Assembly: GCA_963758155.1 (NCBI GenBank)
Contig: CAVWUP010000018.1
Span: 173,026 to 237,025 of the forward strand
Length of the DNA: 64,000 nucleotides
Origin: an uncultured delta proteobacterium
GTDB taxonomy: Bacteria; Myxococcota_A; Polyangia; Fen-1088
Direction of reading: 5' to 3'
Part shown: positions 1 through 64,000 of the stretch, in pieces
How the letters are laid out: the number at the start of each line of letters is the position of its first letter
Numbering within the stretch: the first letter of the stretch is position 1
The notes under the pieces: generated by a model
The model's input: only the letters and a program-made list of their open reading frames with translations
The model's database searches: none
What the model was told of the DNA's origin: nothing
Position numbers and translations under genes: made by a program

Positions 1-196
1 TGGTTTCCAGGGATCGCAGAAGCCGATTTGCAGAGACCGTGATCTCCTCAACGGCTTCCACAAACCTCGCTTCGTTGACCTTCGACGGCTTGCTGAACCC
101 GCAGATCTTTCGCACAAACTGCAGCGAAGCCGCCTGCACCTCCTCGGGCGTAACCCGCGGATCGAAGTTAAAGAGCGTCTTGATGTTTCTGCACAT
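1..196 (-). CDS. DUF2277-like small conserved protein (C-terminus cut by window edge)
   Basis: Reverse-strand ATG at 194-196. Conceptual translation MCRNIKTLFNFDPRVTPEEVQAASLQFVRKICGFSKPSKVNEARFVEAVEEIT matches the conserved MCRNIKTL... N-terminus of DUF2277 proteins as I recall it. It sits 90 bp downstream of murG on the same strand. Confidence 0.5.
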   Translation of the reverse strand, partial: MCRNIKTLFNFDPRVTPEEVQAASLQFVRKICGFSKPSKVNEARFVEAVEEITVSANRLLRSLET

Positions 197-285
197 GTAA
201 CTTCACCGTGCCGGCGCGAATGCGTGCGCGTCGATTGTTGGATGACGTGGTTGCAGCTTCGTTTCTTGACGTCGGCCAGCTGCCA

Positions 286-1365
286 CTACGCCGTCAGCTT
301 TTCCAATCGGTCGACGATCTCCGCCGCCGCCTTCGGCCGGGCCAGGCCGCGCATAGCTGCGGCCATCGCTTGGCGGCGGCCGGAATCGGCGAGCAAGTCG
401 CCCAGCACTTGCGCCAGCTGCGCGCCGGTGACAGTGCCCTGATTGAGCACAATGGCAGCGCCAGCTTGGGCAAAGCGGGCGGCGTTCTTGCTCTGGTGGT
501 CGTCGGCCGCAGTGGGCAAGGGAATCAGAACGGCGGGCCGGCCAGCAATGGCCAGCTCGGCCAGGGTCAAGGCACCGGCACGCGCCACCACCAGGCTGGC
601 GCGATGATATTCGGTTGCCATGTCGTCAATAAAGGGTCGCGCCTCAACTCGGTCGAGCACGCACAGGGCACGATAGCGTTCCTTGCATCGGTCGACATCG
701 CTGGGTCCGGTTTGGTGGACGATAACCGGCAGTGATCCGTTCTTGGTCCACAACTCGACGGCGGCCATGACCAAGTCATTGACCGCACGTGCGCCCTGGC
801 TGCCGCCCACCACCAAAATGCTAGGCGCTTGCTCGCCACTTTGTGCATCGGCCGTCAAGGTAGCCACCAACTTGCTGCGCACGGGATTGCCCATCATTTC
901 GATTTTGGCGGATGGAAAAAATCTTCGAGCTTCGTCAAAGGCCACCAGCACCAGGCGAACCAGGCGCGAAAGAATTCGATTGGTGAATCCGGGAACGCTG
1001 TTTTGTTCTTGAATCGCCGTGGGGCAACGCCAAAGCGCCGCGGCCAGCACCATGGGGCCGGAGGCGTAGCCGCCCACGCCCAGCACCACGTCAGGACGAA
1101 AGCGCCGCAAGATCGACAACGAGCGAAAGAAGGCTTTGGGCAAGCGAAACAGGCCACGCAAGATCGCAATCAGTCCCATGCGCTTGAGGCCGCTCACTTC
1201 CAGAAGTTCCAGTGGGTAGCCGGCCGCAGGCACGGCGCGGGCTTCCAATCCGCGCGAGGTTCCCACAAACAACACCTGGCCGCCGCGCCGGACAACTTCC
1301 TCCGCAACCGCCATGCCGGGGTAGAGGTGCCCGCCCGTTCCGCCTCCGGCAATCAGCAGGCGCAT
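286..1365 (-). CDS. murG: MurG, lipid II N-acetylglucosamine transferase
   Basis: 359 aa with N-terminal LIAGGGTGGHLYP G-loop and GT28 architecture. Position after ftsW in the dcw cluster. Confidence 0.9.
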   Translation of the reverse strand: MRLLIAGGGTGGHLYPGMAVAEEVVRRGGQVLFVGTSRGLEARAVPAAGYPLELLEVSGLKRMGLIAILRGLFRLPKAFFRSLSILRRFRPDVVLGVGGYASGPMVLAAALWRCPTAIQEQNSVPGFTNRILSRLVRLVLVAFDEARRFFPSAKIEMMGNPVRSKLVATLTADAQSGEQAPSILVVGGSQGARAVNDLVMAAVELWTKNGSLPVIVHQTGPSDVDRCKERYRALCVLDRVEARPFIDDMATEYHRASLVVARAGALTLAELAIAGRPAVLIPLPTAADDHQSKNAARFAQAGAAIVLNQGTVTGAQLAQVLGDLLADSGRRQAMAAAMRGLARPKAAAEIVDRLEKLTA

Positions 1366-1366
1366 G

Positions 1367-2620
1367 TCAGGTTTTCGCCTCGACCACCACTCGTACGTCA
1401 GGGGCGTCGCTGCGGCGGTTCTTCCACGCCCGCGCTCGGCTTCTGCCCAGCGACTGCCAGAACGACTGGGGCGCGGCCTCGCGCTCGGAAATGTTGGCCA
1501 ACACGCCGGCCATGAACAGGCTCATAACCAAAGACGTGCCGCCATAGCTGACAAAAGGCAGGGGCAATCCCTTGGTGGGGAGAAGGCCCAAGACCACCCC
1601 CATGTTGACCAGGGCTTGCAATCCGAACAACAGAGTCACGCCAAAGGCCAGGTAGCAGCCCAGGGCGTCGCGCGCCCGCGTGGCCGCCCGCAACCCGCGC
1701 CATACCAGCAGCGTGAACGCCAGCAAGACGGCCAGCACCCCGAGCAGGCCCAATTCCTCGCCAATGACGGCCAGGATGAAATCCGTGTGGGCCTCGGGCA
1801 GGAAGAAAAGTTTTTGGTGGCCCTGGCCAAGACCTTGGCCAAACAGGCCGCCCGAGCCCACGCTGATGAGCGATTCGTAGAGCTGGTAGCCGGTGCCGCG
1901 CCTGAATTTCCAGGGATAGAGGAAGGCAAGAATGCGTTCCCGGCGCCAGGACTCGCGGGCGATGAACAGCTGCCAGCCGATGGGCGCAGTCACCAACACC
2001 GACAACAAGATGTAGCTGGTGCGCGTGCCAGCCACGAAGAGCAGACCCAGAGCCGTGACGCCGATGATGACCGCGGTTCCGAGATCAGGCTGCTTGAGCA
2101 GCAGCACGAGAAAGATTCCCGTCATCGCCAGCGGAGGCAGGAACCCCATGCGGAACTCTTTGACCTTCTCAGCCTTGCGCGCAAGCAGCACCGCCAAGTA
2201 CAGCGCCAGGGCGAACTTGGCCAGCTCCGACGGTTGGAACGACAGCGGGCCCCAGCGGAACCAGCGCACAGCCCCGTTGATGGCGGGTCCCACCTTCAAG
2301 ACCGCGGCCAACAGGGCCATGGACAGGAATAGCAGGGGATAGGCCAGGCGGCGATAAAACGAGTAGTCGAGCCGCATGCCGACGACAAAGGCCAGCAAGC
2401 CGGCGGCACTGTAGATCGCCTCGCGCTTCAGGAAGTAGGTCCAGTCGCCGTAGGTCTTGGCCGCAAAGGCCGCGCCTGCGGAGAACACCATGACCGCGCC
2501 AAACCCGGTCAAGCCAAGTATCGTCGCCACCAGCAAACGATCGGGTCCTTGCGGCACAGGCCCACCGCCGCCCATCCGCTTGGGGCTGGCCCATCGGGAC
2601 ACGCGTTCACGCAGGCTCAT
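1367..2620 (-). CDS. ftsW: FtsW, SEDS-family cell division protein / peptidoglycan polymerase
   Basis: 417 aa polytopic membrane protein of the FtsW/RodA/SpoVE family. Located between murD and murG. Confidence 0.85.
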   Translation of the reverse strand: MSLRERVSRWASPKRMGGGGPVPQGPDRLLVATILGLTGFGAVMVFSAGAAFAAKTYGDWTYFLKREAIYSAAGLLAFVVGMRLDYSFYRRLAYPLLFLSMALLAAVLKVGPAINGAVRWFRWGPLSFQPSELAKFALALYLAVLLARKAEKVKEFRMGFLPPLAMTGIFLVLLLKQPDLGTAVIIGVTALGLLFVAGTRTSYILLSVLVTAPIGWQLFIARESWRRERILAFLYPWKFRRGTGYQLYESLISVGSGGLFGQGLGQGHQKLFFLPEAHTDFILAVIGEELGLLGVLAVLLAFTLLVWRGLRAATRARDALGCYLAFGVTLLFGLQALVNMGVVLGLLPTKGLPLPFVSYGGTSLVMSLFMAGVLANISEREAAPQSFWQSLGRSRARAWKNRRSDAPDVRVVVEAKT

Positions 2621-4026
2621 CGTGAATCCTCCTGCAGGCCCCTGCGCCCCCCGTGTTTTTGGGCGATGAGGTTCTTGACTGCGAACCGAAATACTTCGGC
2701 GCGATGTTGGTAGTTGCGAAACATGTCGAAGCTGGCGCAGGCAGGAGACAGCAGCACGGCGTCCCCGCTCCGGGCCATGGTCGCGGCTTGCGCCACGGCT
2801 GCTTCCATGCTGGCCGCGATCTCGACTGGCACGACCGGCGCCAGGGCGTCGCGCAGCTTGGGGGCGGCCTCGCCGATCAGCACGGCGGCGCGCCCGGTTT
2901 GCTTCATCACCTGGGCCAGTGGCTCATAAGAGCCGCCCTTGTCGCGGCCGCCGGCAATCAGGACCACGGGATGCGGAAAGCGATCGAGCGCCGCCACCAC
3001 CGCGCCCACGTTGGTGCCTTTGGAATCGTCGTAGAAGAAGACGCCGTCCAGCTCGCCCACCAGCTCCATCCGGTGCGCCAGTGGCCGGAAGGTCACCAGG
3101 GCATGACGGGCTTCGGCGGGCAGGGCGCCGGCCAAACGTCCGGCAACCAACGCTGCCAGCGAGTTTTCCAGGTTGTGTCGGCCGATCAATCCCGGCAGAC
3201 GGGCGGGGTAGTATTCCATCGGTCCACCCGGAAGGCGCACGAGCAGGGCATCGCCTTCGATCCAGCCGCCCACGGCCAGCGCCCGCCGGGTCGAGATGAG
3301 CACACACTGGCTGCGAATTCGCTTGGCCGCGGCTTCGACCAGTGGATCATCGATGTTGAGGACGGCGAAGTCCGCCGGGGTTTGCGCGGCGAAGATGCGG
3401 CCCTTGGCGGCCGCATAGGCATCCATGGTGGGGTGGCGATCCAGGTGGTCAGGCGTGATGTTGAGCAGAACCGCCACCTGCGGGCGGAACGACACGACGG
3501 TTTCAAGCTGGAAACTCGATACCTCAAGCACACACACGCCGCCCTGCTGGGCTGCTGGCGTGCCCACCGCCTCGGCAAGAGGCACACCCAGATTGCCGCC
3601 CACGAAGGTGGGCCGGCCGTTGGCAGCCAGAATGGCCCCGCACAAGGTGGTGGTGGTCGATTTGCCGTTGGTTCCCGTGATGGCGACGATGGGCGCGTCC
3701 ACGAACCATGACGCCAGCTCCAGCTCGCCGGTGATCGTCGCGCCTCGTTGGCGTGCGGCCTCCACCTCGGGCAGCGCCGGCACGCCTGGTGACAACACGA
3801 TGAGGTCAGCCGCCGCGAATGTCTCGCTCTGATGTCCGCCCAGCTCCTGTTTGATTGTGGGCGGCAGTTGCGCCAGCGCCGCGGTCAGCACATCGGCCGG
3901 TTGCTTGTCAGTCACCGTGACCTGGGCGCCACGGGCCGCACACAGGCGGGCCGCGGCCACTCCCGAGCGTCCCAGTCCGACGACGAGAACCTTCTTGCCA
4001 AGTAGGGTGGGCTGATGGAGCTGCAT
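2617..4026 (-). CDS. murD: MurD, UDP-N-acetylmuramoyl-L-alanine--D-glutamate ligase
   Basis: Mur ligase with MQLHQPTLLGKKVLVVGLGRSG Rossmann N-terminus and GTNGKSTTTT P-loop. The ORF-track 628-aa version carries a spurious N-terminal extension that overlaps mraY. The true ATG at 4024-4026 overlaps the mraY stop (ATGA). Confidence 0.85.
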   Translation of the reverse strand: MQLHQPTLLGKKVLVVGLGRSGVAAARLCAARGAQVTVTDKQPADVLTAALAQLPPTIKQELGGHQSETFAAADLIVLSPGVPALPEVEAARQRGATITGELELASWFVDAPIVAITGTNGKSTTTTLCGAILAANGRPTFVGGNLGVPLAEAVGTPAAQQGGVCVLEVSSFQLETVVSFRPQVAVLLNITPDHLDRHPTMDAYAAAKGRIFAAQTPADFAVLNIDDPLVEAAAKRIRSQCVLISTRRALAVGGWIEGDALLVRLPGGPMEYYPARLPGLIGRHNLENSLAALVAGRLAGALPAEARHALVTFRPLAHRMELVGELDGVFFYDDSKGTNVGAVVAALDRFPHPVVLIAGGRDKGGSYEPLAQVMKQTGRAAVLIGEAAPKLRDALAPVVPVEIAASMEAAVAQAATMARSGDAVLLSPACASFDMFRNYQHRAEVFRFAVKNLIAQKHGGRRGLQEDSR

Positions 4027-5141
4027 CAACGAACCTTCAAGGTGAGCAGCAGGCCGAGAACAGCGCAGGAGAAGGAAACGATCCAGAAGCGCACCACGAT
4101 GCGCGACTCGGGCCAGCCCATTTTTTCGAAATGGTGGTGAATGGGCGCCATCAAGAAGATGCGCCGCTTGGTGACCTTGTAGTAGCCAACCTGGATCACG
4201 TCGGAGAGCACCTCGACCACGAAGACACCGGCGATGATGGGGAGTGACAGCTCGGTTTTGGTCGCCAGCGCCACGAAGCCGATGGCCCCACCCAGGGCGA
4301 GCGCGCCCACGTCGCCCATGAAGACCTGCGCCGGGTGCGTATTGTACCAAAGGAATCCGATGCTGGCGCCCACGATGGCCCCGCAAAAGATAGTCAGCTC
4401 GCCCGCGCCACGCACATGGGCCATGCCCAGGTAGTGGGCGATGTTGAAGCCCGCCAGGGTCTGGCCGGCAGCGTAGCTCAACAACATGAAAGTGAAGGCG
4501 CACGCGATGACCGGGCCAATGGCCAGGCCATCGAGCCCGTCAGTCAAGTTCACCGCGTTGGAGGTGCCCATCACCACCGCTATGAGTCCGAACAGGGCAT
4601 AGACCAGCGTCGGAATCACCAAGCGGTAGCGCTCGAAATTGAGCAGCGGAACCGCCAGCCGCAGCCGCACCGACGGGTCCAGGGCATCGCCGTAGAACAA
4701 CCAACCCACGGCCACGGCCCCCACCGCGAACTGCACCAGCAGCTTGAGCTTGCCCGGAACCCCGCGCTTGTTCCGCCTGGTGATCTTCAGGTAGTCGTCG
4801 ACGAAGCCCAGCGCGCCGTAGCCCACGGTCACGAACAGCGCCGGCCACACCAGCGGGCTGGTGAGATCGCACCACAGCACGGTTCCCGTGACCAGCGCCA
4901 TGATGATGAGGGCACCGCCCATGGTCGGCGTGCCTTGCTTGACCGCGTGGGTGGTGGGGCCGTCGTCGCGGATGACCTCGCCCAGTTGTCGCGCGCGGGC
5001 CCTGCGGATGAACCAGGGCGCGAGCGCGAAGGTGATGAGCAGCGAGGTCAGGGTCGCCAACATGGTCCGCGTCGAGACGTAGCGGAATACGTTGAAGAAC
5101 CCGACGTTGCTGCGCAGTTGTACAAAGAGATGAAACAGCAT
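4026..5141 (-). CDS. mraY: MraY, phospho-N-acetylmuramoyl-pentapeptide transferase
   Basis: 371 aa polytopic membrane protein with MraY-family motifs and dcw cluster position. Confidence 0.9.
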   Translation of the reverse strand: MLFHLFVQLRSNVGFFNVFRYVSTRTMLATLTSLLITFALAPWFIRRARARQLGEVIRDDGPTTHAVKQGTPTMGGALIIMALVTGTVLWCDLTSPLVWPALFVTVGYGALGFVDDYLKITRRNKRGVPGKLKLLVQFAVGAVAVGWLFYGDALDPSVRLRLAVPLLNFERYRLVIPTLVYALFGLIAVVMGTSNAVNLTDGLDGLAIGPVIACAFTFMLLSYAAGQTLAGFNIAHYLGMAHVRGAGELTIFCGAIVGASIGFLWYNTHPAQVFMGDVGALALGGAIGFVALATKTELSLPIIAGVFVVEVLSDVIQVGYYKVTKRRIFLMAPIHHHFEKMGWPESRIVVRFWIVSFSCAVLGLLLTLKVR

Positions 5142-5144
5142 GAA

Positions 5145-6569
5145 CTACAACTTCTTTCGCAAGGCCTCTACCGCGCGCTCGAGACGCACGCCACGCGAAG
5201 CTTTCACCAAGATCCAGTCCCCTGGCTCAGACCAAGTCGACACCGCTTGTGCGGCGGCTTCTGGATCGTCGAAGGCCAGGGCGCGGCTGGCGGACAAGCC
5301 TGCGGCCATGGCGCCTTGGGCGATCTGCGCGCCCAGGGATCCCACCACCGCCAGGCCAGCCACGCCGATGGTGACCGCCTCTTGGCCGAGGGCCCGGTGC
5401 AAGTCCGCGGCCGCGTCGCCCAGTTCCAGCATGTCGCCCAGGATGGCAAAAGCGCGACCGAAGCGGCCCGCCGATCCCACCAGCGTGCGCAAGGCAGCGG
5501 TCATGGACGTCGGATTGGCGTTGTAGCAATCGTCGAGTACCATGCGCCCACCCAGGCAGAACACATGAGACCGGTGCGCTGGCAAGGTCGCGTGTTGCAG
5601 GGCCGCGGCTCCCGGCAAAAGGGGAACCCCGAGCGCGTTCGACACGGCCAGAGCCGCCGCCGCGTTGCGCGCATTGTGCTCACCCGCCAGGGGCAGGCGC
5701 AGCACCACCGGTTCGCACCCGACCGACAAACGAATGCGCGAACCCGCCGCGCCGTCGGGAATGAACTCCATGATCCTCACAAAGGCACGCGCGGAGGCGA
5801 CGCCGGCAAAGCCAAAGCGCCGCTTGTGCGCCTCGGGTATCGCGGCGACCTCAGGCTCCAGGCGAGGCTCGTCGACGGGCAACACGGCAATTCCGTCGGG
5901 GCCAAGGCCGCCAAAGATTTCGCCCTTGGCGCGCGCCACGGCCTCGAGCGAGCCCAGCCGCCCCAGGTGCGCGCCCGCCACGTTGGTCACCACCGCGACA
6001 TGGGGCTGGGCGATGCCAGCCAGGTACGCGATCTCGCCGGGCGCGCGCATGGCCATCTCCAGCACCCAGAACTTCTCCTTGCCGGTGGCTTCCAGCACGG
6101 TGAGGGGCAGTCCCACGTCGGTGTTGAGGTTGCCCTGGGTGCGCAGCACCTGGCCCGCAGGCGAGAGCGCGGCTGCGATCAGTTCCTTGGTCGTGGTCTT
6201 GCCGTTGGAGCCAGTGACACCCACAACGCGGCCGCGGTACTGTTTGCGCACGGCTGCGGCCAAGTCCCCCATCGCCTTGCGCGGGTCAGCCACTGCGATA
6301 ACTGCGATCGCGCTGCAGCCGGTCGGCCGGCCGCGATGCGCAGCCACCACCACCGCCGCTGCCCCGGCCTGGGCCGCGGCTGCGCAGAAGTCGAAACCGT
6401 CGACTCGCTCACCGGGAAGCGCGAAGAAGAGCCGACCGGCCTTCACCTCGCGGCTGTCGCTGGCAGCGCCGGCGAATCGGAGCGTACCCAGCGCGGCTGG
6501 CGCGTTGAGAGCCGTTCCACCCATGGCCTTGCACGCAAACGCCAGGGTCCGCTTCGCTGGTCCTGTCAC
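5145..6569 (-). CDS. murF: MurF, UDP-MurNAc-tripeptide--D-alanyl-D-alanine ligase
   Basis: 474 aa Mur ligase with GVTGSNGKTTTKE P-loop. Position between murE and mraY. Confidence 0.85.
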   Translation of the reverse strand: MTGPAKRTLAFACKAMGGTALNAPAALGTLRFAGAASDSREVKAGRLFFALPGERVDGFDFCAAAAQAGAAAVVVAAHRGRPTGCSAIAVIAVADPRKAMGDLAAAVRKQYRGRVVGVTGSNGKTTTKELIAAALSPAGQVLRTQGNLNTDVGLPLTVLEATGKEKFWVLEMAMRAPGEIAYLAGIAQPHVAVVTNVAGAHLGRLGSLEAVARAKGEIFGGLGPDGIAVLPVDEPRLEPEVAAIPEAHKRRFGFAGVASARAFVRIMEFIPDGAAGSRIRLSVGCEPVVLRLPLAGEHNARNAAAALAVSNALGVPLLPGAAALQHATLPAHRSHVFCLGGRMVLDDCYNANPTSMTAALRTLVGSAGRFGRAFAILGDMLELGDAAADLHRALGQEAVTIGVAGLAVVGSLGAQIAQGAMAAGLSASRALAFDDPEAAAQAVSTWSEPGDWILVKASRGVRLERAVEALRKKL

Positions 6570-6588
6570 GCGACACCTCGGCCCCGGA

Positions 6589-6705
6589 TTTCACCACAGA
6601 GAGCACAGAGAGCACGGAGACGGATGGGAAGGCGAGAAGGGTTCGGACTCGGATCCGGAACCCTTTCCTTCCGGCCTCTGTGGCCTTTGTGCCCTCTGTG
6701 GTGAA
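6589..6705. repeat. REP/MITE-like inverted-repeat element, copy 1, in the murE-murF spacer
   Basis: TTCACCACAGAGAGCACAGAG ... CTCTGTGGCCTTTGTGCCCTCTGTGGTGAA terminal inverted repeats with an internal GGGTTCGGA...TCCGGAACCC sub-palindrome. Same family as the copies at 15538, 41189 and 45496. Confidence 0.8.
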
Positions 6706-6750
6706 GCTCCGGATCGCGTAGTTGGCCGTCGAATCCAGACAAGATCGCGG

Positions 6751-8292
6751 CTAGCACCTGTGACCTCCGGGAGCCGTGCGGCCTTGGCGGGTGGCGAAGG
6801 CGGCCGCGGCCACCTCGCGATCGTCGAAGTGAATCTTCTGTGTGCCGAGGATCTGGTAATCCTCGTGGCCCTTGCCCGCTATGAGCAGCGTGTCCCCTGG
6901 CCGCGCGAGCGCCACGGCCAGCTCGATGGCCGCGCGGCGGTCGGGCTCGACGTGGAAGCCCGACAAGCCCTGGCACAGCTCGGAGGCGGCCCGGCGGACG
7001 ATGCCCGTCTTCTCGACCCCGGCCACAATCATGTCAAGGATAGCGTGCGGGTCTTCGGTGCGCGGGTTGTCCGAAGTGATGACCACCACATCGGCGCGCT
7101 CGGCAGCGGCCTGGCCCATGCGCGGTCGCTTGCCCTTGTCGCGATCGCCGCCACACCCGAAGACCACCAACACGCGCCCCGTGCTGAGCGGCCGCAACAC
7201 GTCGAGGGCCCGTTCCAGTGCGTCGGGCGTGTGGGCGTAGTCGACCAGGCACAGCACGCCCGCTGCGTTCGTCACACGTTGCAAGCGGCCCGGAACGCCG
7301 CCCACCCTGCTGATGCCAGCGGAAATCGCGTTGCGATCAATGCCGTGGGCTAGCGCCATGCCGGCGGCCAGCAGGATGTTGGATAGGTTGAACTCGCCCA
7401 CCAGCGGTGACGTGATAGCCAGCGGTCCCGAGGGCGTCGCGAGTTGCAGGGAGGTTCCATCGGCCCCCAGCCGGCGATCGAGCACCGCGACGTCGGCACC
7501 GCGCGGCTGTCGCGTAAGGGTCAGCACCGGGCCGCGCACTTCGCGGCGCATGACGAGGCCGTCTTGGTCGTCGGCAAAAAGCACGGCCACGCCTTTGTCG
7601 GGGGACAACAACTCGCGGAAAAGAATCGCCTTGGCGGCCCGGTAGCGGTCCATTGTGGCGTGATAGTCGAGGTGGTCCTGGGTGATGTTGGACAGGCCCG
7701 CCACGCGAAAGCTGCAGCCATGCAGCCGCCCCTGATCCAGGGCGATGGACGAAGCCTCCAGCACCACGTCCGAGCAGCCCGCGACTTTCATCTGAGAGAA
7801 GAGCGAATGCAATTGCAGAGCGCCCGGCGTGGTGAGCGGCGCTTCCTGCATATGGCCGGCAAAACGGTAGCCCACGGTCCCGATGACACCAGGGCGGCGA
7901 CCAGCTGCGGCCAGAATGGCCTCGATCAAGTAGGTGGTCGTGGTTTTGCCGTTGGTGCCGGTCACGGCCGTGAGCGTGAGAGCCTGCGCCGCCTGGTACC
8001 GATTGGCGGCGACCAGCCCGAGCGCCAGTCGCGCACTGGGCACCAAGACCAGCGCGGCTGCGCCGTCCGGTGAAGCGTCGGCTTCCTCGGTGAGGATGGC
8101 CGCTGCTCCCTTGGCCTTGGCGTCGTCAATGAAACGCCGGCCATCGAGTTTGGTTCCGGGAATCGCAACGAAGAGATCTCCGGGCTGCACCAGGCGAGAG
8201 TCGTCACGCACCTCGTGGATCAGGACCTGCCCGTCGCCCGCGGCGATGCGGGCGTCTGATATTCCCTGCAATAGATGCGAAAGCCGCAGCAA
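6751..8292 (-). CDS. murE: MurE, UDP-MurNAc-L-Ala-D-Glu--2,6-diaminopimelate ligase
   Basis: 513 aa Mur ligase with TGTNGKTTTTYL P-loop. Located between ftsI and murF. Confidence 0.85.
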   Translation of the reverse strand: MLRLSHLLQGISDARIAAGDGQVLIHEVRDDSRLVQPGDLFVAIPGTKLDGRRFIDDAKAKGAAAILTEEADASPDGAAALVLVPSARLALGLVAANRYQAAQALTLTAVTGTNGKTTTTYLIEAILAAAGRRPGVIGTVGYRFAGHMQEAPLTTPGALQLHSLFSQMKVAGCSDVVLEASSIALDQGRLHGCSFRVAGLSNITQDHLDYHATMDRYRAAKAILFRELLSPDKGVAVLFADDQDGLVMRREVRGPVLTLTRQPRGADVAVLDRRLGADGTSLQLATPSGPLAITSPLVGEFNLSNILLAAGMALAHGIDRNAISAGISRVGGVPGRLQRVTNAAGVLCLVDYAHTPDALERALDVLRPLSTGRVLVVFGCGGDRDKGKRPRMGQAAAERADVVVITSDNPRTEDPHAILDMIVAGVEKTGIVRRAASELCQGLSGFHVEPDRRAAIELAVALARPGDTLLIAGKGHEDYQILGTQKIHFDDREVAAAAFATRQGRTAPGGHRC

Positions 8293-8295
8293 GGC

Positions 8296-10380
8296 TCATC
8301 CTCCGTTTCGGAACGAGACCCGACAAAGCGTGCCACGCATCCCGGGTCCGGGCGCCGGCGTCTGTGTGGCAGCGACTCCGCTACCCTCGGGCACAAGCTC
8401 GATCCCCGCGCGCCGCGCGGCTCGCACGGCCTGGCCCAAAGTCATGCCGACAAAATCTGGAATGGCGGCATCAAGCTTGCGCTCAGTCGCAGGCTGGCCA
8501 TCGACTGCAGCAGCGGTCTGGTCCTCGCCTGAGGCGATCTCGGGCTCGTCCTCTTCTTGAGCCTCGCCAACAGATGCCACGGGCTCCTCGACGCCCAGAC
8601 CCTCCACCTCGTTGGCATCGGCTTCGCTGTGCCGGGTCGTCTCGACCTTCGCCTCGGCCTTTTTGGCTGTCCGCGCGGCACTGGTACCCACCGAACTCGA
8701 TGGCGGCACGCCCAGGTAGCGCAGGGTTGCTTCGGCAATTTCCTTGAACACCGGAGCCGCGACCACACCGCCATAGTGCACGCCGTGTGGCTCGTCGACC
8801 ATGACCGCGATCACCACGCGCGGATTGTCCGCTGGAACGATTCCGACGAAGGCGGCCAGGTACTTGCTGGGATCGTAGCGACCGTTGCTGACTTTCTGGG
8901 CAGTGCCGGTTTTGCCGGCCACGGGATAGCCGGGGATCGCGGCCAGCTTGGCCGTCCCATCTTCGGTCACGCCCTGCATGATGGTCAGCATGGTGCGCGC
9001 GGTACTTTCGGACAGCACGCGTTCTTCTGGCCGTGCGTCCGCCGGCAGCGGTACCGGCTCGCTGCGGCCGTCAGCGCTTGCCAAGCGAGCCGCCAGCTTG
9101 GGCGGGTGATACAGGCCGCCCGACGCGATGGCCGCATACGCGGTCGCCATCTGCAACGGCGTGACCGTCAGGCCCTGGCCAAAGGCCTGCGTGGCCAGCT
9201 CGATCTCGCCCCAGCGCGAAACCGGCCGGACGGTCCCTCGTCGTTCACCGGGCAAACCCACGCCGGTGGGTCGACCGAACCCCAGTCGGTCGATCATGCG
9301 CGCCAGCGTTTCCTTGCCGATGCGGCGGGCGATCTTCACGGTGCCGATGTTGCTCGAATACTTGAAGACCTCGGCCGCGGTGAGCACGCCCTTGGGGTGG
9401 TCGTCACGGATGTGGTACTTGCCTACCTGCATTTGCCCCATCTGGCAGTCGAAGCGGTCTTCTGGTCTCAGCTTGCCCACGTCGAAGGCAGCAGCAAAGG
9501 TCACCGTCTTCATGATGGACCCGGGCTCGTAGGCATCGGCGATGGCCCGGTTGCGCGCGCCCCGCTCGGCGGCGTCCGAGGGGCTGTTGGGGTTGTAGCC
9601 AGGCACGCTGGCCATGGCCAGGATCTCGCCGGTGCGCGGATCGATCATCACCGACGTGGCCGCCTTGGCGTTGTGCTCTTTGACAGCCTTTTCAAGCGCC
9701 CGTTCGGTCAGGTAGGTCAGGTACTTGTCCAGGGTCAGCACCAGATCCTTGCCCGCGCTGGCCGACGAATCGACTGTACCCTCCATGAGCAGATCCCGGC
9801 CGAGTCGGTCGTGGAAGCCGGTGACTTCCATCCCGCTGCCGTGCAAGGCTTCGTCGTAGGCCAGCTCCACGCCTTCCAGGCCGTGGCCTTCCAGACCCGC
9901 GTGGCCGATCACGGTGGAAGCCAGCTCGCCGTTGGGATACACCCGCCGGGGCTCCTTGCGCACGCTCACCCCTGGCAAGCCCAATCCCAGGGCCGCCGCG
10001 CTCTCTTGCGGCGACACCCGCCGTTTCACCCAGGCGAAGTACTGCGCTTTCTTGGATGCGAGCGTCTTGTCGAGCTCACGAGGGTCGAGGTCCAGCGCCT
10101 TGGCCAGGCGAGGAGTTGCGTCGGGCCCCAGCTGGCGCGGGTTGCAGAACACGGAATCCAGATCCGTCGTGGAAGCCAGCTCGGCCCCGCGTCGGTCCAG
10201 GATGCGGCCGCGACGGGGTGCGATCTCGACCTCACGCAGGTAGTTGCTCTCGGCCCATTCCCGTAGCTGCCCAGCTTCGCGAACTTGCAGTTGCACAGCG
10301 CGCCGGCCCACCGAGAAAGCGAGCCCGAGCAACACTAGGCCGCAAAGGACGATGCGCACGCGTGTCCACCGGGTCGGCAC
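8296..10380 (-). CDS. ftsI: FtsI-type class B penicillin-binding protein (transpeptidase) with C-terminal PASTA domain
   Basis: 694 aa with N-terminal TM anchor, a transpeptidase domain carrying a KTGTAQ KTG-box, an acidic linker, and a C-terminal block DFVGMTLGQAVRAARRAGIELVPEGSG typical of PASTA domains. The start overlaps the ftsL stop. Confidence 0.8.
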   Translation of the reverse strand: MPTRWTRVRIVLCGLVLLGLAFSVGRRAVQLQVREAGQLREWAESNYLREVEIAPRRGRILDRRGAELASTTDLDSVFCNPRQLGPDATPRLAKALDLDPRELDKTLASKKAQYFAWVKRRVSPQESAAALGLGLPGVSVRKEPRRVYPNGELASTVIGHAGLEGHGLEGVELAYDEALHGSGMEVTGFHDRLGRDLLMEGTVDSSASAGKDLVLTLDKYLTYLTERALEKAVKEHNAKAATSVMIDPRTGEILAMASVPGYNPNSPSDAAERGARNRAIADAYEPGSIMKTVTFAAAFDVGKLRPEDRFDCQMGQMQVGKYHIRDDHPKGVLTAAEVFKYSSNIGTVKIARRIGKETLARMIDRLGFGRPTGVGLPGERRGTVRPVSRWGEIELATQAFGQGLTVTPLQMATAYAAIASGGLYHPPKLAARLASADGRSEPVPLPADARPEERVLSESTARTMLTIMQGVTEDGTAKLAAIPGYPVAGKTGTAQKVSNGRYDPSKYLAAFVGIVPADNPRVVIAVMVDEPHGVHYGGVVAAPVFKEIAEATLRYLGVPPSSSVGTSAARTAKKAEAKVETTRHSEADANEVEGLGVEEPVASVGEAQEEDEPEIASGEDQTAAAVDGQPATERKLDAAIPDFVGMTLGQAVRAARRAGIELVPEGSGVAATQTPAPGPGMRGTLCRVSFRNGG

Positions 10381-10751
10381 TAGCGCGTTCCTTTCCCAGG
10401 CGCGGCGGATGCAGCACCGATCCGTCGGATATTTTCAGGGGCGGCTGGCTGCATGAGCAGCTGGTCCCGCGCGATGGCGATCACCCGGCTCGGATCCTTG
10501 AGCATCCCGATCTCGATTTCCAGGTGACGCCGCTGCTCGGCGAGTTCGCGGTGAACACGTTCCGCCTCGCCGAGCGCCAGCGCGACTTCTAGACGTTTGG
10601 CATGCACGGCGACATGGCCGAGGGCGCCAAGAGTGAGGCCCAGAGCCACGAAGGCTATCACAGCCAGGCTTGCGTGCCGTTTGCGTCGATCGGGCTGAAG
10701 CAATGCAGGTGCCGTTTGGGGTCGGGCGATGGGAGAGCGTGGCGAATTCAT
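10380..10751 (-). CDS. ftsL: FtsL-like cell division protein
   Basis: 123 aa single-TM coiled-coil protein between rsmH and ftsI. The start overlaps the rsmH stop. Confidence 0.65.
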   Translation of the reverse strand: MNSPRSPIARPQTAPALLQPDRRKRHASLAVIAFVALGLTLGALGHVAVHAKRLEVALALGEAERVHRELAEQRRHLEIEIGMLKDPSRVIAIARDQLLMQPAAPENIRRIGAASAAPGKGTR

Positions 10752-11692
10752 GAAGGCAGCCTTTCGGCGGCGCGCAGTTTCGCGGAACGGGCGCGTGGAT
10801 TGCGCGCGAGCTCGCCCTCCGACGCCGTGATCACGTGCTTCGTGAGAATCCGAAAGCGGGGAGCGTCGGGCGCGTCAGTGTCCCCTGATGCCAGGGCTCG
10901 GAACCTGCGCTTGACCATGCGGTCTTCCAGCGAGTGGAAGGCGATGACCACCAATCGGCCGCCGGGTCGTAGACAGCCAGGTGCCGCCTGCAGGAAGCGA
11001 TCCAACTCACCCAACTCATCGTTGACAGCAATTCGCAGGGCCTGAAAAACGCGCGTGGCTGGATCCTTGGTCGCCTCTCGCCGGGGAACCGAGCGGGCCA
11101 CCAAGCTGGAAAGGGCCGAGGTGGTGTCGAGGCCGCCACTTTCGCGCGCGCGGGCTATCTCGCGGGCGATCCTGCGCGCGAAGCGTTCTTCTCCGAGGTC
11201 ATGCAGGAGGCGCGCCAGCTCTTCCTCGTCCACGCGTTGTAGTAGGTCAGCCGCTGTCTCCGTTTGCGACCGGTCCATGCGCATGTCCAGCGGGCCGGAT
11301 CTGCGAAACGAAAAACCCCGGTCAGGCTGATCGAGCTGCACCGAGGAGACGCCAAGATCCGCGATACATCCGTCAAGCGGAAGAGCGTCGGCCTGTTCCA
11401 GCACGGAGCGAATTTGCGAAAAGGGAGCGTGGACCAGTCGGACCCGGTCCTCATGAGATGCTAGGTTGTCTTTCGCCAGCGCGAGCACTTCGGCGTCCCG
11501 GTCGATGCCGACAACTCGACCGTGGGGAGCAGACCGGTCGAGGATCGCGCGCATGTGCCCACCAAGCCCAACCGTGGCGTCGCAGTAGCAGCCCGAGTCC
11601 CTCGGACACAGGAAGCTCATCGCCTCTTCAACGAGGACTGGAAGGTGCGGAGCGTCAGCGGAGCTTTGGATCATTGGCACCGGTGGACTCAT
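10748..11692 (-). CDS. rsmH: RsmH (MraW), 16S rRNA m4C1402 methyltransferase
   Basis: 314 aa with YCDATVGLGGH SAM-binding motif. It is the first gene of the dcw cluster here. Confidence 0.85.
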   Translation of the reverse strand: MSPPVPMIQSSADAPHLPVLVEEAMSFLCPRDSGCYCDATVGLGGHMRAILDRSAPHGRVVGIDRDAEVLALAKDNLASHEDRVRLVHAPFSQIRSVLEQADALPLDGCIADLGVSSVQLDQPDRGFSFRRSGPLDMRMDRSQTETAADLLQRVDEEELARLLHDLGEERFARRIAREIARARESGGLDTTSALSSLVARSVPRREATKDPATRVFQALRIAVNDELGELDRFLQAAPGCLRPGGRLVVIAFHSLEDRMVKRRFRALASGDTDAPDAPRFRILTKHVITASEGELARNPRARSAKLRAAERLPS

Positions 11693-12052
11693 CGCGTCTC
11701 AATGCGCGGTGCAGAAGGCGCAATGACTAGTCGATTTGGCGGAATACCAAGGAGAGTCGATGGGTTGATTGATGGACGATACAGACGCGTCCAATGATCC
11801 CGCCCGAGTCATCCGTGTCAAGTTTTGAGACCAAGATTTCCCTAATAATTGCGCAGAGATTGCTTAGTCGATAGGGGATTGTCCAAGCCGCCAGCCCGAA
11901 TCGGATCTGACTATTTTCTTTCTTCTGCTGAGTATGCTGGATCACAGCAAGTTGTTTGGGAAAATCCTCTAACCATGCTTGACTAAAGGACTCTTTTGCG
12001 CGATAACGCGGATTCAAGGCAGGGCACGAGCCAGGAGAAGGAGCGGTTGCCA
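11693..12052. promoter_or_regulatory. AT-rich (~50% GC) divergent intergenic region upstream of the dcw cluster, occupying the position where mraZ is expected
   Basis: 360 bp of conspicuously low GC between the rsmH start and the Fic-like gene start. No MraZ-like ORF in any frame. Likely holds the dcw promoter(s). Confidence 0.4.
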
Positions 12053-12820
12053 ATGGAAGCTAGGTTGTTCGAGCTGGACGCCAAGATGGATTCACTCCGC
12101 GCGAAGGTCGGAGCGTTTCCGGATCGTTTGAAGAAGGACTACGAGAGCAAGCTCGATGTCTCATGGATCTTCCACGACAACGCCTTGGAAGGGGTCGTGC
12201 TTTCCTATTCGGAGCTGAAGGCCGCCATCGACCAGCGGATCATCAGCGACGTATCCCTCATCCCGATGTACGAAGAGGTGAAGAACCACAAGCTGGCGGT
12301 CGACTTCATCCGCGAAACCGCGCTGTCAAAGAAGGCCCCCGCCGTAGACCTGGACTTCATCCGCAAGCTCTACGCCATGGTCACGCCAGACGCGGTTCCC
12401 AAAGGGTGTCCCTATCGCAAGGAGAACCCGCTCCACCGCCTCTACTACCATGAGATCGTTCCGCCCGAGAAGATCGGGTACAAGATGCGCAAGCTGGCGG
12501 AATGGTTGGAAACGGATGAGTTCACACGCATGCACGCTGTCGTGCAATGCGTAAAACTTCAATTCCGCTTGCTCCAGGCGTACCCGTGGACTCGCAATTC
12601 GGGCAAGGTGGCGCGTCTGCTGACCAACTACATCCTTCTGCGGAGTGGATATGTGCCTGCCGTGGTCCACTCCATTGATCGGCAGCGCTATTACGAGGTT
12701 CTGCGCCATGAGAACGATGGCCTCATGACCCTGATCGTGGAGTCGCTGGAAAACAGCATCGACACCACGGCTAGGTTCTTCGACGAGCTTTCCGGCCTGC
12801 GCGTCCGCTGCGCGAGCTAG
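12053..12820 (+). CDS. Fic/Fido-fold protein with degenerate active-site motif
   Basis: Fic-like N-terminal IFHDNALEGVVLSYSELKAAI region. The HPFx[DE]GNGRxxR motif is replaced by YPWTRNSGKVAR, so the catalytic His is lost. ATG at 12053 has a GGAG Shine-Dalgarno. The ORF track starts further upstream at 11996. Confidence 0.55.
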   Translation: MEARLFELDAKMDSLRAKVGAFPDRLKKDYESKLDVSWIFHDNALEGVVLSYSELKAAIDQRIISDVSLIPMYEEVKNHKLAVDFIRETALSKKAPAVDLDFIRKLYAMVTPDAVPKGCPYRKENPLHRLYYHEIVPPEKIGYKMRKLAEWLETDEFTRMHAVVQCVKLQFRLLQAYPWTRNSGKVARLLTNYILLRSGYVPAVVHSIDRQRYYEVLRHENDGLMTLIVESLENSIDTTARFFDELSGLRVRCAS

Positions 12821-12893
12821 TGCCTCCGGTCCGTTTCGGCCCGGGATTCGTCCTTCCTCTTTGCCGGGCAGGGCGCTATAAGCCCGCTCACCC

Positions 12894-13604
12894 ATGAAGA
12901 CCAGCAAGGGCAACGATGCTCTCAAGCAGTTGGCGGGTTGCGCTGCCGCAAAATTCGTTGCCGACGGGATGGTGTGCGGGATGGGCACCGGTTCGACGGC
13001 CCGTTTTTTCATCGAAGAGGTCGGCCGCAGGATGAGGGAAGAGGGACTTCGCATCGCCGGAGTTCCCACATCCTTCCAGACGCGCCAACTGTGCCAACAA
13101 CACGGCATTCCCCTGCGCGATGCTCAGGATTGCCGGGCGATCGACCTGGCAGTCGACGGCGCAGACGAGGTCGATCCGGATCTCAACGTCACCAAGGGCG
13201 GCGGGGCGGCCCACACCATGGAGAAGCTGGTGGCCAGTATGGCCAGCCAGTTCGTGGTCATCGTGGACGAGAGCAAGCTGGTTCCCCGCCTGGGCTCCAT
13301 CGCCGACATCCCCATCGAAGTCACCGTTCCGGCCATTGGCTACGTGACCGATGTGGTGACACGTCTGGGCGGCCAGCCCCGGCTGCGCATGGGCATCAAC
13401 AAGGATGGCCCGCTGGTGACCGACAATGGCCAGCTTGTCATCGACGTGAAGTTCGGCCCCGAGATCGACTTGCGCGAGGTCGATGCGCGACTGCACCGCA
13501 CACCTGGTGTCGTCGAAACTGGGCTGTTCTTCGATATGGCCACCAAGGTTCTGGTTGGCATCTCCGACGGCATGAGCGTCCTGACCCTGGAACGCAAGAC
13601 CTGA
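12894..13604 (+). CDS. rpiA: Ribose-5-phosphate isomerase A
   Basis: 236 aa with GMGTGSTA and DGADEVD motifs and KGGGAAHTMEK, all characteristic of RpiA. Confidence 0.85.
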   Translation: MKTSKGNDALKQLAGCAAAKFVADGMVCGMGTGSTARFFIEEVGRRMREEGLRIAGVPTSFQTRQLCQQHGIPLRDAQDCRAIDLAVDGADEVDPDLNVTKGGGAAHTMEKLVASMASQFVVIVDESKLVPRLGSIADIPIEVTVPAIGYVTDVVTRLGGQPRLRMGINKDGPLVTDNGQLVIDVKFGPEIDLREVDARLHRTPGVVETGLFFDMATKVLVGISDGMSVLTLERKT

Positions 13605-13678
13605 GAACCGCAGCGGCTGCCAGCGCGGCCAATTGTTCTTGACGGCTGGCCGGCTGTCGCGCACTGTTGGGGCTGGCC

Positions 13679-13741
13679 ATGTTGTTTGCGACCACCCTGC
13701 TTCTCTCGGGACTGCTGCTTAGCAGCGCGGGAGAGGCCTGA
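13679..13741 (+). CDS. Putative Leu-rich leader peptide (MLFATTLLLSGLLLSSAGEA) for leuA attenuation
   Basis: 20-codon ORF with 7 Leu codons (TTG, CTG, CTT, CTC, CTG, CTG, CTT), located 115 bp upstream of leuA and followed by a terminator-like hairpin. Confidence 0.45.
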   Translation: MLFATTLLLSGLLLSSAGEA

Positions 13742-13766
13742 GGTAAGGCGCAGAACGACGAACCTC

Positions 13767-13801
13767 GAAACCCTCTCCCGCGGAAGCCGGAGGGGTTTTT
13801 C
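13767..13801 (+). terminator. Intrinsic-terminator-like hairpin plus U-tract (candidate leuA attenuator)
   Basis: GAAACCCTCTCCCGCGGAAGCCGGAGGGGTTTTTC forms a GC-rich stem with flanking A/U complementarity and a TTTTT run. It lies between the leader ORF and the leuA start. Confidence 0.5.
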
Positions 13802-13856
13802 GTATCTGCGAAAGGCCGTGGCCATCTCCGGCGGAAGCGGGGCCTGGAGACTGACT

Positions 13857-15533
13857 ATGACATTCGACGCTCGCAAATATCCTTCGGCGCCATCGCTGCG
13901 TCTGCCTGACCGCACCTGGCCTTCCCGCACACTGGACCACGCGCCCACCTGGTGCAGCGTGGATCTGCGCGACGGAAATCAGGCCCTGGCCGAGCCCATG
14001 GGCACGGAGCGCAAGCTGCGATTCTTTCAAACGCTGGTGCGCGTGGGCTTCAAGGAAATCGAAATGGGCTTTCCCGCGGCCTCGCAGACGGAATTCGACT
14101 TCGTGCGTGCGCTGATTGACCAGAACCACATTCCCCCTGACGTGACCATCCAGGTGTTGACCCAGGCGCGCGCGCATCTGATTGCACGCACCTTCCAGGC
14201 CCTGCAGGGTGTCCGTCGCGCCATCGTGCATGTGTACAACTCGACTTCGACGGTGCAACGGCGGGTGGTGTTCGGAATGGACCAAGCGGCCGTAAAGGAG
14301 ATTGCGGTGCGTGGCGTGCGACAGGCGCGGCAAGAAGCAGCCAAGCTGAAGGGAAGCGAGATTGTCTTGGAATACTCGCCTGAAAGTTTCACTGGCACTG
14401 AATTGGAATTTGCAGCGCAAGTGTGCGACGCCGTGGCCGAGGAATGGCGGCCCACCCGCGACCAGAAGATGATCGTGAACTTGCCCGCCACAGTCGAGAT
14501 GTCCACGCCCAACGTGTACGCCGACCAGATTGAATGGATGCACCGGCATTTGGCGCAGCGGGATTGCCTGATCATCAGCGTGCACACGCACAATGACCGC
14601 GGTTGCGCCATAGCCGCGGCCGAGCTGGCCATGCTGGCCGGTGCCGAGCGCGTGGAAGGCACCTTGTTTGGCAACGGCGAGCGCACTGGCAACGCCGACG
14701 TGGTGGCGCTGGCCATGAACCTGTTCAGTCAAGGCATCGATCCGAAACTGGACTTGTCGGACTTGCCGGCGTTGGTCGACGTTTTCCAGGCGTGCAATCA
14801 ATTGCCCGTTCCGCCGCGCCATCCCTACGCGGGTGAGCTGGTGTTCACTGCCTTTTCCGGCTCGCACCAGGACGCCATTCGCAAGGGATTGGCCGCAATG
14901 GACAAGACCGGCGCGACGACATGGGAAGTGCCGTACTTGCCGATTGATCCAGCGGACGTGGGGCGCCAATACGAGCCCTTGATTCGCATCAACAGTCAAT
15001 CCGGCAAGGGCGGCGTAGCCTACGTGCTGGAGCAGAGCCACGGGTATCGCGCGCCCAAAGGCATGGCAATGGAGTTCAGCCAGGTCGTCCAAAGATTGGC
15101 CGATGCAACTGGCAAGGAGCTGAGCGCGGAGGCCATTCTGCAGGCATTCGAACGCGAGTATCTGTCCGGTGGCCGCTTCGAGGTCGTGGACTTCACAGCG
15201 GAACACCCTCGCCAGGGCGCGTGCGTGGTGCGCGCGCGCCTGACTGACGGACAAAGGCCGCTGAGTGTAGAAGGCCAGGGCACCGGTCCCATCGACGGCT
15301 TTGTGCATGGCTTGGCCAGCGCGTTGGGTGTGGACGTCCATTTGGTCGACTACAGCGAGCACGCGCTGGGCGATGGCGCTGACGCCGAAGCCGTGGCCTA
15401 CGTTGGTCTGCGCGGCCGCGACGGAAAGATACGCTTCGGCGCCGGCCGCGACCGGGACATCGTCAAGGCGTCGCTGTCCGCAGCGTGCAAGGCGCTGGAA
15501 AGGGAACTGAGCGCGAAGGCGACGGAGAGATAG
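13857..15533 (+). CDS. leuA: 2-isopropylmalate synthase, long (actinobacterial LeuA) form
   Basis: The N-terminus RTWPSRTLDHAPTWCSVDLRDGNQAL...FKEIEMGFPAASQTEFDFVR is collinear with long-form LeuA of the Mycobacterium type. ATG at 13857 has a GGAGA Shine-Dalgarno. The ORF-track start at 13686 is a read-through extension. Confidence 0.85.
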   Translation: MTFDARKYPSAPSLRLPDRTWPSRTLDHAPTWCSVDLRDGNQALAEPMGTERKLRFFQTLVRVGFKEIEMGFPAASQTEFDFVRALIDQNHIPPDVTIQVLTQARAHLIARTFQALQGVRRAIVHVYNSTSTVQRRVVFGMDQAAVKEIAVRGVRQARQEAAKLKGSEIVLEYSPESFTGTELEFAAQVCDAVAEEWRPTRDQKMIVNLPATVEMSTPNVYADQIEWMHRHLAQRDCLIISVHTHNDRGCAIAAAELAMLAGAERVEGTLFGNGERTGNADVVALAMNLFSQGIDPKLDLSDLPALVDVFQACNQLPVPPRHPYAGELVFTAFSGSHQDAIRKGLAAMDKTGATTWEVPYLPIDPADVGRQYEPLIRINSQSGKGGVAYVLEQSHGYRAPKGMAMEFSQVVQRLADATGKELSAEAILQAFEREYLSGGRFEVVDFTAEHPRQGACVVRARLTDGQRPLSVEGQGTGPIDGFVHGLASALGVDVHLVDYSEHALGDGADAEAVAYVGLRGRDGKIRFGAGRDRDIVKASLSAACKALERELSAKATER

Positions 15534-15537
15534 TGCT

Positions 15538-15605
15538 ATTTCACCACAGAGGGCACAGAGTTCACAGAGCCGGAAGGGAACGGGTTTCGGAGCTTGCATC
15601 CGGCG
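15538..15605. repeat. REP/MITE-like element copy 2 (left arm intact, right arm degenerate)
   Basis: TTCACCACAGAGGGCACAGAGTTCACAGAGCCGGAAGGGAACGGGTTTCGGA immediately after the leuA stop. It overlaps the 3' end of the convergent membrane-protein gene. Confidence 0.65.
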
Positions 15606-15996
15606 GCCCCTCTGCTCTTCGTCGCAAGGCGCGGGCTGCGGCCCACATCTGAATCGACGACAGAAACGCCGTCGTCGCAATCACGCCAATTGACACCGGC
15701 GTGCGAAATTCCCCTCGGCCGGACAACAGGAAGGCCCCGTGAATTGCGCCCGCGCTGAGTCCCGCAGCTGCAAGCAATATCGACATCCACAGGCCTGACC
15801 GGGCGCCGGTACGCAAGGCTCCGAAGCCCCACAGCACCGCGGCTGCCAGCGGAACGTGCAGCAGAACGAAGGCCCCAATGCCGCCGGGGAGCCCAAACAG
15901 ATCCCATTCGTGCCAGTAGGCCGAGTCGATCTCGTGCGCGATCAGAAACGCGGCGTTGGCGAAGTACAAACGGCAAAGAAGAGTGTCAGTGGGCAT
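15562..15996 (-). CDS. Small polytopic membrane protein, hypothetical
   Basis: 144 aa from MPTDTLLCRLYFANAAFLIAHEID with 3-4 predicted TM helices. The last ~11 codons and the stop are encoded inside REP copy 2. The ORF-track 216-aa version has an Arg-rich N-terminal extension that is unlikely to be real. Confidence 0.45.
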   Translation of the reverse strand: MPTDTLLCRLYFANAAFLIAHEIDSAYWHEWDLFGLPGGIGAFVLLHVPLAAAVLWGFGALRTGARSGLWMSILLAAAGLSAGAIHGAFLLSGRGEFRTPVSIGVIATTAFLSSIQMWAAARALRRRAEGPPDASSETRSLPAL

Positions 15997-16019
15997 AGCC
16001 GCCTCGACAGTCGCTTGCT

Positions 16020-16805
16020 CTACCCGTGCACGGCGCGGCCGAAATCGCGCATCCAGGTCATCTCGTCTTCGCTCAGCGGACCTTTCTCCAGGGCGGCCAG
16101 GTTCTCGCGGACCTGCGCCACGGTCTTGGGTGCTGACAGGACGACGTCGACGTGCGGGCTGGTAAGACAGAAGCGGTAGCAGTCGCCAGGCGTGGCCACC
16201 CTGCCGGTCCAACCCTTGGGCGCGCGTAGCAGCTTGCGCCAGGAGGTCGCGGTGTACGCGACGATCATGGGTTTGCGGCGCTCCACGTGCGGGAAGATGT
16301 CGCTCTCGGCGCCCGGGTGAGCGGCGTTGTAGCGGATCATGAACATGGAAAGCGGGCCTTCCTCGGCGAGCCGGCCCACCAGCTTGCGGTCGTGCGTGGA
16401 GATCCCGATGGCGCGAACCTTGCCCTCGTCGCGCAGCTTCACCATCTCGGCAAGCACGGATCTCGATAGCAGCGACATTCGGTTCACCCAGAAAACTTGC
16501 AGCACGTCGATGTAGTCGCCGCCGCTCGCGCGCAAAGCCTTTTCAGTGGCGCGGCGAACGGAGCCGGCGAAGTAGCCGAAAATGGGGCCAGTGGCCAAGA
16601 CGTACTTCTCGCGGCTGGGGGCGACGACGTCTTTGACGATGGTCTTGAGAAACTTCTTCGCCGGGCTCCAGAAAATGTAGTTGGCCCCGCGCTCAAGTCC
16701 CTCGCGCACGCCGGCCTCGTCCAGACCATAGGAGGCGGACAAGCCATAGCGATGGACGCGTTTGCCCAAAACGGGAACGGTGCGATAGAGGAAGTCGTCG
16801 CTCAT
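16020..16805 (-). CDS. Aldo/keto reductase family oxidoreductase
   Basis: 261 aa with the AKR fold pattern (RAIGISTHD, NAD(P)H-binding C-terminal region). Confidence 0.55.
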   Translation of the reverse strand: MSDDFLYRTVPVLGKRVHRYGLSASYGLDEAGVREGLERGANYIFWSPAKKFLKTIVKDVVAPSREKYVLATGPIFGYFAGSVRRATEKALRASGGDYIDVLQVFWVNRMSLLSRSVLAEMVKLRDEGKVRAIGISTHDRKLVGRLAEEGPLSMFMIRYNAAHPGAESDIFPHVERRKPMIVAYTATSWRKLLRAPKGWTGRVATPGDCYRFCLTSPHVDVVLSAPKTVAQVRENLAALEKGPLSEDEMTWMRDFGRAVHG

Positions 16806-16923
16806 GGCGCAATCCTAGCAGTTTCGCCCTGTGCCGCAGCCCCAAGCGGTGGCAGCGATGACTTTCCGGTGAAAATTGCGGCGAAGTTGAATCGCTGGTT
16901 ACATCTAATTAAGAGGTTCAAGC

Positions 16924-17658
16924 TTGCGCAGGTCAATTGCGGCCATGGCCGCATTTATGCTCCTCGCGCCGGGGAGTGCACACGCAGGTCCGCCCTACGT
17001 GACGGACGACCCTGAGCCGGTGGAATTCCGCCACTGGGAATTCTATCTGGCAACTCAGCATTCCATTACCCGCGACGCCGCGACAGGAACCGCGCCCCAC
17101 GTTGAGGTGAATTACGGCGCCTGGCCTGGCCTGCAGCTTCACGTGATCGCGCCCCTGGCCTACGCGCGGCCAAGAGGCGGCCCCACGTACTATGGCGTGG
17201 GCGACATCGAGCTGGGCGCGAAAATGCGCTTTATCGACGAGGGCGAGTGGCGGCCGATGGTGGGTACATTCCCGCAACTCGAGGTGCCGGCCGGCAATGC
17301 GTCTCATAGGCTCGGCACCGGGCACCTGCACGTACTCATTCCGCTCTGGCTGCAGAAGAGCTTCGGTCCTTGGACCACCTATGGCGGAGGCGGTCTGTGG
17401 GTCAACCCGGGAACAGAAAATCGCAACTATGGGTTCCTCGGTTGGCAAGTCCAGCGCCGCCTGTCACAGCTTGCAACCATCGGCGCCGAAGTCTTCTACA
17501 CCACGCCCGATCAGGTCGGCGGTGATGCCAACCTGCGCTTCAACGTCGGGCTGGTCCTCGATTTCACCGAGCATCACCATCTGTTGTTTTCGGCAGGCCG
17601 AGGTATCGTTGGCGACACTATTCTCCAGGGATACGCGGCCTACCAACTGACTCTCTGA
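16924..17658 (+). CDS. Outer-membrane beta-barrel protein (MetA-pathway / transporter-like family)
   Basis: Signal peptide followed by PYVTDDPEPVEFRHWEF. The protein is rich in alternating aromatic/Gly strands, typical of small OM barrels. Confidence 0.4.
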   Translation: MRRSIAAMAAFMLLAPGSAHAGPPYVTDDPEPVEFRHWEFYLATQHSITRDAATGTAPHVEVNYGAWPGLQLHVIAPLAYARPRGGPTYYGVGDIELGAKMRFIDEGEWRPMVGTFPQLEVPAGNASHRLGTGHLHVLIPLWLQKSFGPWTTYGGGGLWVNPGTENRNYGFLGWQVQRRLSQLATIGAEVFYTTPDQVGGDANLRFNVGLVLDFTEHHHLLFSAGRGIVGDTILQGYAAYQLTL

Positions 17659-17686
17659 GGTGGCTGTGTGGTAGGCTTGCCTTGCA

Positions 17687-18334
17687 ATGCCGGCGAATAG
17701 GCGCTGGAGATTCTTGGCCCTCGCGGCCCTTTTTCTCGTGCAGGCCAGGACTGTGCGCCCCGACACGCCCGCGGCGGACACTCCGGCCGCCACACTCGTG
17801 CGGCAGGGGCGAGATCTTCTGCAGCGCGGAGAGATTCTGGCCGCCAAGCGGCGTTTCGAGGAGGCGTTTCGCCTGAGTGCCGACGCTGAAGCATTGTTCA
17901 TGGTGGCGCAGTGTTGGGAGCGCCTGGGCAACGACGATGAAGCGGAGAGGCGCTATCGCCAGTATCAGCAACTGCCGCTCGCCTTGAGGACAGCCGAGGC
18001 TGAGTCGTGCATACGCGCCATCGCACAACGAAAGAGGAACGCTTCCGATACGGCAGCGAACGAGCGGCCAAGGTACATACTAGTCCCCGTGGGCACGGAT
18101 CGCGGGGCGTGTGCAGAGCGGTGCACTTCTGCGGAGGTTTGCCGGAGTCTTGGTCGCAAGGGCTCTGGCTGGGATACTTGCCTCGCCAATCAGTTTGCGT
18201 GCCTGCGTGCTTGTCCCGGAGCCCAGGTGAGCAGGGGTACCTGCCCGAGGGTCTCGTCACAGGAGCACACTCGACGCTACCAGGACAATCGCCCGATCTT
18301 TGGCGCTGGATGGGTCACGCCCGCACGCTACTGA
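17687..18334 (+). CDS. Secreted hypothetical protein, TPR-like N-terminus and Cys-rich C-terminus
   Basis: Signal peptide, helical repeat region, then 8 Cys in the C-terminal 80 aa. Confidence 0.35.
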   Translation: MPANRRWRFLALAALFLVQARTVRPDTPAADTPAATLVRQGRDLLQRGEILAAKRRFEEAFRLSADAEALFMVAQCWERLGNDDEAERRYRQYQQLPLALRTAEAESCIRAIAQRKRNASDTAANERPRYILVPVGTDRGACAERCTSAEVCRSLGRKGSGWDTCLANQFACLRACPGAQVSRGTCPRVSSQEHTRRYQDNRPIFGAGWVTPARY

Positions 18335-18417
18335 CCCCGGGCGAGGGGAAGAACACGACTTCGGGAACAGGTATCCTTGAGCCTCATCCAATCCATCACC
18401 CATAGGAGGAATCACCC

Positions 18418-19417
18418 ATGCGTGCAGCGGTCATCACCAAGATCAACCAGCCCTGGGAATTGAAGACGCTGCCTGATCCTCATCCCCAGCCTGGCCAAGT
18501 GGTCATCAAGATTCACGCGAGTGGCATGTGCGGCACCGATCTACACGTGCATCACGGGCACTTTGGCCTGACCCCGCCCATCGTGGCTGGCCACGAACCG
18601 GTGGGCGAGATCGTCGAGCTAGGCGTAGGCGTCACCGATCTTCGCATGGGCGATCGTGTGGGCGTGCACTGGAACCAGAAGGGCTGCGGTCGCTGCCGCA
18701 CCTGTCAGTCAGGCAACCAGTACGCGTGCGCCAAGGCACAGTCGTGGATCCATCTCGGCGGCGGGAACTCCGAACTCATGCTGGCGTGGGCTTCAGGTTG
18801 TGCGCTGATTCCCGAGGGTCTGGCGTACGAAGCCGGCGGCGCCCATCTTCTGCGCGGGCTACACAGTGATGAGCGGCCTGCGCAACGCGGATCCCAAGCC
18901 GGGCGAACGCGTGGCGGTGCTCGGGCTCGGCGGCCTGGGGCATCTGGCGCTGCAGTTTTCGCGTGCCCTGGGGCTGCAGACTTGGGCTATCACCGGCCAA
19001 GCCAACAAGACTGCCGAATTGAAGTCCATGGGCGCTCATGAGGTGCTGGTGAGCAGCAAAGAGCCAGGAACCGCCATGCGCGATGCGGGCGGCTTCGACG
19101 TGATTCTCTCGACCACCAATTCAGCCGTGCAGATCGCTTCGGCTTTTGGCGGTCTACGCGAAGAGGGGCGCATGGTCAACATGGGCGTGGCCGACGGCCC
19201 CATCGCCGTCAATCCCATGCTGTTGATGATGGGGCAGCGCCAACTCCGCGGGTCGAGCCAGGACGAAAGGCGCGATCTGGTCGAGGCCCTGGAATTGGTG
19301 GCCTCCGGCAAGGTGAAACCCATGATCGAGGTCTATCCACTGGCGCAGGTCAACGAGGTGCGGGCGCGCCTCGAAGCAGGCCAGGTCCGCTACCGGGCCG
19401 TGCTCATCCACGCCTAG
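18418..19417 (+). pseudogene. Zn-dependent alcohol dehydrogenase, disrupted by a +1 frameshift near 18831-18838
   Basis: The N-terminal part (GHEPVGEIVELG zinc motif, frame 1) and the C-terminal part (PIFCAGYTVMSGL...VAVLGLGGLGHLA Rossmann, frame 2) are collinear with one ADH. A single extra base in the GCCGGCGGCGCC run separates them. Confidence 0.7.
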
Positions 19418-19653
19418 CCCAGGCGTCGTTCGCGACGGTGCCGTCGTCCGACCGGCAGGTGTGATCCTGCCGTCAATATGGGTCACAAAAAGATCACGCC
19501 GATAGCGACATTCTTTGTCGCGCGGCGTGTGGCCGATTTTTTGTCGCGATTTTCCGCGGGAAGGGAGCAAAATGCGGTCCCGGCGAGCCGTTCCATGCTC
19601 ACGGCACTCAGACTCAATGGCATTTGATTGACCCTAAGGCGGAGAGGACATCG

Positions 19654-21429
19654 ATGAAGCGAACTGAATTCTCGGCAATGGTGCTTGTGGCTGGTGCGCT
19701 GACTCTGGGTTGCTCTGGTGCGGGTCCAGGCACCGGCGAGATCTTTGGCACAGGAGGGACAGGCGCTTCCTCACAACCTGCGGCCGGATCCGGCGGAATT
19801 CAGCAAGCCGCCGGGCATCCAGGCAACGGAGGCACTTCCAGCGTGGGAGGGACGAGCGCACTGGGTGGAACCGCGGGGCTACTAGCAGGCACGACTGAAG
19901 CAGGCGGCAGCATGGCCGGGCCGAGCGGCAGTGGCGCAGGCGGCGCAGCGGGCGGTGCCACCGGGGCGAGCGGCGGTGCAGGCGGTGCAGCGGGCGGTGT
20001 GACTGGGGCGAGCGGCGGCGCGACCCGGGCGAGTGGCGGCATCACAACTGCGGGTGGCACCGCGGGGCAGGGTGGCAGCACTGTGGGTGGCACGACTGGG
20101 CAAGGCGGCGGCAAGACGGGCCAGAGCGGCGGTGTGACCAGTGTGGGTGGCACGACTGGGTCGGCCGGCGGCACCACTGGGCAAAGCAGCGGCACCGCAG
20201 GTTCCGCTGGCGCTGGTGGAACCGTCAATTCCGGCGGCGCGACCAGCACGGGCGGCACCGGAGGCAAGACCACGACGACCAGTTCCGGCGGAACCAGCAG
20301 CTCCGGCGGAGTCGGGACCACGGGAGGATCCAGCGCCACGGGAGGCTCGGGTGGCAAGGGCGGATCCAGCGCGACGGGCGGCTCCACCGGAACCAGTAGC
20401 TGCGGCGCTGTCGCGGGCGTGGTCGGGACTCTCATCGACTCTGGCCCCGGCGCGACCAATCCCTCGCCCCCCGACCCGGCCGGCATCACCTTCAAGGACA
20501 CCGACGGCGATCTGGTCAACGCCCACGGCGGCGGCATCATCCGGGTGTGCAACACCTTCTATTTGCACGGCGAATACTTCCTGAGCACCACGACCGACAA
20601 CGATTTCAACGGCTTTTCGATGTACTCGTCCCCGGATCTGGTGACATGGAAGAAGGAGGGCAACAAGGGGATCATCCTGCCCCAGCAATCGAGCGGCCAG
20701 CTCGGGCCGAACCGCAAAGGTGAGCGGCCGCACATCATCAAGTGTCCCGCCACAGGCGAATTCGTTCTTTACGCTCATTCCGCCGACGTCACCTATCAAG
20801 TCGACAAGGAAGTCGTGTACGCGACCTCGCCTACCGTCAACGCTGTATACAGTTTCAAAGGATCTCTGCTGAGCTCAAGTGGAGCCATCGCCGCCCACAG
20901 CGACATGAGTGCCTATGCCGACGATACCGGTGCCTATGTCGTTACGGAAAGTGGCTGGGTCTTTACCCTGTCTAGCGACTGCCACAGTTGGGTGTCCAGC
21001 AAACAGTACTCAGTCCTGAACGGAACCACGGGCGGCATCGAAGCGCCCACGGTGTTCAAGGATACCAGCGGCACCTACTACTTCATCGGATCCGACAAGA
21101 CAGGGTGGCGCGCCAACGACGATTTCTATTCCACGGCGAAATCGATGAACGGGCCGTGGACCTACCAGGGATACATTGCTCCCGAGGGCAAGAAAGCCTG
21201 GATGACCCAGAGTACCTGGGTGTTGCCCATCGTGGGAAGCAAGGGAACCGTGTTCATGTACTGGGGCGATCACTGGTATGGCAACCAAGACACCACCAAT
21301 CCCGGCGTCCACAACTATCTGGCGACCTATGTATTCCAGCCGCTAGTTCTGGGCAGTGGCACGACATTGCTGCCGACCTACCAGGCCAGCTGGAAGATCG
21401 ACATCGGCGCTGGCACCTGGTCGCAGTAA
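19654..21429 (+). CDS. Lipoprotein with long Gly/Thr/Ser-rich linker and C-terminal GH43-like five-bladed beta-propeller glycoside hydrolase domain
   Basis: Signal peptide with LTLGC lipobox, ~220 aa of GGT/GGS/GGA low complexity, then a domain with NAHGGGIIRVCNTFYLHGE and GIEAPTVFKDTSGTYYFIGS blocks resembling GH43. ATG at 19654 has a GGAGAGG Shine-Dalgarno. Confidence 0.5.
   Translation: MKRTEFSAMVLVAGALTLGCSGAGPGTGEIFGTGGTGASSQPAAGSGGIQQAAGHPGNGGTSSVGGTSALGGTAGLLAGTTEAGGSMAGPSGSGAGGAAGGATGASGGAGGAAGGVTGASGGATRASGGITTAGGTAGQGGSTVGGTTGQGGGKTGQSGGVTSVGGTTGSAGGTTGQSSGTAGSAGAGGTVNSGGATSTGGTGGKTTTTSSGGTSSSGGVGTTGGSSATGGSGGKGGSSATGGSTGTSSCGAVAGVVGTLIDSGPGATNPSPPDPAGITFKDTDGDLVNAHGGGIIRVCNTFYLHGEYFLSTTTDNDFNGFSMYSSPDLVTWKKEGNKGIILPQQSSGQLGPNRKGERPHIIKCPATGEFVLYAHSADVTYQVDKEVVYATSPTVNAVYSFKGSLLSSSGAIAAHSDMSAYADDTGAYVVTESGWVFTLSSDCHSWVSSKQYSVLNGTTGGIEAPTVFKDTSGTYYFIGSDKTGWRANDDFYSTAKSMNGPWTYQGYIAPEGKKAWMTQSTWVLPIVGSKGTVFMYWGDHWYGNQDTTNPGVHNYLATYVFQPLVLGSGTTLLPTYQASWKIDIGAGTWSQ
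19735..20400. repeat. Low-complexity (GGN/ACN) coding repeat region with internal near-duplications
   Basis: It encodes the G/T/S/A linker. Stretches such as GGAGGAAGG(V/A)TGASGG recur. Confidence 0.5.
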
Positions 21430-21482
21430 GGCAGTTTTCTGCAATGGGCGACCGAGGGGCCGCCCATTGCATCTGCCCGCTG

Positions 21483-23954
21483 TCAGCGTCGCCGGCGCAT
21501 GACCAGCAGCCCGAAGGCGGCTACGAGGAACAAGGTGAAGAGCCCGGGGGCGCTGTCGTGAAGCGGAGTGACGGAACAGAACCCGCCACCCATGGCCTTC
21601 AAACTGGGCCCGGCGGCGTCCGGCCCCGGCACCGCTGCGTCGGCAATGTGCGTTCCAGCGGCGTCCGGCTGCGGTGAGACCGCCTGATCGACGGCCACCT
21701 GTGCGTCGCCTGAAGAAGACGGGAAAGGCGGCTCCACGACCACAACCACTTGTGCGTCTTGCGCGCCTGCCTCGAGTTCAATTCCGTCGCTGCTCGCGTC
21801 CTCGGCCCCGTCTGCGCCGTTGGCCGCAGCATCCAGCTTGACCGGCGGCCCAGCGTCGATCGCCACCACCGCGACATCCAGACGCGCAGCCGCGTCCAAC
21901 AGAACCACGGGGCCAGGTCCATCCGCGGCACCGGTGTCTTCACCCGCGTCCAATAGGGCCACGCCATCGAGGCCTTCACCAGCGTCGAGTCCGACCAGCG
22001 TCCCTGAATCATCGAAAACTGGCGGCACATCAAGGACTGCCACGTCGGGATTCTCTGCCTCGGCGTCGACACCGCCATCCAGGTCCGCGGCATGCAGCAC
22101 GTGCCAAGTCCAAGAGGCGGGCGTGGTACTGAGGTTTCCATTGAGATCCTTGCCCTGCACCAGCAGGGTGTGCGATCCGTCGGACAGATCAGTGGTGGTG
22201 TAGCTGGCTGGGCAGGCCGCGTAGCCAGCGCTGTCCAGGTTGCATTGGAAAGTGACCCCGCTCTGCGCGCTGGTGAAAGCGAAAGTCCCTTCGCCCGTGC
22301 TCGTGGGATCAGTGGGTTTGGCTGACATCGTCACCACCGGGTTGGTGCAATAGAGCATGGAGGAGGCCGCCGCGTTTTCGATGAGGCCGCGCTGTCCTGC
22401 CGTCGCGCCATTGCAGGGGAACTCGGTCACACCAAGCGAGTTCGTCGTACCCCCGTCGCCACCTTCAGCCGTGACTGTGGTCGGCGTGCCTCCGGAAAGG
22501 GCAATGTATCCGCCACCGCCACCGCCACCAGGACCTTCGGCCTCGTTTACAGTGATTTGTTGGTTGCCGCCCGCTCCGCCATTCGCCCTTACCACGACGC
22601 CGGTCCCAAGCACACCCGCGTGCACCACCACTGTCCCGCCACCGCCGCCGCCGCCAGGGGCGTCGCCCGATGCGGAGGCTCCCGAGTTGGCAGGCCCCCC
22701 GGGTGCACCATTGGCGAGGATGCTGCCGGTGCCCGTGACCGTCCCAGCGATCACGAAGACCAGGCCACCGCCCTTGCCGCCCGGGCCGGTGAAGCCATTG
22801 TTTCCGTCGCCGGCGCCACCGCCGCCGCCCAGGAAGAGTCGCCCAGCCGGGCTGCCGATGAGCGGATGCCCACCCAGACCACCGCGTTCGCGCCGGTAGT
22901 TTCCGCCCCAAGCGGCGTCGCCCGGCCCAACCGTCGTTGCGACCTGGTTGGCGGATGAATAGGTGTATCCGCCGCGGCCACCGCCTGGCCCGCCACTCAA
23001 GGCATAGCCGGGGTCGAGCAACCAAGCCGCTGCGCCGGTGACACTGCTCGACATCACACCCTGGCCGGTCCAGTTCGCTCCGCCGCCATCGCTGCCCACG
23101 CCGCTGGCCGCCGCGTTGGCGCCGCCTCCGCCACCACCGTTGTGCCAGTTGCCGCCGCCGCCGCCATTGGCAGGCGCGCCCCGGCCATAGCGGTAAGCGA
23201 AGGTGGTGTCTTGCGGCCAGCCTGCAATGCTCTCACCCTTCTCGGCGCCGTCGTTCGGGTCGGCCGAGCGATAGGTGGTATGGATGTCCGGCGGCGGGGT
23301 CACACTCACCGCTCCAGTGTGGGTGGCACCCCCGCGGAAACCGGTGCCGCTGGCATCAATCGAGCCATTGAGATCCAGAGTCGTCGCTGCCTGCAGCGCG
23401 ACCACGCCGCCCTTTGTGCCATCCCATGCAGGCGCGATGATGGAAGCCCCGCCGTTGATGGTGAGCGTGGAGTACTGCGGGACGCGAATGACCTGGCTCT
23501 TGCCCGCCACGGTGTAGGCCTTCTGCAGATGGCAGCCCAACGTGATGGTTGTTCCTGAGACGCTCGCCACACCAGCCAACTCGTAGTTGCCGGCGCTTCC
23601 CAGAGCGGTGACGCTTCCGTAGCTGGCATCGTTGGGATCGGTGGGCTCGTTGATGGTGGCGCCGGCCATCTGGATGATGAGCACCAGATCTCCGGCCGCC
23701 AAACTCGGCAGGCCCCCGGTGGCCACGGTCACGCTGGGGTCGTTGACGGCAGCATCGGCCGCCAGGGCCGCGTACTCGTTCACGACCGTGTTGGGATCGG
23801 CCACCGTGACAGCGCCGTCCTTGCCCACCAGGGCCTGGTTGACGACCACAGCCTGGGTGACTTTGTCCGACGACGACTTGCAGCCCGCCACCACCAGAAG
23901 CAAGACCTGTCCCACGGCAACGACTCGCAGCAAGGCCCGGTTTCCGCGCTTCAT
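21483..23954 (-). CDS. Glycine-rich secreted lipoprotein with MYXO-CTERM sorting signal
   Basis: ~823 aa from MKRGNRALLRVVAVGQVLLLVVAGC (lipobox), with long GGGG(N/A) tracts. The C-terminus GGGFCSVTPLHDSAPGLFTLFLVAAFGLLVMRRRR fits MYXO-CTERM (Cys + TM + RRRR). The ATG overlaps the stop of the upstream OmpA-family gene (ATGA). Confidence 0.6.
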   Translation of the reverse strand: MKRGNRALLRVVAVGQVLLLVVAGCKSSSDKVTQAVVVNQALVGKDGAVTVADPNTVVNEYAALAADAAVNDPSVTVATGGLPSLAAGDLVLIIQMAGATINEPTDPNDASYGSVTALGSAGNYELAGVASVSGTTITLGCHLQKAYTVAGKSQVIRVPQYSTLTINGGASIIAPAWDGTKGGVVALQAATTLDLNGSIDASGTGFRGGATHTGAVSVTPPPDIHTTYRSADPNDGAEKGESIAGWPQDTTFAYRYGRGAPANGGGGGNWHNGGGGGGANAAASGVGSDGGGANWTGQGVMSSSVTGAAAWLLDPGYALSGGPGGGRGGYTYSSANQVATTVGPGDAAWGGNYRRERGGLGGHPLIGSPAGRLFLGGGGGAGDGNNGFTGPGGKGGGLVFVIAGTVTGTGSILANGAPGGPANSGASASGDAPGGGGGGGTVVVHAGVLGTGVVVRANGGAGGNQQITVNEAEGPGGGGGGGYIALSGGTPTTVTAEGGDGGTTNSLGVTEFPCNGATAGQRGLIENAAASSMLYCTNPVVTMSAKPTDPTSTGEGTFAFTSAQSGVTFQCNLDSAGYAACPASYTTTDLSDGSHTLLVQGKDLNGNLSTTPASWTWHVLHAADLDGGVDAEAENPDVAVLDVPPVFDDSGTLVGLDAGEGLDGVALLDAGEDTGAADGPGPVVLLDAAARLDVAVVAIDAGPPVKLDAAANGADGAEDASSDGIELEAGAQDAQVVVVVEPPFPSSSGDAQVAVDQAVSPQPDAAGTHIADAAVPGPDAAGPSLKAMGGGFCSVTPLHDSAPGLFTLFLVAAFGLLVMRRRR

Positions 23955-25624
23955 GGACTCACCTCGCTCTTGTCTCGGTTGCTCTTCTCGATGATCTTGA
24001 ACTGCACGCGCCGGTTCTTCTGCCGGCCCTCGGGTGTGGCGTTGTCCGCCATGGGCTGGTCGGGTCCATACCCGTGCGCGCTGAGGCGGCCGCTGTCGAT
24101 CTGGCCGAAGGTCACCAGCCACTTCCTCACGGAGTCGGCCCGTTTCTGACTGAGCTTGCGGTTGTACTTCTTGCTACCGCGACTGTCGGTGTGGCCTTGG
24201 ACCTCGAGCTTGACAATTTCAGGATGCTCGACCAGCACGCCGGCTACCTGGCGCAGGAGATCGTCGCTGACCGGCAAGATCACGGCACTGCCTGTCTTGA
24301 ACTGCACCTGCTCCAGGATGACGATCTCACCCTGCGTGACCCGTACGGCTCTTGGGCAGCCGTTCTTTTGCGGATCGCTGTCGGCCGGGCCCTTCTCGTT
24401 GGGGCAGGCGTCCACGTCGTCGCGGATGCCGTCGCCGTCGGTGTCGGGCGGGCAGCCGTTTTCATTGGGATCGCTGTTGGCCAAGCCCTTGACGTCGGGA
24501 CACGCATCGTCCTGGTCTGCAATGCCGTCGCCATCGCGGTCAGGCGGAGGCGGCGGGCAGCCGTTCTTGCCCGGATCGTCGCTGGGTACGCCCGGCTCAT
24601 CCGGGCAGGCGTCGCTCTTGTCCGGGATGCCGTCGTGGTCGCGATCCGCGGGCTTGCGCGGTTTGGGCGGTGGCGGCGGCGGAGGCGGTGGCGGTGGCGG
24701 CGGTGGCGCCGGCGCGGGCGCATAGGCCACGGAGAGCAGTCCCCGCAGGGCGGGTGTGCCCATCCCGTGGGTGAACCCCGGACCCGCCCCTGCGCCCAAC
24801 ACGAACCCTGAAAGATTCACTCTCAGTCCCAGGATGCCTTCCATGTTGGTTGTGGCGCGGGTGAAGCGGTCGGCGCCCAGCATGACCGCCGTTCCGTAGA
24901 CCTCGGGTCCGATCTGCAGCATCTTGTCGGCCAGCAGAAGCCCGACCGCGGCGCCGAAGATCAGTTGCGTTCCCATGGTGGTGCCGCCGAAGCTGACTTC
25001 GTTGCGGATATCGACTCCCGCAGTGGCACCGTAGGCCAGCATGGGGATCTCACCCGAGAACCCCAGCACCGGAGTGCCATGCACCTTGCCGTCGCCGCCA
25101 AACTTGTCCTTGTTTCCGGTGGGCACGAACACATGACCGCCCAGGGTGAGGCTGGCCGGCGAGCGCGCTTCGCCCACCAGCCGGACGCGTGCGCTCAGCC
25201 GCAGATCGCCTGCCGCGAATCCCGACGGCGACTGCTCCGTAAATCCTGCCACGGTCGGGTTCTGGCCGCTCAAGAGCAGGGTCAGGGGCATGTCAGCCAC
25301 CACGAGGAGGCGGTCCCACAGGCTCAACCCGGCCGCGACATGCACAAGTAGCTGGTTCTTGACGATATCGCCCACGCGCACGTCGCCCGGCTCCTGGTAG
25401 AGGGACAGCGGGCGATAGGCGTAGTCGCCCAGAAGCATCAGCCGAGGCAGAAGATGTCCGCCGGGATCGCCGCCCTCGACGCCGAAGAATCGATCGCCGG
25501 GCAGCGACGGTTGAAACCGGTCGAGCGAGAAGCCACCCGTCTGCTGCGCCAGGGTTGCAGGCGCCCATCCGAGCACCACGGCCAAGATCAGACTTGAGCA
25601 CGATCGAGCGATGACTTTGTTCAT
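23951..25624 (-). CDS. OmpA-family outer membrane protein with thrombospondin type 3 (Ca-binding) repeats
   Basis: 557 aa with signal peptide, N-terminal barrel-like region, a P17 proline run, repeated DxDxDGxxDxxDxCP TSP3 motifs, and a C-terminal OmpA domain (FKTGSAVIL...GHTDSRGS...NRRV). Confidence 0.75.
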   Translation of the reverse strand: MNKVIARSCSSLILAVVLGWAPATLAQQTGGFSLDRFQPSLPGDRFFGVEGGDPGGHLLPRLMLLGDYAYRPLSLYQEPGDVRVGDIVKNQLLVHVAAGLSLWDRLLVVADMPLTLLLSGQNPTVAGFTEQSPSGFAAGDLRLSARVRLVGEARSPASLTLGGHVFVPTGNKDKFGGDGKVHGTPVLGFSGEIPMLAYGATAGVDIRNEVSFGGTTMGTQLIFGAAVGLLLADKMLQIGPEVYGTAVMLGADRFTRATTNMEGILGLRVNLSGFVLGAGAGPGFTHGMGTPALRGLLSVAYAPAPAPPPPPPPPPPPPPPKPRKPADRDHDGIPDKSDACPDEPGVPSDDPGKNGCPPPPPDRDGDGIADQDDACPDVKGLANSDPNENGCPPDTDGDGIRDDVDACPNEKGPADSDPQKNGCPRAVRVTQGEIVILEQVQFKTGSAVILPVSDDLLRQVAGVLVEHPEIVKLEVQGHTDSRGSKKYNRKLSQKRADSVRKWLVTFGQIDSGRLSAHGYGPDQPMADNATPEGRQKNRRVQFKIIEKSNRDKSEVSP

Positions 25625-25856
25625 GTTTCCTCAGCGCGGGCGTTGGCGTTGGGTTCGCACGTGAAGCGCACTGCGATTACAGGTCGCGGCGTGGCAGGAA
25701 TCATACAGGAAAAACGCCCCAAAAGGCAGCGCCGTTCCGTGCCAAGCATCACAGTCAGGGCAACGTTGTCGTGCGATCTCTACGCACCGACAGGTAACGC
25801 CTGTTACCCGGGGGTGACGCCCGTCTCCACCTGTACAAGCTCGCGGGTTGCGTTGC

Positions 25857-27251
25857 CTAGTCCGGCTGCTTGGAAATGATTGTGGGCGCGCCCAATTCGC
25901 TTTTGGGCGCACTGTGGTATTGCTGAAGGCGGTACTGAACGGTTCGCACGCTCATGCCGAGAATATCGGCCGCCCTCGTCGTGGAACCGCCGGTCGCCTC
26001 CAGGGTGGTCAGAATGGCGTGCCGTTCAATGTCTTCCATCTTGGACCCCGGGATGCGAATCGCGGCCCTCCCCACTGCTGCGGGTCCCACATTGGGCGGA
26101 AGTTCCGCGGCTGTCACGCGCGGCCCACTGGCAAGCACCACCGCGTGCGCGATGGCATTCTCCAATTCACGCACGTTTCCCGGCCATTCGTAGGCTGCCA
26201 GTCTCTGCAGAGCCTCGTCGGAGAACCCTTCCAATAATTTCTTCTCCTCGCCGGCATACTTGCGCAGAAAGTGCATCGCGAGAGCCAGGATGTCAGAAGG
26301 GCGCGCGCGCAAAGGCGGCAGATCCACGTTGACCACGTTGAGACGGTAGAAGAGGTCTTCGCGGAAACGGCCGCGGCCGACCTCTTCGCGCAAATCGTGG
26401 TTGCTGGCCGCGATCACGCGCACATCGACCCGGAGGGACTCTGTGCCACCCATGCGCTCGAAAGTCTGCTCCTGCAGAAAGCGCAGCAGTCTCACTTGCA
26501 AAGCAGGCGGAAGAGCCGAGATCTCGTCGAGAAACAGGGTGCCGCCGGCCGCTTGGCACAGCCGCCCTTCTCGGCGTCCCGCGCTGCCGGGCAGGGCGCC
26601 ACTTTCATGCCCGAACAGCTCACTCTCCAGAAGGGATTCGGCCAAAGTCGCACAGTGCAGCTTGACGAAGGGTTCCTTGGCGCGCGTGCTGTGTTCGTGA
26701 ATGGCGGCGGCGATCAGCTCCTTGCCTGTCCCGGGCTCGCCCGTGATCAACACGCTGGCCCTTGAGGCCGCCACTTGGGGTAGCACCTTGAACACATTCT
26801 GCATGGCGGGTGAGCTACCCACCAGATTGCTGAAGCTGTAGCGCTCGGCCAAGCGCGCGCGCAGCTGCCCGGCCTCGCGGTGAAGCCGCAGGCGATCCAT
26901 CTCGCGCGCGACAACCAGGGATAGCTCCGTGAGATCGAGCGGCTTGGTCAGGTAGTCGGCCGCGCCCTCCTTGAGCGCCGTGACTGCTGTCTCCACATCG
27001 GCAAACGCTGTGGTCACGATCACGGGCATGTCGTGCCCGCCGCTGCGCAGCTTGCGCAAAAGCTCCAGTCCGTCCATGCCCGGCATTTTCAGATCGGTGA
27101 GTACCAGATCCGGGACGAAGTCAGGCACTTTCCCCAGCCCCTTGAATGCGTCGGCTGCGGTCTCGACCATGTAGCCAGCCTCACGCAACGCTTCGGCCAG
27201 TGCGCCCCGGGCGTCCGCGTCGTCATCAACTACCAGTATTCTTCCCTTCAT
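25857..27251 (-). CDS. Sigma-54-dependent response regulator (NtrC family: REC + AAA+ + Fis HTH), GAFTGA loop variant
   Basis: 464 aa with REC (DDDADARG...LTDLKMPGMDG), a Walker A GEPGTGKE, ESELFGHE followed by GALPGS instead of GAFTGA, an R-finger region, and a C-terminal HTH. Confidence 0.8.
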   Translation of the reverse strand: MKGRILVVDDDADARGALAEALREAGYMVETAADAFKGLGKVPDFVPDLVLTDLKMPGMDGLELLRKLRSGGHDMPVIVTTAFADVETAVTALKEGAADYLTKPLDLTELSLVVAREMDRLRLHREAGQLRARLAERYSFSNLVGSSPAMQNVFKVLPQVAASRASVLITGEPGTGKELIAAAIHEHSTRAKEPFVKLHCATLAESLLESELFGHESGALPGSAGRREGRLCQAAGGTLFLDEISALPPALQVRLLRFLQEQTFERMGGTESLRVDVRVIAASNHDLREEVGRGRFREDLFYRLNVVNVDLPPLRARPSDILALAMHFLRKYAGEEKKLLEGFSDEALQRLAAYEWPGNVRELENAIAHAVVLASGPRVTAAELPPNVGPAAVGRAAIRIPGSKMEDIERHAILTTLEATGGSTTRAADILGMSVRTVQYRLQQYHSAPKSELGAPTIISKQPD

Positions 27252-27382
27252 GGCAGCTTAACTCTGCAACACTTGCGCCAGTTCCTCCAATCTCGCGAGC
27301 TCATGCGAACGCGGCGGGTCGAACTTCGCAAGCACGTTGCGAGGCGACCACAGGGGAACAAGGCTTGCATCATTTCCCCAGC

Positions 27383-28807
27383 ATGACGGGCGGTTTGTGG
27401 GATCTGATTTCGACACAAGGTATCCGAAGCAGCGCTGACTCGGAAAAGGTGACGCAAGCCGATCTCCCCTGCCGAGAAGGCCCGGCTGCAGCTGACGCGC
27501 GGCCGACCAACGGGAATGGCGAATCGGTCCCAGTGTTGACCCGCGAGGCGGCGGGCCGGTTCGAATATGTGAGCCGAATTGGGGCGGGCGGCATGGGGGC
27601 GGTTCATTGTGTGCGCGACAAGAATCTGCGGCGCGAGGTGGCCATCAAGGTCCTGGCTCCCTCGCTGGCCGATGACCCCAAGTACGTTAGGCGCTTTCTC
27701 GCGGAGGCGCAGATCCAGGCGCAGCTCGATCATCCCAACATCGCGCCCGTGCATGATTTGACCCTGGATCACGAGGGAACCAAGTACTTCACCATGCGCC
27801 TCCTGCATGGCCGAACCCTGGGCGACTGGATCGCGGCTGCCTACGATTCGCCGACGCCGGCGGAAACCATGCACGAGATGCTGGGAGCTTTTCTCAAAGT
27901 CTGCGACGCGGTTGCTTTTGCTCACAGCCGGGGCGTGCTTCATCTGGATATCAAGCCCGAGAACATAATCATGGAGGATTTCGGCACCGTGTATCTGATG
28001 GACTGGGGGTTGTCGCGTTTGAGCGCGCGCGATGCCGAACGGACAGACCCTGTGGTTCTGTCTCCCGAGGCTGCGGGCGGAGTTTTCACCGGGGTGGTGG
28101 GATCCCCCTCGTACATGGCACCCGAGCAGGCCGACGGCTCAGAGGGCCTATTCAGCGAGCGAACCGATGTCTTCGGGTTGGGCGCGGTCTTGTACGCGAT
28201 CCTGGCGGGCCGGCCGCTGTACCATGCGGATTCGATCGACGACGTGATCGAGCAAGCGCGCGCAGGCGACATTCCGTCTTTGCCCGATGCCCACCGAGGC
28301 GTCCCACTGCCTGCCAGCATTTGCCAGATCGCGCGCAAGGCCTTGGCGTTTGATCCGCGGGATCGCTATCAGAGCGTGCTCGATCTCAAGCGTGACGTCG
28401 AAGGATTCTTGCAGGGAATTGCATTTCCGTTGGAAACCTTCGCGCCTGGAGAGCGCATCGTGACTGAAGGCGAGATCGGACAGAGCGCCTTTGTCATCGT
28501 GAAGGGAACTTGCGTGGCATACACCGCAAGCGATGGGAAGCGCGTTGCGGAGAGCCAACTGGGGATCGGCGCGGTTTTTGGCGAAGAAACGGTCTTTCGG
28601 CCAGGTCCTCGCAGAGCCACGGTCAAGGCAGTGACTGATGTCTCGGTGCGTTTGGTCACACGCAAGATGCTGGACGAGGGAATGGGGCGGGATTCGTGGT
28701 TTGGGGCCTTTGTGGTTGCGCTGGCCGACCGACTGGCTCAAGCAGAGGCTCGATCGACCGACGCTCCAGATTCGGACGACCGGCCAGCGACGGTGGAAAC
28801 GGCCTAG
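27383..28807 (+). CDS. Ser/Thr protein kinase with C-terminal cyclic-nucleotide-binding (CAP-effector) domain
   Basis: Hanks kinase (G-loop IGAGGMGAV, VAIK, HLDIKPEN, DWG, SPxYMAPE) followed by a cNMP-binding domain (FAPGERIVTEGEIGQSAFVIVKG...GEE...RRATV). Start at ATG 27383. The ORF-track start at 27146 overlaps the divergent gene. Confidence 0.75.
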   Translation: MTGGLWDLISTQGIRSSADSEKVTQADLPCREGPAAADARPTNGNGESVPVLTREAAGRFEYVSRIGAGGMGAVHCVRDKNLRREVAIKVLAPSLADDPKYVRRFLAEAQIQAQLDHPNIAPVHDLTLDHEGTKYFTMRLLHGRTLGDWIAAAYDSPTPAETMHEMLGAFLKVCDAVAFAHSRGVLHLDIKPENIIMEDFGTVYLMDWGLSRLSARDAERTDPVVLSPEAAGGVFTGVVGSPSYMAPEQADGSEGLFSERTDVFGLGAVLYAILAGRPLYHADSIDDVIEQARAGDIPSLPDAHRGVPLPASICQIARKALAFDPRDRYQSVLDLKRDVEGFLQGIAFPLETFAPGERIVTEGEIGQSAFVIVKGTCVAYTASDGKRVAESQLGIGAVFGEETVFRPGPRRATVKAVTDVSVRLVTRKMLDEGMGRDSWFGAFVVALADRLAQAEARSTDAPDSDDRPATVETA

Positions 28808-29022
28808 TCACGGCCAGGATTCTCAAACGCCTGTGGACTTCCCGCCGCGTCCTGATATCGTTTATGCAGTCCTTTTCACGTCGTTTCCGTTCTGCCACGG
28901 TCTTCCATCCGGTGAGCCAGGGCGTTCCGGCTAGCGAGGCGCATAGGGACAATGGCCCGGTTACCAGGGCAAAGCGCGTGGACCGCGGAACCGTCCACTG
29001 ACAGAAGAACGAGGAGAACGAC

Positions 29023-29373
29023 ATGGCGAAGAGGCTGTACGTAGGCAATCTGGCCTACAGCGTGACCGAAGCGGATCTGCGCGAGGTCTTTACTGAGGCG
29101 GGCAATGTGGCCGACGTGAAGGTTGTGCTGGACCGCGAGAGCGGGCGACCGCGCGGCTTTGCGTTCGTCGAGATGTCGACTGACGACGAAGCGGCCAAGG
29201 CCATGCAGACACTGAATGGTCGCGAGATCCAAGGGCGCGCAATCAGCGTCAGCGAGGCACGTGAACGTACTGGTGGCGGTGGCGGCGGTGGCGGGGGCGG
29301 TCGCGGCCATGGTCGCGGTGGTTTTGGCGGCGGCGGTGGTGGCGGTCGCGAGCGTTCGGGCGGTCGCTGGTAG
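29023..29373 (+). CDS. Glycine-rich RRM-type RNA-binding protein (paralog 1)
   Basis: RNP1/RNP2 motifs (LYVGNL, RGFAFVEM) and a poly-Gly/Arg C-terminal tail. Shine-Dalgarno GAGGAG. Confidence 0.8.
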   Translation: MAKRLYVGNLAYSVTEADLREVFTEAGNVADVKVVLDRESGRPRGFAFVEMSTDDEAAKAMQTLNGREIQGRAISVSEARERTGGGGGGGGGGRGHGRGGFGGGGGGGRERSGGRW

Positions 29374-29394
29374 CTCCGGCTCGCGAGCCTGAGC
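29373..29394 (+). terminator. Stem-loop after rbp1 (GCTCCGGCTCGCGAGCCTGAGC), with no clear U-tract
   Basis: Near-perfect 22-nt palindrome that overlaps the rbp1 stop codon. Confidence 0.3.
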
Positions 29395-29622
29395 CCATCC
29401 TTCTTGCTTGCTGGAGCGGAAACGCGCCCGCAAGATTGGGGTGGGATCTGCCGGGACGCCCTGGACCGATCCGTTCTTCCTCGTCTTTCACACTTTGCGT
29501 GGTAGTGTGAATTTGTCCTTTCCACGTCGTCTTCCCTCCCCGCCCGGGGCGGTGACCTTTCGGTCAGTTTCCAGGGCAGTCAAGGCAGCCGAAGCGCTCA
29601 GGACTGAACGGAAGGAACACAC

Positions 29623-29928
29623 ATGGCACGTGTCACGGTTGAGGACTGTATTCAGGCAGTGGGCAATCACTTCGCTCTGGCTGTGCTGGGCGCCCAACGC
29701 GCTCGCGCACTGGCCAAGGGTGCGATTCCGTTAGTCCAGTGCGACAACAACCCCGGCGTGACCGCTCTGCGCGAGATCGCCGCCGGCAAGGTTTCCTTTC
29801 ACGAGGAACTGGACCACGTGCTGCACCTGCACGCCGAGGGCGTCAAGGTTCTCGACGGCACCCGTAAGCGACGGCGGAGCGGAGACGGCTCGTTTCCCGC
29901 CAGCGCGTCAGCCGAGCGCAAGCGGTAG
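29623..29928 (+). CDS. rpoZ: RNA polymerase omega subunit
   Basis: [30 protein letters not shown] matches the RpoZ N-terminal helix. 101 aa with a basic C-terminal extension. Confidence 0.8.
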
Positions 29929-30079
29929 CCTCGGCCTATCAACCGAACAATTGTGGCCGCCCGCAACGATATTGATGGCATTTGGCCGATCTCTGGGCTA
30001 TGCACATCGGTCGGCTCGCTTGAACACCGGGCTGTGCGTTGGGATTTGACCCGCGCAAAAACGAACAAGGAGCCGCGAT

Positions 30080-30397
30080 ATGGGTAAGAGACTGTACGTT
30101 GGGAATTTGTCTTTCTCGATCACTGAGGCTGATCTTCGTGAGGCCTTCAAGGCCGAAGGTCACGATGTGTCCGAGGTGAAGTTGGTCACGGATCGGGAAA
30201 CCGGCAGGCCGCGTGGCTTTGCCTTTGTGGAAATGGCTACGGACGAAGGGGCGGCCCACGCCATTGGCAGCCTCAACGGCCGCGACCTGCAGGGTCGCAC
30301 GATCACTGTCAGCGAGGCGCGCGAGCGCACGGGTGGCGGCGGTGGTGGCGGTGGTGGTGGACGCGGCGGGCGTGGCGGCGGCGGCGGTCGCTGGTAA
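30080..30397 (+). CDS. Glycine-rich RRM-type RNA-binding protein (paralog 2)
   Basis: The RRM region is about 75% identical to paralog 1 and has the same Gly-rich tail. Confidence 0.8.
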   Translation: MGKRLYVGNLSFSITEADLREAFKAEGHDVSEVKLVTDRETGRPRGFAFVEMATDEGAAHAIGSLNGRDLQGRTITVSEARERTGGGGGGGGGGRGGRGGGGGRW

Positions 30398-30427
30398 GCG
30401 GGTCGCACACAAACACCAGATCGAGAA

Positions 30428-30465
30428 GGCTATTCCGCCGCCCAGCGTGGGATAGCCTTTTTTTT
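30428..30465 (+). terminator. Rho-independent terminator
   Basis: GGCTATTCC-GCCGCCCAGCGT-GGGATAGCC hairpin followed by T8, located 30 nt after the rbp2 stop. Confidence 0.7.
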
Positions 30466-30705
30466 GGCCAGAGCAGTTCGGCCAGCGTGAGCGATAGCGG
30501 TAGCGACCGGCGTGTGAGCAGGTCAAGACGTCGGCGACACTTTCGTGCCAAGACATCGGTGACACATTTGTGTTGGTGGAATTACAATTTTGGGTGGTTC
30601 TCGATGCGGCGATTGGCGAAGCCGTCCTGTCAGCGCTGCCCACGCAACCCGCGGGCCGCGACCCGGCTTCTTGCCCGGCGGACCCGAAACTCCCGAAAGG
30701 TACAG

Positions 30706-32937
30706 CTACTTCCCCAGTTTGGCCTGCGCGCGCGCGATGCGGGCCTTCACGCCCTCATCGTGGGGCGACAGGGTTTGGGCGCGCCGATAGGATGCGAGGG
30801 CCTCATCGTAGCGCAGCAGCTTGAAGTAGGCGTCGCCTAGGATGACTTGGTAGCGGGGCGTCTTGGGGCGAAAGGCAACCGCCCGTCGGGCGTAGTCCAA
30901 GGCATCCACATAACGGGCGCGTTCAAAGGCCACCTCGGCCAATCCGGCGACCGCCTCGGGATTGGCAGGGTCAGCGCGAACCGCGCGGTCGAAGGCGTCC
31001 TGGGCACGATCCAGGTTGCCTTGCGCCAGGGCCTCCCGTCCTTCGCTGGCGGTGCGCGAGGCTCGAACGTGGTCGCGGGAGGACTCCTCGGGTGTCTCCG
31101 TACCGCCCTTCTTGTGTGCTAGTTTGGCCGACTCAGGGGTGTCCTCAGACGCTTCGGTCTCTGTGGTAGCGGCGCTCTTCGCCCGTTCCTGCGCGACGAG
31201 ATCCTTGGGATCGAGTTCGGAGACCACCTGATAGTAGGGTCGGGCCTCGGCCCGTTTGCCGCTGTCCCAGCGCTCCTGCGCACGCTTGCGAAACTCGTCC
31301 GACAGACGCGCAATCTGGGTTCCTTGCTTGTCCACTTCCAGCAGCTTGGCCAGGTGGGTGCGGGCCGCGGTGAAATGGCCGCTGATCATCGCTGCGAAGA
31401 GGTTCGCGGCGGCGCTGCGCACCGGGTCTTCGTGCGGCGCTTTCTGTGCCGAGCCCTGTGTCTCTTCTCCCGCACGGTGGGAATCCGCGGCTGGCGCCAC
31501 GCGCGCGCGCAGCTCGGCGTCGCCGGGAAGGAAGCGCAGGGCTTCGCGAAAACGAAGTTCCGCCAGGTCGGAAAGACCCGCTTCGAGCAGGGAATTGCCC
31601 AGACTGCGGAACTGGTTGCCATAGATGCGGCGCAAGGAAATGGCGCCCTTCGAGCTCGTGCCCAGGCGATGCGCCTCATGCTCCGCCCCTTCGATGTTGC
31701 GCAGAGCGGAGGCTTCGACCGGCTGGAAGTAATGTTCGGCCTCAGCGGCCGCCGCGGCCTTGCGCAGGAAGGGCGCCACCGTTTCCGCCTCGTCGGTCTT
31801 GGTGATCTCCACAAACACCGGCGTGTACGCGATGATCTCCTTGGGACGCCGCAGACCAAAGTACAGCGCCGCGCCCAATCCCAGGACAGCCACCAAACCA
31901 AGAACCAAGGCCAGTCGGCGCAGCCGGCGGGAGCGCGGAGACGGCATATGGTCGGCCAATTTCTTCCGCCAGGCTTCGTCTACATCGGGCAGTTCCAGGT
32001 CGTCCCATTCTGTCTGCACATGCGCCGCGATCTGCGCATCGCAGAGCATGGCCTCGACCACCGCCATGGTCTGGGGCCGCCCCGCTGGATTCTTTTCCAA
32101 CATCTGCAACACCAGCGTGTCCAGCTCCGCCGGAATCTTGGCCTCGGGCGCGCGCTGCCGCAGGGGCTGGGGCTTTTGCGTGAGGTGGTTGGCCACCGTG
32201 GTCATCACGTCCTTGTCCCAGAACGGGCAGACGCCGGTCAGCATTTCGTAGGCCATGGCCCCGAGCGAATAGACGTCGCTGCGGTGGTCGTAGGGCTTGC
32301 CACGGATGCGCTCGGGGGCCAGATAGTCAGGCGTGCCGACCACCTTCTCCTCGGGGGCTTTGCCCTCGGGGGCAGGCTCGGCGCTGACCAGGCCGGCGAT
32401 ACCGAAATCCACGACCTTGACCATGTCGCGCCGGCGGTCCCTGGCCGCCAGCATGATGTTGTCAGGCTTCACGTCCAGGTGAACGATGCCCTTGTCGTGG
32501 GCCGCCCCCAGCGCTTTGCACACCTGGCGCAGGATCGCGATGCTCCGCTCGATCCCGATGCGCTGGTGTTGCTCGATCTCGAGGCGCAGGCTGGGCCCAT
32601 CGATGTACTCCATCACGAAGAAGACTTGGCCGTCCGGCAACTCGCCGAAATCGGTGACATCACAGATGTTGGGATTGCCGATCTTCGAGGCCGCGCGGGC
32701 TTCTTGACGGAAACGTTCGATGGCCTTGGGGTCGCGCGCGCTGGCCGCGTGCAACGTCTTGAGCGCCACGCGCTTTTCCAGGTCCACATGTTCGGCCAGA
32801 TAGACCGCGCCCATGGCACCCGCGCCCACCCGGGTAACAATGCGATAGCGCGTGTTTGGGATTATCTCGCCCGGCGGCAGCATGGGTTGCATGCTGCCCG
32901 TGTTGGTGCGATTGCGTTGTGTGGAGGGTCGTTCCAC
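30706..32937 (-). CDS. Ser/Thr protein kinase with TM segment and C-terminal TPR repeats
   Basis: 743 aa with kinase motifs (VGAGAMGAVY, VALK, HLDVKPDN, VDFGIA), a TM helix ALVLGLVAVLGLGAALYF, and a C-terminal TPR region. Confidence 0.8.
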   Translation of the reverse strand: MERPSTQRNRTNTGSMQPMLPPGEIIPNTRYRIVTRVGAGAMGAVYLAEHVDLEKRVALKTLHAASARDPKAIERFRQEARAASKIGNPNICDVTDFGELPDGQVFFVMEYIDGPSLRLEIEQHQRIGIERSIAILRQVCKALGAAHDKGIVHLDVKPDNIMLAARDRRRDMVKVVDFGIAGLVSAEPAPEGKAPEEKVVGTPDYLAPERIRGKPYDHRSDVYSLGAMAYEMLTGVCPFWDKDVMTTVANHLTQKPQPLRQRAPEAKIPAELDTLVLQMLEKNPAGRPQTMAVVEAMLCDAQIAAHVQTEWDDLELPDVDEAWRKKLADHMPSPRSRRLRRLALVLGLVAVLGLGAALYFGLRRPKEIIAYTPVFVEITKTDEAETVAPFLRKAAAAAEAEHYFQPVEASALRNIEGAEHEAHRLGTSSKGAISLRRIYGNQFRSLGNSLLEAGLSDLAELRFREALRFLPGDAELRARVAPAADSHRAGEETQGSAQKAPHEDPVRSAAANLFAAMISGHFTAARTHLAKLLEVDKQGTQIARLSDEFRKRAQERWDSGKRAEARPYYQVVSELDPKDLVAQERAKSAATTETEASEDTPESAKLAHKKGGTETPEESSRDHVRASRTASEGREALAQGNLDRAQDAFDRAVRADPANPEAVAGLAEVAFERARYVDALDYARRAVAFRPKTPRYQVILGDAYFKLLRYDEALASYRRAQTLSPHDEGVKARIARAQAKLGK

Positions 32938-33025
32938 GTAGCCTCCCAGTCATCGAAGTGGCGGATATACCGCCAGCCCGGGTCCATGGTATCACGCCGC
33001 CCCGACTTCGATGTAACCTGCCCCG

Positions 33026-33772
33026 GTGAAAAGCCGCGAATCACGCCAGAAGATCCTACTCGCCGTCTTGCTGCTGCTCCCGTCGGCAGCGGCCTATGTG
33101 CTCCACTGGGCCATCTTCCGCAACGCCCACGACATTTTCTTCTACCTGCTGATGGACGTCGCTTTCCTGTTCGTGCAGGCGGTGATGGCCACTCTGGTCT
33201 TCGATCAGCTGCTCAACGCGCGTGAGCGCCAGGCGAATCGCAGGAAGCTCAACGTGGCGGTCGGTGTCTTCTTCAGTCAGGTCGGAAACCCGCTGCTGCG
33301 AGTGCTCTCTGCTTTCGACAGCCGTGGGGAAGACATTTGCAAACACCTCAGAATCGACGGCGCCTGGACCGAGGCGCACTTCGCGAAAATGCAGACCGTG
33401 TTGCGCGGCCACGAACCAGCGATCGACGCAGGCCGAGGCGATCTGGCGCTGTTGAAGATCACGCTTGAACGGCAGCGCGACTTTCTGTTGCGCTTACTTG
33501 AAAATCCCAACCTGCTTGAACACGAGACCTTGACGGAGATGCTGTGGTCGGTGTTCCACCTGGCTGACGAGCTGTCGCATCGGCCGAGCGTGCTCAGCCT
33601 GCCCAGTGCGGATCGCATCCACCTGGAGAACGACATCAAGCGCGCCTACGACTGGCTGGTCAGGGAATGGCTGCGACACATGCAGCATCTGCGCGCCACC
33701 TACCCCTACCTCTTCTCGCTCGCCGTGCGGACCAATCCGTTCGACCCGGATGCGAGGGTGGAAGTCTCGTAG
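33026..33772 (+). CDS. Hypothetical membrane protein (2 N-terminal TM helices plus cytoplasmic helical domain)
   Basis: 248 aa with a GTG start. No recognisable family. Confidence 0.35.
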   Translation: MKSRESRQKILLAVLLLLPSAAAYVLHWAIFRNAHDIFFYLLMDVAFLFVQAVMATLVFDQLLNARERQANRRKLNVAVGVFFSQVGNPLLRVLSAFDSRGEDICKHLRIDGAWTEAHFAKMQTVLRGHEPAIDAGRGDLALLKITLERQRDFLLRLLENPNLLEHETLTEMLWSVFHLADELSHRPSVLSLPSADRIHLENDIKRAYDWLVREWLRHMQHLRATYPYLFSLAVRTNPFDPDARVEVS

Positions 33773-33823
33773 ATCAGAAAACTTGGTGCCTCGGTGCTTT
33801 CGCTTTATCCTACATCTATCTAC

Positions 33824-34318
33824 ATGGCACGACATAGCCTTACAGAGTCGTGTTCCGCAACGGCAGCCGAGAACCCGGCGCGTCCCAAGCGCGCCGGGCA
33901 ATCACTCCTTCTTCGCCCCATGGCGCGTGCCCTGCGCATCGCCATGTTCGAACGCGAGGTGCGCGAGCGCCTGTCGCGCGCGGCGCTCGACGCCATTCTG
34001 GACCGAGCCGAGGTGATCTCCGAGGGACAGCGGGCGGAACGCAGTGGCAAGGATTCCTACCTCGGGTCGACCATGGTGACCGTCGACCTGGACAGCATGC
34101 AGGCCGTGCTGCGCGAGCACGGCGACGCCGGCACAGCGCAACGCCTGGCCGCGCTTCTGCGTGCTGACCTCACCATCAAGGCGCGCATGGATGCCCTCGC
34201 CTGCCGCGAGGTCTTGCGCGTGACCAATACGCGACCCAAAGGTGTGCGCACCGAAATCCAGATTCGCGCGCAGGGATCGCGCGTGTTCATCGACGCTGAC
34301 GTGGAGGCGAGTTTCTGA
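33824..34318 (+). CDS. Hypothetical protein
   Basis: ORF 33794-34318. The first ATG is at 33824. Its stop overlaps the start of the downstream MerR/TPR gene (TGATG). Confidence 0.35.
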   Translation: MARHSLTESCSATAAENPARPKRAGQSLLLRPMARALRIAMFEREVRERLSRAALDAILDRAEVISEGQRAERSGKDSYLGSTMVTVDLDSMQAVLREHGDAGTAQRLAALLRADLTIKARMDALACREVLRVTNTRPKGVRTEIQIRAQGSRVFIDADVEASF

Positions 34319-35238
34319 TGGCCAGCGCAGTCGAGCAGGAATACACCTTCGCCACGGTTTCGCGCATTCTCGGCGTGCCCGAGCCCAAGCTGCGCTACTG
34401 GTCGCAGTCTGGCTTCGTGGGCCCGTCGCGACGGCACGGGGCGCGCCAGACCTTCACTTTTCAGGATCTGGTGGCGGTGCGCGCGGCCAAGGAACTGGTC
34501 GAGCGCGGCTTCTCGCCCGGGCAGATCCGCAAGGCCCTGGATGCCGTTCGCGCCGCGCTTCCGACGGTGAAGCGGCCGCTGGAGCGCCTGCGCGTCGCCT
34601 GGGATGGGAATACCTTGGCGCTTGTCGCCGACGGCGCGGCCTTTGAGGTCACCGGCCAGCGCCTATTCGACTTCGGCCTGGGCGATTTGGCGGCCCGCGC
34701 AGCCTCGGTGGCAGCGTTGCCCACGCCGCGACCCACGCTGACCAATCCCGACAAAATCGAGCGGTCGGCGTATCAATGGTTCACCTTCGCACTGGCGCAA
34801 GAAGCGAACGGCAAGACCGACGAGGCCGTGGCAGGCTACCGCCAAGCCCTGGCGGCTGATCCTGGGCTGGCTGCGGCTCACACCAATTTGGGCGCGCTGG
34901 CCTACAACGCGGGCGATGCCGGGGCAGCGCGCGCTTCCTTTGAAGCGGCTCTGGCCCTCGATCCCGACCAGACCGAAGCGCGCTACGACTTGGCCCGCAT
35001 CCTTCACGAGCTGGGCGAAGTCGAGCTGGCGGCATCCGAACTGCGACGGGTCGTGCAGACAGCCCCTGATTTCGCCGACGCGCACTACAACCTGGCCACA
35101 GCCCTTGAAAGCCTGGGTAGTCAGCGTCAGGCGGTGGAGCACCTGCGTCGCTATATGGCATTGGCGGCCGACGGCGGCGAGGAACTTGTGCCCTGGGTGG
35201 AAGAGGCACTCGCTCGGCTGGAACGACTCCAGGCTTGA
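34318..35238 (+). CDS. MerR-family HTH domain fused to C-terminal TPR repeats
   Basis: N-terminal YTFATVSRILGVPEPKLRYWSQSGFV...FQDLVAVRAAKEL is a MerR-type HTH. It is followed by about 4 TPR-like repeats. Confidence 0.6.
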   Translation: MASAVEQEYTFATVSRILGVPEPKLRYWSQSGFVGPSRRHGARQTFTFQDLVAVRAAKELVERGFSPGQIRKALDAVRAALPTVKRPLERLRVAWDGNTLALVADGAAFEVTGQRLFDFGLGDLAARAASVAALPTPRPTLTNPDKIERSAYQWFTFALAQEANGKTDEAVAGYRQALAADPGLAAAHTNLGALAYNAGDAGAARASFEAALALDPDQTEARYDLARILHELGEVELAASELRRVVQTAPDFADAHYNLATALESLGSQRQAVEHLRRYMALAADGGEELVPWVEEALARLERLQA

Positions 35239-35335
35239 GCGCGGCTGGCGGGCTGCCGATGTAAAGAGGGTCATAACTGACCAAAAGCCCAGAAAATTGC
35301 TCTCTTCCTCAGCAGTCGTCATAGTTGAAAATCCC

Positions 35336-35593
35336 ATGCCCGCCTGGTTCGTGTACGTGGTCCGATGCCGCGATGGATCCTTGTACACGGGAATTGCCCG
35401 TGACGTGAACGCGCGCGTGACCCAGCACAACCAGGGTCGCGGCGCGCGCTACACCCGAGGCCGCGGACCGGTGGCCTTGGTGCATGTGGAGCGTAAGAAA
35501 TCCCAGGGATCGGCCTTGCGGCGCGAGGCCGCCATCAAGGCGCTGCCCCGCAAGGCTAAGCTGGCACTGGCAAGCGAGGCGGCTCTCGCGTGA
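35336..35593 (+). CDS. GIY-YIG nuclease-superfamily small protein
   Basis: 85 aa with FVYVVRCRDGSLYTGIARDVNARVTQHNQGRGARYTR, the GIY-YIG/URI motif. Its stop overlaps the downstream start (GTGATG). Confidence 0.6.
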   Translation: MPAWFVYVVRCRDGSLYTGIARDVNARVTQHNQGRGARYTRGRGPVALVHVERKKSQGSALRREAAIKALPRKAKLALASEAALA

Positions 35594-36276
35594 TGCGCCT
35601 CATGCTGCTGCTGCCACTACTATTTTCGGTCGAAGCCAAACCCGAGCGCGTGCTCATTCCCGCCGGGCCGTTCGTGAAAGGATCCAATCGCGGCGCTGAC
35701 GACGAACGGCCCACGACAAAACGCACGCTGCCTGCGTACCGCATCGATCGCACCGAAGTCACGCGCGCCACGTACGCGCGCTGTGTGGCCAGCCGTCGCT
35801 GTCCGCAACCAGCCATCGATCTGGCCCAGGATCCGGAATTGCCGGTTACCAATGTGAACTGGCACGAAGCGCGCGCCTATTGCGCATTTGCCGGCGGCCG
35901 CTTGCCCAGTGAAGACGAATGGGAAAAGGCGGCGCGGGGTACTGACGGCCGCGAATATCCCTGGGGCAACGACCTAGACTGTAGCCGTGCCAATTGGGGC
36001 AATTTCGAAAACGAAGGTCCATGCGCGGGCAAGAATCCGGGGCGCCCCACGAAAGTGGGCAGCTATCCCCAGGGCGCCAGCCCCTATGGCGTCGACGATA
36101 TGGCCGGCAATGTGTGGGAGTGGACCGCGGACAAGTACGATCGCGATTCGAACCGGCGCGTGGTGCGGGGTGGCTCGTGCTGCAGCTATTTCGTCGAGCC
36201 GCGCGTGGCCAACCGAAACGCCTGGGATCCCGATCACCGCGACGGCGACTTGGGATTTCGATGTGTAGCGAGATGA
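35590..36276 (+). CDS. Secreted formylglycine-generating-enzyme (FGE-sulfatase/SUMF1) domain protein
   Basis: Signal peptide plus an FGE fold with motifs RGGS and NVWEWT. 228 aa standalone. Confidence 0.65.
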   Translation: MMRLMLLLPLLFSVEAKPERVLIPAGPFVKGSNRGADDERPTTKRTLPAYRIDRTEVTRATYARCVASRRCPQPAIDLAQDPELPVTNVNWHEARAYCAFAGGRLPSEDEWEKAARGTDGREYPWGNDLDCSRANWGNFENEGPCAGKNPGRPTKVGSYPQGASPYGVDDMAGNVWEWTADKYDRDSNRRVVRGGSCCSYFVEPRVANRNAWDPDHRDGDLGFRCVAR

Positions 36277-36280
36277 GGGC

Positions 36281-38248
36281 ATGAAGCATCAACAGCAAAA
36301 AGCCGTCCTATTCGCACTCTTCGGTGTGATGGTGTCAGCTGTGCCCGTGAGCCAGGCCGCTTCTGTGCCGCCAAAGCCGGCGCCGGTTACCAAGCTCGGT
36401 CGCCCCACGCCCGTCATCTTTCATGGCCCGGCCGCCGCGCCCCTGCCTTTCAGGCCCGCCAACACGGCTAAGCCGGCCACCGCCACTGCAAAGCCTCCAC
36501 TTTCGCCGGCCCGCGCCCCAGTTCGTTCTGCGCAAAGCAGAGTTGGCAACTCAGCAGTTCCAGCCAGCAAGCCTGCTGCCGCCCCATGGACTCTGCCCGC
36601 TGAGATCGAGACGCCAGCACCGACAGCAGACGATCCCAATCGCCAGCGCATCTTGGCCCTGCAAGAGGCGCTGACCCGCATCGTCCACGGCGGTGTTCTG
36701 GGCCGGCTGCGCGTGGGCATGCGCGTGTTGGACCTGGCCACCGGCCATGTGCTCTACACCCGGCGCGGCTCGGTGCTCATGGATCCCGCATCCAATCAGA
36801 AGGTTCTGGCGACGGCGACGGCGCTCTTGCGCCTGGGCAGCACCTGGCGCTTCCGCACCGAACTGTCAGGACCGCCGCCCGGCGGAGATGGAACCATCGC
36901 TGGCGACTTGATCCTGCGTGGCAGCGGCGATCCCTCGCTGCGAGGCGCGCACCTTGCGGCCATGGCCGAGGATTTGGCCCGTCGGGGTGTCACCCGCGTC
37001 GAGGGCCGCGTGCTGGGGGATCCGCGACGTATCGGTTCTGACGAGGCCTTGGTCGCTGGCCGCTCGCCGGTGCGGGTGGGCTGGTCAGCCATTGAAGTGC
37101 GCGTGCGACCCGGAGACAAGGTCGGCGCCGACGCGCTGGCCTCCTTGTCGCCCAGCGTCGATGCCTTGCGACTGGTGAACCAGGCGGTGACCGTCAAGGG
37201 CCGCGGTCGCATTGCCGTGTCCGCGTCCCGCGCGGGCGAGCACATCCAGGTTCTGGTCACCGGCAAGATCGGGCTGGGCCGTCGGGGTATCGTCATCCAC
37301 CGGGCACCGCCTGGCGACACGTTGTACGCGGCGATCCTGATGCGCGCGGCGCTGATCCAGGCAGGCGTCGACGTGCGTGGCATGGCTGGCGTGTATACCG
37401 GCGAAGGACGCGACCGCCTGGTCGGCACGGACGCCGACCTGCAGCTTGCGTCCGCGGCTCCCCTTGGCGACACGCCCGTGGCTTTGATTCGCAAACGCGC
37501 GTCGCCTGGTCCGGCCCTCCTTGCTGTGCACGAGTCAGCTCCCTTGCCCTTGCTCATTCGTCGGGTCAACAAGAACTCGGACAACGAATGGGCCGAGCGC
37601 GTGTTGGAAGCAGCAGGCGCCGAGACGTTTGGCGGCGGCGCCAACACCGCCAAGGGCGTGCGCGCCTTGCGTGAAGCGCTCAACGATCTGGGCGTGCCTG
37701 CGTCGGGCTACTTGCCGGCCAATGGCTCAGGCCTGGGCCACCAGAATCGCGTGGCCCCAGCCACCATGGCGGACCTGCTGCGCAGGTTGTATTTCGACCC
37801 ACGCGTGGGGCCGGATCTGCTGCAATCGCTCTCGGTGGGCGGCGTGGACGGCACCACCCGCAATCGTTTCCGCAATTCGTCTGCCGCCGAGCGGGTGCGC
37901 GCCAAGACCGGCACGCTCAACGGCGTGTCTTGCCTGTCGGGTTACGTGGGTGACAAATCCGACGTGGTGGCTTTCTCCATCATGGTCGAGGGTCATCGTC
38001 GCCGCGCCGTCACCAGCGTGCGCAGCGCCCAGGTGAGCGCGGTGAACGCGATGATGCGCTATGCGCGCGGCACGCTCGGCCCGACGCCTGCCGAGGGGGC
38101 CATGCCGACCGAGGATCTGGAAACCGGCGGCGAGGCCGCCGAGCTAGAAGGCGAAGTCGAGCTGCCCGAGAGCACGCCCGCGCACAAGTCAGGTGAAGGC
38201 ATCGACCAAGCGTCGCAAGACTTCGGCGCCCCGGGCGCCGACCCGTAG
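36281..38248 (+). CDS. dacB: D-Ala-D-Ala carboxypeptidase/endopeptidase (PBP4, peptidase S13) with long low-complexity N-terminal region
   Basis: SxxK (ASNQK), SDN (NKNSDNEW) and KTG (KTGTLNG) motifs. Signal peptide. Acidic C-terminal tail. Confidence 0.7.
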   Translation: MKHQQQKAVLFALFGVMVSAVPVSQAASVPPKPAPVTKLGRPTPVIFHGPAAAPLPFRPANTAKPATATAKPPLSPARAPVRSAQSRVGNSAVPASKPAAAPWTLPAEIETPAPTADDPNRQRILALQEALTRIVHGGVLGRLRVGMRVLDLATGHVLYTRRGSVLMDPASNQKVLATATALLRLGSTWRFRTELSGPPPGGDGTIAGDLILRGSGDPSLRGAHLAAMAEDLARRGVTRVEGRVLGDPRRIGSDEALVAGRSPVRVGWSAIEVRVRPGDKVGADALASLSPSVDALRLVNQAVTVKGRGRIAVSASRAGEHIQVLVTGKIGLGRRGIVIHRAPPGDTLYAAILMRAALIQAGVDVRGMAGVYTGEGRDRLVGTDADLQLASAAPLGDTPVALIRKRASPGPALLAVHESAPLPLLIRRVNKNSDNEWAERVLEAAGAETFGGGANTAKGVRALREALNDLGVPASGYLPANGSGLGHQNRVAPATMADLLRRLYFDPRVGPDLLQSLSVGGVDGTTRNRFRNSSAAERVRAKTGTLNGVSCLSGYVGDKSDVVAFSIMVEGHRRRAVTSVRSAQVSAVNAMMRYARGTLGPTPAEGAMPTEDLETGGEAAELEGEVELPESTPAHKSGEGIDQASQDFGAPGADP

Positions 38249-38252
38249 ACAG

Positions 38253-39167
38253 CTACTCCGAGTACACGACCCACAACACGCCAACGACCGTGATCGCGCT
38301 GCCGATGGCCGAACGCAGGGTCATGGTCTCGCCGAAGAAGATCAGCCCGCCCACGACCGTGAGCACCACTGTGACCTGAAGAATGATTCCCATGGCCGTG
38401 GCAGTCAGATATTTGAGCGCGCGGGTCATGATGAGCTGGGCCCACACGCCGGTCATGCCCACCAGGAGAAGCAGCATCCATTCGCGCGCGCTGGGAGCGA
38501 CCCAGTGGCCCAAGGGCGGCAGCGAAGGCGGCAAAGTGGCCAGTGCGCCCAGCAGAGTAAACGAAGCGAACACTGACCAGTGGCTCTCGGCAGGAGTTCC
38601 GTCGTTGCCGGATCGGCGTGCAGCGCGGATGGCTGTCACCGCCATGCCCGCTGACACCGCCGACAGCTCGGCGACCAGGTCCCAGCCGCACACCCGCCAG
38701 CTCCCGCTCCCGCTGCCCACGATCAATACGACGCCGACTAGAGTCAGAATCAGCGCGGGGACGGCGTGCCGACGCGGACGTTCTTTGAGCAGAGCCCAGC
38801 TGAACAGCAACGACCAGACCGGCGACGTGTAGTTGAGCAAAGTCGCCCGGCCCACGCCCAGTTGCTCAATGCAGGTGAAGTACAACAGCACGGACGTGCC
38901 GCCAAACAGGCCACGCGCAATCAACCAGCGCCAGCGGTGCGGACGCAATTCGACGCGAAAGACTGTCCACGCGCCTGCGACCGCCAGAACCCCGACGCAG
39001 AACCGCACCAGCGCCACCTGCGGCCCCGGAATGCCGTGTGAAACCAGCCGCGCCAGCATGGCCATGGCCGCGAACAAAACCGCCGACACCAGCAGACTGG
39101 CCGAAGCACGTCGGGCTGAGCTTGGTGGGACAGCGGTTGAGCGATCGATGGTCGGTTCCGGAAACAA
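38253..39167 (-). CDS. DMT-superfamily (EamA-like) transporter
   Basis: 10-TM protein with duplicated EamA-type halves. Convergent with dacB. Confidence 0.55.
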   Translation of the reverse strand: MFPEPTIDRSTAVPPSSARRASASLLVSAVLFAAMAMLARLVSHGIPGPQVALVRFCVGVLAVAGAWTVFRVELRPHRWRWLIARGLFGGTSVLLYFTCIEQLGVGRATLLNYTSPVWSLLFSWALLKERPRRHAVPALILTLVGVVLIVGSGSGSWRVCGWDLVAELSAVSAGMAVTAIRAARRSGNDGTPAESHWSVFASFTLLGALATLPPSLPPLGHWVAPSAREWMLLLLVGMTGVWAQLIMTRALKYLTATAMGIILQVTVVLTVVGGLIFFGETMTLRSAIGSAITVVGVLWVVYSE

Positions 39168-39287
39168 GAGGCTCTTTCAGGAAAGCGGGAAATCTACACG
39201 AAGAGCACGGCTCTCGCCCGCAGATGCTGGCACACGCCCAACTTGTGCGAGCCCGCAGGCCGGGTGACAATGCGTCCCGGGGGAAAA

Positions 39288-41171
39288 ATGACCAAGTTGC
39301 TTGCAGCGTTTCTGACGATTGGACTGACCGCTTCTTCTTGCGCCAGTGGGCCTCCGGTTGCTGCCGACGATCTCAAACTCAAACGCGTGGTCATCTACCG
39401 CAACGGCGTGGCGTATTTTGAAAGGGAAGGCCGGGTGGAAGGCGAGCGCGTGCGCTTCAAGGTGCGTGGCGACGAAGTGGGGGATTTTCTGGCCAGCTTC
39501 GCCGTGATCGAGAAGGGGGGCAGCTCAGTGCGCGCGGCCTCGTTCCCGCTCAAACGCGAGGAGCCCGTGCCGCCGCCTGATGCAGCCGGGAACAAGCCGG
39601 CCGATGCCAAGCGCCGCATGGAAACCGTGGTCATGGAAATGGATGGCCGCGAGCATGAGCTGGCCGTGGGCTACATCGCCGAGGCGCCGGTGTGGCGGCC
39701 CTCGTACCGGCTGGTCTTGGGCAGCGGCCCTGCGCACCTGCAACTTTGGGGCATCGTGCAGAATCTGTCAGGCGAGGATTGGACCGACACCAAACTCACC
39801 TTGGTGGCGGATGCGCCGCTGGCGCTGACCGCCGGGTTGGAGCGGCCGGTGATTCCGGGTCGGCCGGTGCTGACTGACGACGGCGGCGCAATCGCCGTGT
39901 TGCCACAGGCGGAAACCACCCTGGCCGAAGAACCGACTCCGCCACCGCCGTCCGAGGCGCCAGCCCCGGCACCCGCAAAGTCCATGATGGCCCCGGCGTC
40001 GAGGTCTTTGGAGAAGAAGGAAGCGCACAAAGGCGGCGTACTGGCACGGCGTATGCTGGGTGCCTTGCGGGATGAGGACGGCACTTCTGCTCCTCAGGGC
40101 GCGATGAATTTCGGCCAGGCGGCCTCGCGTCCTTCGCGCGCCCGCAACCTGGCCGCGCTGGCCGCCGTTGCAGTCTCGGGCGGCGCCACTCGCTACGAGT
40201 TGCCCAACCCGGTCACCGTTCCTGACAACCACGCGACCATGCTCCTTCTGGCAGACAAGGAAGTGCCAGGCGAAGCCACCTTCCTGTTCGTGCCCGATGG
40301 CGGTGTGCCTGATTCGGCCGCGCATCCTTTCAGGGTCGCGCGCTTCACCAACAAGACGGGCGGTCTGCTCGAGCGCGGGCCGCTCGCCTTTTTCGGTGAG
40401 GGCGGATTTCTCGGGCAGGGCGTGATCGATCCGCTGCCCGACGGCGCCAGCGCCACTGTGCCTTTTGGCCTGGAGCGCGGTCTGGCGGTCGAGCGCAGTA
40501 CAGAATACGTACTAGAAGGCGCGCGGCTCTTTCAAGTCGAGGCGGGAAACCTGGTCATCGAGCGGCAGGTGGGACCGCGTACGCGCTACAAACTCAAGAG
40601 TGGCGTGGACCAAGCGCACACCCTGTGGCTCAAGCATCCGCGACAGAACGGAATGAAATTCATCCAGCCGCCCAAGGGCACCGAGGACAACGTAGGATCA
40701 GGCAGCGCCTTGGTTCCCGTCGAAATCGCAGGCCACGCCAGCAAGGAGCTTGTGCTCGACGAGCGCCAGGGCAGCCGGCAAGCCGAGGAATGGCTGAACA
40801 ATCTGGCTGACGACGCGGTCAAGGAGTACCTGGCTGCTCCCGACGGCAAGGGCGAGGCAGCCGCGCAGCTTCGGGCCGCCTGGACCATCCGCACCGACTG
40901 GAAGCGACTGGCCGACGAGGCCGAACGCCTGCAATCGGAACAGAACGATCTGCAGACATCCACCGAGGAGACGCGCGAGAACTTGCGTGCCATCGAAAAG
41001 AACAAAGCCGCCGAGGATCTGCGCCGCACGCTGACCGCCCGGCTCACCAAGGCATCGGCTCGCCTCGACGAAGTGACCAAGCGACTCATCCAGGTTCACA
41101 TGCAGATCAAAGAGCTGGAATTGCGCTTCCGCGAGGCGGTGAAGCTGGTGCGTATCCCAGCCCGCGCGTAG
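39288..41171 (+). CDS. Secreted hypothetical protein, possibly DUF4140/DUF4139-like, with C-terminal coiled coil
   Basis: Signal peptide MTKLLAAFLTIGLTASSCASG (an alternative ATG lies at 39270). Conserved-looking blocks VVIYRNGVAYFEREG and TKLTLVADAPLALTAG. A C-terminal 100 aa that is charged and helical. Confidence 0.35.
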   Translation: MTKLLAAFLTIGLTASSCASGPPVAADDLKLKRVVIYRNGVAYFEREGRVEGERVRFKVRGDEVGDFLASFAVIEKGGSSVRAASFPLKREEPVPPPDAAGNKPADAKRRMETVVMEMDGREHELAVGYIAEAPVWRPSYRLVLGSGPAHLQLWGIVQNLSGEDWTDTKLTLVADAPLALTAGLERPVIPGRPVLTDDGGAIAVLPQAETTLAEEPTPPPPSEAPAPAPAKSMMAPASRSLEKKEAHKGGVLARRMLGALRDEDGTSAPQGAMNFGQAASRPSRARNLAALAAVAVSGGATRYELPNPVTVPDNHATMLLLADKEVPGEATFLFVPDGGVPDSAAHPFRVARFTNKTGGLLERGPLAFFGEGGFLGQGVIDPLPDGASATVPFGLERGLAVERSTEYVLEGARLFQVEAGNLVIERQVGPRTRYKLKSGVDQAHTLWLKHPRQNGMKFIQPPKGTEDNVGSGSALVPVEIAGHASKELVLDERQGSRQAEEWLNNLADDAVKEYLAAPDGKGEAAAQLRAAWTIRTDWKRLADEAERLQSEQNDLQTSTEETRENLRAIEKNKAAEDLRRTLTARLTKASARLDEVTKRLIQVHMQIKELELRFREAVKLVRIPARA

Positions 41172-41188
41172 GGGCGAAAGCAAGCTGG

Positions 41189-41299
41189 TTCACCACAGAG
41201 AGCACAGAGCCCACGGAGCCGGACCGGAAAGGGAAGGGTTGGGTTCTGTCCGGTCCGAACCCTTCTTCCTTTCCGATCTCTGTGCTCTCTGTGGTGAAA
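41189..41299. repeat. REP/MITE-like element copy 3
   Basis: TTCACCACAGAGAGCACAGAGCCCACGGAGCC ... GATCTCTGTGCTCTCTGTGGTGAA. The arms are near-perfect reverse complements. Confidence 0.8.
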
Positions 41300-41361
41300 C
41301 ATCTCGCCAATTCGGATCAGGGTTCCCATCTGCAATGACTTCTGCGCTATTCTGTTGATCC

Positions 41362-42819
41362 ATGGGCGACGGAGAGAAAAGTCTTCCTTCTCTCGAGGCG
41401 ACAATCCTGGTCAAAGGCGCGGCTGAGGCCGAGGCCAGGGTCGCCGCCGACACGCTGGAAGGCTCCAATCTGAAGCACTTCCAGGTCGTGCGTCTGCTTG
41501 GCCGCGGGGGGATGGGCGCGGTCTACTATGGCAACGATACGTCGCTGGAACGCCCGGTGGCCATCAAGATCCTGGCGCCCGAGCTCGCCCATGATCCCGA
41601 GGTGGTCGAGCGTTTCGAGCGCGAGGCGCGCGCGCAGGCGAGGCTGCGCCATCCCAACGTCGCGCAGATTTACTTCATCGGTGAAGATCGCGGCGTTCAT
41701 TTTTTCGTGATGGAGCACCTGGAAGGCCCAGGGCTGGACTCGCTGCTGGCTCGGCCCGAACCTTTGCCCTGGGCCCAGGCCCTGGAATACACCATCGCCG
41801 CGGCCCGCGGGCTGCGCGCGGCCTCGGCGCAGGGCTTTGTCCATCGCGACGTCAAGCCGTCCAACCTGATGCTCGACCGCGAGGCCGGCATCAAGATTCT
41901 CGACTTCGGGCTGGTCAAGAGCATGCACGGCGACTCGCAGCTCACGCGCGACGGAGCCATCATCGGCTCGCCGCTGTACATGTCGCCCGAGCAGGGACGC
42001 GGCGGCACCGTCGACCTGCGCTCGGATATCTACTCGCTCGGCTGCGCGCTCTATCACATGCTGTGCGGTCGCCCGCCTTTCACCGGCCCCTCGCCGGTGG
42101 GCGTCATCACGATGCACGTCACCGACAAGGCCGCGCCGGTGCGCGTGGTCAATCCCAACGTGCCCGAGGTGCTGGCCCGCATCGTCGAACGCATGATGGC
42201 CAAGGAGCCCGCGGATCGCTTTGCCAACTACGACGAGCTGCTGGCGGCGTTGGAAGGGGCGCGGGCCGACCGTCGCGAGCTGTCCGGGTTTCGCACGCGC
42301 GGGATCGCGCTGGCCATCGACGCTGTTCTGCTGTCAGTGGTTGCGTACTTTGCCGGCCTGTGGGTTCTGGCAGCGGCGTTCGTGTACTTCGTGCTCTTCC
42401 ACCGCTTGCTGGGACAGACCCCGGGCAAGTGGCTGCTCGGAATCCGCGTGGAAAATGCTGCTGAGGGCAGGATTTCGTGGAAGGCCGCGCTGATCCGTTT
42501 TCTGGTCTTTGCCTGGGGCCCGCTGGCCTGGACGGTGCTGGCCATGGTCGTCTACTCCTTGCACCGCGACCAGAACGTGTCCTTTCGCCTGGCCAGTCTG
42601 ACCCTGTCGCAACTCGCGTTGCCGGCGATCTACATCGCGGTGGCGACGGTGATCCTGGTCGCCTACCTGGCCGGATTCCTCTTGGTGGCCTTCCATCCGC
42701 GACGGCTGGCCCTGCACGACATCCTGGCGCGCACCGAGGTTCGCTTCAAAGCACGGCCTCCAGCCGAACAGGTGGTGGAGGCCGTGAAAGCGACGACGTT
42801 TACTCGGCGGCCGCGCTAG
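41362..42819 (+). CDS. Ser/Thr protein kinase with C-terminal RDD-family membrane domain
   Basis: Kinase motifs ([27 protein letters not shown]), then a 3-TM region with the RDD signature (R...D...D). Confidence 0.75.
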
Positions 42820-44059
42820 CCCCGTTGGCGCGCGCGGAGCCGTTCTTGCCCGCACGCTTGGCCGCGCGCGCCGGCTTGCTTGCCGCGTGGGTGCCCGAAG
42901 CGGCCTCGCGCAAGGCCTCGGCCCGGTCGGTGCGCTCCCAGGTGAACTCGGAGTCGATGCGGCCGAAGTGCCCGTAGGCCGCGGTCTTGCGGAAGATGGG
43001 ACGGCGCAAGTCCAGCTCGCGGATGAGGGCGCCGGGGCGCGCGTCGAAGTTGGCCTGCACCAGTTCGGACAAGCGGTCGTCAGGCAGGGCGCCAGTGCCA
43101 AAGGTCTGCACCAACAGCGACACCGGCTCAGCCACGCCAATGGCGTAGGCCAGCTGCACCTCGCAGCGTCGGGCCAGGCCCGCGGCCACCAGGTTCTTGG
43201 CAATGTAGCGCGCGTAGTAGCAGGCGGAGCGATCGACCTTGGAGGGATCCTTGCCCGAGAAAGCGCCACCGCCGTGGCGACCCATGCCGCCGTAGGTGTC
43301 GACGATAATTTTGCGGCCGGTGAGGCCCGAGTCGCCCATGGGGCCACCGACGACAAAGCGACCGGTGGGGTTGATGAAGTACTTGGTCTTGCCCGACACC
43401 AGGCGGCCGGGCAGCACCGGCTTGACGACTTCCTCCATCACCACCTCGCGCAACATCTTGTACTTCACGCTATCGCTGTGCTGGGTGGAAATGACCACGG
43501 TGTCGATGGCGATCGGCTGGTTCTTCTCGTCGTAGCGAATGGTGACCTGGCTCTTGCCGTCAGGACGGAAGAAATCCACGATGCGCTTCTTGCGCACGTC
43601 GGCCAGACGCTTGGCCAGCTTGTGCGCCAGCATGATGGGCGCCGGCATCAACTCGGGCGTCTCGTCGCAGGCGTAGCCGAACATCATGCCTTGATCGCCC
43701 GCGCCCTGCTCGTCGCGCGTGTACACGCCGTGGCCATCCACGCCTTGCGCGATATCAGGCGACTGGCGCTCCACCGCCACCAACACGCCGCAGGTCTTCC
43801 AGTCGAACCCCATGGCCGAATCCTCGTAGCCGATGCCCTTGACCACGTCGCGCACGATGGCCGGAAACTCGACCTTGGCGGTGGTGGTGATCTCGCCGGC
43901 CACCATCACGAAGCCGGTCTTGGTCAGCGTCTCGCACGCCACCCGGCAGGTCTTGTCTTCGGCGATGATGGCGTCGAGCACGCCGTCCGACACTTGGTCG
44001 CACAGCTTGTCAGGATGGCCTTCGGTCACACTCTCGGACGTGAACAGGTACTCAGACAT
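42800..44059 (-). CDS. metK: S-adenosylmethionine synthetase
   Basis: [25 protein letters not shown] and [16 protein letters not shown] motifs. The ~35-aa Ala/Lys-rich C-terminal extension is unusual. Start ATG at 44057-44059 with a GGAGAC Shine-Dalgarno. Confidence 0.85.
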
Positions 44060-44288
44060 ACGGCTTGTCTCCAGTTGTCGGTTTCGGGGCGGGAACGGCA
44101 AGTGTCCCAGCCGAGACCCGCTCCGTCAACGGAGATAGTGAAGACGGCAATTCAGGATGGGCCCGTTTCTTCCGCATGACGTTCCGTGTAGGGGCGACCC
44201 GCGGTCGACCGGCCCCGGACACGGATTGACCGCCCTCGCAGGCATCGCTGAACCACCGTGCCCAAGGCGCGCTGCCCTGTGCTAGCAT

Positions 44289-45491
<1,203 letters not shown>

Positions 45492-45495
45492 CTGT

Positions 45496-45619
45496 TTCAC
45501 CACAGAGAGCACAGAGAACACAGAGGTCGGAAAGGAAGGAGGGGGGGTCGGCCTGCGAAGAATCCAACCCTTCCCTCTCCGCTCCGGCTCTGTGACCTCT
45601 GTGTCCTCTGTGGTGAAAT
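45496..45619. repeat. REP/MITE-like element copy 4 (between convergent genes)
   Basis: TTCACCACAGAGAGCACAGAGAACACAGAGGTCGG ... CCGGCTCTGTGACCTCTGTGTCCTCTGTGGTGAA. Confidence 0.8.
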
Positions 45620-45626
45620 AGGCTAG

Positions 45627-46454
45627 CTACGTCCCCGGCTTTTGCGGCAGATAGCCGGGCGGCGGCGCGAGCAGGAAGGCGTCAGCGGGAAAGGTCGGGT
45701 TGAGGATACGGTCGCGGACCTTGATCTCCACGCCGTCGTCGAAATCGTGCCCCGGTTCGGCGAAACGGATGAGTGCAGGGAACGACTGCCCGTCGCTGCG
45801 CTGCAGATCCTCGTAGGACACACGCCAGCGGGCACGCGCGAACGGCGACTGACCCGCGACCGCGACCACCTCCCAGGCAGCCACCGCAGGCGCCGGCCGA
45901 CGCAGGGTGATCCACAACTGCACGCCATCGGGTGTCAGCAGGTGCAACACGTCTGCCCCTCGGTCCCACCCGACGTCCAGTGCCTGGCTTCCCTCGGGGA
46001 AAAACACGTCGCCCAGCAGGATGGCGGCCACGGCCTGGGCTGGCAGGGGAATACGGATCAATGAAGCCACATCACCCGGGGTGGCCTGGCCCTGGCGAAA
46101 GATCTTTTTCTGGTGGTCGACGAAGACGAAGGCACCGTCGTGGACCGCCAGCGCAGCCACCGTGCCCTGCAACGACACCTCGGCCTCGAAGCGCAGATTG
46201 CCTCCGCGCTCGACCAACATCTGCACGGTTCCGCGCACGCGCTCGCCGCCCAACCAACTGGTGGTGCGCGTTTCCAGATTCACACTGCGCACAGCCGTCT
46301 GGCGCGCGCGCAGGGCGGCCAGCAGTTCATCGGCGGTAGGAACGGGATACTTTCGTTGCGCGGGGGTCGTCGACGCACACGAAATGATCAGCAAGCCGAC
46401 CACGAAAAGCAGCGAACGGCCGAGAAATCCGCAGCCTGCCCGAAGATTGCCCAC
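45627..46454 (-). CDS. Lipoprotein, LolA/LolB-fold (DUF4292-like) hypothetical
   Basis: Probable GTG start giving MGNLRAGCGFLGRSLLFVVGLLIISC (lipobox IISC). The ORF-track start at 46685 adds a 77-aa Arg-rich extension that is unlikely to be real. Lies 3 nt downstream of the TPR gene. Confidence 0.4.
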   Translation of the reverse strand: MGNLRAGCGFLGRSLLFVVGLLIISCASTTPAQRKYPVPTADELLAALRARQTAVRSVNLETRTTSWLGGERVRGTVQMLVERGGNLRFEAEVSLQGTVAALAVHDGAFVFVDHQKKIFRQGQATPGDVASLIRIPLPAQAVAAILLGDVFFPEGSQALDVGWDRGADVLHLLTPDGVQLWITLRRPAPAVAAWEVVAVAGQSPFARARWRVSYEDLQRSDGQSFPALIRFAEPGHDFDDGVEIKVRDRILNPTFPADAFLLAPPPGYLPQKPGT

Positions 46455-46688
46455 CAGCGCAGGGCGGCCAGCGTGCCCCGTGAGCGGTAGCGTGGGCGGT
46501 AGCGACCAGCGTGGCCCGGCTTGCGTGGGCGACTTGCGTGAGCGCAATCCGCGAAATGCGCTTCGCCTTTCCGCAAGACGCACACGAACTCGCTCACCCT
46601 CACGCTCTCGCCCACGCGGCCCGCGAACCGGCCCTTCGGGCGGCCCGCAGTTCCCCGACGGAGCGTACATATGCACGATCTGCATCCG

Positions 46689-48458
46689 CTACCTCCCCGC
46701 CGCGCGCTGGGATTCTAGACCTACCAGGCTCTCCTCCAACCGCCGCCGCAGGCGCTCCTCGGGCTTCTGGCTCAAGGCCTTGCGGTACGCCTCTGCGGCC
46801 CGCTCGGGTTCAGCCCGCCTTGCGTAGAGATCCCCCAGGTGGGTCAGGATTTCGGCGTCGACGGGATCCAGCCGCCCGGCTTGCTCCAAGAAGAGAGCGG
46901 CCTTGTCCAGCTGGCCCGCGCGAAAGCTCACCCAGCCCAGGCTGTCCAGCACCGCGCCCGAACCTGGGTCCAAGGCCGCCGCTGCCTGCACGCGCCTGCG
47001 TGCCTTGTCCAGGTCATGGCCATGGTCGGCCGCGACGAAGCCCCAGAAGTTGAGCGCCTCGACCGAGCCGGGCTTCTTCTTGATGAGCGGCTCCACCAGG
47101 TCGAGGGCGCGCTGCCAAGCGCCTCGCCTTTCCTCGATCATGGCCAGGCTGAGAGTCAGGCGGGCGTGGTCGGGATGGCTGGCCCGCAGCGTTTCCAACC
47201 TGCGTGCGGCCATGATGGCATCGCCGCGTTTCTCGTCGACAAAGGCCAGGGCAATCGCCGCGTCGATTTTCTGGTCCGCATTGTCGCCCGCTGCAGTCGC
47301 GGCGTCTTCTGCCGCGCGGGCGGCCTCGCTGATCTTGCCATCCTCGCGCAACAACTCTGCCGCCCGTACCCGTGCCTCGAAGAACAGCGGCGAGGTCTTG
47401 GGCACTGCCAGCAGGGTGGCCACCGCCTTTTCGCCGTGGCCTTGCTCTTTGAGCAGCGCGGCCGCGGTCAACGCCAGCCGCGTCTTGGCGTCGTCGGATA
47501 CGCCCGCGTCCAGCGCCTTCTTCACCAGCGCCAGGGCTCGCTCCAGCCGCTGCGCCGAACGCTCGATCTCGATGTTCCCGGCCAGAGTATCGGGATCCGA
47601 GCCGGCCAGAGGAGACACGTTGTCGTCGGCCACCTGGCCAGCGGCTTTGCTGTCGCCAACGCTCACCAGAAACCGCGCGTAGGCCGCCGCGATCTCCAGC
47701 GATCCATCTCCCCGATCCAAGGCCTCGCGAAAAGCCTGCCGGGCCTCGTCGTTGCGCCCCTGCGCGGCCAAGAGCCACGCCAGTGCGGTGAGCGCCTCGA
47801 TGTGGTTGGGCTCCTCGGCCAGTGTCTGCCGCAAATGCGCTTCACTTTTCTTCACGTCTCCCAGGGCCCAGGCCACGGCCATGAGGCGCATGTGCCCCTG
47901 AAGCGACGCCGGTTCCCGATGACAGAGATCAGCCAGGGTGTCAGCCGCGGCCGGCACGTCGAGCGCCAGAATCTGCGCCTCGGCCAGTTCGAGATACACC
48001 GTCTCGGCTGTGTCGGGCTCGTCGGCTGGATCCACTTTGCCCGCAGCCTGCCGCAACGATTGCACCGCGCCTGCCACATCCCCCTGGGCTTCGCGCAGAT
48101 GCGCCTCGGCCATCAGGCCATCAGCCGTGACTTCGATCTTGAACGAAGCACGAATGGCTGCGGCCGCGTCGGACTGGCGGCCCAGCCGCATGAAGACCTC
48201 GGCCAGACGCGCCTGCAGCTCGGGCGATTCGTCGTCGAAAGCCAAGGCCCGCTGCAATTCCGCAGCGGCGTCAGCCCAACGCTCCTCCTCTTCGTAGAGA
48301 AACGCTCGGCTGGCATGCTCGTAGGCGCTGGCATTCACCGACCGCGTGACGATCTGACGGTCGTTGACCAACTTGGTGATGGGCGGCTGGGTGGCACACG
48401 CCCCCAGGCATGCGGCGGCCAGGGCAAGGAGGAGGTGCCTACGGGAGCGCGAAATCAC
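46689..48458 (-). CDS. TPR-repeat lipoprotein
   Basis: 589 aa with signal peptide LALAAACLGAC and about 12 TPR-like repeats. Confidence 0.65.
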   Translation of the reverse strand: MISRSRRHLLLALAAACLGACATQPPITKLVNDRQIVTRSVNASAYEHASRAFLYEEEERWADAAAELQRALAFDDESPELQARLAEVFMRLGRQSDAAAAIRASFKIEVTADGLMAEAHLREAQGDVAGAVQSLRQAAGKVDPADEPDTAETVYLELAEAQILALDVPAAADTLADLCHREPASLQGHMRLMAVAWALGDVKKSEAHLRQTLAEEPNHIEALTALAWLLAAQGRNDEARQAFREALDRGDGSLEIAAAYARFLVSVGDSKAAGQVADDNVSPLAGSDPDTLAGNIEIERSAQRLERALALVKKALDAGVSDDAKTRLALTAAALLKEQGHGEKAVATLLAVPKTSPLFFEARVRAAELLREDGKISEAARAAEDAATAAGDNADQKIDAAIALAFVDEKRGDAIMAARRLETLRASHPDHARLTLSLAMIEERRGAWQRALDLVEPLIKKKPGSVEALNFWGFVAADHGHDLDKARRRVQAAAALDPGSGAVLDSLGWVSFRAGQLDKAALFLEQAGRLDPVDAEILTHLGDLYARRAEPERAAEAYRKALSQKPEERLRRRLEESLVGLESQRAAGR

Positions 48459-48539
48459 AGCGTGAGGCTACCACAGGGCAAGCTGCGCGATCGGTGTTGT
48501 CTCGCATGCGCGATCCGCAAAAACTCTCGCGAGGCGGCC

Positions 48540-49901
48540 CTAGTGCACGACCCACGGATTCTCTGTTGTCTTCTTGCCGGTGGGGGCCGGGGCAGAAGAG
48601 GCCTGTGCGCGTCGCCTCGGGCTGGGACGCACGCGCTCGACGACCGAAGGAGCGCCGGCGTCCGCAGACTTCGCAGCGGGCGGCACGCGAGTCAACTCGG
48701 GCAGGGCCACCGCGCTGTCAGCTGCGCGAGCCACGGCTGCATCCGCAACTTCAACCCTCAACGTGCCTGGTGTCGCTCGGGGCGCAGGGTCGTGGCTGGA
48801 TCGCACCAGCAGAAAGAGTGCGAGTCCGGCTACTGCCGCTCCCCCGATTGCAAAGATCGGCCAGCGCCGAGTTCGTGTGGCCTCCAGCAACACGTCGTCG
48901 CTGGAACCCACACCCACCTCACCACTGGCCCGCGAAAACGTCGTGATCGACGGGGCCGCGACCGCCTGATCAGAACTTGCCACGCGGCGTCCGCCAACTG
49001 CCAGCAACTCTCCCGACGGCGAGAGCCGACCCAACACGCCGGCACCGGCTTCCCCTAGCAGTGCGCCCAGGAAGGCGTCCATGCTGTCAAAGCGCTCATC
49101 GCGCGAGCGCGACAGCCCGCGCTTGATCGCAGCCTCAACATGCCCCGGTACATCGACCGCTAGCTCGCGCACAGGTGCGGGCGTTCCGGTCAGATGCATC
49201 ACCAGCATCTCCGTCCCAGAGGCCGCCACATACGGCGTCCGTCCGGCCAGCATCTCGTACATGATGGTCGCGAAAGAGTAGATGTCCGAACGCAGGTCGA
49301 CGTCCGCGCTGTCTTTGCACTGCTCCGGCGACATGTACGCCGGGCTGCCCATGATCAGTCCGGCTTGCGTCCGCATGGTTCCGCCCGTGCCACCGCCGCG
49401 CTTTATCTTCGCGATCCCAAAATCCAGTATCTTCACCCGCTCACTGCCAGGCGCGGCCGCATCAGGCACCAGAAAGAGATTCTCGGGCTTCAGATCGCGG
49501 TGCACGATCCCGGCGGCGTGGGCCGCGGCCAAGGCCGACCCGGCCTGGCGCGCAACTTCCAAGGCCTTCGGCAGAGGCAGACGGCCCTTGTCCGCCAGGC
49601 GCTTCTGCAGCGACACCCCTTCGAGAAATTCCATCAAGATGTAGGGCGCGCCCTCGGATGTCAGGCCAGCGTCGAAGACTTCGATGATGTTGCGATGACG
49701 GATGGCGCTGGCTGCCCGGGCCTCGTTGAGAAAACGCCGGACCAGCTCCGCGTCCTGCGCCAGGGTCTTGTGCAGAACCTTTACGGCCGCACGGCGCTCG
49801 ATGAGCGGGTTCTCGGCAAGATACACTTCCCCGAACCCGCCTTCGCCGATTAGCCGGACGATGCGATAATTGCCGAACAGGTGGCCTGCCTGCAACGCCA
49901 T
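48540..49901 (-). CDS. Ser/Thr protein kinase (RD-type) with C-terminal TM and Pro/Ala-rich tail
   Basis: IGEGGFGEVY, AVKVL, HRDLKPEN, DFGIAK and SPAYMSPE motifs. TM helix FAIGGAAVAGLALFLLV. Confidence 0.8.
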   Translation of the reverse strand: MALQAGHLFGNYRIVRLIGEGGFGEVYLAENPLIERRAAVKVLHKTLAQDAELVRRFLNEARAASAIRHRNIIEVFDAGLTSEGAPYILMEFLEGVSLQKRLADKGRLPLPKALEVARQAGSALAAAHAAGIVHRDLKPENLFLVPDAAAPGSERVKILDFGIAKIKRGGGTGGTMRTQAGLIMGSPAYMSPEQCKDSADVDLRSDIYSFATIMYEMLAGRTPYVAASGTEMLVMHLTGTPAPVRELAVDVPGHVEAAIKRGLSRSRDERFDSMDAFLGALLGEAGAGVLGRLSPSGELLAVGGRRVASSDQAVAAPSITTFSRASGEVGVGSSDDVLLEATRTRRWPIFAIGGAAVAGLALFLLVRSSHDPAPRATPGTLRVEVADAAVARAADSAVALPELTRVPPAAKSADAGAPSVVERVRPSPRRRAQASSAPAPTGKKTTENPWVVH

Positions 49902-49979
49902 GCTCTCTCGGGATTCAGCGTACTCCGGGCCGTCGCGTGAACAAGTGAATTCTGCGCCCGGTCGCCATCGGCACGGGAA

Positions 49980-50897
49980 TCAGGGATGATCGGACGCAGG
50001 CCTGGCGAGGCCGCGTAGCAGAGGACTTCCCTTGCCGCGTAGCTCCTCTATGGCCTTGGCATCGGTGGGATCGCCGGAATCGACCAGGCAAGAAAGCATC
50101 TCAGCCGCGTCCTCCGCTGGCGTGCTCGGCGCCAGCACAAGCTCACGCCAAGGCCGGGCCGGTGCGGACGGCGGCGCGGATTTGGCACGCGTGGCTTGCT
50201 GCCGCCGGCACAGGGCCACGCCCGTGGCCGCCACCACGGCTGGGTTCGCGTCCTTGCTTGCCTCGCGCAAGGCCGGCGACGTGCGCGCATCGTTGGCCGC
50301 CAGCACCAGGACAGCGGCGCGACGAATGTCAGCCGAAGAATCATGCACGAGAGCCATGATGTCGTTCCGGCCGGCGCAGATCGCGTTGGCGTCGGCCAGG
50401 GCTTGCAGGGCGGCCAGCCGCACCTCGATTGCGCGATCTTCCCTGGCAGCAACAGCGGCCAGGACCCGGCAGGCGCGCCCCGTCACCTCAACTGGCACTT
50501 CCCATGTTTCGAGAAGACTCGCATCCGCGTCGCTCAACAGCGCTCCTGTGGTGCGCAGGGCACGCTCGCCCAGCTGCGCGTCGGTCGAATCGCACTGGGC
50601 CAGCACCCCGTCGAGAAGCAGCAAGCGTTCCGGCAAGTAGGCCACGCCGTCGAGCACGGCCAGGGCCAGGCCGCGATCCGAGTCAGCCAGCGCCTTCGCC
50701 AGTCGTGCCACACCGATGCGCGCGGCCCAGCGGCCCAGCTCGGCCCGGTCGCCGCGTTCGGCTGCCTTGCGCAGGCCCAGCAGGGGCACATCGAGCAGGC
50801 CGGTGCGACGGTTGTAGGACGGACGCTCGGCCGCAACGCTCGACGCGACGGAAAGCAACGACAGGCCCAGGACCCAAGCGGCGGCGTTGTGTTGCAT
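49980..50897 (-). CDS. Secreted HEAT/PBS-lyase-like repeat protein
   Basis: Signal peptide, then repeated (A/V)R..A..AL motifs of ~30 aa typical of HEAT repeats. Confidence 0.5.
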   Translation of the reverse strand: MQHNAAAWVLGLSLLSVASSVAAERPSYNRRTGLLDVPLLGLRKAAERGDRAELGRWAARIGVARLAKALADSDRGLALAVLDGVAYLPERLLLLDGVLAQCDSTDAQLGERALRTTGALLSDADASLLETWEVPVEVTGRACRVLAAVAAREDRAIEVRLAALQALADANAICAGRNDIMALVHDSSADIRRAAVLVLAANDARTSPALREASKDANPAVVAATGVALCRRQQATRAKSAPPSAPARPWRELVLAPSTPAEDAAEMLSCLVDSGDPTDAKAIEELRGKGSPLLRGLARPASDHP

Positions 50898-50936
50898 TCA
50901 GGAATTCACGCTAGCCGAGCTCAAGCCGCCGCGCAA

Positions 50937-52403
50937 TTAGCGAGTCAATTCGACGCTGCGGCCAGAAAGGCCGGCGGGGACGGGCAAGCCCAGCGCTGAA
51001 AGTATCGTGGGAAAGAGATCGGCCGTGCACAAGGGCCGTTCCCCCACCCAGCGCGCGTTGACCGCGGCGGGCACTAGCATGTGGTCGCGTTCCAGCGCCC
51101 CATGCGAGCCGTTGTGCGGCTGGTACTCGAAGCGCGAGCGCAGGTCGAAGCCGGCCCGGGCGCACACCACAAGGTCGCCGGCCCGGGACGAACGAAAGAA
51201 TTCCACCAACTGCCAGGGCGTATCGGGAAATCCGGTGCCGGCGGTCAGGAGGGCGATTTCGTCGCGGGCCATGCGATCAGGCAGGGCCACGTAGCCGAGC
51301 GGGTTCTCGCCCTCGACAGAAAATCCCACGCGGGCCGACGAGGTCGCGTCCCCACCTGAAACTCCCCGCGCATCGACCACCGCCTTGCCTGTGCTCCCCG
51401 CCAAGACATAGACCCCAGGGTCGCGACGATAGATGACATGCGCGACAGCGGGATGGGCAAGCAACGCGGCAACCAGATCAGCGGGCTTCTGACCGGCCGC
51501 CTCGAAGTCGGGTCGTTCCTGCCAGCTGGTCTCGCCCTGCAGATAGAGATTGGCTATCGAATTTCCCGACACCATGGCCGCTGCCTGCGCCGAAAAGAGA
51601 TGACGCCACAGCTTGGGATAGACCAATGTGCGCGGATACAAAGGCCGCATGAGGTCGTCGATGTCCACGTGGGTGTGCGTTCCTGTCTGGCCGTGGTCCG
51701 AGGTGATCACGATCAGCGTGCGCGCCAAGGTGCCGCGCCGATGCAACTCCTCGATCAACCGACCCAGGCTGGCGTCGAAGCGGCGGTAGGCTTCGAAGCT
51801 TTGCTCAGTCACGGGTCCGAAGCGATGTCCCAGTTCGTCGATGGCGGGAAACACGGCATGCACCGAGGGATAACCGCGCTGCCAGGCGCGCCGCACCGCC
51901 GCCTCGGCCTGCAAATTCGACGCGTACCAGTCGCTGGTGGCCAGCGCTTTGACAAAGCTCGCGCCCTTGGAAAAGCGGGTCATGCGCGCGCGCGACGGGC
52001 AGCCACGCACGAACCAGGTGTTCACGTCGGCCAGGCCAGGGACGTGGTGAAAAAGCGTGCGCACCGTGGTCGGGATGTCGCGTTCCAGTTTGGCTGCGCG
52101 CCAGGGCGCCATGTACGAACGCGTGCGAAGCAGAAAGCGGCCGCGCTTGCCCGTAGGGCGCTCGGCCCAACGAATGCCCGGAAGGTTGGCGCGCCCCGGA
52201 TGCAGACCGGATAGCAGAGGCAGATGGGCCGGGCCGCTGACCGTGGGAAACACCGACGTGGCGGGACGCAAGCCGCCACATTCGGCGAAGTGCTGGCGCA
52301 GGTTGGGCATCTCGCCTGCTCGTGCCAGGCGTTCCACCACATCCCAGCGCGCCCCGTCGGCCAGGATGGCGAGCACGCGATCGAAGCTGGGCGACTCCGG
52401 CAT
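50937..52403 (-). CDS. Alkaline-phosphatase-superfamily phosphodiesterase/nucleotide pyrophosphatase family protein
   Basis: The N-terminal VLAILADGARWD block and the ITSDHGQT metal-site motif are typical of the type I phosphodiesterase family. Confidence 0.55.
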   Translation of the reverse strand: MPESPSFDRVLAILADGARWDVVERLARAGEMPNLRQHFAECGGLRPATSVFPTVSGPAHLPLLSGLHPGRANLPGIRWAERPTGKRGRFLLRTRSYMAPWRAAKLERDIPTTVRTLFHHVPGLADVNTWFVRGCPSRARMTRFSKGASFVKALATSDWYASNLQAEAAVRRAWQRGYPSVHAVFPAIDELGHRFGPVTEQSFEAYRRFDASLGRLIEELHRRGTLARTLIVITSDHGQTGTHTHVDIDDLMRPLYPRTLVYPKLWRHLFSAQAAAMVSGNSIANLYLQGETSWQERPDFEAAGQKPADLVAALLAHPAVAHVIYRRDPGVYVLAGSTGKAVVDARGVSGGDATSSARVGFSVEGENPLGYVALPDRMARDEIALLTAGTGFPDTPWQLVEFFRSSRAGDLVVCARAGFDLRSRFEYQPHNGSHGALERDHMLVPAAVNARWVGERPLCTADLFPTILSALGLPVPAGLSGRSVELTR

Positions 52404-52440
52404 CGTGTCCGTCTACCACGGATTCTCCCGTTTCGTGGCA

Positions 52441-53571
52441 ATGCCCACGGTAGACTTGGGCACGATGAATCGCCGTCCAGCTTTCGCGGCCCTGACTGGG
52501 TTTGGCTTGATTGTCTTGCTGGCCATCGTATGGCGGATTCCCGCCGCGCGCTCGCTGCCAGCGCACAGTGAGACAGGCGAGCCAGGCAATTCGTCGTCGT
52601 TCGAATCCGCGCCAGGGCCAGAAGCGGCCGACATCAAGCAGCGCGGAGTGGCCCTCGGCCTTTTCGCCGAGGACATCAGTTTTTCCTACGCGCCCCTGCT
52701 GCAGGAGATCGCAGGGCTGGGCGCGACCCATGTTTCGCTGGTCGTGCCCCTGTACCAAACCAACGGAGCCTCGACCGCGTTGAAGCTTCACACGCGCCTG
52801 TCGCCCACGTTGGAGGCCATCGCAGATGCCATTCGGCTTTCGCGCCGGGCCGGCCTGGAGGTCACCCTGTTCCCCATTGTGCGACTCTCGCAGCCGCGCA
52901 ACCCCAAGGAATGGCGGGGCACACTGGCGCCCGCGGATCGGAACGCGTGGTTCGCCAGCTACGGTGCGCTGCTGGCGGATCTCGCTTCGCTGGGTGCGCT
53001 GACTGGCGCCTCGCGCCTGGTGGTGGGCAGTGAACTGTCGTCGCTCGACGACGACCTGGCGCACTGGCGGCCGCTCGTCGAACGCATCCGCGCCCTGTTC
53101 ACAGGCACGCTCATGTACTCCGCCAACTGGGACCATTACCAGGATGTACGGTTGTACGATCTGGTGGATGAGATCGGCGTGGTCGCCTACTTCAGTTTGC
53201 GCGAAAATAACGGCCCCAGCGACGTACCTGCATTGACCGCGCGCTGGCGCAGCTTGCGGCGCGAGATCGAGTTCAACCTGGGCGCCTATTCCAAGCCGTA
53301 CGTGTTGACTGAACTGGGCTACCGCTCGCGCACCGGCGCGACCGCTGCGCCCTGGGACGAAGTTCCCGGTGGCGTACCCGACGTGGACGAACAGACGCGC
53401 GCTTTTCAGGCCTTCGGGCAGGCCTGGACCACACGCGGGCAGGCCTCCTCGCGCCTGGCCGGCCTGTATGTGTGGAACTGGTACGGCTACGGCGGGCCCG
53501 CGACCACCAGCTACACCCCGCGCGGCAAGCCCGCGGTCGAGGTCATCCGGCAGATCCTGGACGAGATCTAG
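52441..53571 (+). CDS. Putative TIM-barrel glycoside hydrolase (clan GH-A-like), membrane-anchored
   Basis: N-terminal TM helix, candidate acid/base (VVGSELSS) and nucleophile (YVLTELGY) glutamates. ATG at 52441 is 37 bp from the divergent gene start. The ORF-track start at 52057 overlaps that neighbour. Confidence 0.4.
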   Translation: MPTVDLGTMNRRPAFAALTGFGLIVLLAIVWRIPAARSLPAHSETGEPGNSSSFESAPGPEAADIKQRGVALGLFAEDISFSYAPLLQEIAGLGATHVSLVVPLYQTNGASTALKLHTRLSPTLEAIADAIRLSRRAGLEVTLFPIVRLSQPRNPKEWRGTLAPADRNAWFASYGALLADLASLGALTGASRLVVGSELSSLDDDLAHWRPLVERIRALFTGTLMYSANWDHYQDVRLYDLVDEIGVVAYFSLRENNGPSDVPALTARWRSLRREIEFNLGAYSKPYVLTELGYRSRTGATAAPWDEVPGGVPDVDEQTRAFQAFGQAWTTRGQASSRLAGLYVWNWYGYGGPATTSYTPRGKPAVEVIRQILDEI

Positions 53572-53582
53572 CGACGCCCACT

Positions 53583-54920
53583 CTAGTCGGGCGGAGTGAA
53601 TTCGGGCTCGGGCGCAATCTCGGGCGCAGCTTCGGCCGCACGATGCTCACCCGGGGACCAGAAGGCCCACTGCAGCGATGCCCCCGCCTCGATCACGGTG
53701 GCGAAGTTCCACACGCCCGCAAGGGCGCGCAACTCAGCAGCGAGCGCAAGGGCGTTGGAGAAATGGTAGGCCACACCGCCGCCCACCCCGACGGCGATGG
53801 GACCGCCGCTCACGGTGTCGCTGTTCACGAAGTTAGCGCTGGAATTGATCTGATTGGGGCTGGGCGCCACGTACAGACGAAAGGCGGTGCCCGCACCCAG
53901 GGTGCCGGTCGCAAAAAGCTGAAAGTTGCTCGCCGGCCCGAAGAGTCGGTCGGTGAACAGATACCCACGACCCAGCACCGCCCACGCGAAGCCCTTGGGC
54001 GCTTCGCCCTGGAGATTCCCGGCGCCGGTCTTGGTGTACACGAACTGCAGGCGCCCCTGCAAGGAGAACGCGATATGGTCACGCCATTGGTAGCCGACCT
54101 CGGGCAGAAGATGCAGGATTCCTCCCGTCGCCCACCCCGTCGACTTCGCGTTGACGTAGACATCCTGGGATCGAGTCGGAAACCAGCCATAGCCCGAACC
54201 CATGCCCATCGCCAGCCACACTCTGCCCGCTGGCGTCCGATGGACTTCATGGCTCAGCCCGCTCTCCACGTCTCTCTCTCTCTGAATGCGGGCCAGCGGA
54301 TCTTCTTCCGCCACGGGCAGCTCGGCCCCGCCGGGCGCGCCCGAGCTGCCCTTGCGGATGAGCACGATATTCGGGCTCTCGTCGCTGCCGCTCGAGGCCA
54401 CCATCCTGTTGTTGCCGTTGTACGCCTGGACGTAGAACTGCAGCGAGCTGCCCCGCACTTCGAAGGGCTTGAGGCTGATCACGTACCAACCCTTGGGCGA
54501 GCGGATGGCATCGGTCGTGGCGAAGTTTTCACTCCCCGAGGGCCGGTAGGAAACAACAACCGATCGCGTGGCCAAGGCGGGCCTGACCGCACAGCGAATG
54601 GTGAACTCGGTGTCGGCCGGCACCTCGGAGGGGATGGGGCAATGGAGCGGACGCGGGAGGCGCGAAGGCAGGTCGGGCTCGGGCGGGGGCGGCGGCGGCT
54701 TTTTCGCCTCGGCCGCTGCGGCCTTTGCGGAATCTGCCGCCTTGGCGTTCTTCTTGCCGTCGTTCGACGATTTCGCGGCGGGCTTCGATGGGAACCCCTT
54801 CTGCGAGGCTGGCGCAGGAGAAGCCTTCTCGGTCTTCGACGACGTCGCGCACGCGGGCGCAAGCAGCAACAGCGCGCAGCCAGCGAAGAGACAATGTCGA
54901 ATGGTCGATTTCAAGCCCAC
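53583..54920 (-). CDS. Hypothetical lipoprotein (Lys/Ala/Pro-rich N-terminal region plus beta-rich C-terminal domain)
   Basis: Lipobox LLAPAC. No recognisable family. Confidence 0.4.
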   Translation of the reverse strand: MGLKSTIRHCLFAGCALLLLAPACATSSKTEKASPAPASQKGFPSKPAAKSSNDGKKNAKAADSAKAAAAEAKKPPPPPPEPDLPSRLPRPLHCPIPSEVPADTEFTIRCAVRPALATRSVVVSYRPSGSENFATTDAIRSPKGWYVISLKPFEVRGSSLQFYVQAYNGNNRMVASSGSDESPNIVLIRKGSSGAPGGAELPVAEEDPLARIQRERDVESGLSHEVHRTPAGRVWLAMGMGSGYGWFPTRSQDVYVNAKSTGWATGGILHLLPEVGYQWRDHIAFSLQGRLQFVYTKTGAGNLQGEAPKGFAWAVLGRGYLFTDRLFGPASNFQLFATGTLGAGTAFRLYVAPSPNQINSSANFVNSDTVSGGPIAVGVGGGVAYHFSNALALAAELRALAGVWNFATVIEAGASLQWAFWSPGEHRAAEAAPEIAPEPEFTPPD

Positions 54921-55018
54921 GATGGCCCCTTTTTTGCGGATGATGGTTTGTGATTTCGAACGCCGTCACCTACGTTGAAAGCGCCTGGCCTTGGCCCGAC
55001 GAGGGCCGCCAGGAACAA

Positions 55019-56566
55019 TCAGCGGCCGCCAAGCTGACTGATCCTTTTTTCGATGAGCGCGCGGTCGGGCGCGCTCGGCGAGGCCTTGAGATATAGTTTG
55101 AAATGGCGCACGGCCTGCGCGGCATTGCCAGACTGGGCGTAGGCCATGCCCAGGCCGCGCTGGCTCTGGGGATCCTTGGGATTCAGCTTCAACGACTCTG
55201 AGAAGGCCGCGATGGCTTCGGGCAGAGCGCCGTTGAGGAGCCTGGCATTCCCCCGCTGGTAAGCCTCGGCCGCCTCCTGCGTCTTGTCGGTGGCAGGCTT
55301 GGCCACCGGCGGGGCCGCTTCCGCTTGCTTCTTCTCGGGCGGCGGTGCAGCCGGCTCGCTCGGGGCTGCCACCTTTTCGGCGACGGGTTTCTCGACGACT
55401 GGCTTGGGGGAAGCCACAGGCTTGGGAGAAACACGACGTTCAGCCAAAGCCGGCTTCTCGGCCGCGACCTTCTTTTCCACAGGCCGTGGCTTTTCCACCG
55501 CCGGCCTCGGCGTGACGGCCGCTTTTTCTGACGGAGCTGGCTTCTCAACCGGCGCCGCGACTTTCTCGACCGCGGCTGGCTTGCTCGCCGCCGGCGCCGC
55601 GGCCTTTTCGGCCACCGCCGGCTGAGGCTTGGCTGGTTCAACGGCTGCCGCGGGGGCTGGAAGGGCTGGTTTCTCGACGGTCAAAGGCGGCGTGGGCACC
55701 GCCGCCTTCTCAGCAGCCTTGACCGGCGCTGGCTTCTGCTCCGAACCGGACTGCTTCTTGCCCCCCAATACGACCACGCCCAACACTGCGAGCGCCACGA
55801 CGCCAACTCCGCCGGCGACAAAGAAATACTTGTGCTGGCCGCCTTTCAGGCGCGCCGCTGTTCCCATCGAAGGAGCGGAACCCGCCCATTCAGGGACCGC
55901 CTCGGACTCGCTCTCGGCTCCATTCCGCCCCTTGTCGTCGGCTGGCACCGGGGACGGCGCATCTTCAGGCGTGGACCCCGCACCTGCGTCCGCGGCTGTC
56001 GCAGCAGCCGCAGAATCGGCGGCTGCTGTGACACCACCTGCCGGAGCCGCTCTGCTCTCAGACGAGATGTCCACATCCACTGCAGCCGGCCCCCTCGCAT
56101 CGGCTGTGGGCCTTACCTCCACGCGCGCAGACGGGCCCTCTGCGTCGGGAGGGGGCGGAACCATGGTTGGAGCGACCGCGAAGTCCGCGGTCTCGACTCG
56201 ACGCTTGGCCGCCGCTGCCGCAGCGACCGCAGAATAGGCTGCGGGCTTGGCATCGCCGCGAGCATAGCCTGGCGGCGATGCGGCCGCTCCCGGCGAAACG
56301 GGCTTGTCAGCGGCTGGGGTGCCCAGCCGGGTGGTCGCAGCCGCTGCCGGAGCGCTGGACTTAACCCCGACCCCAGCCGGGAAACCGCCGGTCCACATGA
56401 GCGTCTTGGCGGGCGAGGCCAGCTTGCCCGCACTCGAGCCGCCAACGGCCGGGCCTGCCGTGACAATCGCCTTGCCACAGGCTGGGCAAAGAATGACCGG
56501 CTGTATCGCTCCCGACCTGGCAGCCGGCAGTGGAGCATGACAATAGGGGCAGTTCGATGGCGTCAT
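55019..56566 (-). CDS. Zinc-ribbon / TM / Ala-Pro-rich / C-terminal TPR protein
   Basis: From MTPSNCPYCHAPL...CPACGK (CxxC...CxxC), a TM helix, a long AEKAAAP-type repeat region, then TPR (AIAAFSESLKLNPKD...). The ATG overlaps the upstream stop (ATGA). The ORF-track N-terminal extension is rejected. Confidence 0.5.
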   Translation of the reverse strand: MTPSNCPYCHAPLPAARSGAIQPVILCPACGKAIVTAGPAVGGSSAGKLASPAKTLMWTGGFPAGVGVKSSAPAAAATTRLGTPAADKPVSPGAAASPPGYARGDAKPAAYSAVAAAAAAKRRVETADFAVAPTMVPPPPDAEGPSARVEVRPTADARGPAAVDVDISSESRAAPAGGVTAAADSAAAATAADAGAGSTPEDAPSPVPADDKGRNGAESESEAVPEWAGSAPSMGTAARLKGGQHKYFFVAGGVGVVALAVLGVVVLGGKKQSGSEQKPAPVKAAEKAAVPTPPLTVEKPALPAPAAAVEPAKPQPAVAEKAAAPAASKPAAVEKVAAPVEKPAPSEKAAVTPRPAVEKPRPVEKKVAAEKPALAERRVSPKPVASPKPVVEKPVAEKVAAPSEPAAPPPEKKQAEAAPPVAKPATDKTQEAAEAYQRGNARLLNGALPEAIAAFSESLKLNPKDPQSQRGLGMAYAQSGNAAQAVRHFKLYLKASPSAPDRALIEKRISQLGGR

Positions 56567-57297
56567 TTTGCGGGTGCAGCGGGTAGGGGTGGAGGAGGCG
56601 GGACTGGCTGCGCTGGTGCGGAGGAAGGTGGCGGTAGCGGGGCTGGTGCCGGCGGCGGTGCCGGAGCCGGTGTCGGCGCGGGCGGCGGCGGTGCAGGCGG
56701 CGCTGGTGCCGGCGCGGGCGGCGGTGATGACGATAGTGGCGGCGCGGTGGGCCCGCCGTCGGAGAGAGCCCTTGCGACCAGCTTGTCGAGCGAGTCGTCG
56801 ACCACGTCGCTCTTGAGGACTTCCTCGGCGCGACTGATCAGCGCGCCCTTCTCGGCATCGAAGAGCAAGATGACGATCTTGACCGGCGCCTTCTTCTTGG
56901 CCTTGCCCACGCGTTCCATCTCGGCCCACAGCAGACGATCGGCACCCAGCAACTTGGCCACCTTCACGTAGCATTCGTCATTGGCCTGGACACACTCGGC
57001 CTGCCCCTGCGCCGTTTCCATGCTGATCGCGGCGACCGTTCGTTCGTCCACACCCAGCACCTCGGCCCTGACCAGCTTCTCGTTGAGCGCGGTGGCAGCG
57101 TTGGGCAACAAGAACCTTTCCGCCGGCAACAGGACCAGCTTCACCTTCTTGGGTGGCGGTGGCGGCGGCGGTGGCGGCGGCGGCGGAACGTAGCGAACCG
57201 GCGCCTCGCGCGGGCTTCGACGGGGAACGCAGCCGACGAGCGTGGTCAGAACCAGTCCGGTCACCAGGAAGATCTTGACTGTTGAGTTCACGGTCAT
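56563..57297 (-). CDS. Lipoprotein with poly-proline segments
   Basis: From MTVNSTVKIFLVTGLVLTTLVGC (lipobox), with a P12 run and a C-terminal PAPAPP-rich tail. Shine-Dalgarno GGAG. Confidence 0.5.
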   Translation of the reverse strand: MTVNSTVKIFLVTGLVLTTLVGCVPRRSPREAPVRYVPPPPPPPPPPPPKKVKLVLLPAERFLLPNAATALNEKLVRAEVLGVDERTVAAISMETAQGQAECVQANDECYVKVAKLLGADRLLWAEMERVGKAKKKAPVKIVILLFDAEKGALISRAEEVLKSDVVDDSLDKLVARALSDGGPTAPPLSSSPPPAPAPAPPAPPPPAPTPAPAPPPAPAPLPPPSSAPAQPVPPPPPLPAAPAK

Positions 57298-57423
57298 CTC
57301 CAAGGGCTGAATATACCCCTCATCCGCAAGAAGAGGGCCATCTGGATCGCCTTCTATCACCCCGGACGGTGGCGGGCCTGGCCCGCATTATGGCAAGCTT
57401 GGGCGATCGATTCCAGTGGTCAA

Positions 57424-58320
57424 CTAGTTCGCAGGCCCGCTGCCACGACAGCCATCCTCGACCGGGCGGGATTGGCCGTCAGGTCCCTGACTAGTGCGCT
57501 TGTCGACGGCTGCAAAGCCAAGCAGCGCCTGCGCGTTTTCCCGGAAGAGATGGCGCTCGCGTTCCGCGCCGAGATCCAGCGCGCGGGCCAAGCGCAGCGT
57601 CTCGGCCTGGCTGGCCCACGGCGAGTCGGTGCCGAAAAGGATGTACTCCTGTGGATGGGCCGTCAGAAACTCACGCGCCCGCTGCGGGCCGAGCTGTTCC
57701 AGCGACATGGAGATCTCCATGTAGATGGGCTTGCCCAGCAGGAGACGTTCGACTTCATCCCAGTCGTCCCACGCACCGGTGTGAGTCGCCACGAATCTGA
57801 GGTTGGGAAATTTGTCGAGCAGGCGGACGATGCGCACCGGATCGGCCCTGCGGTCTCGCGGATAGGCGAAGTCGAAGCCCGTGTGGCAAACCACCAGCAA
57901 GCGCATCTGTTCCAGCACGCGAAAGAAATGAAAAAGCGTGGGGTCGTCGAGCTCGAAGTCCTGGTAGTAGGGATGCAACTTGATTCCAGCCAGCCCCGCC
58001 TGCGCCACCAGCCGCGCCTTGCCCACCGGATCCGGTCCCTTGGGGTGGACCGAGGGAAGCGGGACAATCCTCGGCGAGGCGATCTGGCGCGACCAATCGA
58101 GAATCGGCGCGAAGTGATCGGGTTTGGTGGCGATGGAGCACACCACGGCGCGCTCGATGCCCGCGCTGTCCATGGAAGCCAGAAGCGAGGAGAGCTTGCC
58201 ATCGAGGAAAGCCTTGGCGTCGCCTTCCTTTTCGAGGTGAGCGATGGCCCGTTCGGCCAGGGCATCCGGAAAGGCGTGCGCGTGAAAATCGATGATTCCA
58301 TCCAGGGCGGGCTCGTTCAT
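57424..58320 (-). CDS. Amidohydrolase-2 family metal-dependent hydrolase (TIM barrel)
   Basis: IDFHAHAFP N-terminal metal-binding motif. The conserved His/Asp pattern of PF04909-type proteins. Confidence 0.5.
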   Translation of the reverse strand: MNEPALDGIIDFHAHAFPDALAERAIAHLEKEGDAKAFLDGKLSSLLASMDSAGIERAVVCSIATKPDHFAPILDWSRQIASPRIVPLPSVHPKGPDPVGKARLVAQAGLAGIKLHPYYQDFELDDPTLFHFFRVLEQMRLLVVCHTGFDFAYPRDRRADPVRIVRLLDKFPNLRFVATHTGAWDDWDEVERLLLGKPIYMEISMSLEQLGPQRAREFLTAHPQEYILFGTDSPWASQAETLRLARALDLGAERERHLFRENAQALLGFAAVDKRTSQGPDGQSRPVEDGCRGSGPAN

Positions 58321-58583
58321 GGCAGTTCCTTCGACTCCAGGTCACGCTCGCACAGGCGTCAATTTTGTGCCGGTTTTGTGAAAAAAGTCTGTCATTAAAT
58401 TGACATCACGCGCTGCGTCTCCTATCCCATCTATTTTGGCACCCGATTGAGGGCGCCGTTAAATTGGCGTGGCTAGGCCATTTCTTGCTGTTACGCACTG
58501 CATTTTGGCGATTCCAATTCATCAATATCGCTGTAGGCAAGATTGTGCACGACCTTTGCTTGGTATTGGAGATCACGGATTCA

Positions 58584-59303
58584 ATGCCACCGAGCGATAA
58601 CAAGGAGGTTCTGAGCCGGTTCATTGCATCGACTAGAAGAAGACTCGAACGAGCAGAGAAGGTTATTGCTTCGCCCGAGCACGCAGACGGCAGGGCCTTG
58701 GCCATGGAGATCCATTTGATTTGGGGCGAGGCCGCGATGCTGGAACTGCCCCGAATCGCACAGCTGGCCCGCGAGGCAGAGTCGGCGGCTCGACGTCTGG
58801 GTACGCAAGACACGGCCGAAGCGCGGATTGCCTGCGCCGCAGCCGTTCGCTCCATGCGCGAAGGGCTGGACGACGAGGAGGCACGCTGGAACGCGCAGCA
58901 CGGATCGGAGTACGCCAACGAAGGGCGTCCTTGCCGCGTGCTCGTGGTGGACGACAGCCCCTTTGCTGCGCGGGCTTTGTCGCACGTCTTTGAACGCAAC
59001 GGCTTCGAGGTTCGCACCGCCACCACGATCGGCGAAGTGCTTGACCTGTGCGCGACGTTCGGACCGAGCATCCTGGTGACCGACGTGCAGATGCCCGGCG
59101 TGGATGTGTCCGAACTGTGCGACCGTTTTCGCGAGGCCACACAAGGCCAGCGCACGGGGATCGTTCTGGTTTCCGCCCGTTCGGACGTCGAGCTGCAGGA
59201 CTGCCTGCACGCCACGGGCGCCGACGACTTCATTCCCAAGTGCGCCGGCACGAACGCCGTGGTGAGCCGCGTGCGGGCACTGTCCAAGGATATTTCGGGC
59301 TAG
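58584..59303 (+). CDS. Hpt-REC response regulator (orphan)
   Basis: N-terminal helical Hpt-like region (EIHLIWGEAAMLELP, His-containing). A C-terminal receiver domain (VLVVDDSP...LVTDVQMPGVDV...K). Confidence 0.5.
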   Translation: MPPSDNKEVLSRFIASTRRRLERAEKVIASPEHADGRALAMEIHLIWGEAAMLELPRIAQLAREAESAARRLGTQDTAEARIACAAAVRSMREGLDDEEARWNAQHGSEYANEGRPCRVLVVDDSPFAARALSHVFERNGFEVRTATTIGEVLDLCATFGPSILVTDVQMPGVDVSELCDRFREATQGQRTGIVLVSARSDVELQDCLHATGADDFIPKCAGTNAVVSRVRALSKDISG

Positions 59304-59395
59304 AAGTTGGGCGGGGCCGGAGGACGGCGGGCACGCCTGGACCCTACGCTCGCAGCGTGCCCACAGACCGCTTTGCTGGTACTCTGACAGGTGTG

Positions 59396-61012
59396 ATGCG
59401 CGAGTGCCGATATCTGACAATAGGTGTGGCTTTGTCATTCGCCGCTCTTGCGTGCGCCCGGACGCCGATGGAGCGACAACGGGCGGGCACGACGAACGGA
59501 GGCACGGGTGGCGGCGACACGACTGTCGCCAGCGGCGGTGCTACTAGCGCCCCGATAGGCACAACCAGCTATTCCGGTGGCGTGACCAGCTATCCCGGTG
59601 GCGTGACCGGCCCCACGGGAGGGGCGACCACCAATGCCGGTGAAACTGCGCCACCAGGAGGAACAACAGCGAGCGGCGGGACTACCAGTGCCGGTGGGAC
59701 TGCGCCGCCAGGGGGAACAACAGCGAGCGGCGGAGCCACCAGTGCTGGTGGAACTGCGACAGCAGGCGGAACAATAGCGAGCGGCGGAAGCACCAATGCC
59801 GGTGGAACTGCGACAGCGGGGAGAACAACAGCGAGCGGCGGAAGCACCAATGCCGGTGGAACTGCGACAGCGGGGAGAACAACAGCGAGCGACGGAACCA
59901 CAAATGCGGGTGGGACTGCAACAGCAGGGAGAACCACAGCGAGCGGCGGAACCACCAATGCGGGTGGCACTGCGACAGCAGGGAGAACCACAGCGAGCGG
60001 CGGAACCGCCAGTGCCGGTGGAACTGCGACGGCAGGGAGAACCACAGCGAGCGGCGGAACCACCAGTGCCGGTGGAATTGCGACAGCGGGAGGAACAACA
60101 GCGATCGGCGGCACTTCGCTGTACGGAGGAACGCCACCAAGTTGTAGTGGCCTGGCCGCGACCTGTGGGCCGTTGAACGAGACCTGCTGCACCAGCTTTC
60201 TGGTCCCTGGCGGAACATTCTATCGGAGTTACGACGGCGTGGACAACACGGATATGAGCTACCCGGCGACGGTGAGTGACTTCTACCTCGACAAGTACGA
60301 GATCACGGTGGGCCGGTTCCGGCAGTTCGTCAACGCGGGAATGGGCACGCAGGCCAACCCGCCTGCCGCTGGCGCCGGTGCCAATCCGTTGATCCCGGGC
60401 TCGGGCTGGGACTCGGCGTGGAACGAGTGGCTCGCGACGGACGCGGCCAGCCTGACAGCCAACATAAAGTGCCCTAGCGTCAATGGTCAGAATCACACCT
60501 GGACCGACGCGGCAGGGAGTAACGAGAGTAAGGCAATGAATTGCATCGAATGGCACACGGCATTCGCGTTCTGCGCGTGGGACGGCGGACGGCTGCCGAC
60601 CGAGGCTGAATGGAACTACGCGGCCTCCGGGGGAAGCGAGCAGCGGTACTATCCGTGGTCGAGCCCGCCAACCTCGACAACAATCGACGACAGTTACGCT
60701 GTGTACTGCGGCGGCACATGCAGCATACAGAATGTGGGCTCAAAGTCTCCGAAAGGCGACGGGAAGTGGGGCCAGGCCGACCTTGGCGGGAACCTATCTG
60801 AATGGACACTGGACTACCTAGACCCATACCAAACTCCATGTGATAACTGCGCCGATCTGAACAACGTCGTCATGTGGGATATCCCCTCCAGCCGGGAGAT
60901 CCGTGGCGGCGACTTCCCCGACGGCGCCAAGGGGCTCCAGTCGGCCTTTCGCGACTTCGGCTCCCCGGGGCCTGACACCATCGGGGCACGTTGTGCCAGA
61001 ACCAGTTTGTAG
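59396..61012 (+). CDS. Lipoprotein with Gly/Thr/Ala tandem repeats and C-terminal FGE-sulfatase (SUMF1) domain
   Basis: Signal MRECRYLTIGVALSFAALAC, about 8.7 copies of an 18-aa repeat (TATAGRTTASGGTTNAGG), then an FGE domain (RLPTEAEWNYAA, GNLSEWT, RGG). ATG at 59396 has an AGGTG Shine-Dalgarno. Confidence 0.65.
   Translation: MRECRYLTIGVALSFAALACARTPMERQRAGTTNGGTGGGDTTVASGGATSAPIGTTSYSGGVTSYPGGVTGPTGGATTNAGETAPPGGTTASGGTTSAGGTAPPGGTTASGGATSAGGTATAGGTIASGGSTNAGGTATAGRTTASGGSTNAGGTATAGRTTASDGTTNAGGTATAGRTTASGGTTNAGGTATAGRTTASGGTASAGGTATAGRTTASGGTTSAGGIATAGGTTAIGGTSLYGGTPPSCSGLAATCGPLNETCCTSFLVPGGTFYRSYDGVDNTDMSYPATVSDFYLDKYEITVGRFRQFVNAGMGTQANPPAAGAGANPLIPGSGWDSAWNEWLATDAASLTANIKCPSVNGQNHTWTDAAGSNESKAMNCIEWHTAFAFCAWDGGRLPTEAEWNYAASGGSEQRYYPWSSPPTSTTIDDSYAVYCGGTCSIQNVGSKSPKGDGKWGQADLGGNLSEWTLDYLDPYQTPCDNCADLNNVVMWDIPSSREIRGGDFPDGAKGLQSAFRDFGSPGPDTIGARCARTSL
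59640..60115. repeat. 54-bp tandem coding repeat, ~8.7 copies
   Basis: Near-identical 54-nt units encoding TA(T/P)AG(R/G)TTASGG(T/S)T(N/S)AGG. Confidence 0.8.
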
Positions 61013-61116
61013 TTTGCCTAGCAACCTTCGTGTTCGCCTCGCTCTTGACAGCGAGCGGGACAGAGCGGGACGCATTGGTTCCCTACGGCGGGCAACCGAG
61101 CTAGACTCTGTCAGTC

Positions 61117-61683
61117 ATGCGGCGCGCTCTCTACTCTCTATTCTTCCTCGGCGTCCTGGCCTGCTGCCTGCTGCTCTATTGGCGGGGCGGAAGACAGGAA
61201 CCAAGTCAATCCGGCGGAGCGCTCATCGCAGGCGAGGTGGCCGCCGTTTCGCTGCCGCCGCCTCGCCTGGCCCCTGCGGTCCCAAGTCGAGACGCAAACA
61301 ATGATGCCGGCTCCCTCGCTCTGGACGAAGACTCACTGATGCAGCAAATCCGTGACTCTTGGCCACGCAATCCCAAGCTAGCCGAAACGCTGGCGCGCGA
61401 AGGCAGGCAACGCTTTCCCGACAGCCCCCAAGCCGACGAGCGCGACGCGCTTCTGGTGATGGCGCTGCTGAGTCAGCGGAGGATGGACCGCGCTCGCCTC
61501 GAAGCCTACTACTATTTCGATCACCACGAGGACGGTCGTTTCGGCGAGAGGTTGACCTACTTGACACGTGTGTACCCACCGTCCCGCAGGATCAGAACCA
61601 TGCCCCGCCCAAGGAGATCCCCCGGAGTCAAAGGCAGGCGGCGTTGGCGCTTCAATCACCAACCTGACAGGCGTATGGAATAG
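61117..61683 (+). CDS. Hypothetical membrane-anchored protein
   Basis: N-terminal TM helix LYSLFFLGVLACCLLL. The C-terminal portion is Arg-rich and may be over-extended. Confidence 0.3.
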   Translation: MRRALYSLFFLGVLACCLLLYWRGGRQEPSQSGGALIAGEVAAVSLPPPRLAPAVPSRDANNDAGSLALDEDSLMQQIRDSWPRNPKLAETLAREGRQRFPDSPQADERDALLVMALLSQRRMDRARLEAYYYFDHHEDGRFGERLTYLTRVYPPSRRIRTMPRPRRSPGVKGRRRWRFNHQPDRRME

Positions 61684-62302
61684 TCTGGCCGGCCATGCAG
61701 GGCCAGCGATAGCTGGCCAGGTCGTCCACCACATCCGTCCGCGACTCGCCAAATTCCGTAACGTCGATGACCCGACCTTCGCTGTCGAAGACCACATTGC
61801 CCCAGCTCGGACCCCATGCCGGCTGCGCCCCAGGCGCGCACCCGCCAAATCCAGCCACGGACCTAGTAAGTTCCTCCCAGATCAGATAACCGTCGTCACA
61901 ATAATAATGATACGGTGTCTCGCCGTCAGTTAGTCCTCCGTCTTGATCGGAACTGGTGCTGCCTCCCTGGGATGTCACTCCTCCGGCGGCTGACGCAGTG
62001 CTGCCAACACCGCCACTCCCGCGCCAGGTGATGTCCCCACCCCCACCGGACATGTCACCACCGGCACCGGCTTGACCGCCGGTCTCCACGCCACCTCCCC
62101 CGTTGCCCCCGCTGGCCATAACGCCGCCAACCTCGACATTCCCACCTTCGCCGCTCGAACCAGCGGCGGCAGGTCCATCGCTGGCCGCATGCAGTGCGTG
62201 CCCCCCACAACCTCCCAACAGAGCCGCCACCACAACTAGGAAATGCCGTTGATAGGCCGGCGATGGGGCCGTCTGCACAGTCTTTCGATTGACCACCTTC
62301 AT
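61652..62302 (-). CDS. Glycine-rich lipoprotein with small Cys-containing C-terminal domain
   Basis: Lipobox LLGGC, then G/S/A low complexity, then YYCDDGY...GGC...PCMAG...YAC. Confidence 0.45.
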   Translation of the reverse strand: MKVVNRKTVQTAPSPAYQRHFLVVVAALLGGCGGHALHAASDGPAAAGSSGEGGNVEVGGVMASGGNGGGGVETGGQAGAGGDMSGGGGDITWRGSGGVGSTASAAGGVTSQGGSTSSDQDGGLTDGETPYHYYCDDGYLIWEELTRSVAGFGGCAPGAQPAWGPSWGNVVFDSEGRVIDVTEFGESRTDVVDDLASYRWPCMAGQTIPYACQVGD

Positions 62303-62597
62303 GCTCCTTCGGCCAGGCGGAGTGCGACATGGCCGTCAATGTGCTGAAGCCGATGGGCGCCAGAATCGGCGCCAACGCCCGCGTCGTATAAGTATGCCAC
62401 ATTTCGGCCTGCTGAACTCACGGTGAGTTTTCACCGACTGTCGCCTGCTCTTGGCCCGGCCATTGGGGAGTCGGCTCAGCCTGATGGACCGTCCGTCTTA
62501 CCCAATGGCGACAGCCGCTGGCTATGGCATCTCCTGATGGTCCCGAGCACCGCAGAAGCATCTGCATGGCGCCAGATCCAATAGCCACCTGGTCGAA

Positions 62598-64000
62598 TTA
62601 GTGGTCTGCATACCACTGCATGACGTCACTCAGCAACTTGTCGGGCGCGCGCATGGGAACAGTGTGCCCGGAGAGGTAGCCCGTCGGCATGGTAACTTTG
62701 GCCGTAATTCCGTTGGACGTGTAATTGACCTGCATCAAGCCGGGATTGGACAGTGGGCCATTAGGGTTGTTGCTGGCCGTCTGGTTGTAAGTAACGCTCG
62801 ACACAAGATTCTCGATACTCTGCACCGCGTAGGGATTAGGCAGAGTGGGATGATTGGGATCCATGGGACTCGCAAGGTTGTTGAGTGCCTCGGGAATTGA
62901 CGGCGACCAAACTACCTGGTCTTCCTCCGCAACGGTGATGAAGGTGGCCACGTTGTTGTAGAGGTTGGCCAGGAAGGCGTAGGCGACCGTGGCCCCGAGA
63001 GCGTACCCGTCACTTTTTGTGGGGTCCAGGTCATCCCATTTCGAGGCTCCTGGATAGCCAGCGGCCACGGTGGGATTCCATGAAACGAAATAGCAATCGT
63101 CCGGCGCCAGGGGCGTCAGAGAATTGAAAGTACTCTTCATACTTGATGTGCTCAAAGCAAATTGCTGTGAGTCCGGTTCGGTGGAATCACCGCACTCGCT
63201 ACCGAGGCGTCCATAGGCAAGTTGGCGATACGTGGAATGCATCCAGAGGATCGTCGTCGGATCGACTCCCAGTGCCACGGTCAGGTTCGCCACATTGTTG
63301 AGCCGAACAGCAGCCGCATCCTCCTGATCTTCTGCCCAATTCACTGGCTTGTCGGCGTTGTACCCGTCGCAAGTTAACATTCCACACGCATAGGCGCAGT
63401 TGGACGGGTGGTTCGGGTCGCACGGCGGCGCAAGCTGGCACGGAAGGGTTGGGGCGTTGGTCGCACATTTCGGTAGGCCGTGGTACTGTTGATCGTTGTG
63501 CATGAAATCATTCTGACGGTTGCCCGCCACGGTGGGCTCAATCATGATTTGATGATTGAATCTCGAAGGTATACACAGATCCAAATACGGAGCCTGCCCC
63601 GGGCAGGCCAAGGAGAGGTAGGAAGTCAGGTCCTGGTACAACTGCGGATCGTAATAGGAGGAGCCGGCCGTATTGAGAGATAGATACCCGTAAAGGTAGT
63701 ACAACATCAGTGTGGCCCGCGCGCCACTGTAGCTCTCCGGGACCAGGATGACCTGATTGTCCAACAAGGCAGGGTGGCGCATAAGAAAGCGGGCGAGGAT
63801 CTGAAGGAAGATCCCTGCGTCGCGAGAGACGTCGTTGCCAATCGACGGCTGCTGAAGAGTGCCCGTAGAATCATGGTAGCCCAGCGGATAGGAAAAGCCC
63901 GTAGCCGGCGCGTCGATGTAGAGCAGATTGGCAAACTGAGTCCAGTTGTTGGGGTTGACCGCGATGCCAGTAGCCGTCGTGTTTGGATTGTTTGGATCGA
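62598..64000 (-). CDS. Peptidase S10 (serine carboxypeptidase) family protein, N-terminus beyond window
   Basis: The reading frame stays open upstream of the track ORF (62598-63782) to the window edge. The upstream translation FANLLYIDAPATGFSY and, in the track ORF, LVPESYSG match the S10 oxyanion-region and catalytic Ser (GESYAG) blocks. The segment GC is visibly lower than the rest of the window. Confidence 0.55.
   Translation of the reverse strand, partial: DPNNPNTTATGIAVNPNNWTQFANLLYIDAPATGFSYPLGYHDSTGTLQQPSIGNDVSRDAGIFLQILARFLMRHPALLDNQVILVPESYSGARATLMLYYLYGYLSLNTAGSSYYDPQLYQDLTSYLSLACPGQAPYLDLCIPSRFNHQIMIEPTVAGNRQNDFMHNDQQYHGLPKCATNAPTLPCQLAPPCDPNHPSNCAYACGMLTCDGYNADKPVNWAEDQEDAAAVRLNNVANLTVALGVDPTTILWMHSTYRQLAYGRLGSECGDSTEPDSQQFALSTSSMKSTFNSLTPLAPDDCYFVSWNPTVAAGYPGASKWDDLDPTKSDGYALGATVAYAFLANLYNNVATFITVAEEDQVVWSPSIPEALNNLASPMDPNHPTLPNPYAVQSIENLVSSVTYNQTASNNPNGPLSNPGLMQVNYTSNGITAKVTMPTGYLSGHTVPMRAPDKLLSDVMQWYADH

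Follow-up and report, generated by a model that had tools for sequence, protein, structure and literature searches.

The imperfect palindrome that lies between murE and murF in the dcw cluster of this uncultured delta proteobacterium (Myxococcota, Polyangia) is probably the core of a non-autonomous, MITE-like mobile hairpin, inserted once and bearing the ends of a family associated with GxxExxY nuclease genes. The palindrome belongs to a dispersed repeat family, its locus shows an insertion polymorphism with a target duplication, its termini recur across phyla, and the same termini accompany GxxExxY genes. An evolutionary account of the murE-murF locus replaces the regulatory one, and a tolerated genomic parasite is a likelier description of the dcw element than a regulator of the operon. 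As an insertion it is ordinary biology; what deserves attention is the association, across phyla, of a nuclease with a hairpin.

The window, meaning the whole 64-kb stretch of DNA that was analysed (G+C content 64.8%), contains the dcw cluster at 286-11692 on the minus strand, so the operon reads from right to left. Its genes, all on the minus strand, were named by NCBIfam models above cut-off alongside ORF calls: rsmH (10748-11692), ftsI (8296-10380), murE (6751-8292), murF (5145-6569), mraY (4026-5141), murD (2617 to ~4000, with an inferred start), ftsW (1367-2620), and murG (286-1365). The exception is ftsL (10380-10751), which scores 33.9 bits against TIGR02209, below the 42.45 cut-off. 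The GTG start of murF was placed at 6569 because relatives with an empty site overlap it with the murE stop as GTGA. The resulting murE-murF spacer, 6570-6750, is 181 nt long and is, as the sequence-only reading had stated, the sole sizeable gap in the cluster; at the other junctions examined, neighbouring genes overlap or stand 1-3 nt apart, the murD-mraY distance resting on the inferred murD start.

Inverted-repeat and folding analyses locate the core palindrome of the dcw copy (e1, 117 nt) at 6589-6705, in agreement with the ~117-bp inverted repeat first read from the sequence. Its arms (6590-6630 and 6665-6705) are 41 nt each and 76% complementary, and an inner stem reaches the short loop. 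Each arm consists of TTCACC, three 9-nt sub-repeats (CACRRAGNN), and CCGGAAGGAAAGGGTTC, after which comes the short loop. The expectation that a transcript of either strand would form a long, stable stem-loop within the polycistronic mRNA was borne out by predicted folding: when the spacer was compared with 200 shuffled sequences, the z-scores were -5.5 for the mRNA (minus) strand and -6.4 for the plus strand, and none of the 200 folded as well. A 158-nt extended repeat unit (6581-6738) is 88.6% identical by BLAST to an independent copy, L095, and overshoots the palindrome by 33 nt towards murE and by ~9 nt towards murF. The L095 copy lies at a non-orthologous site in another Myxococcota MAG; it had been considered as the orthologous murE-murF spacer, an assignment that was dropped when BLAST placed it as an independent copy at another locus. 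In the mRNA sense, the hairpin energy of the window copy is -68.9 kcal/mol (~-69) versus -80 to -87 for the fresher L095 copy; the window e1 copy is a degraded, decaying palindrome.

No conventional RNA or protein feature was recognized in the element. A search of the whole window against Rfam at gathering thresholds gave no match, and at a permissive E-value the murE-murF locus gave only sub-threshold hairpin matches to miRNA models (32 bits or less against thresholds of 60-99). The promoter and terminator scan of 6300-7000 returned no terminator-like site and nothing else. The sequence 3' of the stem on the mRNA strand is AAUCCGGGG, with no U-tract, and intrinsic termination is for that reason unlikely. 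The dcw copy has no ORF, and no protein-family match was found within it.

The origin of the spacer was evident from a comparison of the window with 16 close relatives from a metagenome scan (MurF 83-96% identical in amino acid sequence). In 13 of these 17 alleles the site is empty and murE overlaps murF (...CCCGGAGGTGTCGC-GTGA), with GGAGGT serving as the murF Shine-Dalgarno sequence 5 nt before the start, GTG as the murF start, and TGA as the murE stop. The other four (the window, L121, L122, and L126) are filled with the same ~177-nt insert. The two relatives closest by MurF identity are empty. The sequence-only reading had proposed comparing the spacer among relatives as a check on insertion, and insertion is what the empty, overlapping alleles demonstrate.

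Alignment of filled and empty alleles defines the inserted DNA as ~177 nt at 6586-6762 (minus strand), bounded by a direct duplication of 10-13 bp, (GGC)TCCCGGAGGT; this clean filled/empty comparison is available for e1 alone, at a single locus. The murE-side copy of the target (6763-6775, minus strand) reads GGCTCCCGGAGGT on the mRNA strand. The murF-side copy (6575-6585, minus strand) survives intact in L126 as (GC)TCCCGGAGGT, differs at one position in L121, and in the window has decayed to GGGGCCGAGGT. Because the duplicated target contains the murF Shine-Dalgarno sequence, which in the murF-side copy stands 5 nt upstream of the GTG start, both the ribosome binding site (RBS) and the start codon of murF are retained. 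The predicted accessibility of the murF RBS shows no consistent difference between filled and empty alleles. The murE frame continues into the insert, so its product ends in ...PGGHRC* instead of the ...PGGVA* of empty alleles. The new TAG stop (6751-6753) is supplied by 24 inserted nt beyond the repeat unit (6739-6762, minus strand; CACAGGTGCTAGCCGCGATCTTGT on the mRNA strand), a segment that recurs nowhere else and is not accounted for by the unit. It contains AGGTGCTAGCC, which includes the new stop; a near-identical AGGTGCTAACC occurs in L095 (1308-1318), ~25 nt outside that copy, on the opposite side and inverted, and may be a coincidence or else a target or end motif.

In a murF tree, filled alleles branch at three points, always beside empty sisters. 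Even so, the final ~40 nt of murE contain linked differences that they share (CGCCAAGGYCGCACGG), and the 3' segment of murE is more similar between the window and L121 (identity 0.93) than between the window and L119 (0.84), its nearest relative overall. Since the filled alleles have these linked flanking differences in common, their sequences suggest a single insertion followed by spread of the filled haplotype through recombination. Repeated precise excision was considered for the patchy filled/empty pattern and dropped, the linked differences being better fitted by allele exchange. Over 59 nt, the insert is 95% identical among filled alleles versus 69% at murF third codon positions, an excess for which constraint is a possible alternative to recent allele exchange. 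Compared with L121 and L126, the window has the palindrome interior the other way round, with the outermost nonamers and the flanks keeping their orientation; such a flip suggests intramolecular recombination between the arms. L126 also carries an extra insert of ~85 nt (2822-2905) nested in an arm of the element and made of two small G+C-rich hairpins.

That this is a repeat element, as had been claimed, was confirmed within the window itself. The motif CACAGAGRGCAC occurs 10 times where 0.94 are expected, and BLAST together with nhmmer located seven arms, constituting three full copies and one half copy. When all 64 kb were scanned for local inverted repeats (28 nt or longer), only the three full copies were found. 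Besides e1 these are e2 (41189-41300), which starts 18 nt past the stop of the ORF at 39243-41171, and e3 (45495-45620), located between a convergent ClpX-like gene (44289-45491) and the ORF at 45627-46685. The arms of e1, e3, and e2 measure 41, 34, and 30 nt, respectively. The half copy (15539 to ~15600), which starts 5 nt past the stop of the ORF at 13686-15533, has an intact left arm and core and a right arm decayed past recognition. Every copy in the window lies just past a stop codon, at distances of 5, 18, and ~4 nt, and the extended unit in the dcw cluster begins 13 nt after one.

The e3 junction has several features of its own. GCTAGCT is present at both ends of e3 (45487-45629), the left one providing the plus-strand TAG stop and the right one the minus-strand stop; both convergent genes are kept intact by the duplicated junction, as at murE/murF. 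Independent copies in L073 and L102 likewise adjoin GCTAGCT, which may represent a target preference or part of the end of that sub-family. The orthologous junction (45491) in four relatives, L150-L153, is an insertion hot spot: i) L151 has the same element plus ~75 extra nt that include a poly-G run; ii) L150 has a 22-nt remnant (CTGCGGTGAAAAG...) that resembles an excision footprint; and iii) L152 and L153 have a different palindromic repeat made of GTGAGCG/CGCTCAC units. No clean empty site for e3 was found among these four, one having the remnant, one being filled, and the rest having the other repeat. A second palindromic family of the same GTGAGCG...CGCTCAC kind is present in the window at 46470-46625. 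This repeat overlaps the called ORF 45627-46685, at its 5' end or within it, and the true start of that ORF may be downstream of the repeat.

The ends of the element extend its distribution well beyond the Myxococcota. They have the form TTCACC(ACAGAGNNC)2-4, which can also be written TTCACC(ACRRAGNNC)n. A pattern scan for TTCACCACAGAGRGCACAGAG, with one genome per species, recovered exact 21-mer ends at no fewer than 118 loci, compared with ~0.5 expected by chance from the size of the collection. These loci are in Acidobacteriota, Gemmatimonadota, Planctomycetota, Verrucomicrobiota, Chloroflexota, Myxococcota, Desulfobacterota, Chlamydiota, Lentisphaerota, and several proteobacterial classes, and they include isolates (Bacteroides hominis, B. 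gallinarum, Alcanivorax jadensis, Thioalkalivibrio sp. ALJ16, Methylobacter luteus, and Pedobacter). The same 21-mer end is seen in L067, a MAG that carries the putative archaeal label Methanocellaceae.

Conservation is confined to the termini. Element length ranges from 60 to 487 nt, and the centre from nil to ~450 nt. Across 55 complete elements, one arm of each having been preselected by the exact pattern, the heptamers are near-invariant, and no covariation between the arms was detected at the two spacer positions of each nonamer. The lack of covariation gives no support for selection on pairing; with sequence conserved rather than pairing, the arms look more like a site read by a protein than like a generic RNA stem. 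Sister families built from other purine-rich nonamers (CACGAAG, CACAAAG, CGCGGAG, CGCAAAG) share this layout and are often mutually nested. For example, sister hairpins (CGCGGAGAC, CGCAAAGGC, CACAGGGGG, CACGAAAGG) occupy the loops of CACAGAG-type elements at six loci (L003, L038, L076, L105, L020, and L065). A search of openly accessible full-text literature on the arm sequences, GxxExxY, PDDEXK_3, and IVS proteins found no description of these repeats.

A candidate for such a protein comes from the longer members of the family. ORFs within 750 nt of 127 arms were clustered by mutual BLAST and inspection, supplemented by a GxxExxY profile. The sole cross-locus cluster of plausible proteins is a ~125-aa GxxExxY protein; two of its members, when scanned, scored 146-147 bits against TIGR04256 (GxxExxY) and PF13366 (PDDEXK_3), for which the cut-offs are 35 and 22, respectively. 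BLAST clustering and inspection found no other recurrent cargo, such as four-helix-bundle/S23p or RAYT-type genes, beside the 127 arms. In elements of 444-487 nt, a single GxxExxY ORF is bracketed by both arms in Verrucomicrobiae (L062), Acidobacteriaceae (L069), Thioalkalivibrio (L098), and Lacipirellulaceae (L100), and at a fifth locus, L028, the ORF has a complete hairpin on each side. The ~450-nt versions carry one gene, which encodes a 123-aa GxxExxY/PDDEXK_3 nuclease with a Cas4-like fold. The fold and the catalytic motifs (D, ExK, QxxxY) match the core of Cas4/RecB-type nucleases. A PDB sequence search with the GxxExxY profile gave no match, and Foldseek against the PDB returned only weak, generic PD-(D/E)XK matches.

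The association also holds when approached from the protein. Among nine GxxExxY genes sampled by close protein homology, eight have related tandem-nonamer arms on both sides and the ninth has the 5' arm only; an arm is at or near the start codon in all nine, abutting the ATG in seven. Seven genes from a protein search (L143, L145, L146, L147, L154, L155, L156), drawn from Nitrosomonadales, Pirellulaceae, a tubeworm symbiont, Sedimentisphaerales, and others, have an arm abutting the ATG without exception, and six have a 3' arm. The viral-contig scan yielded two loci only, L141 and L142, and both GxxExxY genes have tandem-nonamer inverted repeats on each side. In annotated plasmid and chromid records the arm DNA is mostly without annotation; in Bacteroides finegoldii 4 nt separate an arm from a GxxExxY gene, and a Bernardetia GxxExxY gene has CACAGAG-type arms on both sides. 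The family is very large, with at least ~8,000 candidates at E ≤ 1e-10, and distant members (~40% identity or less) have other flanks, for example an 11-bp inverted repeat in Treponema and 22-bp direct repeats on a Fusobacteria plasmid. No GxxExxY gene is present in the 64-kb window.

A GxxExxY cassette was also seen in Sphingomonas parapaucimobilis (L157; NZ_CP155749.1, 482837-483265), located between fabD and fabG. Its 5' nonamer arm, of the CGCGAAG type, abuts the ATG, and its stop codon is 2 nt before the fabG start. It is the second case of this element class within a core operon.

These observations lead to a model in which the element entered the overlap of the murE stop and murF start and duplicated ~10-13 bp of target (TCCCGGAGGT). 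By this insertion murE gained a 3-codon tail and a new stop, and murF kept its Shine-Dalgarno sequence and GTG. Tolerance of the insertion in an essential operon is explained by the retained murF RBS and start and by a change to murE of a 3-codon tail only. From the arrangement of genes and arms in other genomes, the GxxExxY nuclease would act on the arms together with host repair, moving or maintaining the elements; to our knowledge, a 123-aa nuclease alone cannot carry out strand transfer. The dcw copy would then be an ORF-less derivative mobilised in trans. Its presence would give a transcript containing a hairpin of about -69 kcal/mol with no U-tract, and translation of murF would be uncoupled from that of murE. 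By analogy with known cases, the stem could be a site for RNase III, and it could also block a 3'-exonuclease. Such operon effects would be side effects rather than a conserved regulatory design.

A broader proposal is offered tentatively, and we hold it with less than even confidence: tandem-nonamer arms together with a Cas4-like GxxExxY nuclease might constitute an undescribed minimal class of mobile element, whose ORF-less hairpins colonise gene junctions and survive there by virtue of the target duplication. The colonised junctions may include murE/murF here and fabD/fabG in Sphingomonas, with the duplication regenerating an RBS, a start, or a stop.

The roles of hairpin and gene could be reversed. 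The hairpins would then be the primary mobile or amplifying units, propagated by a host or IS enzyme or by replication slippage, and the GxxExxY genes would be passengers, or else preferred neighbours for which the arms serve as signals for expression or insulation. Most copies have no ORF, the L028 gene is flanked by two complete hairpins rather than lying inside one, arm type and protein phylogeny agree only partly, and other nonamer families nest in the loops, all of which this arrangement would accommodate. It does not readily account for cassettes of many phyla in which the last nonamer abuts the ATG, for the presence of both arms at eight of nine protein-sampled genes, or for the fact that no other gene family recurs beside the arms, and we regard it as unlikely.

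The sequence-only reading had suggested, by analogy with REP/BIME elements, a stem-loop that could control mRNA stability or partial termination between murE and murF. As a selected function, kept to set murE versus murF mRNA levels by acting as a barrier, a partial terminator, or an RNase III site, this was not supported. In its favour, the mRNA strand forms a very stable hairpin whose position coincides with the boundary between two cistrons, filled alleles differ less in the insert than at synonymous sites, and the cutting by RNase III of intervening-sequence stems in 23S rRNA (PMC4990558) offers an analogy for processing. Against these points, the element is missing from 13 of the 17 alleles, including the two closest by MurF identity; there is neither a U-tract nor a terminator-like site; and the window copy is a degraded palindrome. 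Furthermore, its interior is flipped relative to L121 and L126, so that no particular RNA-strand version is conserved between orthologous copies; the arms show no covariation at variable positions across the family; and the same repeats are dispersed at unrelated loci in a selfish-looking manner. A by-product effect on the transcript is possible, whereas a selected regulator is, in our estimate, quite improbable.

Membership in the REP/BIME class itself was not supported either. A REP or REPIN element served by a RAYT (Y1) transposase, as in Escherichia coli and Pseudomonas, would be a dispersed extragenic palindrome forming a long hairpin, often just past stop codons, and so far the resemblance is real. 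However, the conserved GTAG head is absent and the arms are tandem nonamers; comparison of the ORFs with one another and with the GxxExxY profile found no other recurrent family, RAYT-like genes included, beside 127 arms; and exact 21-mers cross phyla, unlike the lineage-specific REPs. We consider this origin very improbable. A chance palindrome or local duplication, for which only the high G+C content speaks, is refuted by the shuffle z-scores, the multiple copies, and the cross-phylum matches, and can be dismissed.

A non-autonomous mobile hairpin, inserted once, is the reading that we retain for the dcw palindrome. With it comes a documented example of a mobile hairpin that landed where two essential cell-wall genes overlap by 4 nt, neither of which is harmed because the duplicated target carries the RBS of the downstream gene. 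It ties GxxExxY/PDDEXK_3 proteins to a DNA structure that is shared across phyla, and yields a first testable hypothesis, namely that the nuclease acts on the nonamer-repeat arms around its own gene. A class of intergenic hairpins that lack annotation in Acidobacteriota, Planctomycetota, Gemmatimonadota, Bacteroides, Myxococcota, and others would be accounted for as well. In genome annotations such hairpins probably give rise to spurious small ORFs (the 'HRGHRG/TEDTE' type).

Several known systems resemble the element in part. Like MITEs, including those of the Correia/NEMIS type, it is small (60-220 nt), has terminal inverted repeats, is ORF-less, and exists in many copies; insertion is intergenic with co-transcription, e1 has a target-site duplication, and longer relatives with the same ends carry a gene. 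Terminal inverted repeats, a target-site duplication (at one locus), and dispersed copies without coding capacity were all found. As for an autonomous partner, none lies in the window; in other phyla GxxExxY genes stand between the same ends, and their mobilising role is putative. The differences are that this presumed partner encodes a 123-aa PD-(D/E)XK nuclease rather than a DDE transposase, that the inverted repeats are built from tandem 9-nt units, and that the ends are conserved across phyla to the level of exact 21-mers.

REP/BIME elements and REPINs are likewise extragenic palindromes that form hairpins in operon transcripts and lie near gene ends. REP families are lineage-specific, and the REP unit is 20-40 nt with a conserved GTAG-type head. 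In contrast, the present element has no GTAG head, its ends being TTCACC plus tandem nonamers, and the gene associated with it is GxxExxY. Free-standing homing endonuclease genes and Cas4/RecB-family nucleases share the nuclease core motifs and the small, single-gene selfish cassette, but GxxExxY proteins have no Fe-S cluster domain, and their genes have no intron or intein context and stand between structured inverted repeats.

In architecture, the closest parallel is the intervening sequence (IVS) of 23S rRNA. In Coxiella burnetii this is 428 nt long and contains an S23p ORF (PMC4990558). Both systems have a ~450-nt cassette in which terminal inverted repeats form a long stem around one small ORF or, alternatively, a short ORF-less hairpin, and both are distributed sporadically and horizontally; the IVS also serves as a model for cleavage of such a stem by RNase III. 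The dcw element differs in residing between protein-coding genes rather than within rRNA, and the ORF family that accompanies it is PD-(D/E)XK rather than a four-helix bundle.

Follow-up and report, generated by a model that had tools for sequence, protein, structure and literature searches.

The long-form leuA gene in the window, the whole 64,000-nucleotide stretch of DNA that was analysed, was preceded by a leucine-rich leader that very probably acts as a ribosome-mediated transcription attenuator, setting leuA expression by the supply of charged tRNA-Leu, as judged from comparative sequence analysis and RNA folding. The element is a real attenuator of a known textbook mechanism, and the version itself is absent from Rfam. 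Features of the rpiA–leuA intergenic region (13605–13856) and of its flanks were as follows.

12894–13604, forward strand: rpiA, the upstream neighbour, outside the element (above the cut-off of the NCBIfam RpiA equivalogs)
13639–13644, forward strand: −35 box TTGACG of the putative leader promoter (TTGAC invariant in 21 of 21 aligned leaders)
13662–13667, forward strand: −10-like hexamer CACTGT, 11 nt 5′ of the leader ATG
13679–13741, forward strand: leuL-like leader peptide ORF, MLFATTLLLSGLLLSSAGEA, 20 codons, 7 of them Leu
13699–13737, forward strand: hairpin 1:2, −26.0 kcal/mol, z = −4.1
13726–13782, forward strand: antiterminator 2:3, 13726–13736 paired with 13772–13782, −32.3 kcal/mol, z = −4.2
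13767–13800, forward strand: predicted intrinsic terminator 3:4, stem 13767–13781 with 13786–13799, U run 13796–13800
13786–13832, forward strand: possible helix 4:5, terminator 3′ arm with the anti-Shine-Dalgarno segment 13820–13832
13817–13859, forward strand: hairpin 5:6, predicted to sequester the leuA Shine-Dalgarno GGAGA (13846–13850) and start codon (13857–13859)
13857–15533, forward strand: leuA, long-form 2-isopropylmalate synthase, the regulated gene

The original prediction had described a 20-codon ORF between rpiA and leuA with 7 Leu codons including two LLL runs, and a hairpin with T5 between this ORF and leuA; all of these elements were present in the sequence, the hairpin and T5 at 13767–13800. 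The leuA product was confirmed as the long form by its matches to NCBIfam PRK03739 (838 bits) and to TIGR00970 leuA_yeast (725 bits, above cut-off). The accompanying description of the genome as Myxococcales-like found indirect support only, from two LeuA homologues whose source names were Polyangia and Polyangiaceae. leuA appears to be monocistronic, since the next ORF in the ORF map is convergent. In addition, rpiA had a hairpin of its own at 13615–13630.

The leader ORF starts with ATG at 13679 and ends with TGA at 13739–13741. Its Leu codons, TTG, CTG CTT CTC and CTG CTG CTT, are located at 13682, 13697–13705 and 13712–13720, respectively, the latter two groups forming the LLL runs. Such an ORF is beyond chance expectation, since it was the sole one with two LLL runs among the 397 ATG-initiated ORFs of 12–40 amino acids in the six frames of the window. 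CTT accounted for 2 of the 7 leader Leu codons, compared with 8.7% of the Leu codons in the ORFs of the window. No second copy of the leader was found elsewhere in the 64-kb window or in related contigs, where the only other hits were self-hits on the opposite strand.

For an unbiased test of conservation, a set anchored on LeuA homologues with 91, 90, 87, 78, 77, 67, 67, 65, and 64% identity was compiled; the 78% homologue was represented by two contigs of one lineage, the set being counted as eight independent relatives, and the homologue P0009 (82% identity) was left out. The leader was present in all eight relatives (91–64% protein identity), in each of which the peptide was Leu-rich and ended in L(S/R/I)(S/G)(A/T)GE(A/V/D/L) followed by the stop codon. 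These leaders retained their Leu runs and an in-frame stop codon, while N-terminal residues and peptide length (20–23 amino acids) differed; Leu codons varied synonymously (CTG, CTC, CTT) and N-terminal residues changed non-synonymously. Among the aligned leaders, nucleotides were largely conserved, including the third codon positions of the 3′ half, which indicates that this half is dominated by RNA constraints. Upstream genes of the relatives differed, the neighbour was divergent in five loci, and rpiA was upstream in none of those fetched; the hairpin in front of leuA therefore cannot be the terminator of the neighbouring gene. One of the relatives, L092, came from a metagenome-assembled genome (MAG) labelled Holophaga (Acidobacteriota), in which the leader, segments 2–6 (defined below) and the hairpin over the Shine-Dalgarno were kept and the U run was absent.

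Further loci were obtained from metagenomes by a pattern scan in which only segment 2, the stop codon and segment 3 were fixed. The scan returned 43 loci, of which 12 were discarded on inspection as unrelated nested palindromic repeats. In the 31 further loci, Leu runs were in frame wherever the flanking DNA sufficed, and leuA was located 3′ of the leader in those examined. In L102, the frame of the Leu codons missed the stop by one nucleotide. Conservation of the Leu-rich upstream ORF, which had been proposed as a check on the prediction, was thus observed in 8 of 8 LeuA-anchored relatives as well as in the 31 metagenome loci.

Three overlapping RNA structures were predicted in the leader. 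Segment 1 (13699–13716) spans Leu codons 7–13, and segment 2 (GCGGGAGAGG, 13721–13737) forms the end of the leader ORF, with the stop codon always directly 3′ of it. Segment 2 has two alternative partners, segment 1 with its Leu codons and the 5′ arm of the terminator. The antiterminator 2:3 is closed by an inner hairpin (13739–13744 with 13762–13767) that holds the stop codon, and was independently predicted by RNAalifold. Segments 2 and 3 were complementary in all eight relatives. Across the alignment, nine pairs of the antiterminator changed on both sides, and 0 of 500 shuffles reached the observed values, a statistic that overstates independence because the pattern used to collect the metagenome loci fixed most of segments 2 and 3, and most of these loci are close relatives. 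Compensatory changes also occurred at positions outside those fixed by the search pattern.

Conservation and folding energy argue for the terminator and for the 1:2 helix. For hairpin 1:2, 88% of alignment cells were paired and covariation was weak, and the hairpin was missing from the minimum-energy folds of L092, L100, and L104. The terminator hairpin (13767–13799; −18.9 kcal/mol, z = −2.6) starts 25 nt 3′ of the leader stop, and 56 nt separate the end of its U run from the leuA ATG; 94% of its alignment cells were paired, with little covariation. A U run was found in all individually examined relatives except L092, and in all Polyangia-like leaders examined a G+C-rich stem was directly followed by U4–U5, with a matching A tract on the 5′ side. 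In the window the U run is only 5 nt long and the stem is bulged, whereas GGAGGGGG or GGAGAGGG in the terminators of relatives yields a continuous stem. The hairpin was not called by a simple terminator scan, because its stem is bulged and the inner stem interrupted.

To compare the folds expected at different ribosome positions, the ribosome footprint was masked at successive positions along the leader and the minimum-energy folds were compared. For the window, the terminator was predicted in naked RNA as well as with the ribosome at the stop codon or at Leu14. Masking the ribosome at Leu codons 7–13 gave the antiterminator instead. Six relatives (L085, L086, L089, L091, L100, and L102) switched to the antiterminator at some or all of the Leu codons. 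The antiterminator was already favoured in the naked RNA of L092, L100, and L104, and in L090 it was never the minimum-energy fold, whatever the state of the ribosome. A mutually exclusive antiterminator, on which the original prediction had been made to depend, therefore exists, with 2:3 covarying and the masked folds switching from terminator to antiterminator. Together with the conservation of the leader, these results lend support to the proposed architecture of leader ORF and terminator.

A candidate promoter was located between rpiA and the leader. In 20 leaders, the invariant TTGAC was followed, across a freely variable 17-nt spacer, by a −10-like hexamer reading CACNNT, CAAGAT, GACAAT, or TATCGT, whose distance from the start codon was 7–12 nt; no conserved Shine-Dalgarno was present between this hexamer and the leader start codon. 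The leader ORF is probably leaderless or nearly so, since the conserved −35 box and the −10-like hexamer lie so close to the start codon, which would place the start of transcription just 5′ of the leader ATG. A strict sigma-70 scan called no promoter site at the locus; comparative evidence and folding were relied on for both promoter and terminator, neither of which the simple scans had called.

Moreover, a second hairpin was predicted 3′ of the terminator. Hairpin 5:6 was unexceptional by itself (−17.8 kcal/mol, z = −1.1), but seven of its pairs changed on both sides across relatives, a number reached in 0 of 500 shuffles (with independence overstated as for the antiterminator), and 85% of its cells were paired compared with 24–45% in slid controls. 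The predicted unpaired probability of the leuA Shine-Dalgarno in the window was 0.72 with a stalled ribosome and 0.22 with the ribosome at the stop codon; mean predicted accessibility was 0.65 and 0.10, respectively, and was higher in the stalled state in 26 of 27 sequences. Translational control of leuA through this hairpin, in addition to transcription attenuation, is thus likely from the predicted folds. The 3′ arm of the terminator is a Shine-Dalgarno mimic, GCCGGAGGGG, with which the anti-Shine-Dalgarno segment could pair. The resulting helix 4:5 (−25.4 kcal/mol, z = −3.1) agrees with the sequences: 14 of 14 leaders tested gave predicted duplexes of −13 to −25 kcal/mol, and 91% of cells were paired, although covariation was not significant. 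The near-leaderless placement of the promoter, the hairpin over the leuA Shine-Dalgarno and the leader in the Holophaga-labelled MAG all went beyond what had originally been predicted.

From these elements, the following mechanism is proposed. Transcription would be driven by a promoter of the leader's own, only a few nucleotides 5′ of its ATG, giving a leader message that is leaderless or nearly so. When leucine is plentiful, the translating ribosome would pass the Leu codons and reach UGA, covering segment 2; the 3:4 terminator hairpin and U5 could then form, and RNA polymerase would halt short of leuA. Under leucine shortage, the ribosome would stall on Leu codons 7–13 within segment 1, leaving segment 2 free to pair with segment 3 as the antiterminator, so that the terminator would be blocked and leuA transcribed. 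In the terminator conformation, the anti-Shine-Dalgarno segment 5 would pair with the leuA Shine-Dalgarno and AUG (segment 6), so that transcripts leaking past the terminator would also be poorly translated. Once antitermination has freed segment 4, this segment could pair with segment 5, exposing the ribosome-binding site.

The six segments alternate between a CUCUCC type (1, 3, and 5) and a GGAGAG type (2, 4, and 6), segment 6 being the leuA Shine-Dalgarno itself. We tentatively suggest that they form a relay in which one stall flips the whole chain, from a closed state (1:2, 3:4, and 5:6; terminated and translationally closed) to an open state (2:3 and 4:5; read through and translationally open), and that the actinobacterial LEU element may be a less complete version of this relay; this extended reading is possible but somewhat doubtful. 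If true, trp-type transcription attenuation and ermC-type translation attenuation would be joined in a single leader, and the link to the LEU element would mean that an old leader has accompanied long-form leuA across phyla, by inheritance or by transfer.

Regulation could instead be purely translational or Rho-dependent, with the hairpin and U5 not being an efficient intrinsic terminator and stalling only opening the structure that hides the Shine-Dalgarno, as in ermC, or exposing or occluding a Rho loading site. The conserved and covarying hairpin 5:6, the dependence of predicted Shine-Dalgarno accessibility on ribosome position, the retention in L092 of the leader, segments 2–6 and the Shine-Dalgarno hairpin without a U run, and the short U run of the window that the simple scan missed are all in line with such a reading. 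Nevertheless, we consider it improbable: the G+C-rich stem, U4–U5 and matching A tract recur in all Polyangia-like leaders examined, the hairpin sits where a terminator is canonically found, and its 5′ arm is exactly the part with which the antiterminator competes. The two mechanisms are, moreover, compatible, as the attenuator model already includes a translational layer. It is also quite improbable that the conserved RNA binds a protein or small molecule, with the Leu-rich ORF incidental or secondary and stalling not the sensor. Leu-codon mutants of the Streptomyces leuA leader behaved unlike classical attenuation, and a protein ligand was suggested for it (PMC1262725); much of the leader studied here shows nucleotide conservation, which extends to third codon positions in the 3′ half, and the covariance model of the motif, R1, weakly matched actinobacterial leuA leaders (22.3 bits for L077 and 21.6 bits for L065). 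Against a ligand, however, the Leu runs stay in frame with start and stop despite changes in the nucleotides around them and in the length of the peptide, the stop codon always directly follows segment 2, and outside the helices no conserved unpaired nucleotides suggesting a ligand pocket stand out. Further, a complete terminator/antiterminator pair is present here, unlike in the LEU element, and the masked-ribosome folds yield exactly the switch expected of an attenuator.

Two other explanations concern the ORF itself. That its product is a functional small hydrophobic peptide, located for example in the membrane, and not a regulatory leader would agree with its hydrophobicity and conserved C-terminal half, but is very improbable. 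The C-terminal conservation falls on RNA segment 2, the pairing partner of segments 1 and 3. In the N-terminal half, length varies and residues change non-synonymously; only the Leu codons are kept, and these vary synonymously. In addition, the ORF always lies directly upstream of leuA, overlapping the switch. It is scarcely credible that a small ORF merely happened to arise in a GC-rich spacer beside an ordinary rpiA terminator. The element does lie on the same strand downstream of rpiA, and many spurious ORFs arise in GC-rich genomes, but the leader travels with leuA, given that rpiA was upstream in no relative fetched and five neighbours were divergent; a conserved promoter separates it from rpiA, which has its hairpin at 13615–13630, and two LLL runs occurred in just 1 of 397 small ORFs. 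Coincidence is effectively refuted by the comparative data. The attenuator controlled by leucine supply thus remains the preferred reading.

By sequence logic at least, leucine leader-peptide attenuation operates in Polyangia-like Myxococcota and in an Acidobacteriota-labelled MAG. A literature search returned no myxobacterial, deltaproteobacterial or acidobacterial leuA attenuator, although a broad survey of attenuators (Lopatovskaya et al., 2010) may cover such genomes, so that an earlier description is possible. In Rfam, no leader-peptide attenuator is curated for Polyangia-like Myxococcota or Acidobacteriota. A cmscan of 13400–14100 against Rfam (E ≤ 10) gave one spurious minus-strand viral match only, with RF00512 (Leu_leader) unmatched, and nothing was found in actinobacterial, alpha- and beta-proteobacterial leuA loci either. 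A T-box or riboswitch reading was rejected, there being no Rfam match to T-box or any riboswitch model. The motif is compact and conserved (alignment A2, model R1) and is usable for RNA family databases; A2 and R1 could also help in annotating how leuA is regulated in metagenomes from soil and peat. What goes beyond routine are the probable leaderless start, the conserved hairpin over the leuA ribosome-binding site and the resemblance to the LEU element, and the combined features provide a testable model for chaining transcriptional and translational attenuation.

The enterobacterial leuL leader (RF00512) and the trp, his, thr, and phe attenuators share with the present leader a short ORF in which codons for the amino acid made by the pathway form a run. 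As in leuL-type systems, segments overlap as 1:2, 2:3, and 3:4, the terminator precedes the first biosynthetic gene, the position of the stop codon lets the terminating ribosome cover segment 2, and rarer Leu codons are used. In contrast, similarity to leuL in sequence and covariance model is absent, so that the present leader works alike but is not a member of RF00512; it precedes a single long-form leuA, instead of a short-form leuABCD operon, lacks a Shine-Dalgarno, is probably leaderless, and has an extra hairpin predicted to sequester the leuA Shine-Dalgarno.

Branched-chain amino-acid attenuators were reportedly predicted in Proteobacteria by Vitreschak and colleagues in 2004. Among the matches listed in a survey of more distant loci (LeuA 51–59% identical, other phyla), Leu-rich upstream ORFs preceded long-form leuA in 52 of 80 loci compared with 4–8 of 80 control windows; examples were ..SLLLLGLTRGCRVR in Rhizobiales and ..GGLLLLLLRPART in Betaproteobacteria. 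The alpha- and beta-proteobacterial leaders were different sequence families, none of which matched the segment 2/3 pattern, and R1 had no match to them at E < 1 (best L008, E = 3.7).

In agreement with the present model, attenuation of leuA has been published for Corynebacterium, with the leuL peptide MTSRANLLLLRRGGSQRS (Neshat 2014, as cited in PMC8709942). Synthesis of leader peptides in this genus reportedly needs no ribosome-binding site either (Morbach 2000, cited in PMC8709942). The leuL–leuA attenuator of C. glutamicum (Neshat 2014, as cited in PMC8709942) resembles the one proposed here in being ribosome-mediated and directly upstream of a monocistronic long-form leuA. When the peptides alone are compared, in both MTSRANLLLLRRGGSQRS and ..GLLLSSAGEA the Leu run gives way to basic or small residues and Gly. 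C. glutamicum belongs to the Actinomycetota, whereas the leaders described here are Polyangia-like and Acidobacteria-like.

The actinobacterial LEU element, the mechanism of which was left undecided (Seliverstov et al., 2005; PMC1262725), similarly has a Leu-run upstream ORF in front of long-form leuA, followed by a stop-containing hairpin and a structure involving the leuA Shine-Dalgarno. It was described with no obvious terminator and with a pseudoknot having a Leu-run:Shine-Dalgarno base stem, and protein binding was proposed (PMC1262725). The present leader, in contrast, has a complete terminator/antiterminator pair, and in the predicted folds its leuA Shine-Dalgarno pairs with the anti-Shine-Dalgarno at 13817–13832, not with the Leu run. 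Sequences of actinobacterial leaders (L061, L065, and L077) read CTGCTTCTTAGC(C/A)GC...GGCGAGG-stop followed by CCTCGCCGCGG, an analogous layout to the CTGCTGCTTAGCAGCGCGGGAGAGG-stop followed by CCCTCTCCCGC here. R1 matched L077, L065, and L061 at the correct upstream position with 22.3, 21.6, and 12.2 bits, respectively, and unrelated GGGAGAGG palindromes with 17–29 bits; homology to the LEU element is therefore suggestive only, since about 22 bits is no better than these palindromes. The features of the present leuA leader may nonetheless help to explain the LEU element.

In ermC/cat translational attenuation and in the B. subtilis trpE hairpin, a leader ribosome or an upstream fold governs whether the Shine-Dalgarno is hidden. 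As in these systems, the second layer proposed for leuA has a downstream hairpin that hides the Shine-Dalgarno of the regulated gene; here, however, this layer is predicted from folding, would be chained to a terminator, and would be driven by tRNA-Leu rather than by an antibiotic or TRAP.

The short open reading frame predicted between rpiA and leuA was confirmed, with seven Leu codons (TTG; CTG-CTT-CTC; CTG-CTG-CTT) and two LLL runs, and was the sole ORF with two such runs among the 397 ATG-initiated ORFs of 12-40 amino acids in the six frames of the window. The G+C-rich hairpin and T5 tract expected before leuA were likewise present, and the assignment of leuA to the long form was borne out by matches to NCBIfam PRK03739 (838 bits) and TIGR00970 'leuA_yeast' (725 bits, over its cut-off). 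The features of the region are listed below, where segments 1-6 are successive stretches of the leader RNA and n:m denotes the helix between two of them.

12894-13604: rpiA, upstream neighbour of the leader
13679 (ATG) to 13739-13741 (TGA): leader ORF, peptide MLFATTLLLSGLLLSSAGEA
13699-13716: segment 1, holding Leu codons 7-13
13721-13737: segment 2, end of the leader ORF
13767-13799: G+C-rich hairpin of the predicted terminator, 25 nt 3' of the leader stop, with a U5 run at 13796-13800
13772-13782: segment 3, 5' arm of the terminator
3' arm of the terminator: segment 4, GCCGGAGGGG, a mimic of the Shine-Dalgarno sequence
13817-13832: segment 5, conserved, 3' of the terminator, ..CAUCUCCGGC
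13842-13859: segment 6, with the leuA Shine-Dalgarno sequence GGAGA (13846-13850) and AUG
13857-15533: leuA, downstream of the leader

The U5 run ended 56 nt before the leuA ATG. Folded alone, the hairpin had an energy of -18.9 kcal/mol (z = -2.6); it was not called by a simple consensus terminator scan of the window because its stem is bulged. CTT made up two of the seven leader Leu codons, compared with 8.7% of Leu codons in the long ORFs of the window, and was the final Leu codon before segment 2 in every Polyangia-type leader (window 13697-13720). The Leu run of L092, a metagenome-assembled locus with a LeuA labelled Holophaga sp., also closed with CTT, which MAFFT placed in a different column. 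This enrichment fits a role of rarer codons in sharpening ribosome stalling. On the far side of rpiA, a 274-aa ORF (11996-12820, plus strand) showed a weak match, far under the cut-off (E = 4.5e-4), to Fic-type effectors of the XopAC/AvrAC family.

Segment 2 can pair with segment 1 (helix 1:2, -26.0 kcal/mol, z = -4.1) or, alternatively, with segment 3 (helix 2:3, with the stop codon inside an inner hairpin; -32.3 kcal/mol, z = -4.2), and the terminator consists of segment 3 paired with segment 4. The window transcript was folded with ribosome-covered nucleotides masked. The naked RNA formed helix 1:2 and the terminator; when the A site was placed on Leu codons 7-13, the 2:3 antiterminator formed and the terminator was absent; with the ribosome at Leu14 or the stop codon, segment 2 was covered and the terminator returned. 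The antiterminator that the original prediction called for, mutually exclusive with the terminator, was thus found by masked folding as 2:3 versus 3:4. As modelled, this dependence on ribosome position is the classical logic of attenuation: stalling at Leu codons 7-13 would free segment 2 to form the antiterminator and so prevent termination, and a ribosome at Leu14 or the stop codon would occupy segment 2 and permit helix 3:4.

A scan of contigs with LeuA gave, among the matches listed, only distant proteins (51-59% identity), and relatives were therefore drawn from a LeuA protein search and their own contigs fetched. DNA was obtained for homologues of 91, 90, 87, 78, 77, 67, 67, 65, and 64% identity; the 78% homologue was represented by two contigs of one lineage, and eight independent relatives were counted. 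All eight (91-64% identity) carried a Leu-rich leader ORF immediately 5' of leuA, so that the anticipated conservation was upheld. Their peptides were MSFAKTLLLSGLLLSSAGEA, MLFATTTLLSGLLLSSAGEA, MLFATNLLLSGLLLSSAGEL, MKFATTLLLSGLLLSSAGEA, MRVVASSTSLLGLLLRSAGEV, MDSFAASRQLPPELLLLSSTGEV, MMNASSLLLLSLLLSGAGED, and MSALTVLNLHLGLLLISGAGEA, the last from L092. In this locus (leader 2395-2500, genes to 6689), the hairpin contained G-U pairs and the U run was absent, and leuA headed a leuA-ilvBNC operon with ilvB, ilvN, and ilvC directly downstream.

These loci also bear on two other explanations. If the element were the terminator of the neighbouring gene, it should follow that gene; rpiA was upstream in none of the relatives and the neighbour lay on the opposite strand in five, which rules this out and assigns the element to leuA. 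A functional small peptide is spoken against by the N-terminal half, which varied non-synonymously and in length (20-23 aa), by the Leu codons, which kept frame with synonymous variation (CTG/CTC/CTT), and by the conserved C-terminal residues (..AGEA), which coincide with RNA segment 2. On sequence comparison, this is the pattern typical of a regulatory leader.

Further copies were sought in metagenome contigs with the DNA pattern GGAGAGGNCTGAG N20-45 ANCCCTCTCCNGY, which fixes only the segment 2 core, the stop, and the segment 3 core. Of 43 loci, 31 were leuA leaders, mostly close relatives, and they added two more diverged peptides, MIRPVVTLLLLDGLLSSAGEV and MFAPASHLLLLGLLLSGAGED. In L102 (1044-1157), the Leu run was one nucleotide shorter (CTGCTCTTAGC), so the Leu frame misses the TGA and continues toward leuA. 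The missing nucleotide could reflect faulty assembly or a genuine exception. The other 12 loci (L094, L095, L097, L101, L105, L110, L113, L118, L122, L125, L130, and L134) were dropped on inspection as unrelated nested palindromic repeats, most of them of the form GGGAGAGG(A/G)CTGAGGTGAGGG ... CCCTCACCC-AACCCTCTCCCGC, in unrelated contexts and REP-like in appearance.

Pairs were counted on a 21-sequence leader alignment, whose members were mostly close kin and in many cases ascertained by the pattern, so that the shuffle statistics are supportive and not probabilities. For the antiterminator and inner hairpin, nine pairs had changes in both partners and the paired fraction of cells was 95%, values reached by 0 of 500 shuffles (slid controls, 39-59% paired). 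Three compensatory pairs fell in the core 2:3 helix where the pattern left one or both sides unfixed, for example G-C to A-U in leader L090 and G-C to U-A and A-U in leaders L091 and L104, and RNAalifold predicted this helix independently. Helix 1:2 and the terminator were 88-94% paired and showed little covariation because they are nearly invariant; these two helices are backed by conservation plus energy. Exclusive folds, a conserved leader, and the covarying 2:3 helix all support the predicted attenuator, and the leader very probably attenuates leuA transcription in response to leucine, through the translating ribosome.

Downstream of the terminator, segment 5 can pair with segment 6. The 5:6 helix was unremarkable in the window alone (-17.8 kcal/mol, z = -1.1); across relatives it had seven double-sided changes (0 of 500 shuffles as high) and 85% of cells paired versus 24-45% in slid controls. 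Segment 4 can pair with segment 5 (-25.4 kcal/mol, z = -3.1), and 4:5 duplexes of -13 to -25 kcal/mol were obtained in 14 of 14 leaders tested; significant covariation was not found for this helix across leaders. In partition-function folding of 27 leaders, the mean predicted probability that the leuA Shine-Dalgarno sequence is unpaired was 0.65 with the ribosome stalled on the Leu run. It was 0.10 once the ribosome had reached the stop codon, and naked RNA gave 0.11; stalled exceeded stop in 26 of the 27. Segments 1, 3, and 5 are CUCUCC-type copies that alternate with GGAGAG-type copies in segments 2, 4, and 6; because of these three copies of each type, the minus strand of 13761-13861 (segments 3-6 in reverse complement) matched a covariance model built from segments 1-4 with 24 bits. 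From this alternation, the 5:6 covariation, and the predicted accessibility, we infer a six-segment relay, in which the off state would comprise 1:2, 3:4, and 5:6 and the on state 2:3 and 4:5. That the attenuator is chained in this way to a Shine-Dalgarno-sequestering switch is a tentative reading, which we place slightly on the doubtful side. L092 kept segments 2-6 without a U run, and translational control may predominate in the Holophaga-labelled lineage.

Every aligned leader opened with an invariant TTGAC, followed by a freely varying 17-nt spacer and a hexamer (CACNNT, CAAGAT, GACAAT, or TATCGT) located just 7-12 nt from the leader start codon, with no conserved Shine-Dalgarno sequence in between. 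These motifs point to a dedicated promoter with a predicted transcript start 0-5 nt before the start codon, and leader translation is therefore probably leaderless or near-leaderless. This parallels Corynebacterium, whose leader peptides are reported, in work cited in PMC8709942, to be synthesized with no ribosome-binding site. At 13615-13630, 11 nt past the rpiA stop, a small G+C-rich hairpin with a T-rich stretch behind it adjoins the leader's -35 box on its upstream side and is a possible rpiA terminator.

The leader would work in the same mode as the leuL attenuator of enterobacteria, but falls outside the RF00512 family. Rfam 15 gave no match in the leader region (E<=10) besides one spurious viral one, and none in actinobacterial, alpha- and beta-proteobacterial leuA loci; no leuA attenuator of Myxococcota or Acidobacteriota was described in the literature searched, the survey of Lopatovskaya et al. 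(2010) lying outside it. The proposed mechanism is textbook attenuation, in a sequence family absent from Rfam and from that literature. Leu-rich uORFs preceded long-form leuA in 52 of 80 distant loci, among the matches listed, versus 4-8 of 80 control windows; judged by these sequences they are common there, in agreement with the Corynebacterium leuA attenuation (leuL peptide MTSRANLLLLRRGGSQRS) reported in PMC8709942. Actinobacterial loci had a local layout as here (CTGCTTCTTAGC.GC..GGCGAGG, stop, then CCTCGCCGCGG). In three of their leaders, L061 (2764-2850), L065 (2799-2893), and L077 (2779-2870), with MRTLLLLSRRGGA, ..MRLLLRSRGEA, and MLRGLLLSRRGEGL, the Leu run, the next codons, and the stop-spanning hairpin resembled the Polyangia-type leader. 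A covariance model from Polyangia-type leaders matched these actinobacterial leaders at the right place with 22.3 (L077), 21.6 (L065), and 12.2 (L061) bits; because the 12 unrelated palindromic loci reached 17-29 bits, homology is only suggestive. These three leaders may be the published actinobacterial LEU element, which has no terminator, unlike the leader here, and whose mechanism was left undecided (PMC1262725). With its Leu-run uORF before long-form leuA and a conserved structure involving the Shine-Dalgarno sequence, that element is the closest parallel to the present leader.

Follow-up and report, generated by a model that had tools for sequence, protein, structure and literature searches.

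Three complete inverted-repeat elements and one half element lie in the 64,000-nt stretch of DNA analysed here (the window), which has a G+C content of 65% and, by the names of its homologues, comes from an uncultured member of the Polyangia (Myxococcota). Copy 1, a full element of 116 nt (6590-6705; arms 6590-6619 and 6676-6705), sits in the dcw operon, in the spacer that separates murE from murF, where its neighbours are Mur ligase genes, the downstream one named murF by its homologues. Copy 2 is the half element: it starts at 15540, extends to about 15605 and comprises a three-unit left arm (15540-15569) and the left half of the interior, without a right arm. It falls where two convergent genes meet, leuA (stop codon 15531-15533) and a DUF6713 ORF (stop codon 15562-15564), and fills the 28-nt gap between their stops. 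The DUF6713 ORF (15562-16212, minus strand) has its TGA stop within the third unit of the half element, so its last ~14 codons are derived from the element; its Pfam match stops at residue 193 of 216. Copy 3 (full, 110 nt, 41189-41298) is flanked by a DUF4139-like gene that stops at 41171 and a Ser/Thr kinase gene that starts at 41362, the two being + strand genes; copy 4 (full, 122 nt, 45496-45617) fills the gap between a ClpX-like AAA gene (stop codon 45489-45491) and a convergent 352-aa ORF (stop codon 45627-45629). The initial annotation had listed four repeats at these places, which holds for the three full copies; the one that it put at 15538-15605 is a half element that does not fold.

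The copies stand far above chance in sequence. The 12-mer TTCACCACAGAG occurs at seven sites in the window (6590+, 6694-, 15540+, 41189+, 41287-, 45496+ and 45606-) against 0.21 expected from shuffles, and for the two-unit motif CACAGAGNNCACRGAG there are 13 occurrences where 0.06 would be expected. The ends had been described as terminal inverted repeats of 30-35 nt. They are inverted arms, but not plain ones: each consists of TTCAC followed by three tandem 9-nt units of the form RRCACAGAG, in which the leading dinucleotide is variable and mostly purine. Folding, which had been suggested as a check, gave stable structures for every full copy. Copies 1, 3 and 4 each form one long hairpin on either strand (z -8 to -9), with energies of -78.5 kcal/mol on the + strand and -73.4 on the - strand for copy 1 (z -8.3), -70.5 and -71.8 kcal/mol on the two strands of copy 3, and -84.1 and -78.2 kcal/mol on those of copy 4, a range of -70.5 to -84.1. 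The half element, copy 2, has no stable fold (z +0.2 to +0.9). An inner module, GGAAGGGTT, is confined within the window to CACAGAG elements; as an element of its own it was rejected because all its window occurrences lie inside them. A coding reading, which had been named as a possible objection, was rejected too: the copies are intergenic, and only the tail of the DUF6713 ORF and a new tail of murE enter them. Pfam has no family for the spurious peptides derived from the elements. The elements do produce spurious ORFs, with peptides such as FTTEDTE..., HHRGHR... and ...LCVLCGE.

Orientation was judged by the asymmetric interior rather than by the purine-rich core. A palindrome with a purine-rich 5' half reads purine-rich on both strands, so the core gives no orientation information; the strand bias proposed in the initial annotation is an automatic property of palindromes, and orientation flips among close relatives. 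Nor do the copies all point the same way, as had been supposed: copies 3 and 4 are mutually inverted, copy 3 aligning with the reverse complement of copy 4 at a score of 144 and with copy 4 as it stands at 96. With regard to the replication arm, GC skew across the window shows no usable trend. The description of the copies as lying at gene 3' ends or between convergent genes is loose: it suits copies 2 and 4, which are in convergent gaps, but copy 1 is inside an operon and copy 3 between co-directional genes. Among 212 elements of the family, the split between tandem (65%), convergent (17%) and divergent (17%) gaps is that of the background, with no preference for 3' ends and no enrichment of convergent gaps.

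Other repeats occur in the window, several of them within ORFs. At least eight tandem 54-nt units (59573-60165; 70-88% identical) lie inside a + strand ORF (59048-61012) and encode an 18-residue protein repeat rich in Gly, Thr and Ala; similar units are found at 19870-20382 in the ORF 19624-21429. Three 96-nt direct repeats (24354-24650; 68-73% identical) lie inside a minus-strand ORF (23951-25624) and are followed by GGC-rich runs at 24644-24726, with similar GGC/GGT runs at 29262-29353, 30307-30407, 56569-56750 and 57152-57186. Directly to the right of copy 3, at ~41316-41330, the remnant-like cagggttccc resembles a small palindrome, GGGAACCCTT(N)CAGGGTTCCCATATC, that is repeated in intergenic spacers of relatives (loci from other genomes and from viral contigs carry L numbers here; L441 3' of the AAA gene, and L191 900-960).

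Gain, inversion and loss at orthologous sites

Insertion polymorphism of the MITE type is borne out by presence and absence at four orthologous sites: murE/murF, the AAA-gene junction, the copy-3 site and gmd/fcl. At the first of these, three groups of relatives whose MurF is 85-93% identical (L414, L418 and L422) have a murE stop codon that overlaps the murF start codon (ATGA or GTGA), with no spacer, where the window has a spacer of 181 nt. Comparison with them delimits an insertion of 188 nt (6580-6767, minus strand) made up of 10 nt, the hairpin, a further 57 nt (6706-6762) and one copy of a 5-nt duplication. The duplicated sequence is ACCTC (GAGGT in the sense of the genes), at 6575-6579 on the murF side and 6763-6767 on the murE side; its copies stand 10 and 57 nt off the hairpin and do not abut the inverted repeats. 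From the 57 extra nt of the insertion murE has acquired a different C-terminus (...GGHRC in place of ...GGAA) and a new TAG stop at 6751-6753. The signals of murF are unharmed: the murF-side repeat preserves a Shine-Dalgarno-like GAGGT 5 nt upstream of its GTG start (6567-6569).

The junction downstream of the AAA gene (copy 4) was compared across ~17 relatives with 85-96% identical protein, and the state of the site differs among them. The site is empty, with the two stop codons abutting (TGACTA or TAACTA), in L191/L192/L436, L195/L197 and L440. It is filled in the window, L425 and L431 with the interior in one orientation (A), and in L426, L432 and L433/L179 with the interior in the other (B); in L179 the left arm has decayed. 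Three deletion derivatives are present: L178 retains a 19-nt footprint (TAGCTGCGGTGAAAAGAAC), L439 has TCACCACAGAG fused to GTGAAAAGAGCT, and L428 keeps a single unit. In L178 and L439 the deletion endpoints are short repeats at the foot of the hairpin. In L186/L189 and L441 an unrelated hairpin has been inserted at the same point. A hairpin family of the GTGAGCG/CGCTCAC type occurs at the AAA-gene junction of other Polyangia (L186/L189 ~6195-6560; L180 5210-5340), and 3' of the AAA gene in L430 the loop of the element holds a (CCGAA)5 microsatellite that is absent from the other relatives.

At this junction the AAA stop codon is TAG at every filled site and TAA or TGA at empty ones. In the window the left flank, TAGCTGT (45489-45495, + strand), begins with this TAG, and the right flank, ATAGGCTAGCTA (45618-45629, + strand), closes with CTA, the convergent gene's stop codon, and belongs to a palindromic extension of the copy-4 hairpin. 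Self-complementarity is perfect in the L425 flanks, TAGTTAGCTGTTTCT...AGAAACAGCTAACTA, so that the palindrome spans both stop codons; the left flank there, TAGTTA, is what the ancestral target TAACTA gives as its reverse complement. A duplication of TAGCT at copy 4 is ambiguous because TAGCT is itself palindromic.

Resident copies also change in place. In the closest pair, L431 and L432 (third-codon identity 0.86), the interiors are mutually inverted, with an identity of 0.91 as reverse complement and 0.76 in the forward direction; the outer arm spacers (AG, AA) have not moved, and the flip therefore arises by recombination within the arms. In indel-free pairs at the junction, the element is 0.85-0.91 identical compared with 0.69-0.86 at third codon positions, and going by these identities the resident copies would be under at most weak constraint.

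The copy-3 site is empty in the syntenic loci L195 and L180, and an element 87% identical to copy 3 is found at a non-homologous context in L052, another Myxococcales MAG. In the Bacteroidaceae, an element separates gmd from fcl in Bacteroides ovatus and B. finegoldii alike; its flanks are identical in the two species, but the two copies are mutually inverted. In Phocaeicola massiliensis gmd and fcl overlap (TAATG) and there is no element. The inversion together with the empty site indicates that the insert-and-flip behaviour of the element recurs in an unrelated phylum.

Fixed-length target-site duplication was not found in the flanks of 73 full elements, where direct repeats are at chance (3.26 vs 3.11 +/- 0.10). 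Inverted complementarity of the same flanks is above chance (4.10 vs 3.52 +/- 0.11). The extra flanks inserted along with the elements vary (2 + 6 nt, 57 + 10 nt, 6 + 15 nt), so the inserted unit lacks defined transposon ends.

Distribution and anatomy of the family

A scan of species-representative genomes with TTCACCACAGAGNNCACAGAG found the arm at 119 loci at least, in more than 15 phyla (groups were taken from record titles). They include Acidobacteriota, Planctomycetota, Chloroflexota, Myxococcota and other 'delta' lineages, and Thermodesulfobacteriota; Gamma-, Beta-, Alpha- and Zetaproteobacteria, Nitrospira, Gemmatimonadota and Verrucomicrobia; and Lentisphaerae, Chlamydiae, Bacteroidota, Cloacimonadota, Clostridia and others. 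Perfect copies are present in annotated isolates (Bacteroides finegoldii, B. ovatus, Pseudoalteromonas shioyasakiensis, Gemmatirosa kalamazoonensis and Shewanella metallivivens), whereas 5,426 complete E. coli genomes all lack the element. Viral contigs in IMG/VR carry the arm pattern at 58 loci, the triple heptamer at 120 or more (25 for a shuffled-heptamer control) and the sister unit CGCAGAG at 83; some arm-bearing contigs encode portal, terminase and head genes. The motif is thus far from limited to its four places in the window. The initial annotation was right to see a dispersed non-coding hairpin family of the REP/MITE type, but the family does not belong to one genome: it is a cross-phylum, phage-borne family with a 9-nt iterated arm, not a private genome-wide REP.

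Elements range from 52 to 264 nt in length (median 110). Conservation starts sharply at TTCAC and spans three units, the third of which is ~65-75% conserved; CACAGAG accounts for 166 of 200 heptamers. Past the arm, the interior has no family-wide conservation and is lineage-specific: GGAAAGGGAAGGGTT, from the interior of the window copies, is found again in other Myxococcales. The heptamer positions pair with each other and are 64-100% conserved. In the spacers, Watson-Crick pairing is seen in 40-57% of elements, compared with 27-34% when partner arms are shuffled. What is conserved is the sequence of the arm, not merely its pairing.

In genome loci 80% of arms are accompanied by an inverted partner no more than 300 nt away, and in viral loci 36% are; solo arms and tandem arrays also occur. 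Sister families have the units CGCAGAG, CGCAAAG and CACCGAG, and arms are sometimes nested within outer hairpins of other 9-nt units, e.g. CGCAAAG or CGCGGAG. In L141 (3560-4030 and 6320-6776) and L136, an outer hairpin of CGCAAAG units surrounds an inner CACAGAG hairpin; these composites, situated between portal genes and genes of the terminase region of phages, form three tandem repeats with a period of 149-153 nt. In five loci (L010, L017, L031, L098 and L106) the interior contains another widespread hairpin, GTCAYYCCCGCGMAAGCGGGRATCCAG ... CTGGATTCCSGC, which suggests nested insertion into hairpin loops.

Phage contigs show further arrangements. L344 carries nine solo sister-family arms, (CTCTGCG NN)x3 GGTTAA, at gene junctions and on a single strand; one is broken by a small GC hairpin, and another has a CTCTGTG-type arm next to it in tandem. 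In sister-family arms (L344, L099, L109) the base of the stem, TTAACCGCAGAG...CTCTGCGGTTAA, resembles helix 45 of 16S rRNA (GTAACCGTAGG-GGAA-CCTGCGGTTGG), a likeness that may be coincidence. In seven viral loci (L241, L266, L291, L301, L246, L283 and L289) solo CACAGAG arms start at the upstream stop codon with the cap TGACC or TAACC, and tandem heptamers (CTTAAAA, GTCAATT, ATCGAAA) follow before the next ATG. In L166 (7420-8100) a left and a right arm enclose one DUF5662 gene, just past the gene for the terminase large subunit, an arrangement that resembles a cassette or a long-range stem around a single mRNA. DUF5662 was considered as a candidate enzyme and rejected: it has no PHROG or PDB relative and is a single case.

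Comparison with known repeat families

Several routes to a partner gene or a described relative were followed. In an all-against-all comparison of 3,833 ORFs, no neighbouring protein was enriched, the largest family being present at 7 of 119 loci. At five candidate loci, where distant arms might have enclosed an autonomous element, the genes are ordinary ones of phages or hosts (terminase, SPFH, PepSY). Among 198 loci (1.6 Mb), tblastn with approximate RAYT/IS200 queries gave one IS200-like match, which is not beside an element, and no RAYT gene lies within the window. Rfam, which the initial annotation had pointed to, holds no family that matches the window or six element-rich loci: there are no window hits at the gathering threshold, and in E-value mode the six loci matched only sub-threshold models of eukaryotic miRNA precursors, generic long hairpins. 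Literature searches by exact sequence strings and keywords found no description, only primer coincidences and general REP/MITE papers.

Integron attC sites have R''/R' core sites (RYYYAAC ... GTTRRRY) and lie in a gene-cassette array beside intI. An attC assignment was rejected here, the ends being TTCACC...GGTGAA and the copies being dispersed among housekeeping genes (mur, leuA). Of the features of MITEs, terminal inverted repeats, small size and the lack of an ORF are present. The element is close to the Correia/NEMIS (Neisseria), ERIC/IRU (Enterobacteria) and RPE (Rickettsia) families, which are likewise ~100-150 bp long with terminal inverted repeats, show insertion polymorphism, are co-transcribed with their neighbours and extend or replace the ends of ORFs, as here at murE and DUF6713. 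In MITEs of the Correia/ERIC/RPE type, insertion makes a defined duplication of the target site (TA for Correia), and the range of hosts is narrow. The present family has no consistent duplication, varying co-inserted flanks, an iterated inverted repeat and a very wide range of hosts.

REP/REPIN-RAYT systems are similar in that they are non-coding, lie near gene ends, occur as singletons, clusters and inverted doublets that form long hairpins, and have copies that decay. A REP unit is an imperfect palindrome of 20-40 nt with a GTAG or CGTC head (Di Nocera et al., PMC3733652). The arm described here is not self-complementary and has no such head: in place of the palindromic unit of REPs (PMC3733652) there are three direct 9-nt repeats behind a TTCAC head, an array that is not a palindrome. 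REPs also belong to a species or genus, whereas the arm is in more than 15 phyla, and no RAYT association was found among the 198 loci with the approximate queries.

For short repeats that cross phyla, the nearest conceptual precedent is the TAACTGA heptamer direct repeats common to Beggiatoaceae, Cyanobacteria and Bacteroidetes, which have no known transfer mechanism or binding factor (MacGregor 2015, PMC4679880). They too are short, tandem, conserved heptamers at gene junctions in distant phyla; unlike the present arms, they are contiguous 7-nt repeats just upstream of start codons, without hairpins and of another sequence (PMC4679880). Yeast and sponge mitochondria offer a further likeness in their GC clusters and repetitive hairpin-forming elements, small mobile hairpins that invade intergenic spacers and have no known transposase (PMC4478555, PMC2800124). 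As described there, those elements are organellar, unrelated in sequence and without an iterated arm.

A proposed selfish insertion element and its rivals

It is established that the family exists and has a very wide distribution, that tight gene junctions gain copies, and that resident copies flip, decay and get deleted. On the best reading its working class is MITE/REPIN-like: it is not a member of the REP-RAYT group, and it departs from canonical MITEs in target-site duplication. We give an even chance to the fuller account, in which this is a small, non-coding, palindromic insertion element, selfish and mobilised in trans by a putative factor. The 30-bp arm is the conserved module; in bacterial chromosomes it usually comes in two inverted copies that enclose a free, lineage-specific interior. 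New copies arise de novo in very tight junctions, where stop and start codons overlap or convergent stops abut, and a resident copy then changes in place as arm-arm recombination flips the interior, heptamers decay and deletions leave short footprints. Since copies decay while the arm stays constant across phyla, the arm is probably kept by a propagation filter: it would be recognised in trans by a putative enzyme or process, with host selection at each locus less likely. Phages, which carry arms, are the likely vehicle between hosts. Where a copy is transcribed it would give the same very stable hairpin from either strand and be tolerated within operons; a stabilising or processing effect on the RNA may follow as a secondary matter, resident copies presumably being largely neutral passengers. 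Counting against this reading are the chance-level direct repeats and inverted complementarity of the flanks, the varying co-inserted nucleotides and the failure of the searched loci to show an autonomous element, an enriched neighbour or a RAYT/IS200 link. The element at the AAA junction has also persisted across a clade, and arms in phage contigs are mostly solo, which a pure hairpin-transposon model would not lead one to expect. With no regular target-site duplication and no partner gene, three rival explanations stay in play.

The first is that the arm is a three-iteron binding array for a conserved host or phage protein that acts on DNA or RNA (examples would be transcription, the coupling of translation where genes meet, and the packaging or protection of genomes), that it spread because it is useful, and that the hairpin is simply two inverted arrays. 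We consider this possible but doubtful. It is the explanation that best fits the solo, co-oriented arms that are common in phage contigs, such as the nine on one strand at the gene junctions of L344 and those that often begin at the upstream stop codon with tandem heptamers up to the next ATG. It also suits the contrast between the conserved heptamers and the spacers, fewer of which are paired, and it has a precedent in the TAACTGA repeats (PMC4679880). Solo arms in viral loci are strand-biased (69:32), a figure confounded by the 53 of 169 solo arms that lie within long ORFs and by the many that come from related phages. What a useful binding site explains poorly is the fate of chromosomal copies, which decay and are deleted without replacement, and the existence of relatives that do without a copy at murE/murF, at gmd/fcl or at the AAA junction. 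The element is also missing from E. coli.

A host-selected RNA hairpin, serving as a block to 3'-5' exonucleases, an RNase III site or a two-way terminator, is unlikely. The hairpins are very stable on both strands, and elements lie nearer the upstream stop than the next start (median 26 vs 58 nt; p ~0.02-0.04 with naive ORF calls). The AAA-junction copy is kept in many relatives at slightly more than third-codon identity, and the arms around the phage DUF5662 gene recall the RNase III stems that bracket genes. There is some likeness, too, to intrinsic (Rho-independent, including bidirectional) terminators, in which a GC-containing hairpin follows stop codons or lies between convergent genes and reads alike on both strands. 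A canonical terminator role, which the initial annotation had thought possible, is not supported, however: GGTGAA is followed by ACATCTCG, GCTCCGGA and ATAGGCTA, no T-run stands after any copy, none is found on the opposite strand of the copies, and copy 1 is inside the essential dcw operon. Compared with intrinsic terminators, the stems are ~50 bp rather than 5-15 bp, copies are found inside operons, and the sequence is conserved, not the structure alone. Copy 1 in the dcw operon and the Bacteroides copy between gmd and fcl make an efficient terminator unlikely. The transcribed strand is no stabler than its complement (32 vs 30 in a test of G-U against A-C strands), orientation flips freely, no Rfam family matches, and structure alone would not call for cross-phylum conservation of a 30-nt sequence.

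The last rival, enzyme-free growth of palindromes by template switching or fold-back synthesis with arm-to-arm gene conversion at replication forks, in which a solo arm seeds its own inverted copy, agrees with flanks that are inverted rather than direct repeats, with the perfect L425 palindrome through both stops, whose TAGTTA mirrors TAACTA, with the above-chance match between spacers of paired arms and with the L178 and L439 deletions that end at short repeats at the hairpin foot, but it gives no account of how the same arm reaches unrelated sites and phyla, leaves the 5-nt direct duplication at murE/murF unexplained, and is improbable.

To return to selfish insertion in trans, REP and MITE families are usually private to a species or genus, and where their spread is understood it needs a linked or identifiable transposase. 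Here a 30-nt end is near-invariant across Myxococcota, Bacteroides, Shewanella, Acidobacteriota, Planctomycetota, Chloroflexota and phages, which is unusual. Translationally coupled essential genes (murE/murF, gmd/fcl) are split without apparent harm, and interiors flip in place on short evolutionary time scales. For annotation, the elements mean spurious ORFs and altered gene ends. A mobilising or binding factor, if one exists, would be broadly distributed, and because the element is present in cultivable, tractable hosts (Bacteroides ovatus, B. finegoldii, Pseudoalteromonas and Shewanella) these ideas are directly testable. Tentatively, the arm could be the recognition site of a broad, possibly phage-borne machinery that copies modules into junctions and builds palindromes, or else a universal cis-signal at stops and starts. 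If the machinery reading is true, the family would represent a new cross-phylum class of selfish element, one that spreads with neither a conventional target-site duplication nor a linked transposase.

Follow-up and report, generated by a model that had tools for sequence, protein, structure and literature searches.

A low-GC S10-like gene in Polyangia-type myxobacterial DNA is a lineage-typical member of an uncharacterised bacterial family

Introduction

Does a local fall in GC content at one end of a 64,000-nt stretch of DNA from an uncultured myxobacterium (the window) mark a recently acquired carboxypeptidase gene, or does the gene belong to the lineage in which it is found? The question arises from a sequence-only reading, which had described the segment from position 62303 to the window end as encoding a eukaryote-like S10 serine carboxypeptidase and had proposed it as a candidate for horizontal acquisition. 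The characterised S10 members named in a review are all eukaryotic (PMC11878206). Here we follow the gene beyond the window and compare its domains, neighbours, relatives and base composition. We find an ordinary gene, typical of its lineage, whose bacterial S10-like family is uncharacterised; it does not resemble a gene recently imported from a eukaryote.

Results

Gene architecture

The minus-strand reading frame with the two motifs that had been picked out beforehand was recovered at the window end (Table 1). It closes with a TAA stop at 62598-62600 and stays open to the window end (466 codons from 63998). As had been anticipated, it continues further, on a 3.4-kb Logan contig (L001) that overlaps the window end and is the source of all sequence upstream of 64000; position x of L001 corresponds to window position 62598+3024-x. 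The full gene comprises ~950 codons and runs to ~65446. From that end to 62598, the encoded parts are a Sec signal peptide, then a Cys-rich stretch and a choice-of-anchor-A domain, followed by a CxxxDxxWSCS linker and the S10-like domain. The N-terminus on L001 is signal-peptide-like. The choice-of-anchor-A domain occupies L001 residues 126-376, outside the window and upstream of a frameshift described below, and is matched by the TIGR04215 and PF20597 models, with scores of 171.3 bits (cut-off 29) and 150.1 bits (cut-off 23.8) and E-values of 3e-50 and 1e-43. The window segment very probably makes up the C-terminal half of a gene that is chromosomal and typical of Polyangia-type myxobacteria.

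Table 1. Features at the S10-like locus, in window coordinates
Feature	Position	Strand	Basis or description
FGE-sulfatase-domain lipoprotein	59396..61012	(+)	Pfam PF03781, 3e-32
188-aa protein, N-terminal hydrophobic segment	61117..61683	(+)	Homology over residues 1 to ~153
Gly-rich lipoprotein	61652..62302	(-)	Lipobox, Gly-rich linker, ~85-aa 4-Cys C-terminal domain
Intergenic spacer, 295 nt, GC 0.617	62303..62597	(.)	Between S10-like gene and lipoprotein gene
S10-like gene, 3' part, 466 codons + stop	62598..64000	(-)	ORF and translation, Pfam PF00450, exact product P0001, overlapping contig L001
Predicted catalytic His, residue 445, in LSGHTVPMRAP	62664..62666	(-)	Family-invariant G-H
Predicted catalytic Asp, residue 360, in FITVAEEDQVV	62919..62921	(-)	Family-invariant, after predicted beta-strand (ITxAxxD)
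Recombination breakpoint inside S10-like ORF	63429..63528	(.)	Sliding DNA identity, block-wise protein identity
Nucleophile elbow LVPESYSG	63723..63746	(-)	Lines up with GESYAG in cathepsin A and Kex1
Predicted catalytic Ser, residue 89	codon 63732-63734	(-)	Ser invariant in 33 family members
Conserved S10 block ANLLYIDAPATGFSY	63888..63932	(-)	N, L, Y, D, A, P, G, Y invariant in family

Assignment to the S10 family

The Peptidase_S10 profile (PF00450) scores 42.7 bits on the window part against a cut-off of 21.9, a match confined to residues 9-93 and profile positions 72-148 of 420. On the full S10 frame taken from L001 the score is 64.8 bits, with profile positions ~18-150 of 420 matched; Pfam thus recognises no more than the N-terminal third of the S10 domain. 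Single-sequence comparison with eukaryotic S10 enzymes gave an E-value of only 0.03, whereas a family profile matched PDB S10 chains with an E-value of 5e-15 over the stretch from NGGPG to GESYGG. To the same effect, in the AF2 model of a full-length homologue (P0002, 61-67% identical; pLDDT 83, mostly >90 in the S10 domain) the best 11 PDB matches returned by Foldseek are all S10 (E 5e-11 to 8e-9, target-normalised TM 0.46-0.61), the best folds being cathepsin A, CPY, Kex1 and CPDW-II. The N-domain of this model resembles ice-binding beta-helices. These profile and fold matches, together with invariant Ser, Asp and His residues, bear out the description of the protein as S10 serine carboxypeptidase-like.

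The conserved block ANLLYIDAPATGFSY aligns to NVLYIESPAGVGFSY of cathepsin A. It had been called the S10 oxyanion block, which it is not: the NGGPG motif, which serves the oxyanion hole and carboxylate binding, lies in the same frame at ~64050-64064, outside the window, and is seen only on L001. This motif is nearly invariant in the family and aligns to NGGPGCSS of cathepsin A. The oxyanion hole of carboxypeptidase Y is made up of the Gly of NGGPG and the Tyr after Ser. The choice of LVPESYSG as the catalytic motif agrees with its alignment and with its invariant Ser, for which a catalytic role is predicted. Across the alignment of 33 family members the Ser, Asp and His of the predicted triad do not vary, and the His block aligns weakly to AGHMVP of cathepsin A (profile comparison, domain 2). 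The domain would, on these alignments, be a highly divergent S10-type alpha/beta-hydrolase with a predicted Ser-Asp-His triad.

In the present copy E-S-Y is kept, but the residues around it differ: the elbow reads PESYSG, two positions away from the family consensus GESYGG, against G-E-S-Y-[AG]-G for S10 enzymes. Its Pro is also found in P0003 and P0004, and the change from Gly to Ser is unique to this copy. The strict PROSITE pattern for the S10 Ser elbow would presumably not match it.

Relatives and gene neighbourhood

The nearest relatives, at 35-61% identity, come from Polyangiaceae/Myxococcales MAGs and metagenomes, often with 2-3 copies per genome. Every confirmed genomic relative is bacterial (112/112), and the closest 20 are Polyangiaceae/Myxococcales-type MAGs; the closest relatives from such MAGs share 35-49% identity. 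Structural alignments give an identity of only 11-14% to eukaryotic S10 enzymes, and this, with the single-sequence E-value and the bacterial relatives, does not support the term eukaryote-like. S10 peptidases had also been called rare in bacteria. This is fair in terms of frequency, yet the clade to which the gene belongs holds at least 488 clusters at 50% identity (E <= 1e-30) in many bacterial phyla, and is expanded in Polyangia-type myxobacteria.

The S10-like gene adjoins a Gly-rich lipoprotein gene, as had been noted. The lipobox of the lipoprotein, read directly from the sequence FLVVVAALLGGC|GG, is LLGGC, and Cys-Gly-Gly is kept in homologues (consensus CGG). The 4-Cys C-terminal domain is modelled by AF2 with pLDDT 77-96; the protein found no match in Pfam or NCBIfam and no significant fold match among solved structures. 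Single-sequence search returned one homologue, and profile search 72 unnamed proteins. The spacer between the two genes showed no convincing promoter or terminator and no Rfam match. Beyond the lipoprotein lies a 188-aa protein. L002 and L003 encode it at 65-71% identity, it occurs in 9 related loci, and its only match in Pfam, to TPR_14, is sub-threshold. The FGE-sulfatase lipoprotein that follows contains 8 tandem 54-nt repeats (59573-60165) and has neighbours of 70-72% identity in L002, L003 and L084.

The four genes recur together. They are syntenic in L002, L003, L084, L007, L010 and L016, and rearranged forms occur in six more loci. The neighbouring genes are absent beside Nannocystaceae and non-myxobacterial members of the family (25-33% identity).

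Base composition

At 0.572, against 0.650 in the rest of the window, the GC content of 62303-64000 is the lowest of any 1.7-kb stretch, 3.4 sd below the sliding-window mean. A second stretch at 11.2-13 kb is nearly as low (0.579). A drop of well over 10 points beginning at about 62.3 kb had been claimed. The drop is real, but its size is 7.7 points against the window mean and ~9-10 points against the preceding gene, which is rich in Gly codons (from 0.66 to 0.555-0.57). Nor does the step fall at 62303: it coincides with the ORF (0.563), the spacer having a GC content of 0.617.

Most of the drop follows from the protein that the gene encodes. The GC content expected from its amino-acid composition is 0.595, compared with a gene mean of 0.655, and ~6 of the 9 GC points by which it lies below the window coding average are explained by a protein rich in Asn, Tyr, Ser and Thr and poor in Arg, Ala and Gly. 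At third codon positions the ORF has a GC3 of 0.689 where 0.778 is expected (deficit -0.09, z = -2.0). The three normal-GC neighbours show deficits of -0.154, -0.114 and -0.07, and GC3 across the four-gene neighbourhood is below that of most window genes, so comparison of GC3, which had been suggested as a check on acquisition, does not set the S10-like gene apart. Homologues lie below the GC content of their own flanks in 19/19 Polyangia-type loci, by 0.3-10 points (median about -0.066); this deficit is absent from the Nannocystaceae and non-myxobacterial members. Since both composition and a GC3 deficit common to neighbours and homologues account for it, the low GC content is mostly a matter of protein composition and a family-wide codon habit and is not a foreign-DNA signature.

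Mosaicism and an interrupted frame

Evolution has been faster in the S10-like gene than in the genes beside it, and the gene is a mosaic whose breakpoint lies near 63528. Above ~63528 its DNA is 88-98% identical to that of a metagenome relative (L083); below, identity is 37-74%.

At ~64300, ~300 nt beyond the window end, a 1-nt deletion breaks the frame in the assembly. Compared with the intact L083, one T is missing from GGCGGC(T)GCC (intact form GGCGGCTGCC, deleted form GGCGGCGCC). The S10 frame runs for 566 codons with no stops. Of 83 highly conserved positions just 3 deviate, all conservatively, which is within the range of intact members; no decay or relaxed constraint was seen at these 83 positions. 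Given the deletion, the present copy is either a very recent pseudogene or the carrier of a consensus error. Programmed -1 frameshifting at the site is unlikely: C-GGC-GGC-G does not form a canonical slippery heptamer, and the intact relative has a Cys codon there.

Discussion

These data bear on whether the low-GC segment is a recently acquired foreign island with a eukaryote-derived S10 carboxypeptidase. Such an origin would account for the lowest GC content in the window (-3.4 sd) and for the reduced GC3 (z = -2.0), and would fit with the eukaryotic sources of the characterised S10 enzymes (PMC11878206); the gene is also mosaic, hence it does recombine, and the upstream boundary of the low-GC stretch lies outside the sequence seen. 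The remaining evidence points the other way. Identity to eukaryotic S10 enzymes is slight and the nearest relatives are all bacterial, the closest of them belonging to the same lineage, as far as the best matches of the neighbouring genes place the source genome; orthologs are found in Polyangiaceae/Myxococcales MAGs with the same neighbouring genes. The flanking genes are syntenic in related genomes at 65-72% identity, all 19 homologous loci have the same GC deficit, amino-acid composition accounts for two thirds of the drop, and neighbours of normal GC content share the GC3 deficit. As for the marks of mobility that an island might carry, there is no tRNA in the 64-kb window, no repeats bracket the low-GC segment on the window side, and no integrase or transposase domain occurs among ten ORFs scanned at 46-59 kb or the ORFs of 59-64 kb; this search covered the window side, and a mobile element might lie at the far boundary, beyond ~65.6 kb. 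Because conserved synteny is joined by lineage-wide paralogues, the evidence weighs heavily against a foreign island, which we regard as highly improbable, and the earlier proposal of horizontal acquisition is not sustained. An older acquisition of the module, or exchange within the lineage, would still fit the low GC3 seen across all four genes.

Two further alternatives concern what this lineage-typical gene does. If the deletion is real, the product secreted from the locus would be a beta-helix protein cut short before the S10 domain, which would then not be exported, and the window segment would be the remnant of a young pseudogene. The deletion appears in the NCBI/ENA gene calls and also in the Logan contig, for which two runs are reported, although these assemblies may not be independent. 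It lies outside any homopolymer and, by our own reading of the sequence, at a site unlike a canonical slippery heptamer; a large stretch is missing from the interior of another family copy, L082, hence decay does occur in the family. Against this, the S10 frame has suffered no further damage over its 566 codons, and the 280-kb contig suggests long-read data, where consensus errors of a single base do occur. Loss of the gene is thus possible but, in our judgement, somewhat doubtful. The other alternative is an S10 fold with no peptidase role, as in plant SCPL acyltransferases and the Sorghum hydroxynitrile lyase. The domain might then serve in acyl transfer or as an esterase or lyase, perhaps on a substrate that is linked to a glycopolymer and held by the beta-helix. 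In eukaryotic S10 enzymes a second carboxylate-binding Glu (Glu65 of CPY) helps to bind the substrate carboxylate. In the profile alignment the corresponding Glu of cathepsin A (-EHGP) faces an Asn in the family (FNTAP), and this replacement makes carboxypeptidase specificity uncertain. Variability is highest in the cap region that separates Ser from Asp, which is also Cys-rich, the Sorghum lyase (1gxs) is among both the sequence and the fold matches, and the choice-of-anchor-A domain of an Acanthamoeba Jonah lectin binds cellulose (PMC6541295). We nonetheless consider a non-peptidase role unlikely: Ser-Asp-His, the Glu before Ser and NGGPG are all kept, the top fold matches are all carboxypeptidases, and no neighbouring gene among the ORFs scanned points to a small-molecule pathway.

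We favour a model in which the S10-like protein would be exported and docked on a polymer surface by its beta-helix, with the S10-like domain acting outside the cell as a carboxypeptidase-like serine exopeptidase or a related acyl hydrolase. More speculatively, and with a good deal less expectation, the choice-of-anchor-A-S10 protein (CAA-S10), the 4-Cys lipoprotein, the 188-aa protein and the FGE-sulfatase lipoprotein could form a Polyangia-specific extracellular system, in which the substrate-binding half of a surface-docked hydrolase is exchanged like a cassette by recombination at the breakpoint near ~63528, giving rapid diversification, and the lipoprotein serves as anchor, chaperone or inhibitor. 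We think this arrangement quite unlikely as a whole; were it true, rapid diversification of the substrate-binding half could be a way of keeping pace with prey or polymer substrates that vary.

The results remove a false lead, as the GC step arises here with no foreign DNA, and leave current understanding unchallenged. They also document a sizeable clade of S10-like hydrolases, which in Polyangia-type myxobacteria are fused to a putative polymer-binding beta-helix and encoded beside conserved lipoprotein genes. Our literature search found nothing specific on bacterial S10 enzymes or on the fusion of choice-of-anchor-A with S10, and no biochemical study or other experimental data on any bacterial member of the clade. 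As the characterised S10 enzymes named in the review are all eukaryotic (PMC11878206), the biochemistry of one bacterial member would widen knowledge of the family.

Compared with the known enzymes of MEROPS S10 and PF00450 (yeast CPY, Kex1, human cathepsin A and wheat CPDW-II), the present protein has the same alpha/beta-hydrolase fold, as judged from the model of its homologue P0002, and carries NGGPG, NLLYIDxPxGxGFSY, xESYxG and GHxVP in the same order, with the order Ser-Asp-His kept. In contrast to these enzymes it comes from a bacterium, is predicted to be secreted, and carries a choice-of-anchor-A beta-helix as a fusion at its N-terminus. It shares only the 11-14% identity given above, has the elbow PESYSG and an Asn at the equivalent of Glu65 (CPY), and bears a large, variable Cys-rich insertion between Ser and Asp. 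Choice-of-anchor-A domains (TIGR04215; PF20597, pAdhesive_15) are known from the cellulose-binding Jonah lectins of Acanthamoeba (PMC6541295); the domain matched here, with its ice-binding-beta-helix-like fold, is instead joined to a hydrolase. The closest likeness is to proteins of Polyangiaceae/Myxococcales MAGs (P0002 and P0004; L002 and L003 of isolate fen_1125), which belong to the same family at 35-61% identity, with the same domain order, and Polyangia-type loci share the neighbouring genes and the GC deficit relative to flanks. A protein of Enhygromyxa salina DSM 15201 (L073) belongs to the same S10-like family, has its domains in the same order and is likewise uncharacterised. Among the Polyangia-type members, the present copy stands apart in its 1-nt deletion, its Ser for Gly after the elbow Tyr and its divergent, mosaic 3' third.

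A divergent S10-type domain fused to a choice-of-anchor A beta-helix

The minus-strand ORF at the end of the window encodes a true, though highly divergent, hydrolase domain of the S10 type. This assignment, proposed in the sequence-only reading, stands because conserved residues, a profile match and the fold of a homologue model all point to it. The ORF scored 42.7 bits against Pfam Peptidase_S10 (curated threshold 21.9), with the match limited to residues 9-93, equivalent to profile positions 72-148 of 420; NCBIfam gave no match for the ORF. As a single sequence it matched solved structures of eukaryotic S10 enzymes at E values of about 0.03-0.13 only. The family profile matched PDB S10 chains (cathepsin A, CPDW-II, Kex1, CPY and Sorghum hydroxynitrile lyase) at E values down to 5e-15 from NGGPG to GESYGG, with its His block aligning weakly. 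A 33-member family alignment shows no variation at the Ser of xESYxG, at an Asp within ITxAxxD or at the His of GHxV, and almost none in NGGPG. Both peptides quoted previously, ANLLYIDAPATGFSY and LVPESYSG, are present in the ORF. The former is a conserved S10 block, but not the oxyanion block it had been called; the oxyanion-hole motif is NGGPG plus the Tyr following the Ser.

The AlphaFold2 model of the intact 804-aa homologue P0002 reaches a mean pLDDT of 83, and most of its S10 domain exceeds 90. Searching the PDB with this model using Foldseek returned S10 chains as the best 11 matches (E 5e-11 to 8e-9; target-normalised TM 0.46-0.61; identity 11-14%), followed by generic alpha/beta hydrolases, while the N-terminal domain matched ice-binding beta-helix proteins.

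The exact product of the window ORF (P0001, 469 aa) is recorded from a 280,710-bp NCBI/ENA contig. It is also encoded on the Logan contig L001 (3,413 bp), which overlaps the window and reaches 1,621 nt past its end (L001 position x corresponds to window 62598+3024-x). On L001 the S10 frame runs without a stop through 566 codons, NGGPG included, and an upstream ORF in a different frame begins with the signal-peptide-like MRSLGSLFSSAVVLSTLLVPAVGMA and holds a choice-of-anchor A (CAA)/pAdhesive_15 domain (TIGR04215, 171 bits; PF20597, 150 bits). Intact relatives such as P0002 carry both domains in a single polypeptide. Read from these frames, the full gene is a predicted two-domain CAA-S10 fusion that extends past the window.

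Features of the S10-like gene and of the neighbouring repeats, in window positions unless stated
Feature	Position	Strand	Basis or detail
S10-like ORF, 3' part	stop TAA 62598-62600, open at window end	minus	466 codons in frame from 63998
Conserved S10 block, ANLLYIDAPATGFSY	63888-63932	minus	sequence location
LVPESYSG peptide	63723-63746	minus	sequence location
NGGPG motif	window-equivalent 64050-64064, outside window	minus	read on L001
1-nt deletion	L001 1321/1322, window-equivalent ~64300, outside window		alignment with intact relative
Recombination breakpoint, sharp, intragenic	63429-63528		DNA identity of L001 to L083
Tandem repeats, 8 units of 54 nt	59573-60165, in FGE-sulfatase-domain lipoprotein gene 59396-61012	plus	70-100% identical to reference copy
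Irregular GGY-rich 12/18-nt repeats	56615-56727 and 57152-57186

Relatives and gene neighbourhood

Each of the 36 word-indexed homologues has a metagenome or MAG as its source, many of them being CAA-S10 fusions. A scan of 185,579 species-representative genomes yielded 112 confirmed relatives, all bacterial; the best 20 (35-49% identity) belong to MAGs of Polyangiaceae/Myxococcales type, in which a genome often carries 2-3 copies. At 25-33% identity the family extends to Spirochaetota, Chromatiaceae, Sumerlaeota, Aminicenantes, Desulfobacterota, Bacteriovoracaceae, Nannocystis and the cultured Enhygromyxa salina DSM 15201. A profile search run exhaustively over 1.84 billion cluster representatives gave 488 proteins with E <= 1e-30 and, at the looser limit of E <= 1e-10, 1,450. 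S10-like paralogues lacking the beta-helix (P0011, P0013, P0014, P0016, P0017, P0019, P0022-P0025 and P0027; alignment A1) carry a C-terminal extension of about 50 aa whose end is a conserved hydrophobic-[LMI]-G-P tail, a possible signal for sorting or processing.

Three genes 3' of the S10 gene, encoding a Gly-rich lipoprotein, a 188-aa protein and an FGE-sulfatase lipoprotein, recur beside S10 homologues, in the same order and orientation in six loci (L002, L003, L084, L007, L010 and L016) and rearranged in six others (L008, L012, L014, L018, L019 and L006). In HMM searches, 12 loci of Polyangia type (L002-L019 and L084) contained the first two partners, and none of L021-L081, mostly from other phyla, did. 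The partners are 65-72% identical to their counterparts in isolate fen_1125, the S10 protein only 42-47%. The adjacent gene does, as reported, encode a glycine-rich lipoprotein. It belongs to an unnamed 72-protein family with a lipobox, a Gly-rich linker and a confidently predicted (pLDDT 77-96) domain of about 85 aa, whose four conserved Cys follow the pattern C..LW..C..G.VV.D.EGRVID..WPCLAGQTI.Y.C. The 54-nt units in the FGE-sulfatase-domain gene encode 18-aa Gly/Thr/Ala/Ser-rich repeats, and the GGY-rich repeat stretch is covered by a large minus-strand ORF with TPR matches (55019-56977) plus overlapping candidate ORFs.

Base composition and origin

The segment 62303-64000 has a GC content of 0.572 against 0.650 in the remainder of the window and is its lowest-GC 1.7-kb stretch, 3.4 sd under the sliding-window mean. 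The drop had been put at well over 10 points from 62303; it amounts to 7.7 points against the window and 9-10 against the Gly-codon-rich gene immediately preceding, and it tracks the ORF (0.563) and not position 62303, the 295-nt spacer having a GC of 0.617. Low GC persists past the window, at about 0.58 to the end of L001. A second stretch at about 11200-13000 is nearly as low (0.579), and ORF 11987-12820 within it has a GC of 0.58 and a normal GC3 of 0.79.

When the S10 protein was back-translated using the synonymous codon preferences of the window itself, taken from 37 reference ORFs, the predicted GC was 0.595 against a gene mean of 0.655, and therefore about 6 of the 9 missing points trace to the protein's residue content (Asn 8.4 vs 2.1%, Tyr 6.0 vs 1.9%, Arg 2.1 vs 8.2%). 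GC3 was 0.689 against an expected 0.778 (z -2.0), and neighbours of normal overall GC show deficits that are equal or larger (-0.154, -0.114 and -0.07). Homologues fall below their own flanks in 19 of 19 Polyangia-type loci (by 0.3-9.8 points, median about 6.6); Nannocystaceae copies do not.

The low GC had suggested horizontal acquisition of a eukaryote-like gene. The low identity of the structural matches and the wholly bacterial relatives speak against a eukaryotic character, and recent acquisition is very improbable, as the nearest 20 relatives are Polyangiaceae/Myxococcales-type, the neighbours are syntenic, and the compositional deficits are common to neighbours and homologous loci. The island marks that had been sought on the visible side are likewise missing: the window has no tRNA, no repeats bracket the segment, Rfam gave no match, and neither ten scanned ORFs of 46-59 kb nor the ORFs of 59-64 kb carry an integrase or transposase domain. 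Four independent tests (relatives, synteny, composition and, on the visible side, mobility marks) speak against a foreign origin, and we consider that the identity, architecture and non-foreign origin of the gene very probably hold jointly.

Integrity and mosaicism of the gene

Compared with an intact relative, a single T is missing from GGCGGC(T)GCC, within a TGC Cys codon, so that the CAA-S10 gene appears as two overlapping ORFs in assemblies of the source genome. The deletion is either a pseudogene mutation or an assembly consensus error. The S10 frame otherwise appears healthy: among 83 positions with family conservation of 90% or more it deviates at only 3 (V to I, G to S and G to A), against 0-7 in intact members. 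A young pseudogene, which would be compatible with our main reading, is a possibility we do not favour.

From window-equivalent 65021 down to about 63529 the DNA is 88-98% identical to the metagenome relative L083, and from there to the stop codon identity is 37-74%; protein identity was also compared block by block. This abrupt change points to recombination within the family, with a breakpoint that separates the nucleophile region from the cap/Asp/His half. The metagenome contig of P0003, L082, carries a copy with a large internal deletion (L082 1100-1900) that joins the start of the beta-helix domain, out of frame, to ...GGPGSATS of the S10 domain. It has the appearance of either a paralogue in decay or an assembly chimera.

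Proposed function and comparison with known S10 enzymes

The analysis shows, for the CAA-S10 gene, the domain order, an export signal, a retained S10 triad with NGGPG, and a conserved neighbourhood. We propose that the protein would be secreted and docked to a polymer by its beta-helix; for the CAA domain, the only functional evidence is that Acanthamoeba Jonah lectins bind cellulose (PMC6541295). The S10-like domain may then remove C-terminal residues or hydrolyse a related acyl bond outside the cell, which fits the extracellular, degradative lifestyle of myxobacteria. True carboxypeptidase chemistry is predicted with even odds, and use of the S10 fold for a different chemistry is unlikely. 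More doubtful still is an extracellular module that would be specific to Polyangia, diversify rapidly and pair the hydrolase with the 4-Cys lipoprotein.

Characterised S10 enzymes are eukaryotic (PMC11878206), our literature search brought up no publication describing bacterial members or the CAA-S10 fusion, and source annotations are "hypothetical protein" or "choice-of-anchor A domain-containing protein"; the segment is therefore placed in a divergent bacterial branch of S10. Its elbow reads PESYSG where the family consensus is GESYGG. Unlike eukaryotic S10 enzymes, the window family carries a long and variable insertion, rich in Cys, from Ser to Asp, where the P0002 model has its low confidence, and in the profile alignment it has Asn in place of the second carboxylate-binding Glu of the eukaryotic enzymes, a role known for this Glu from CPY.
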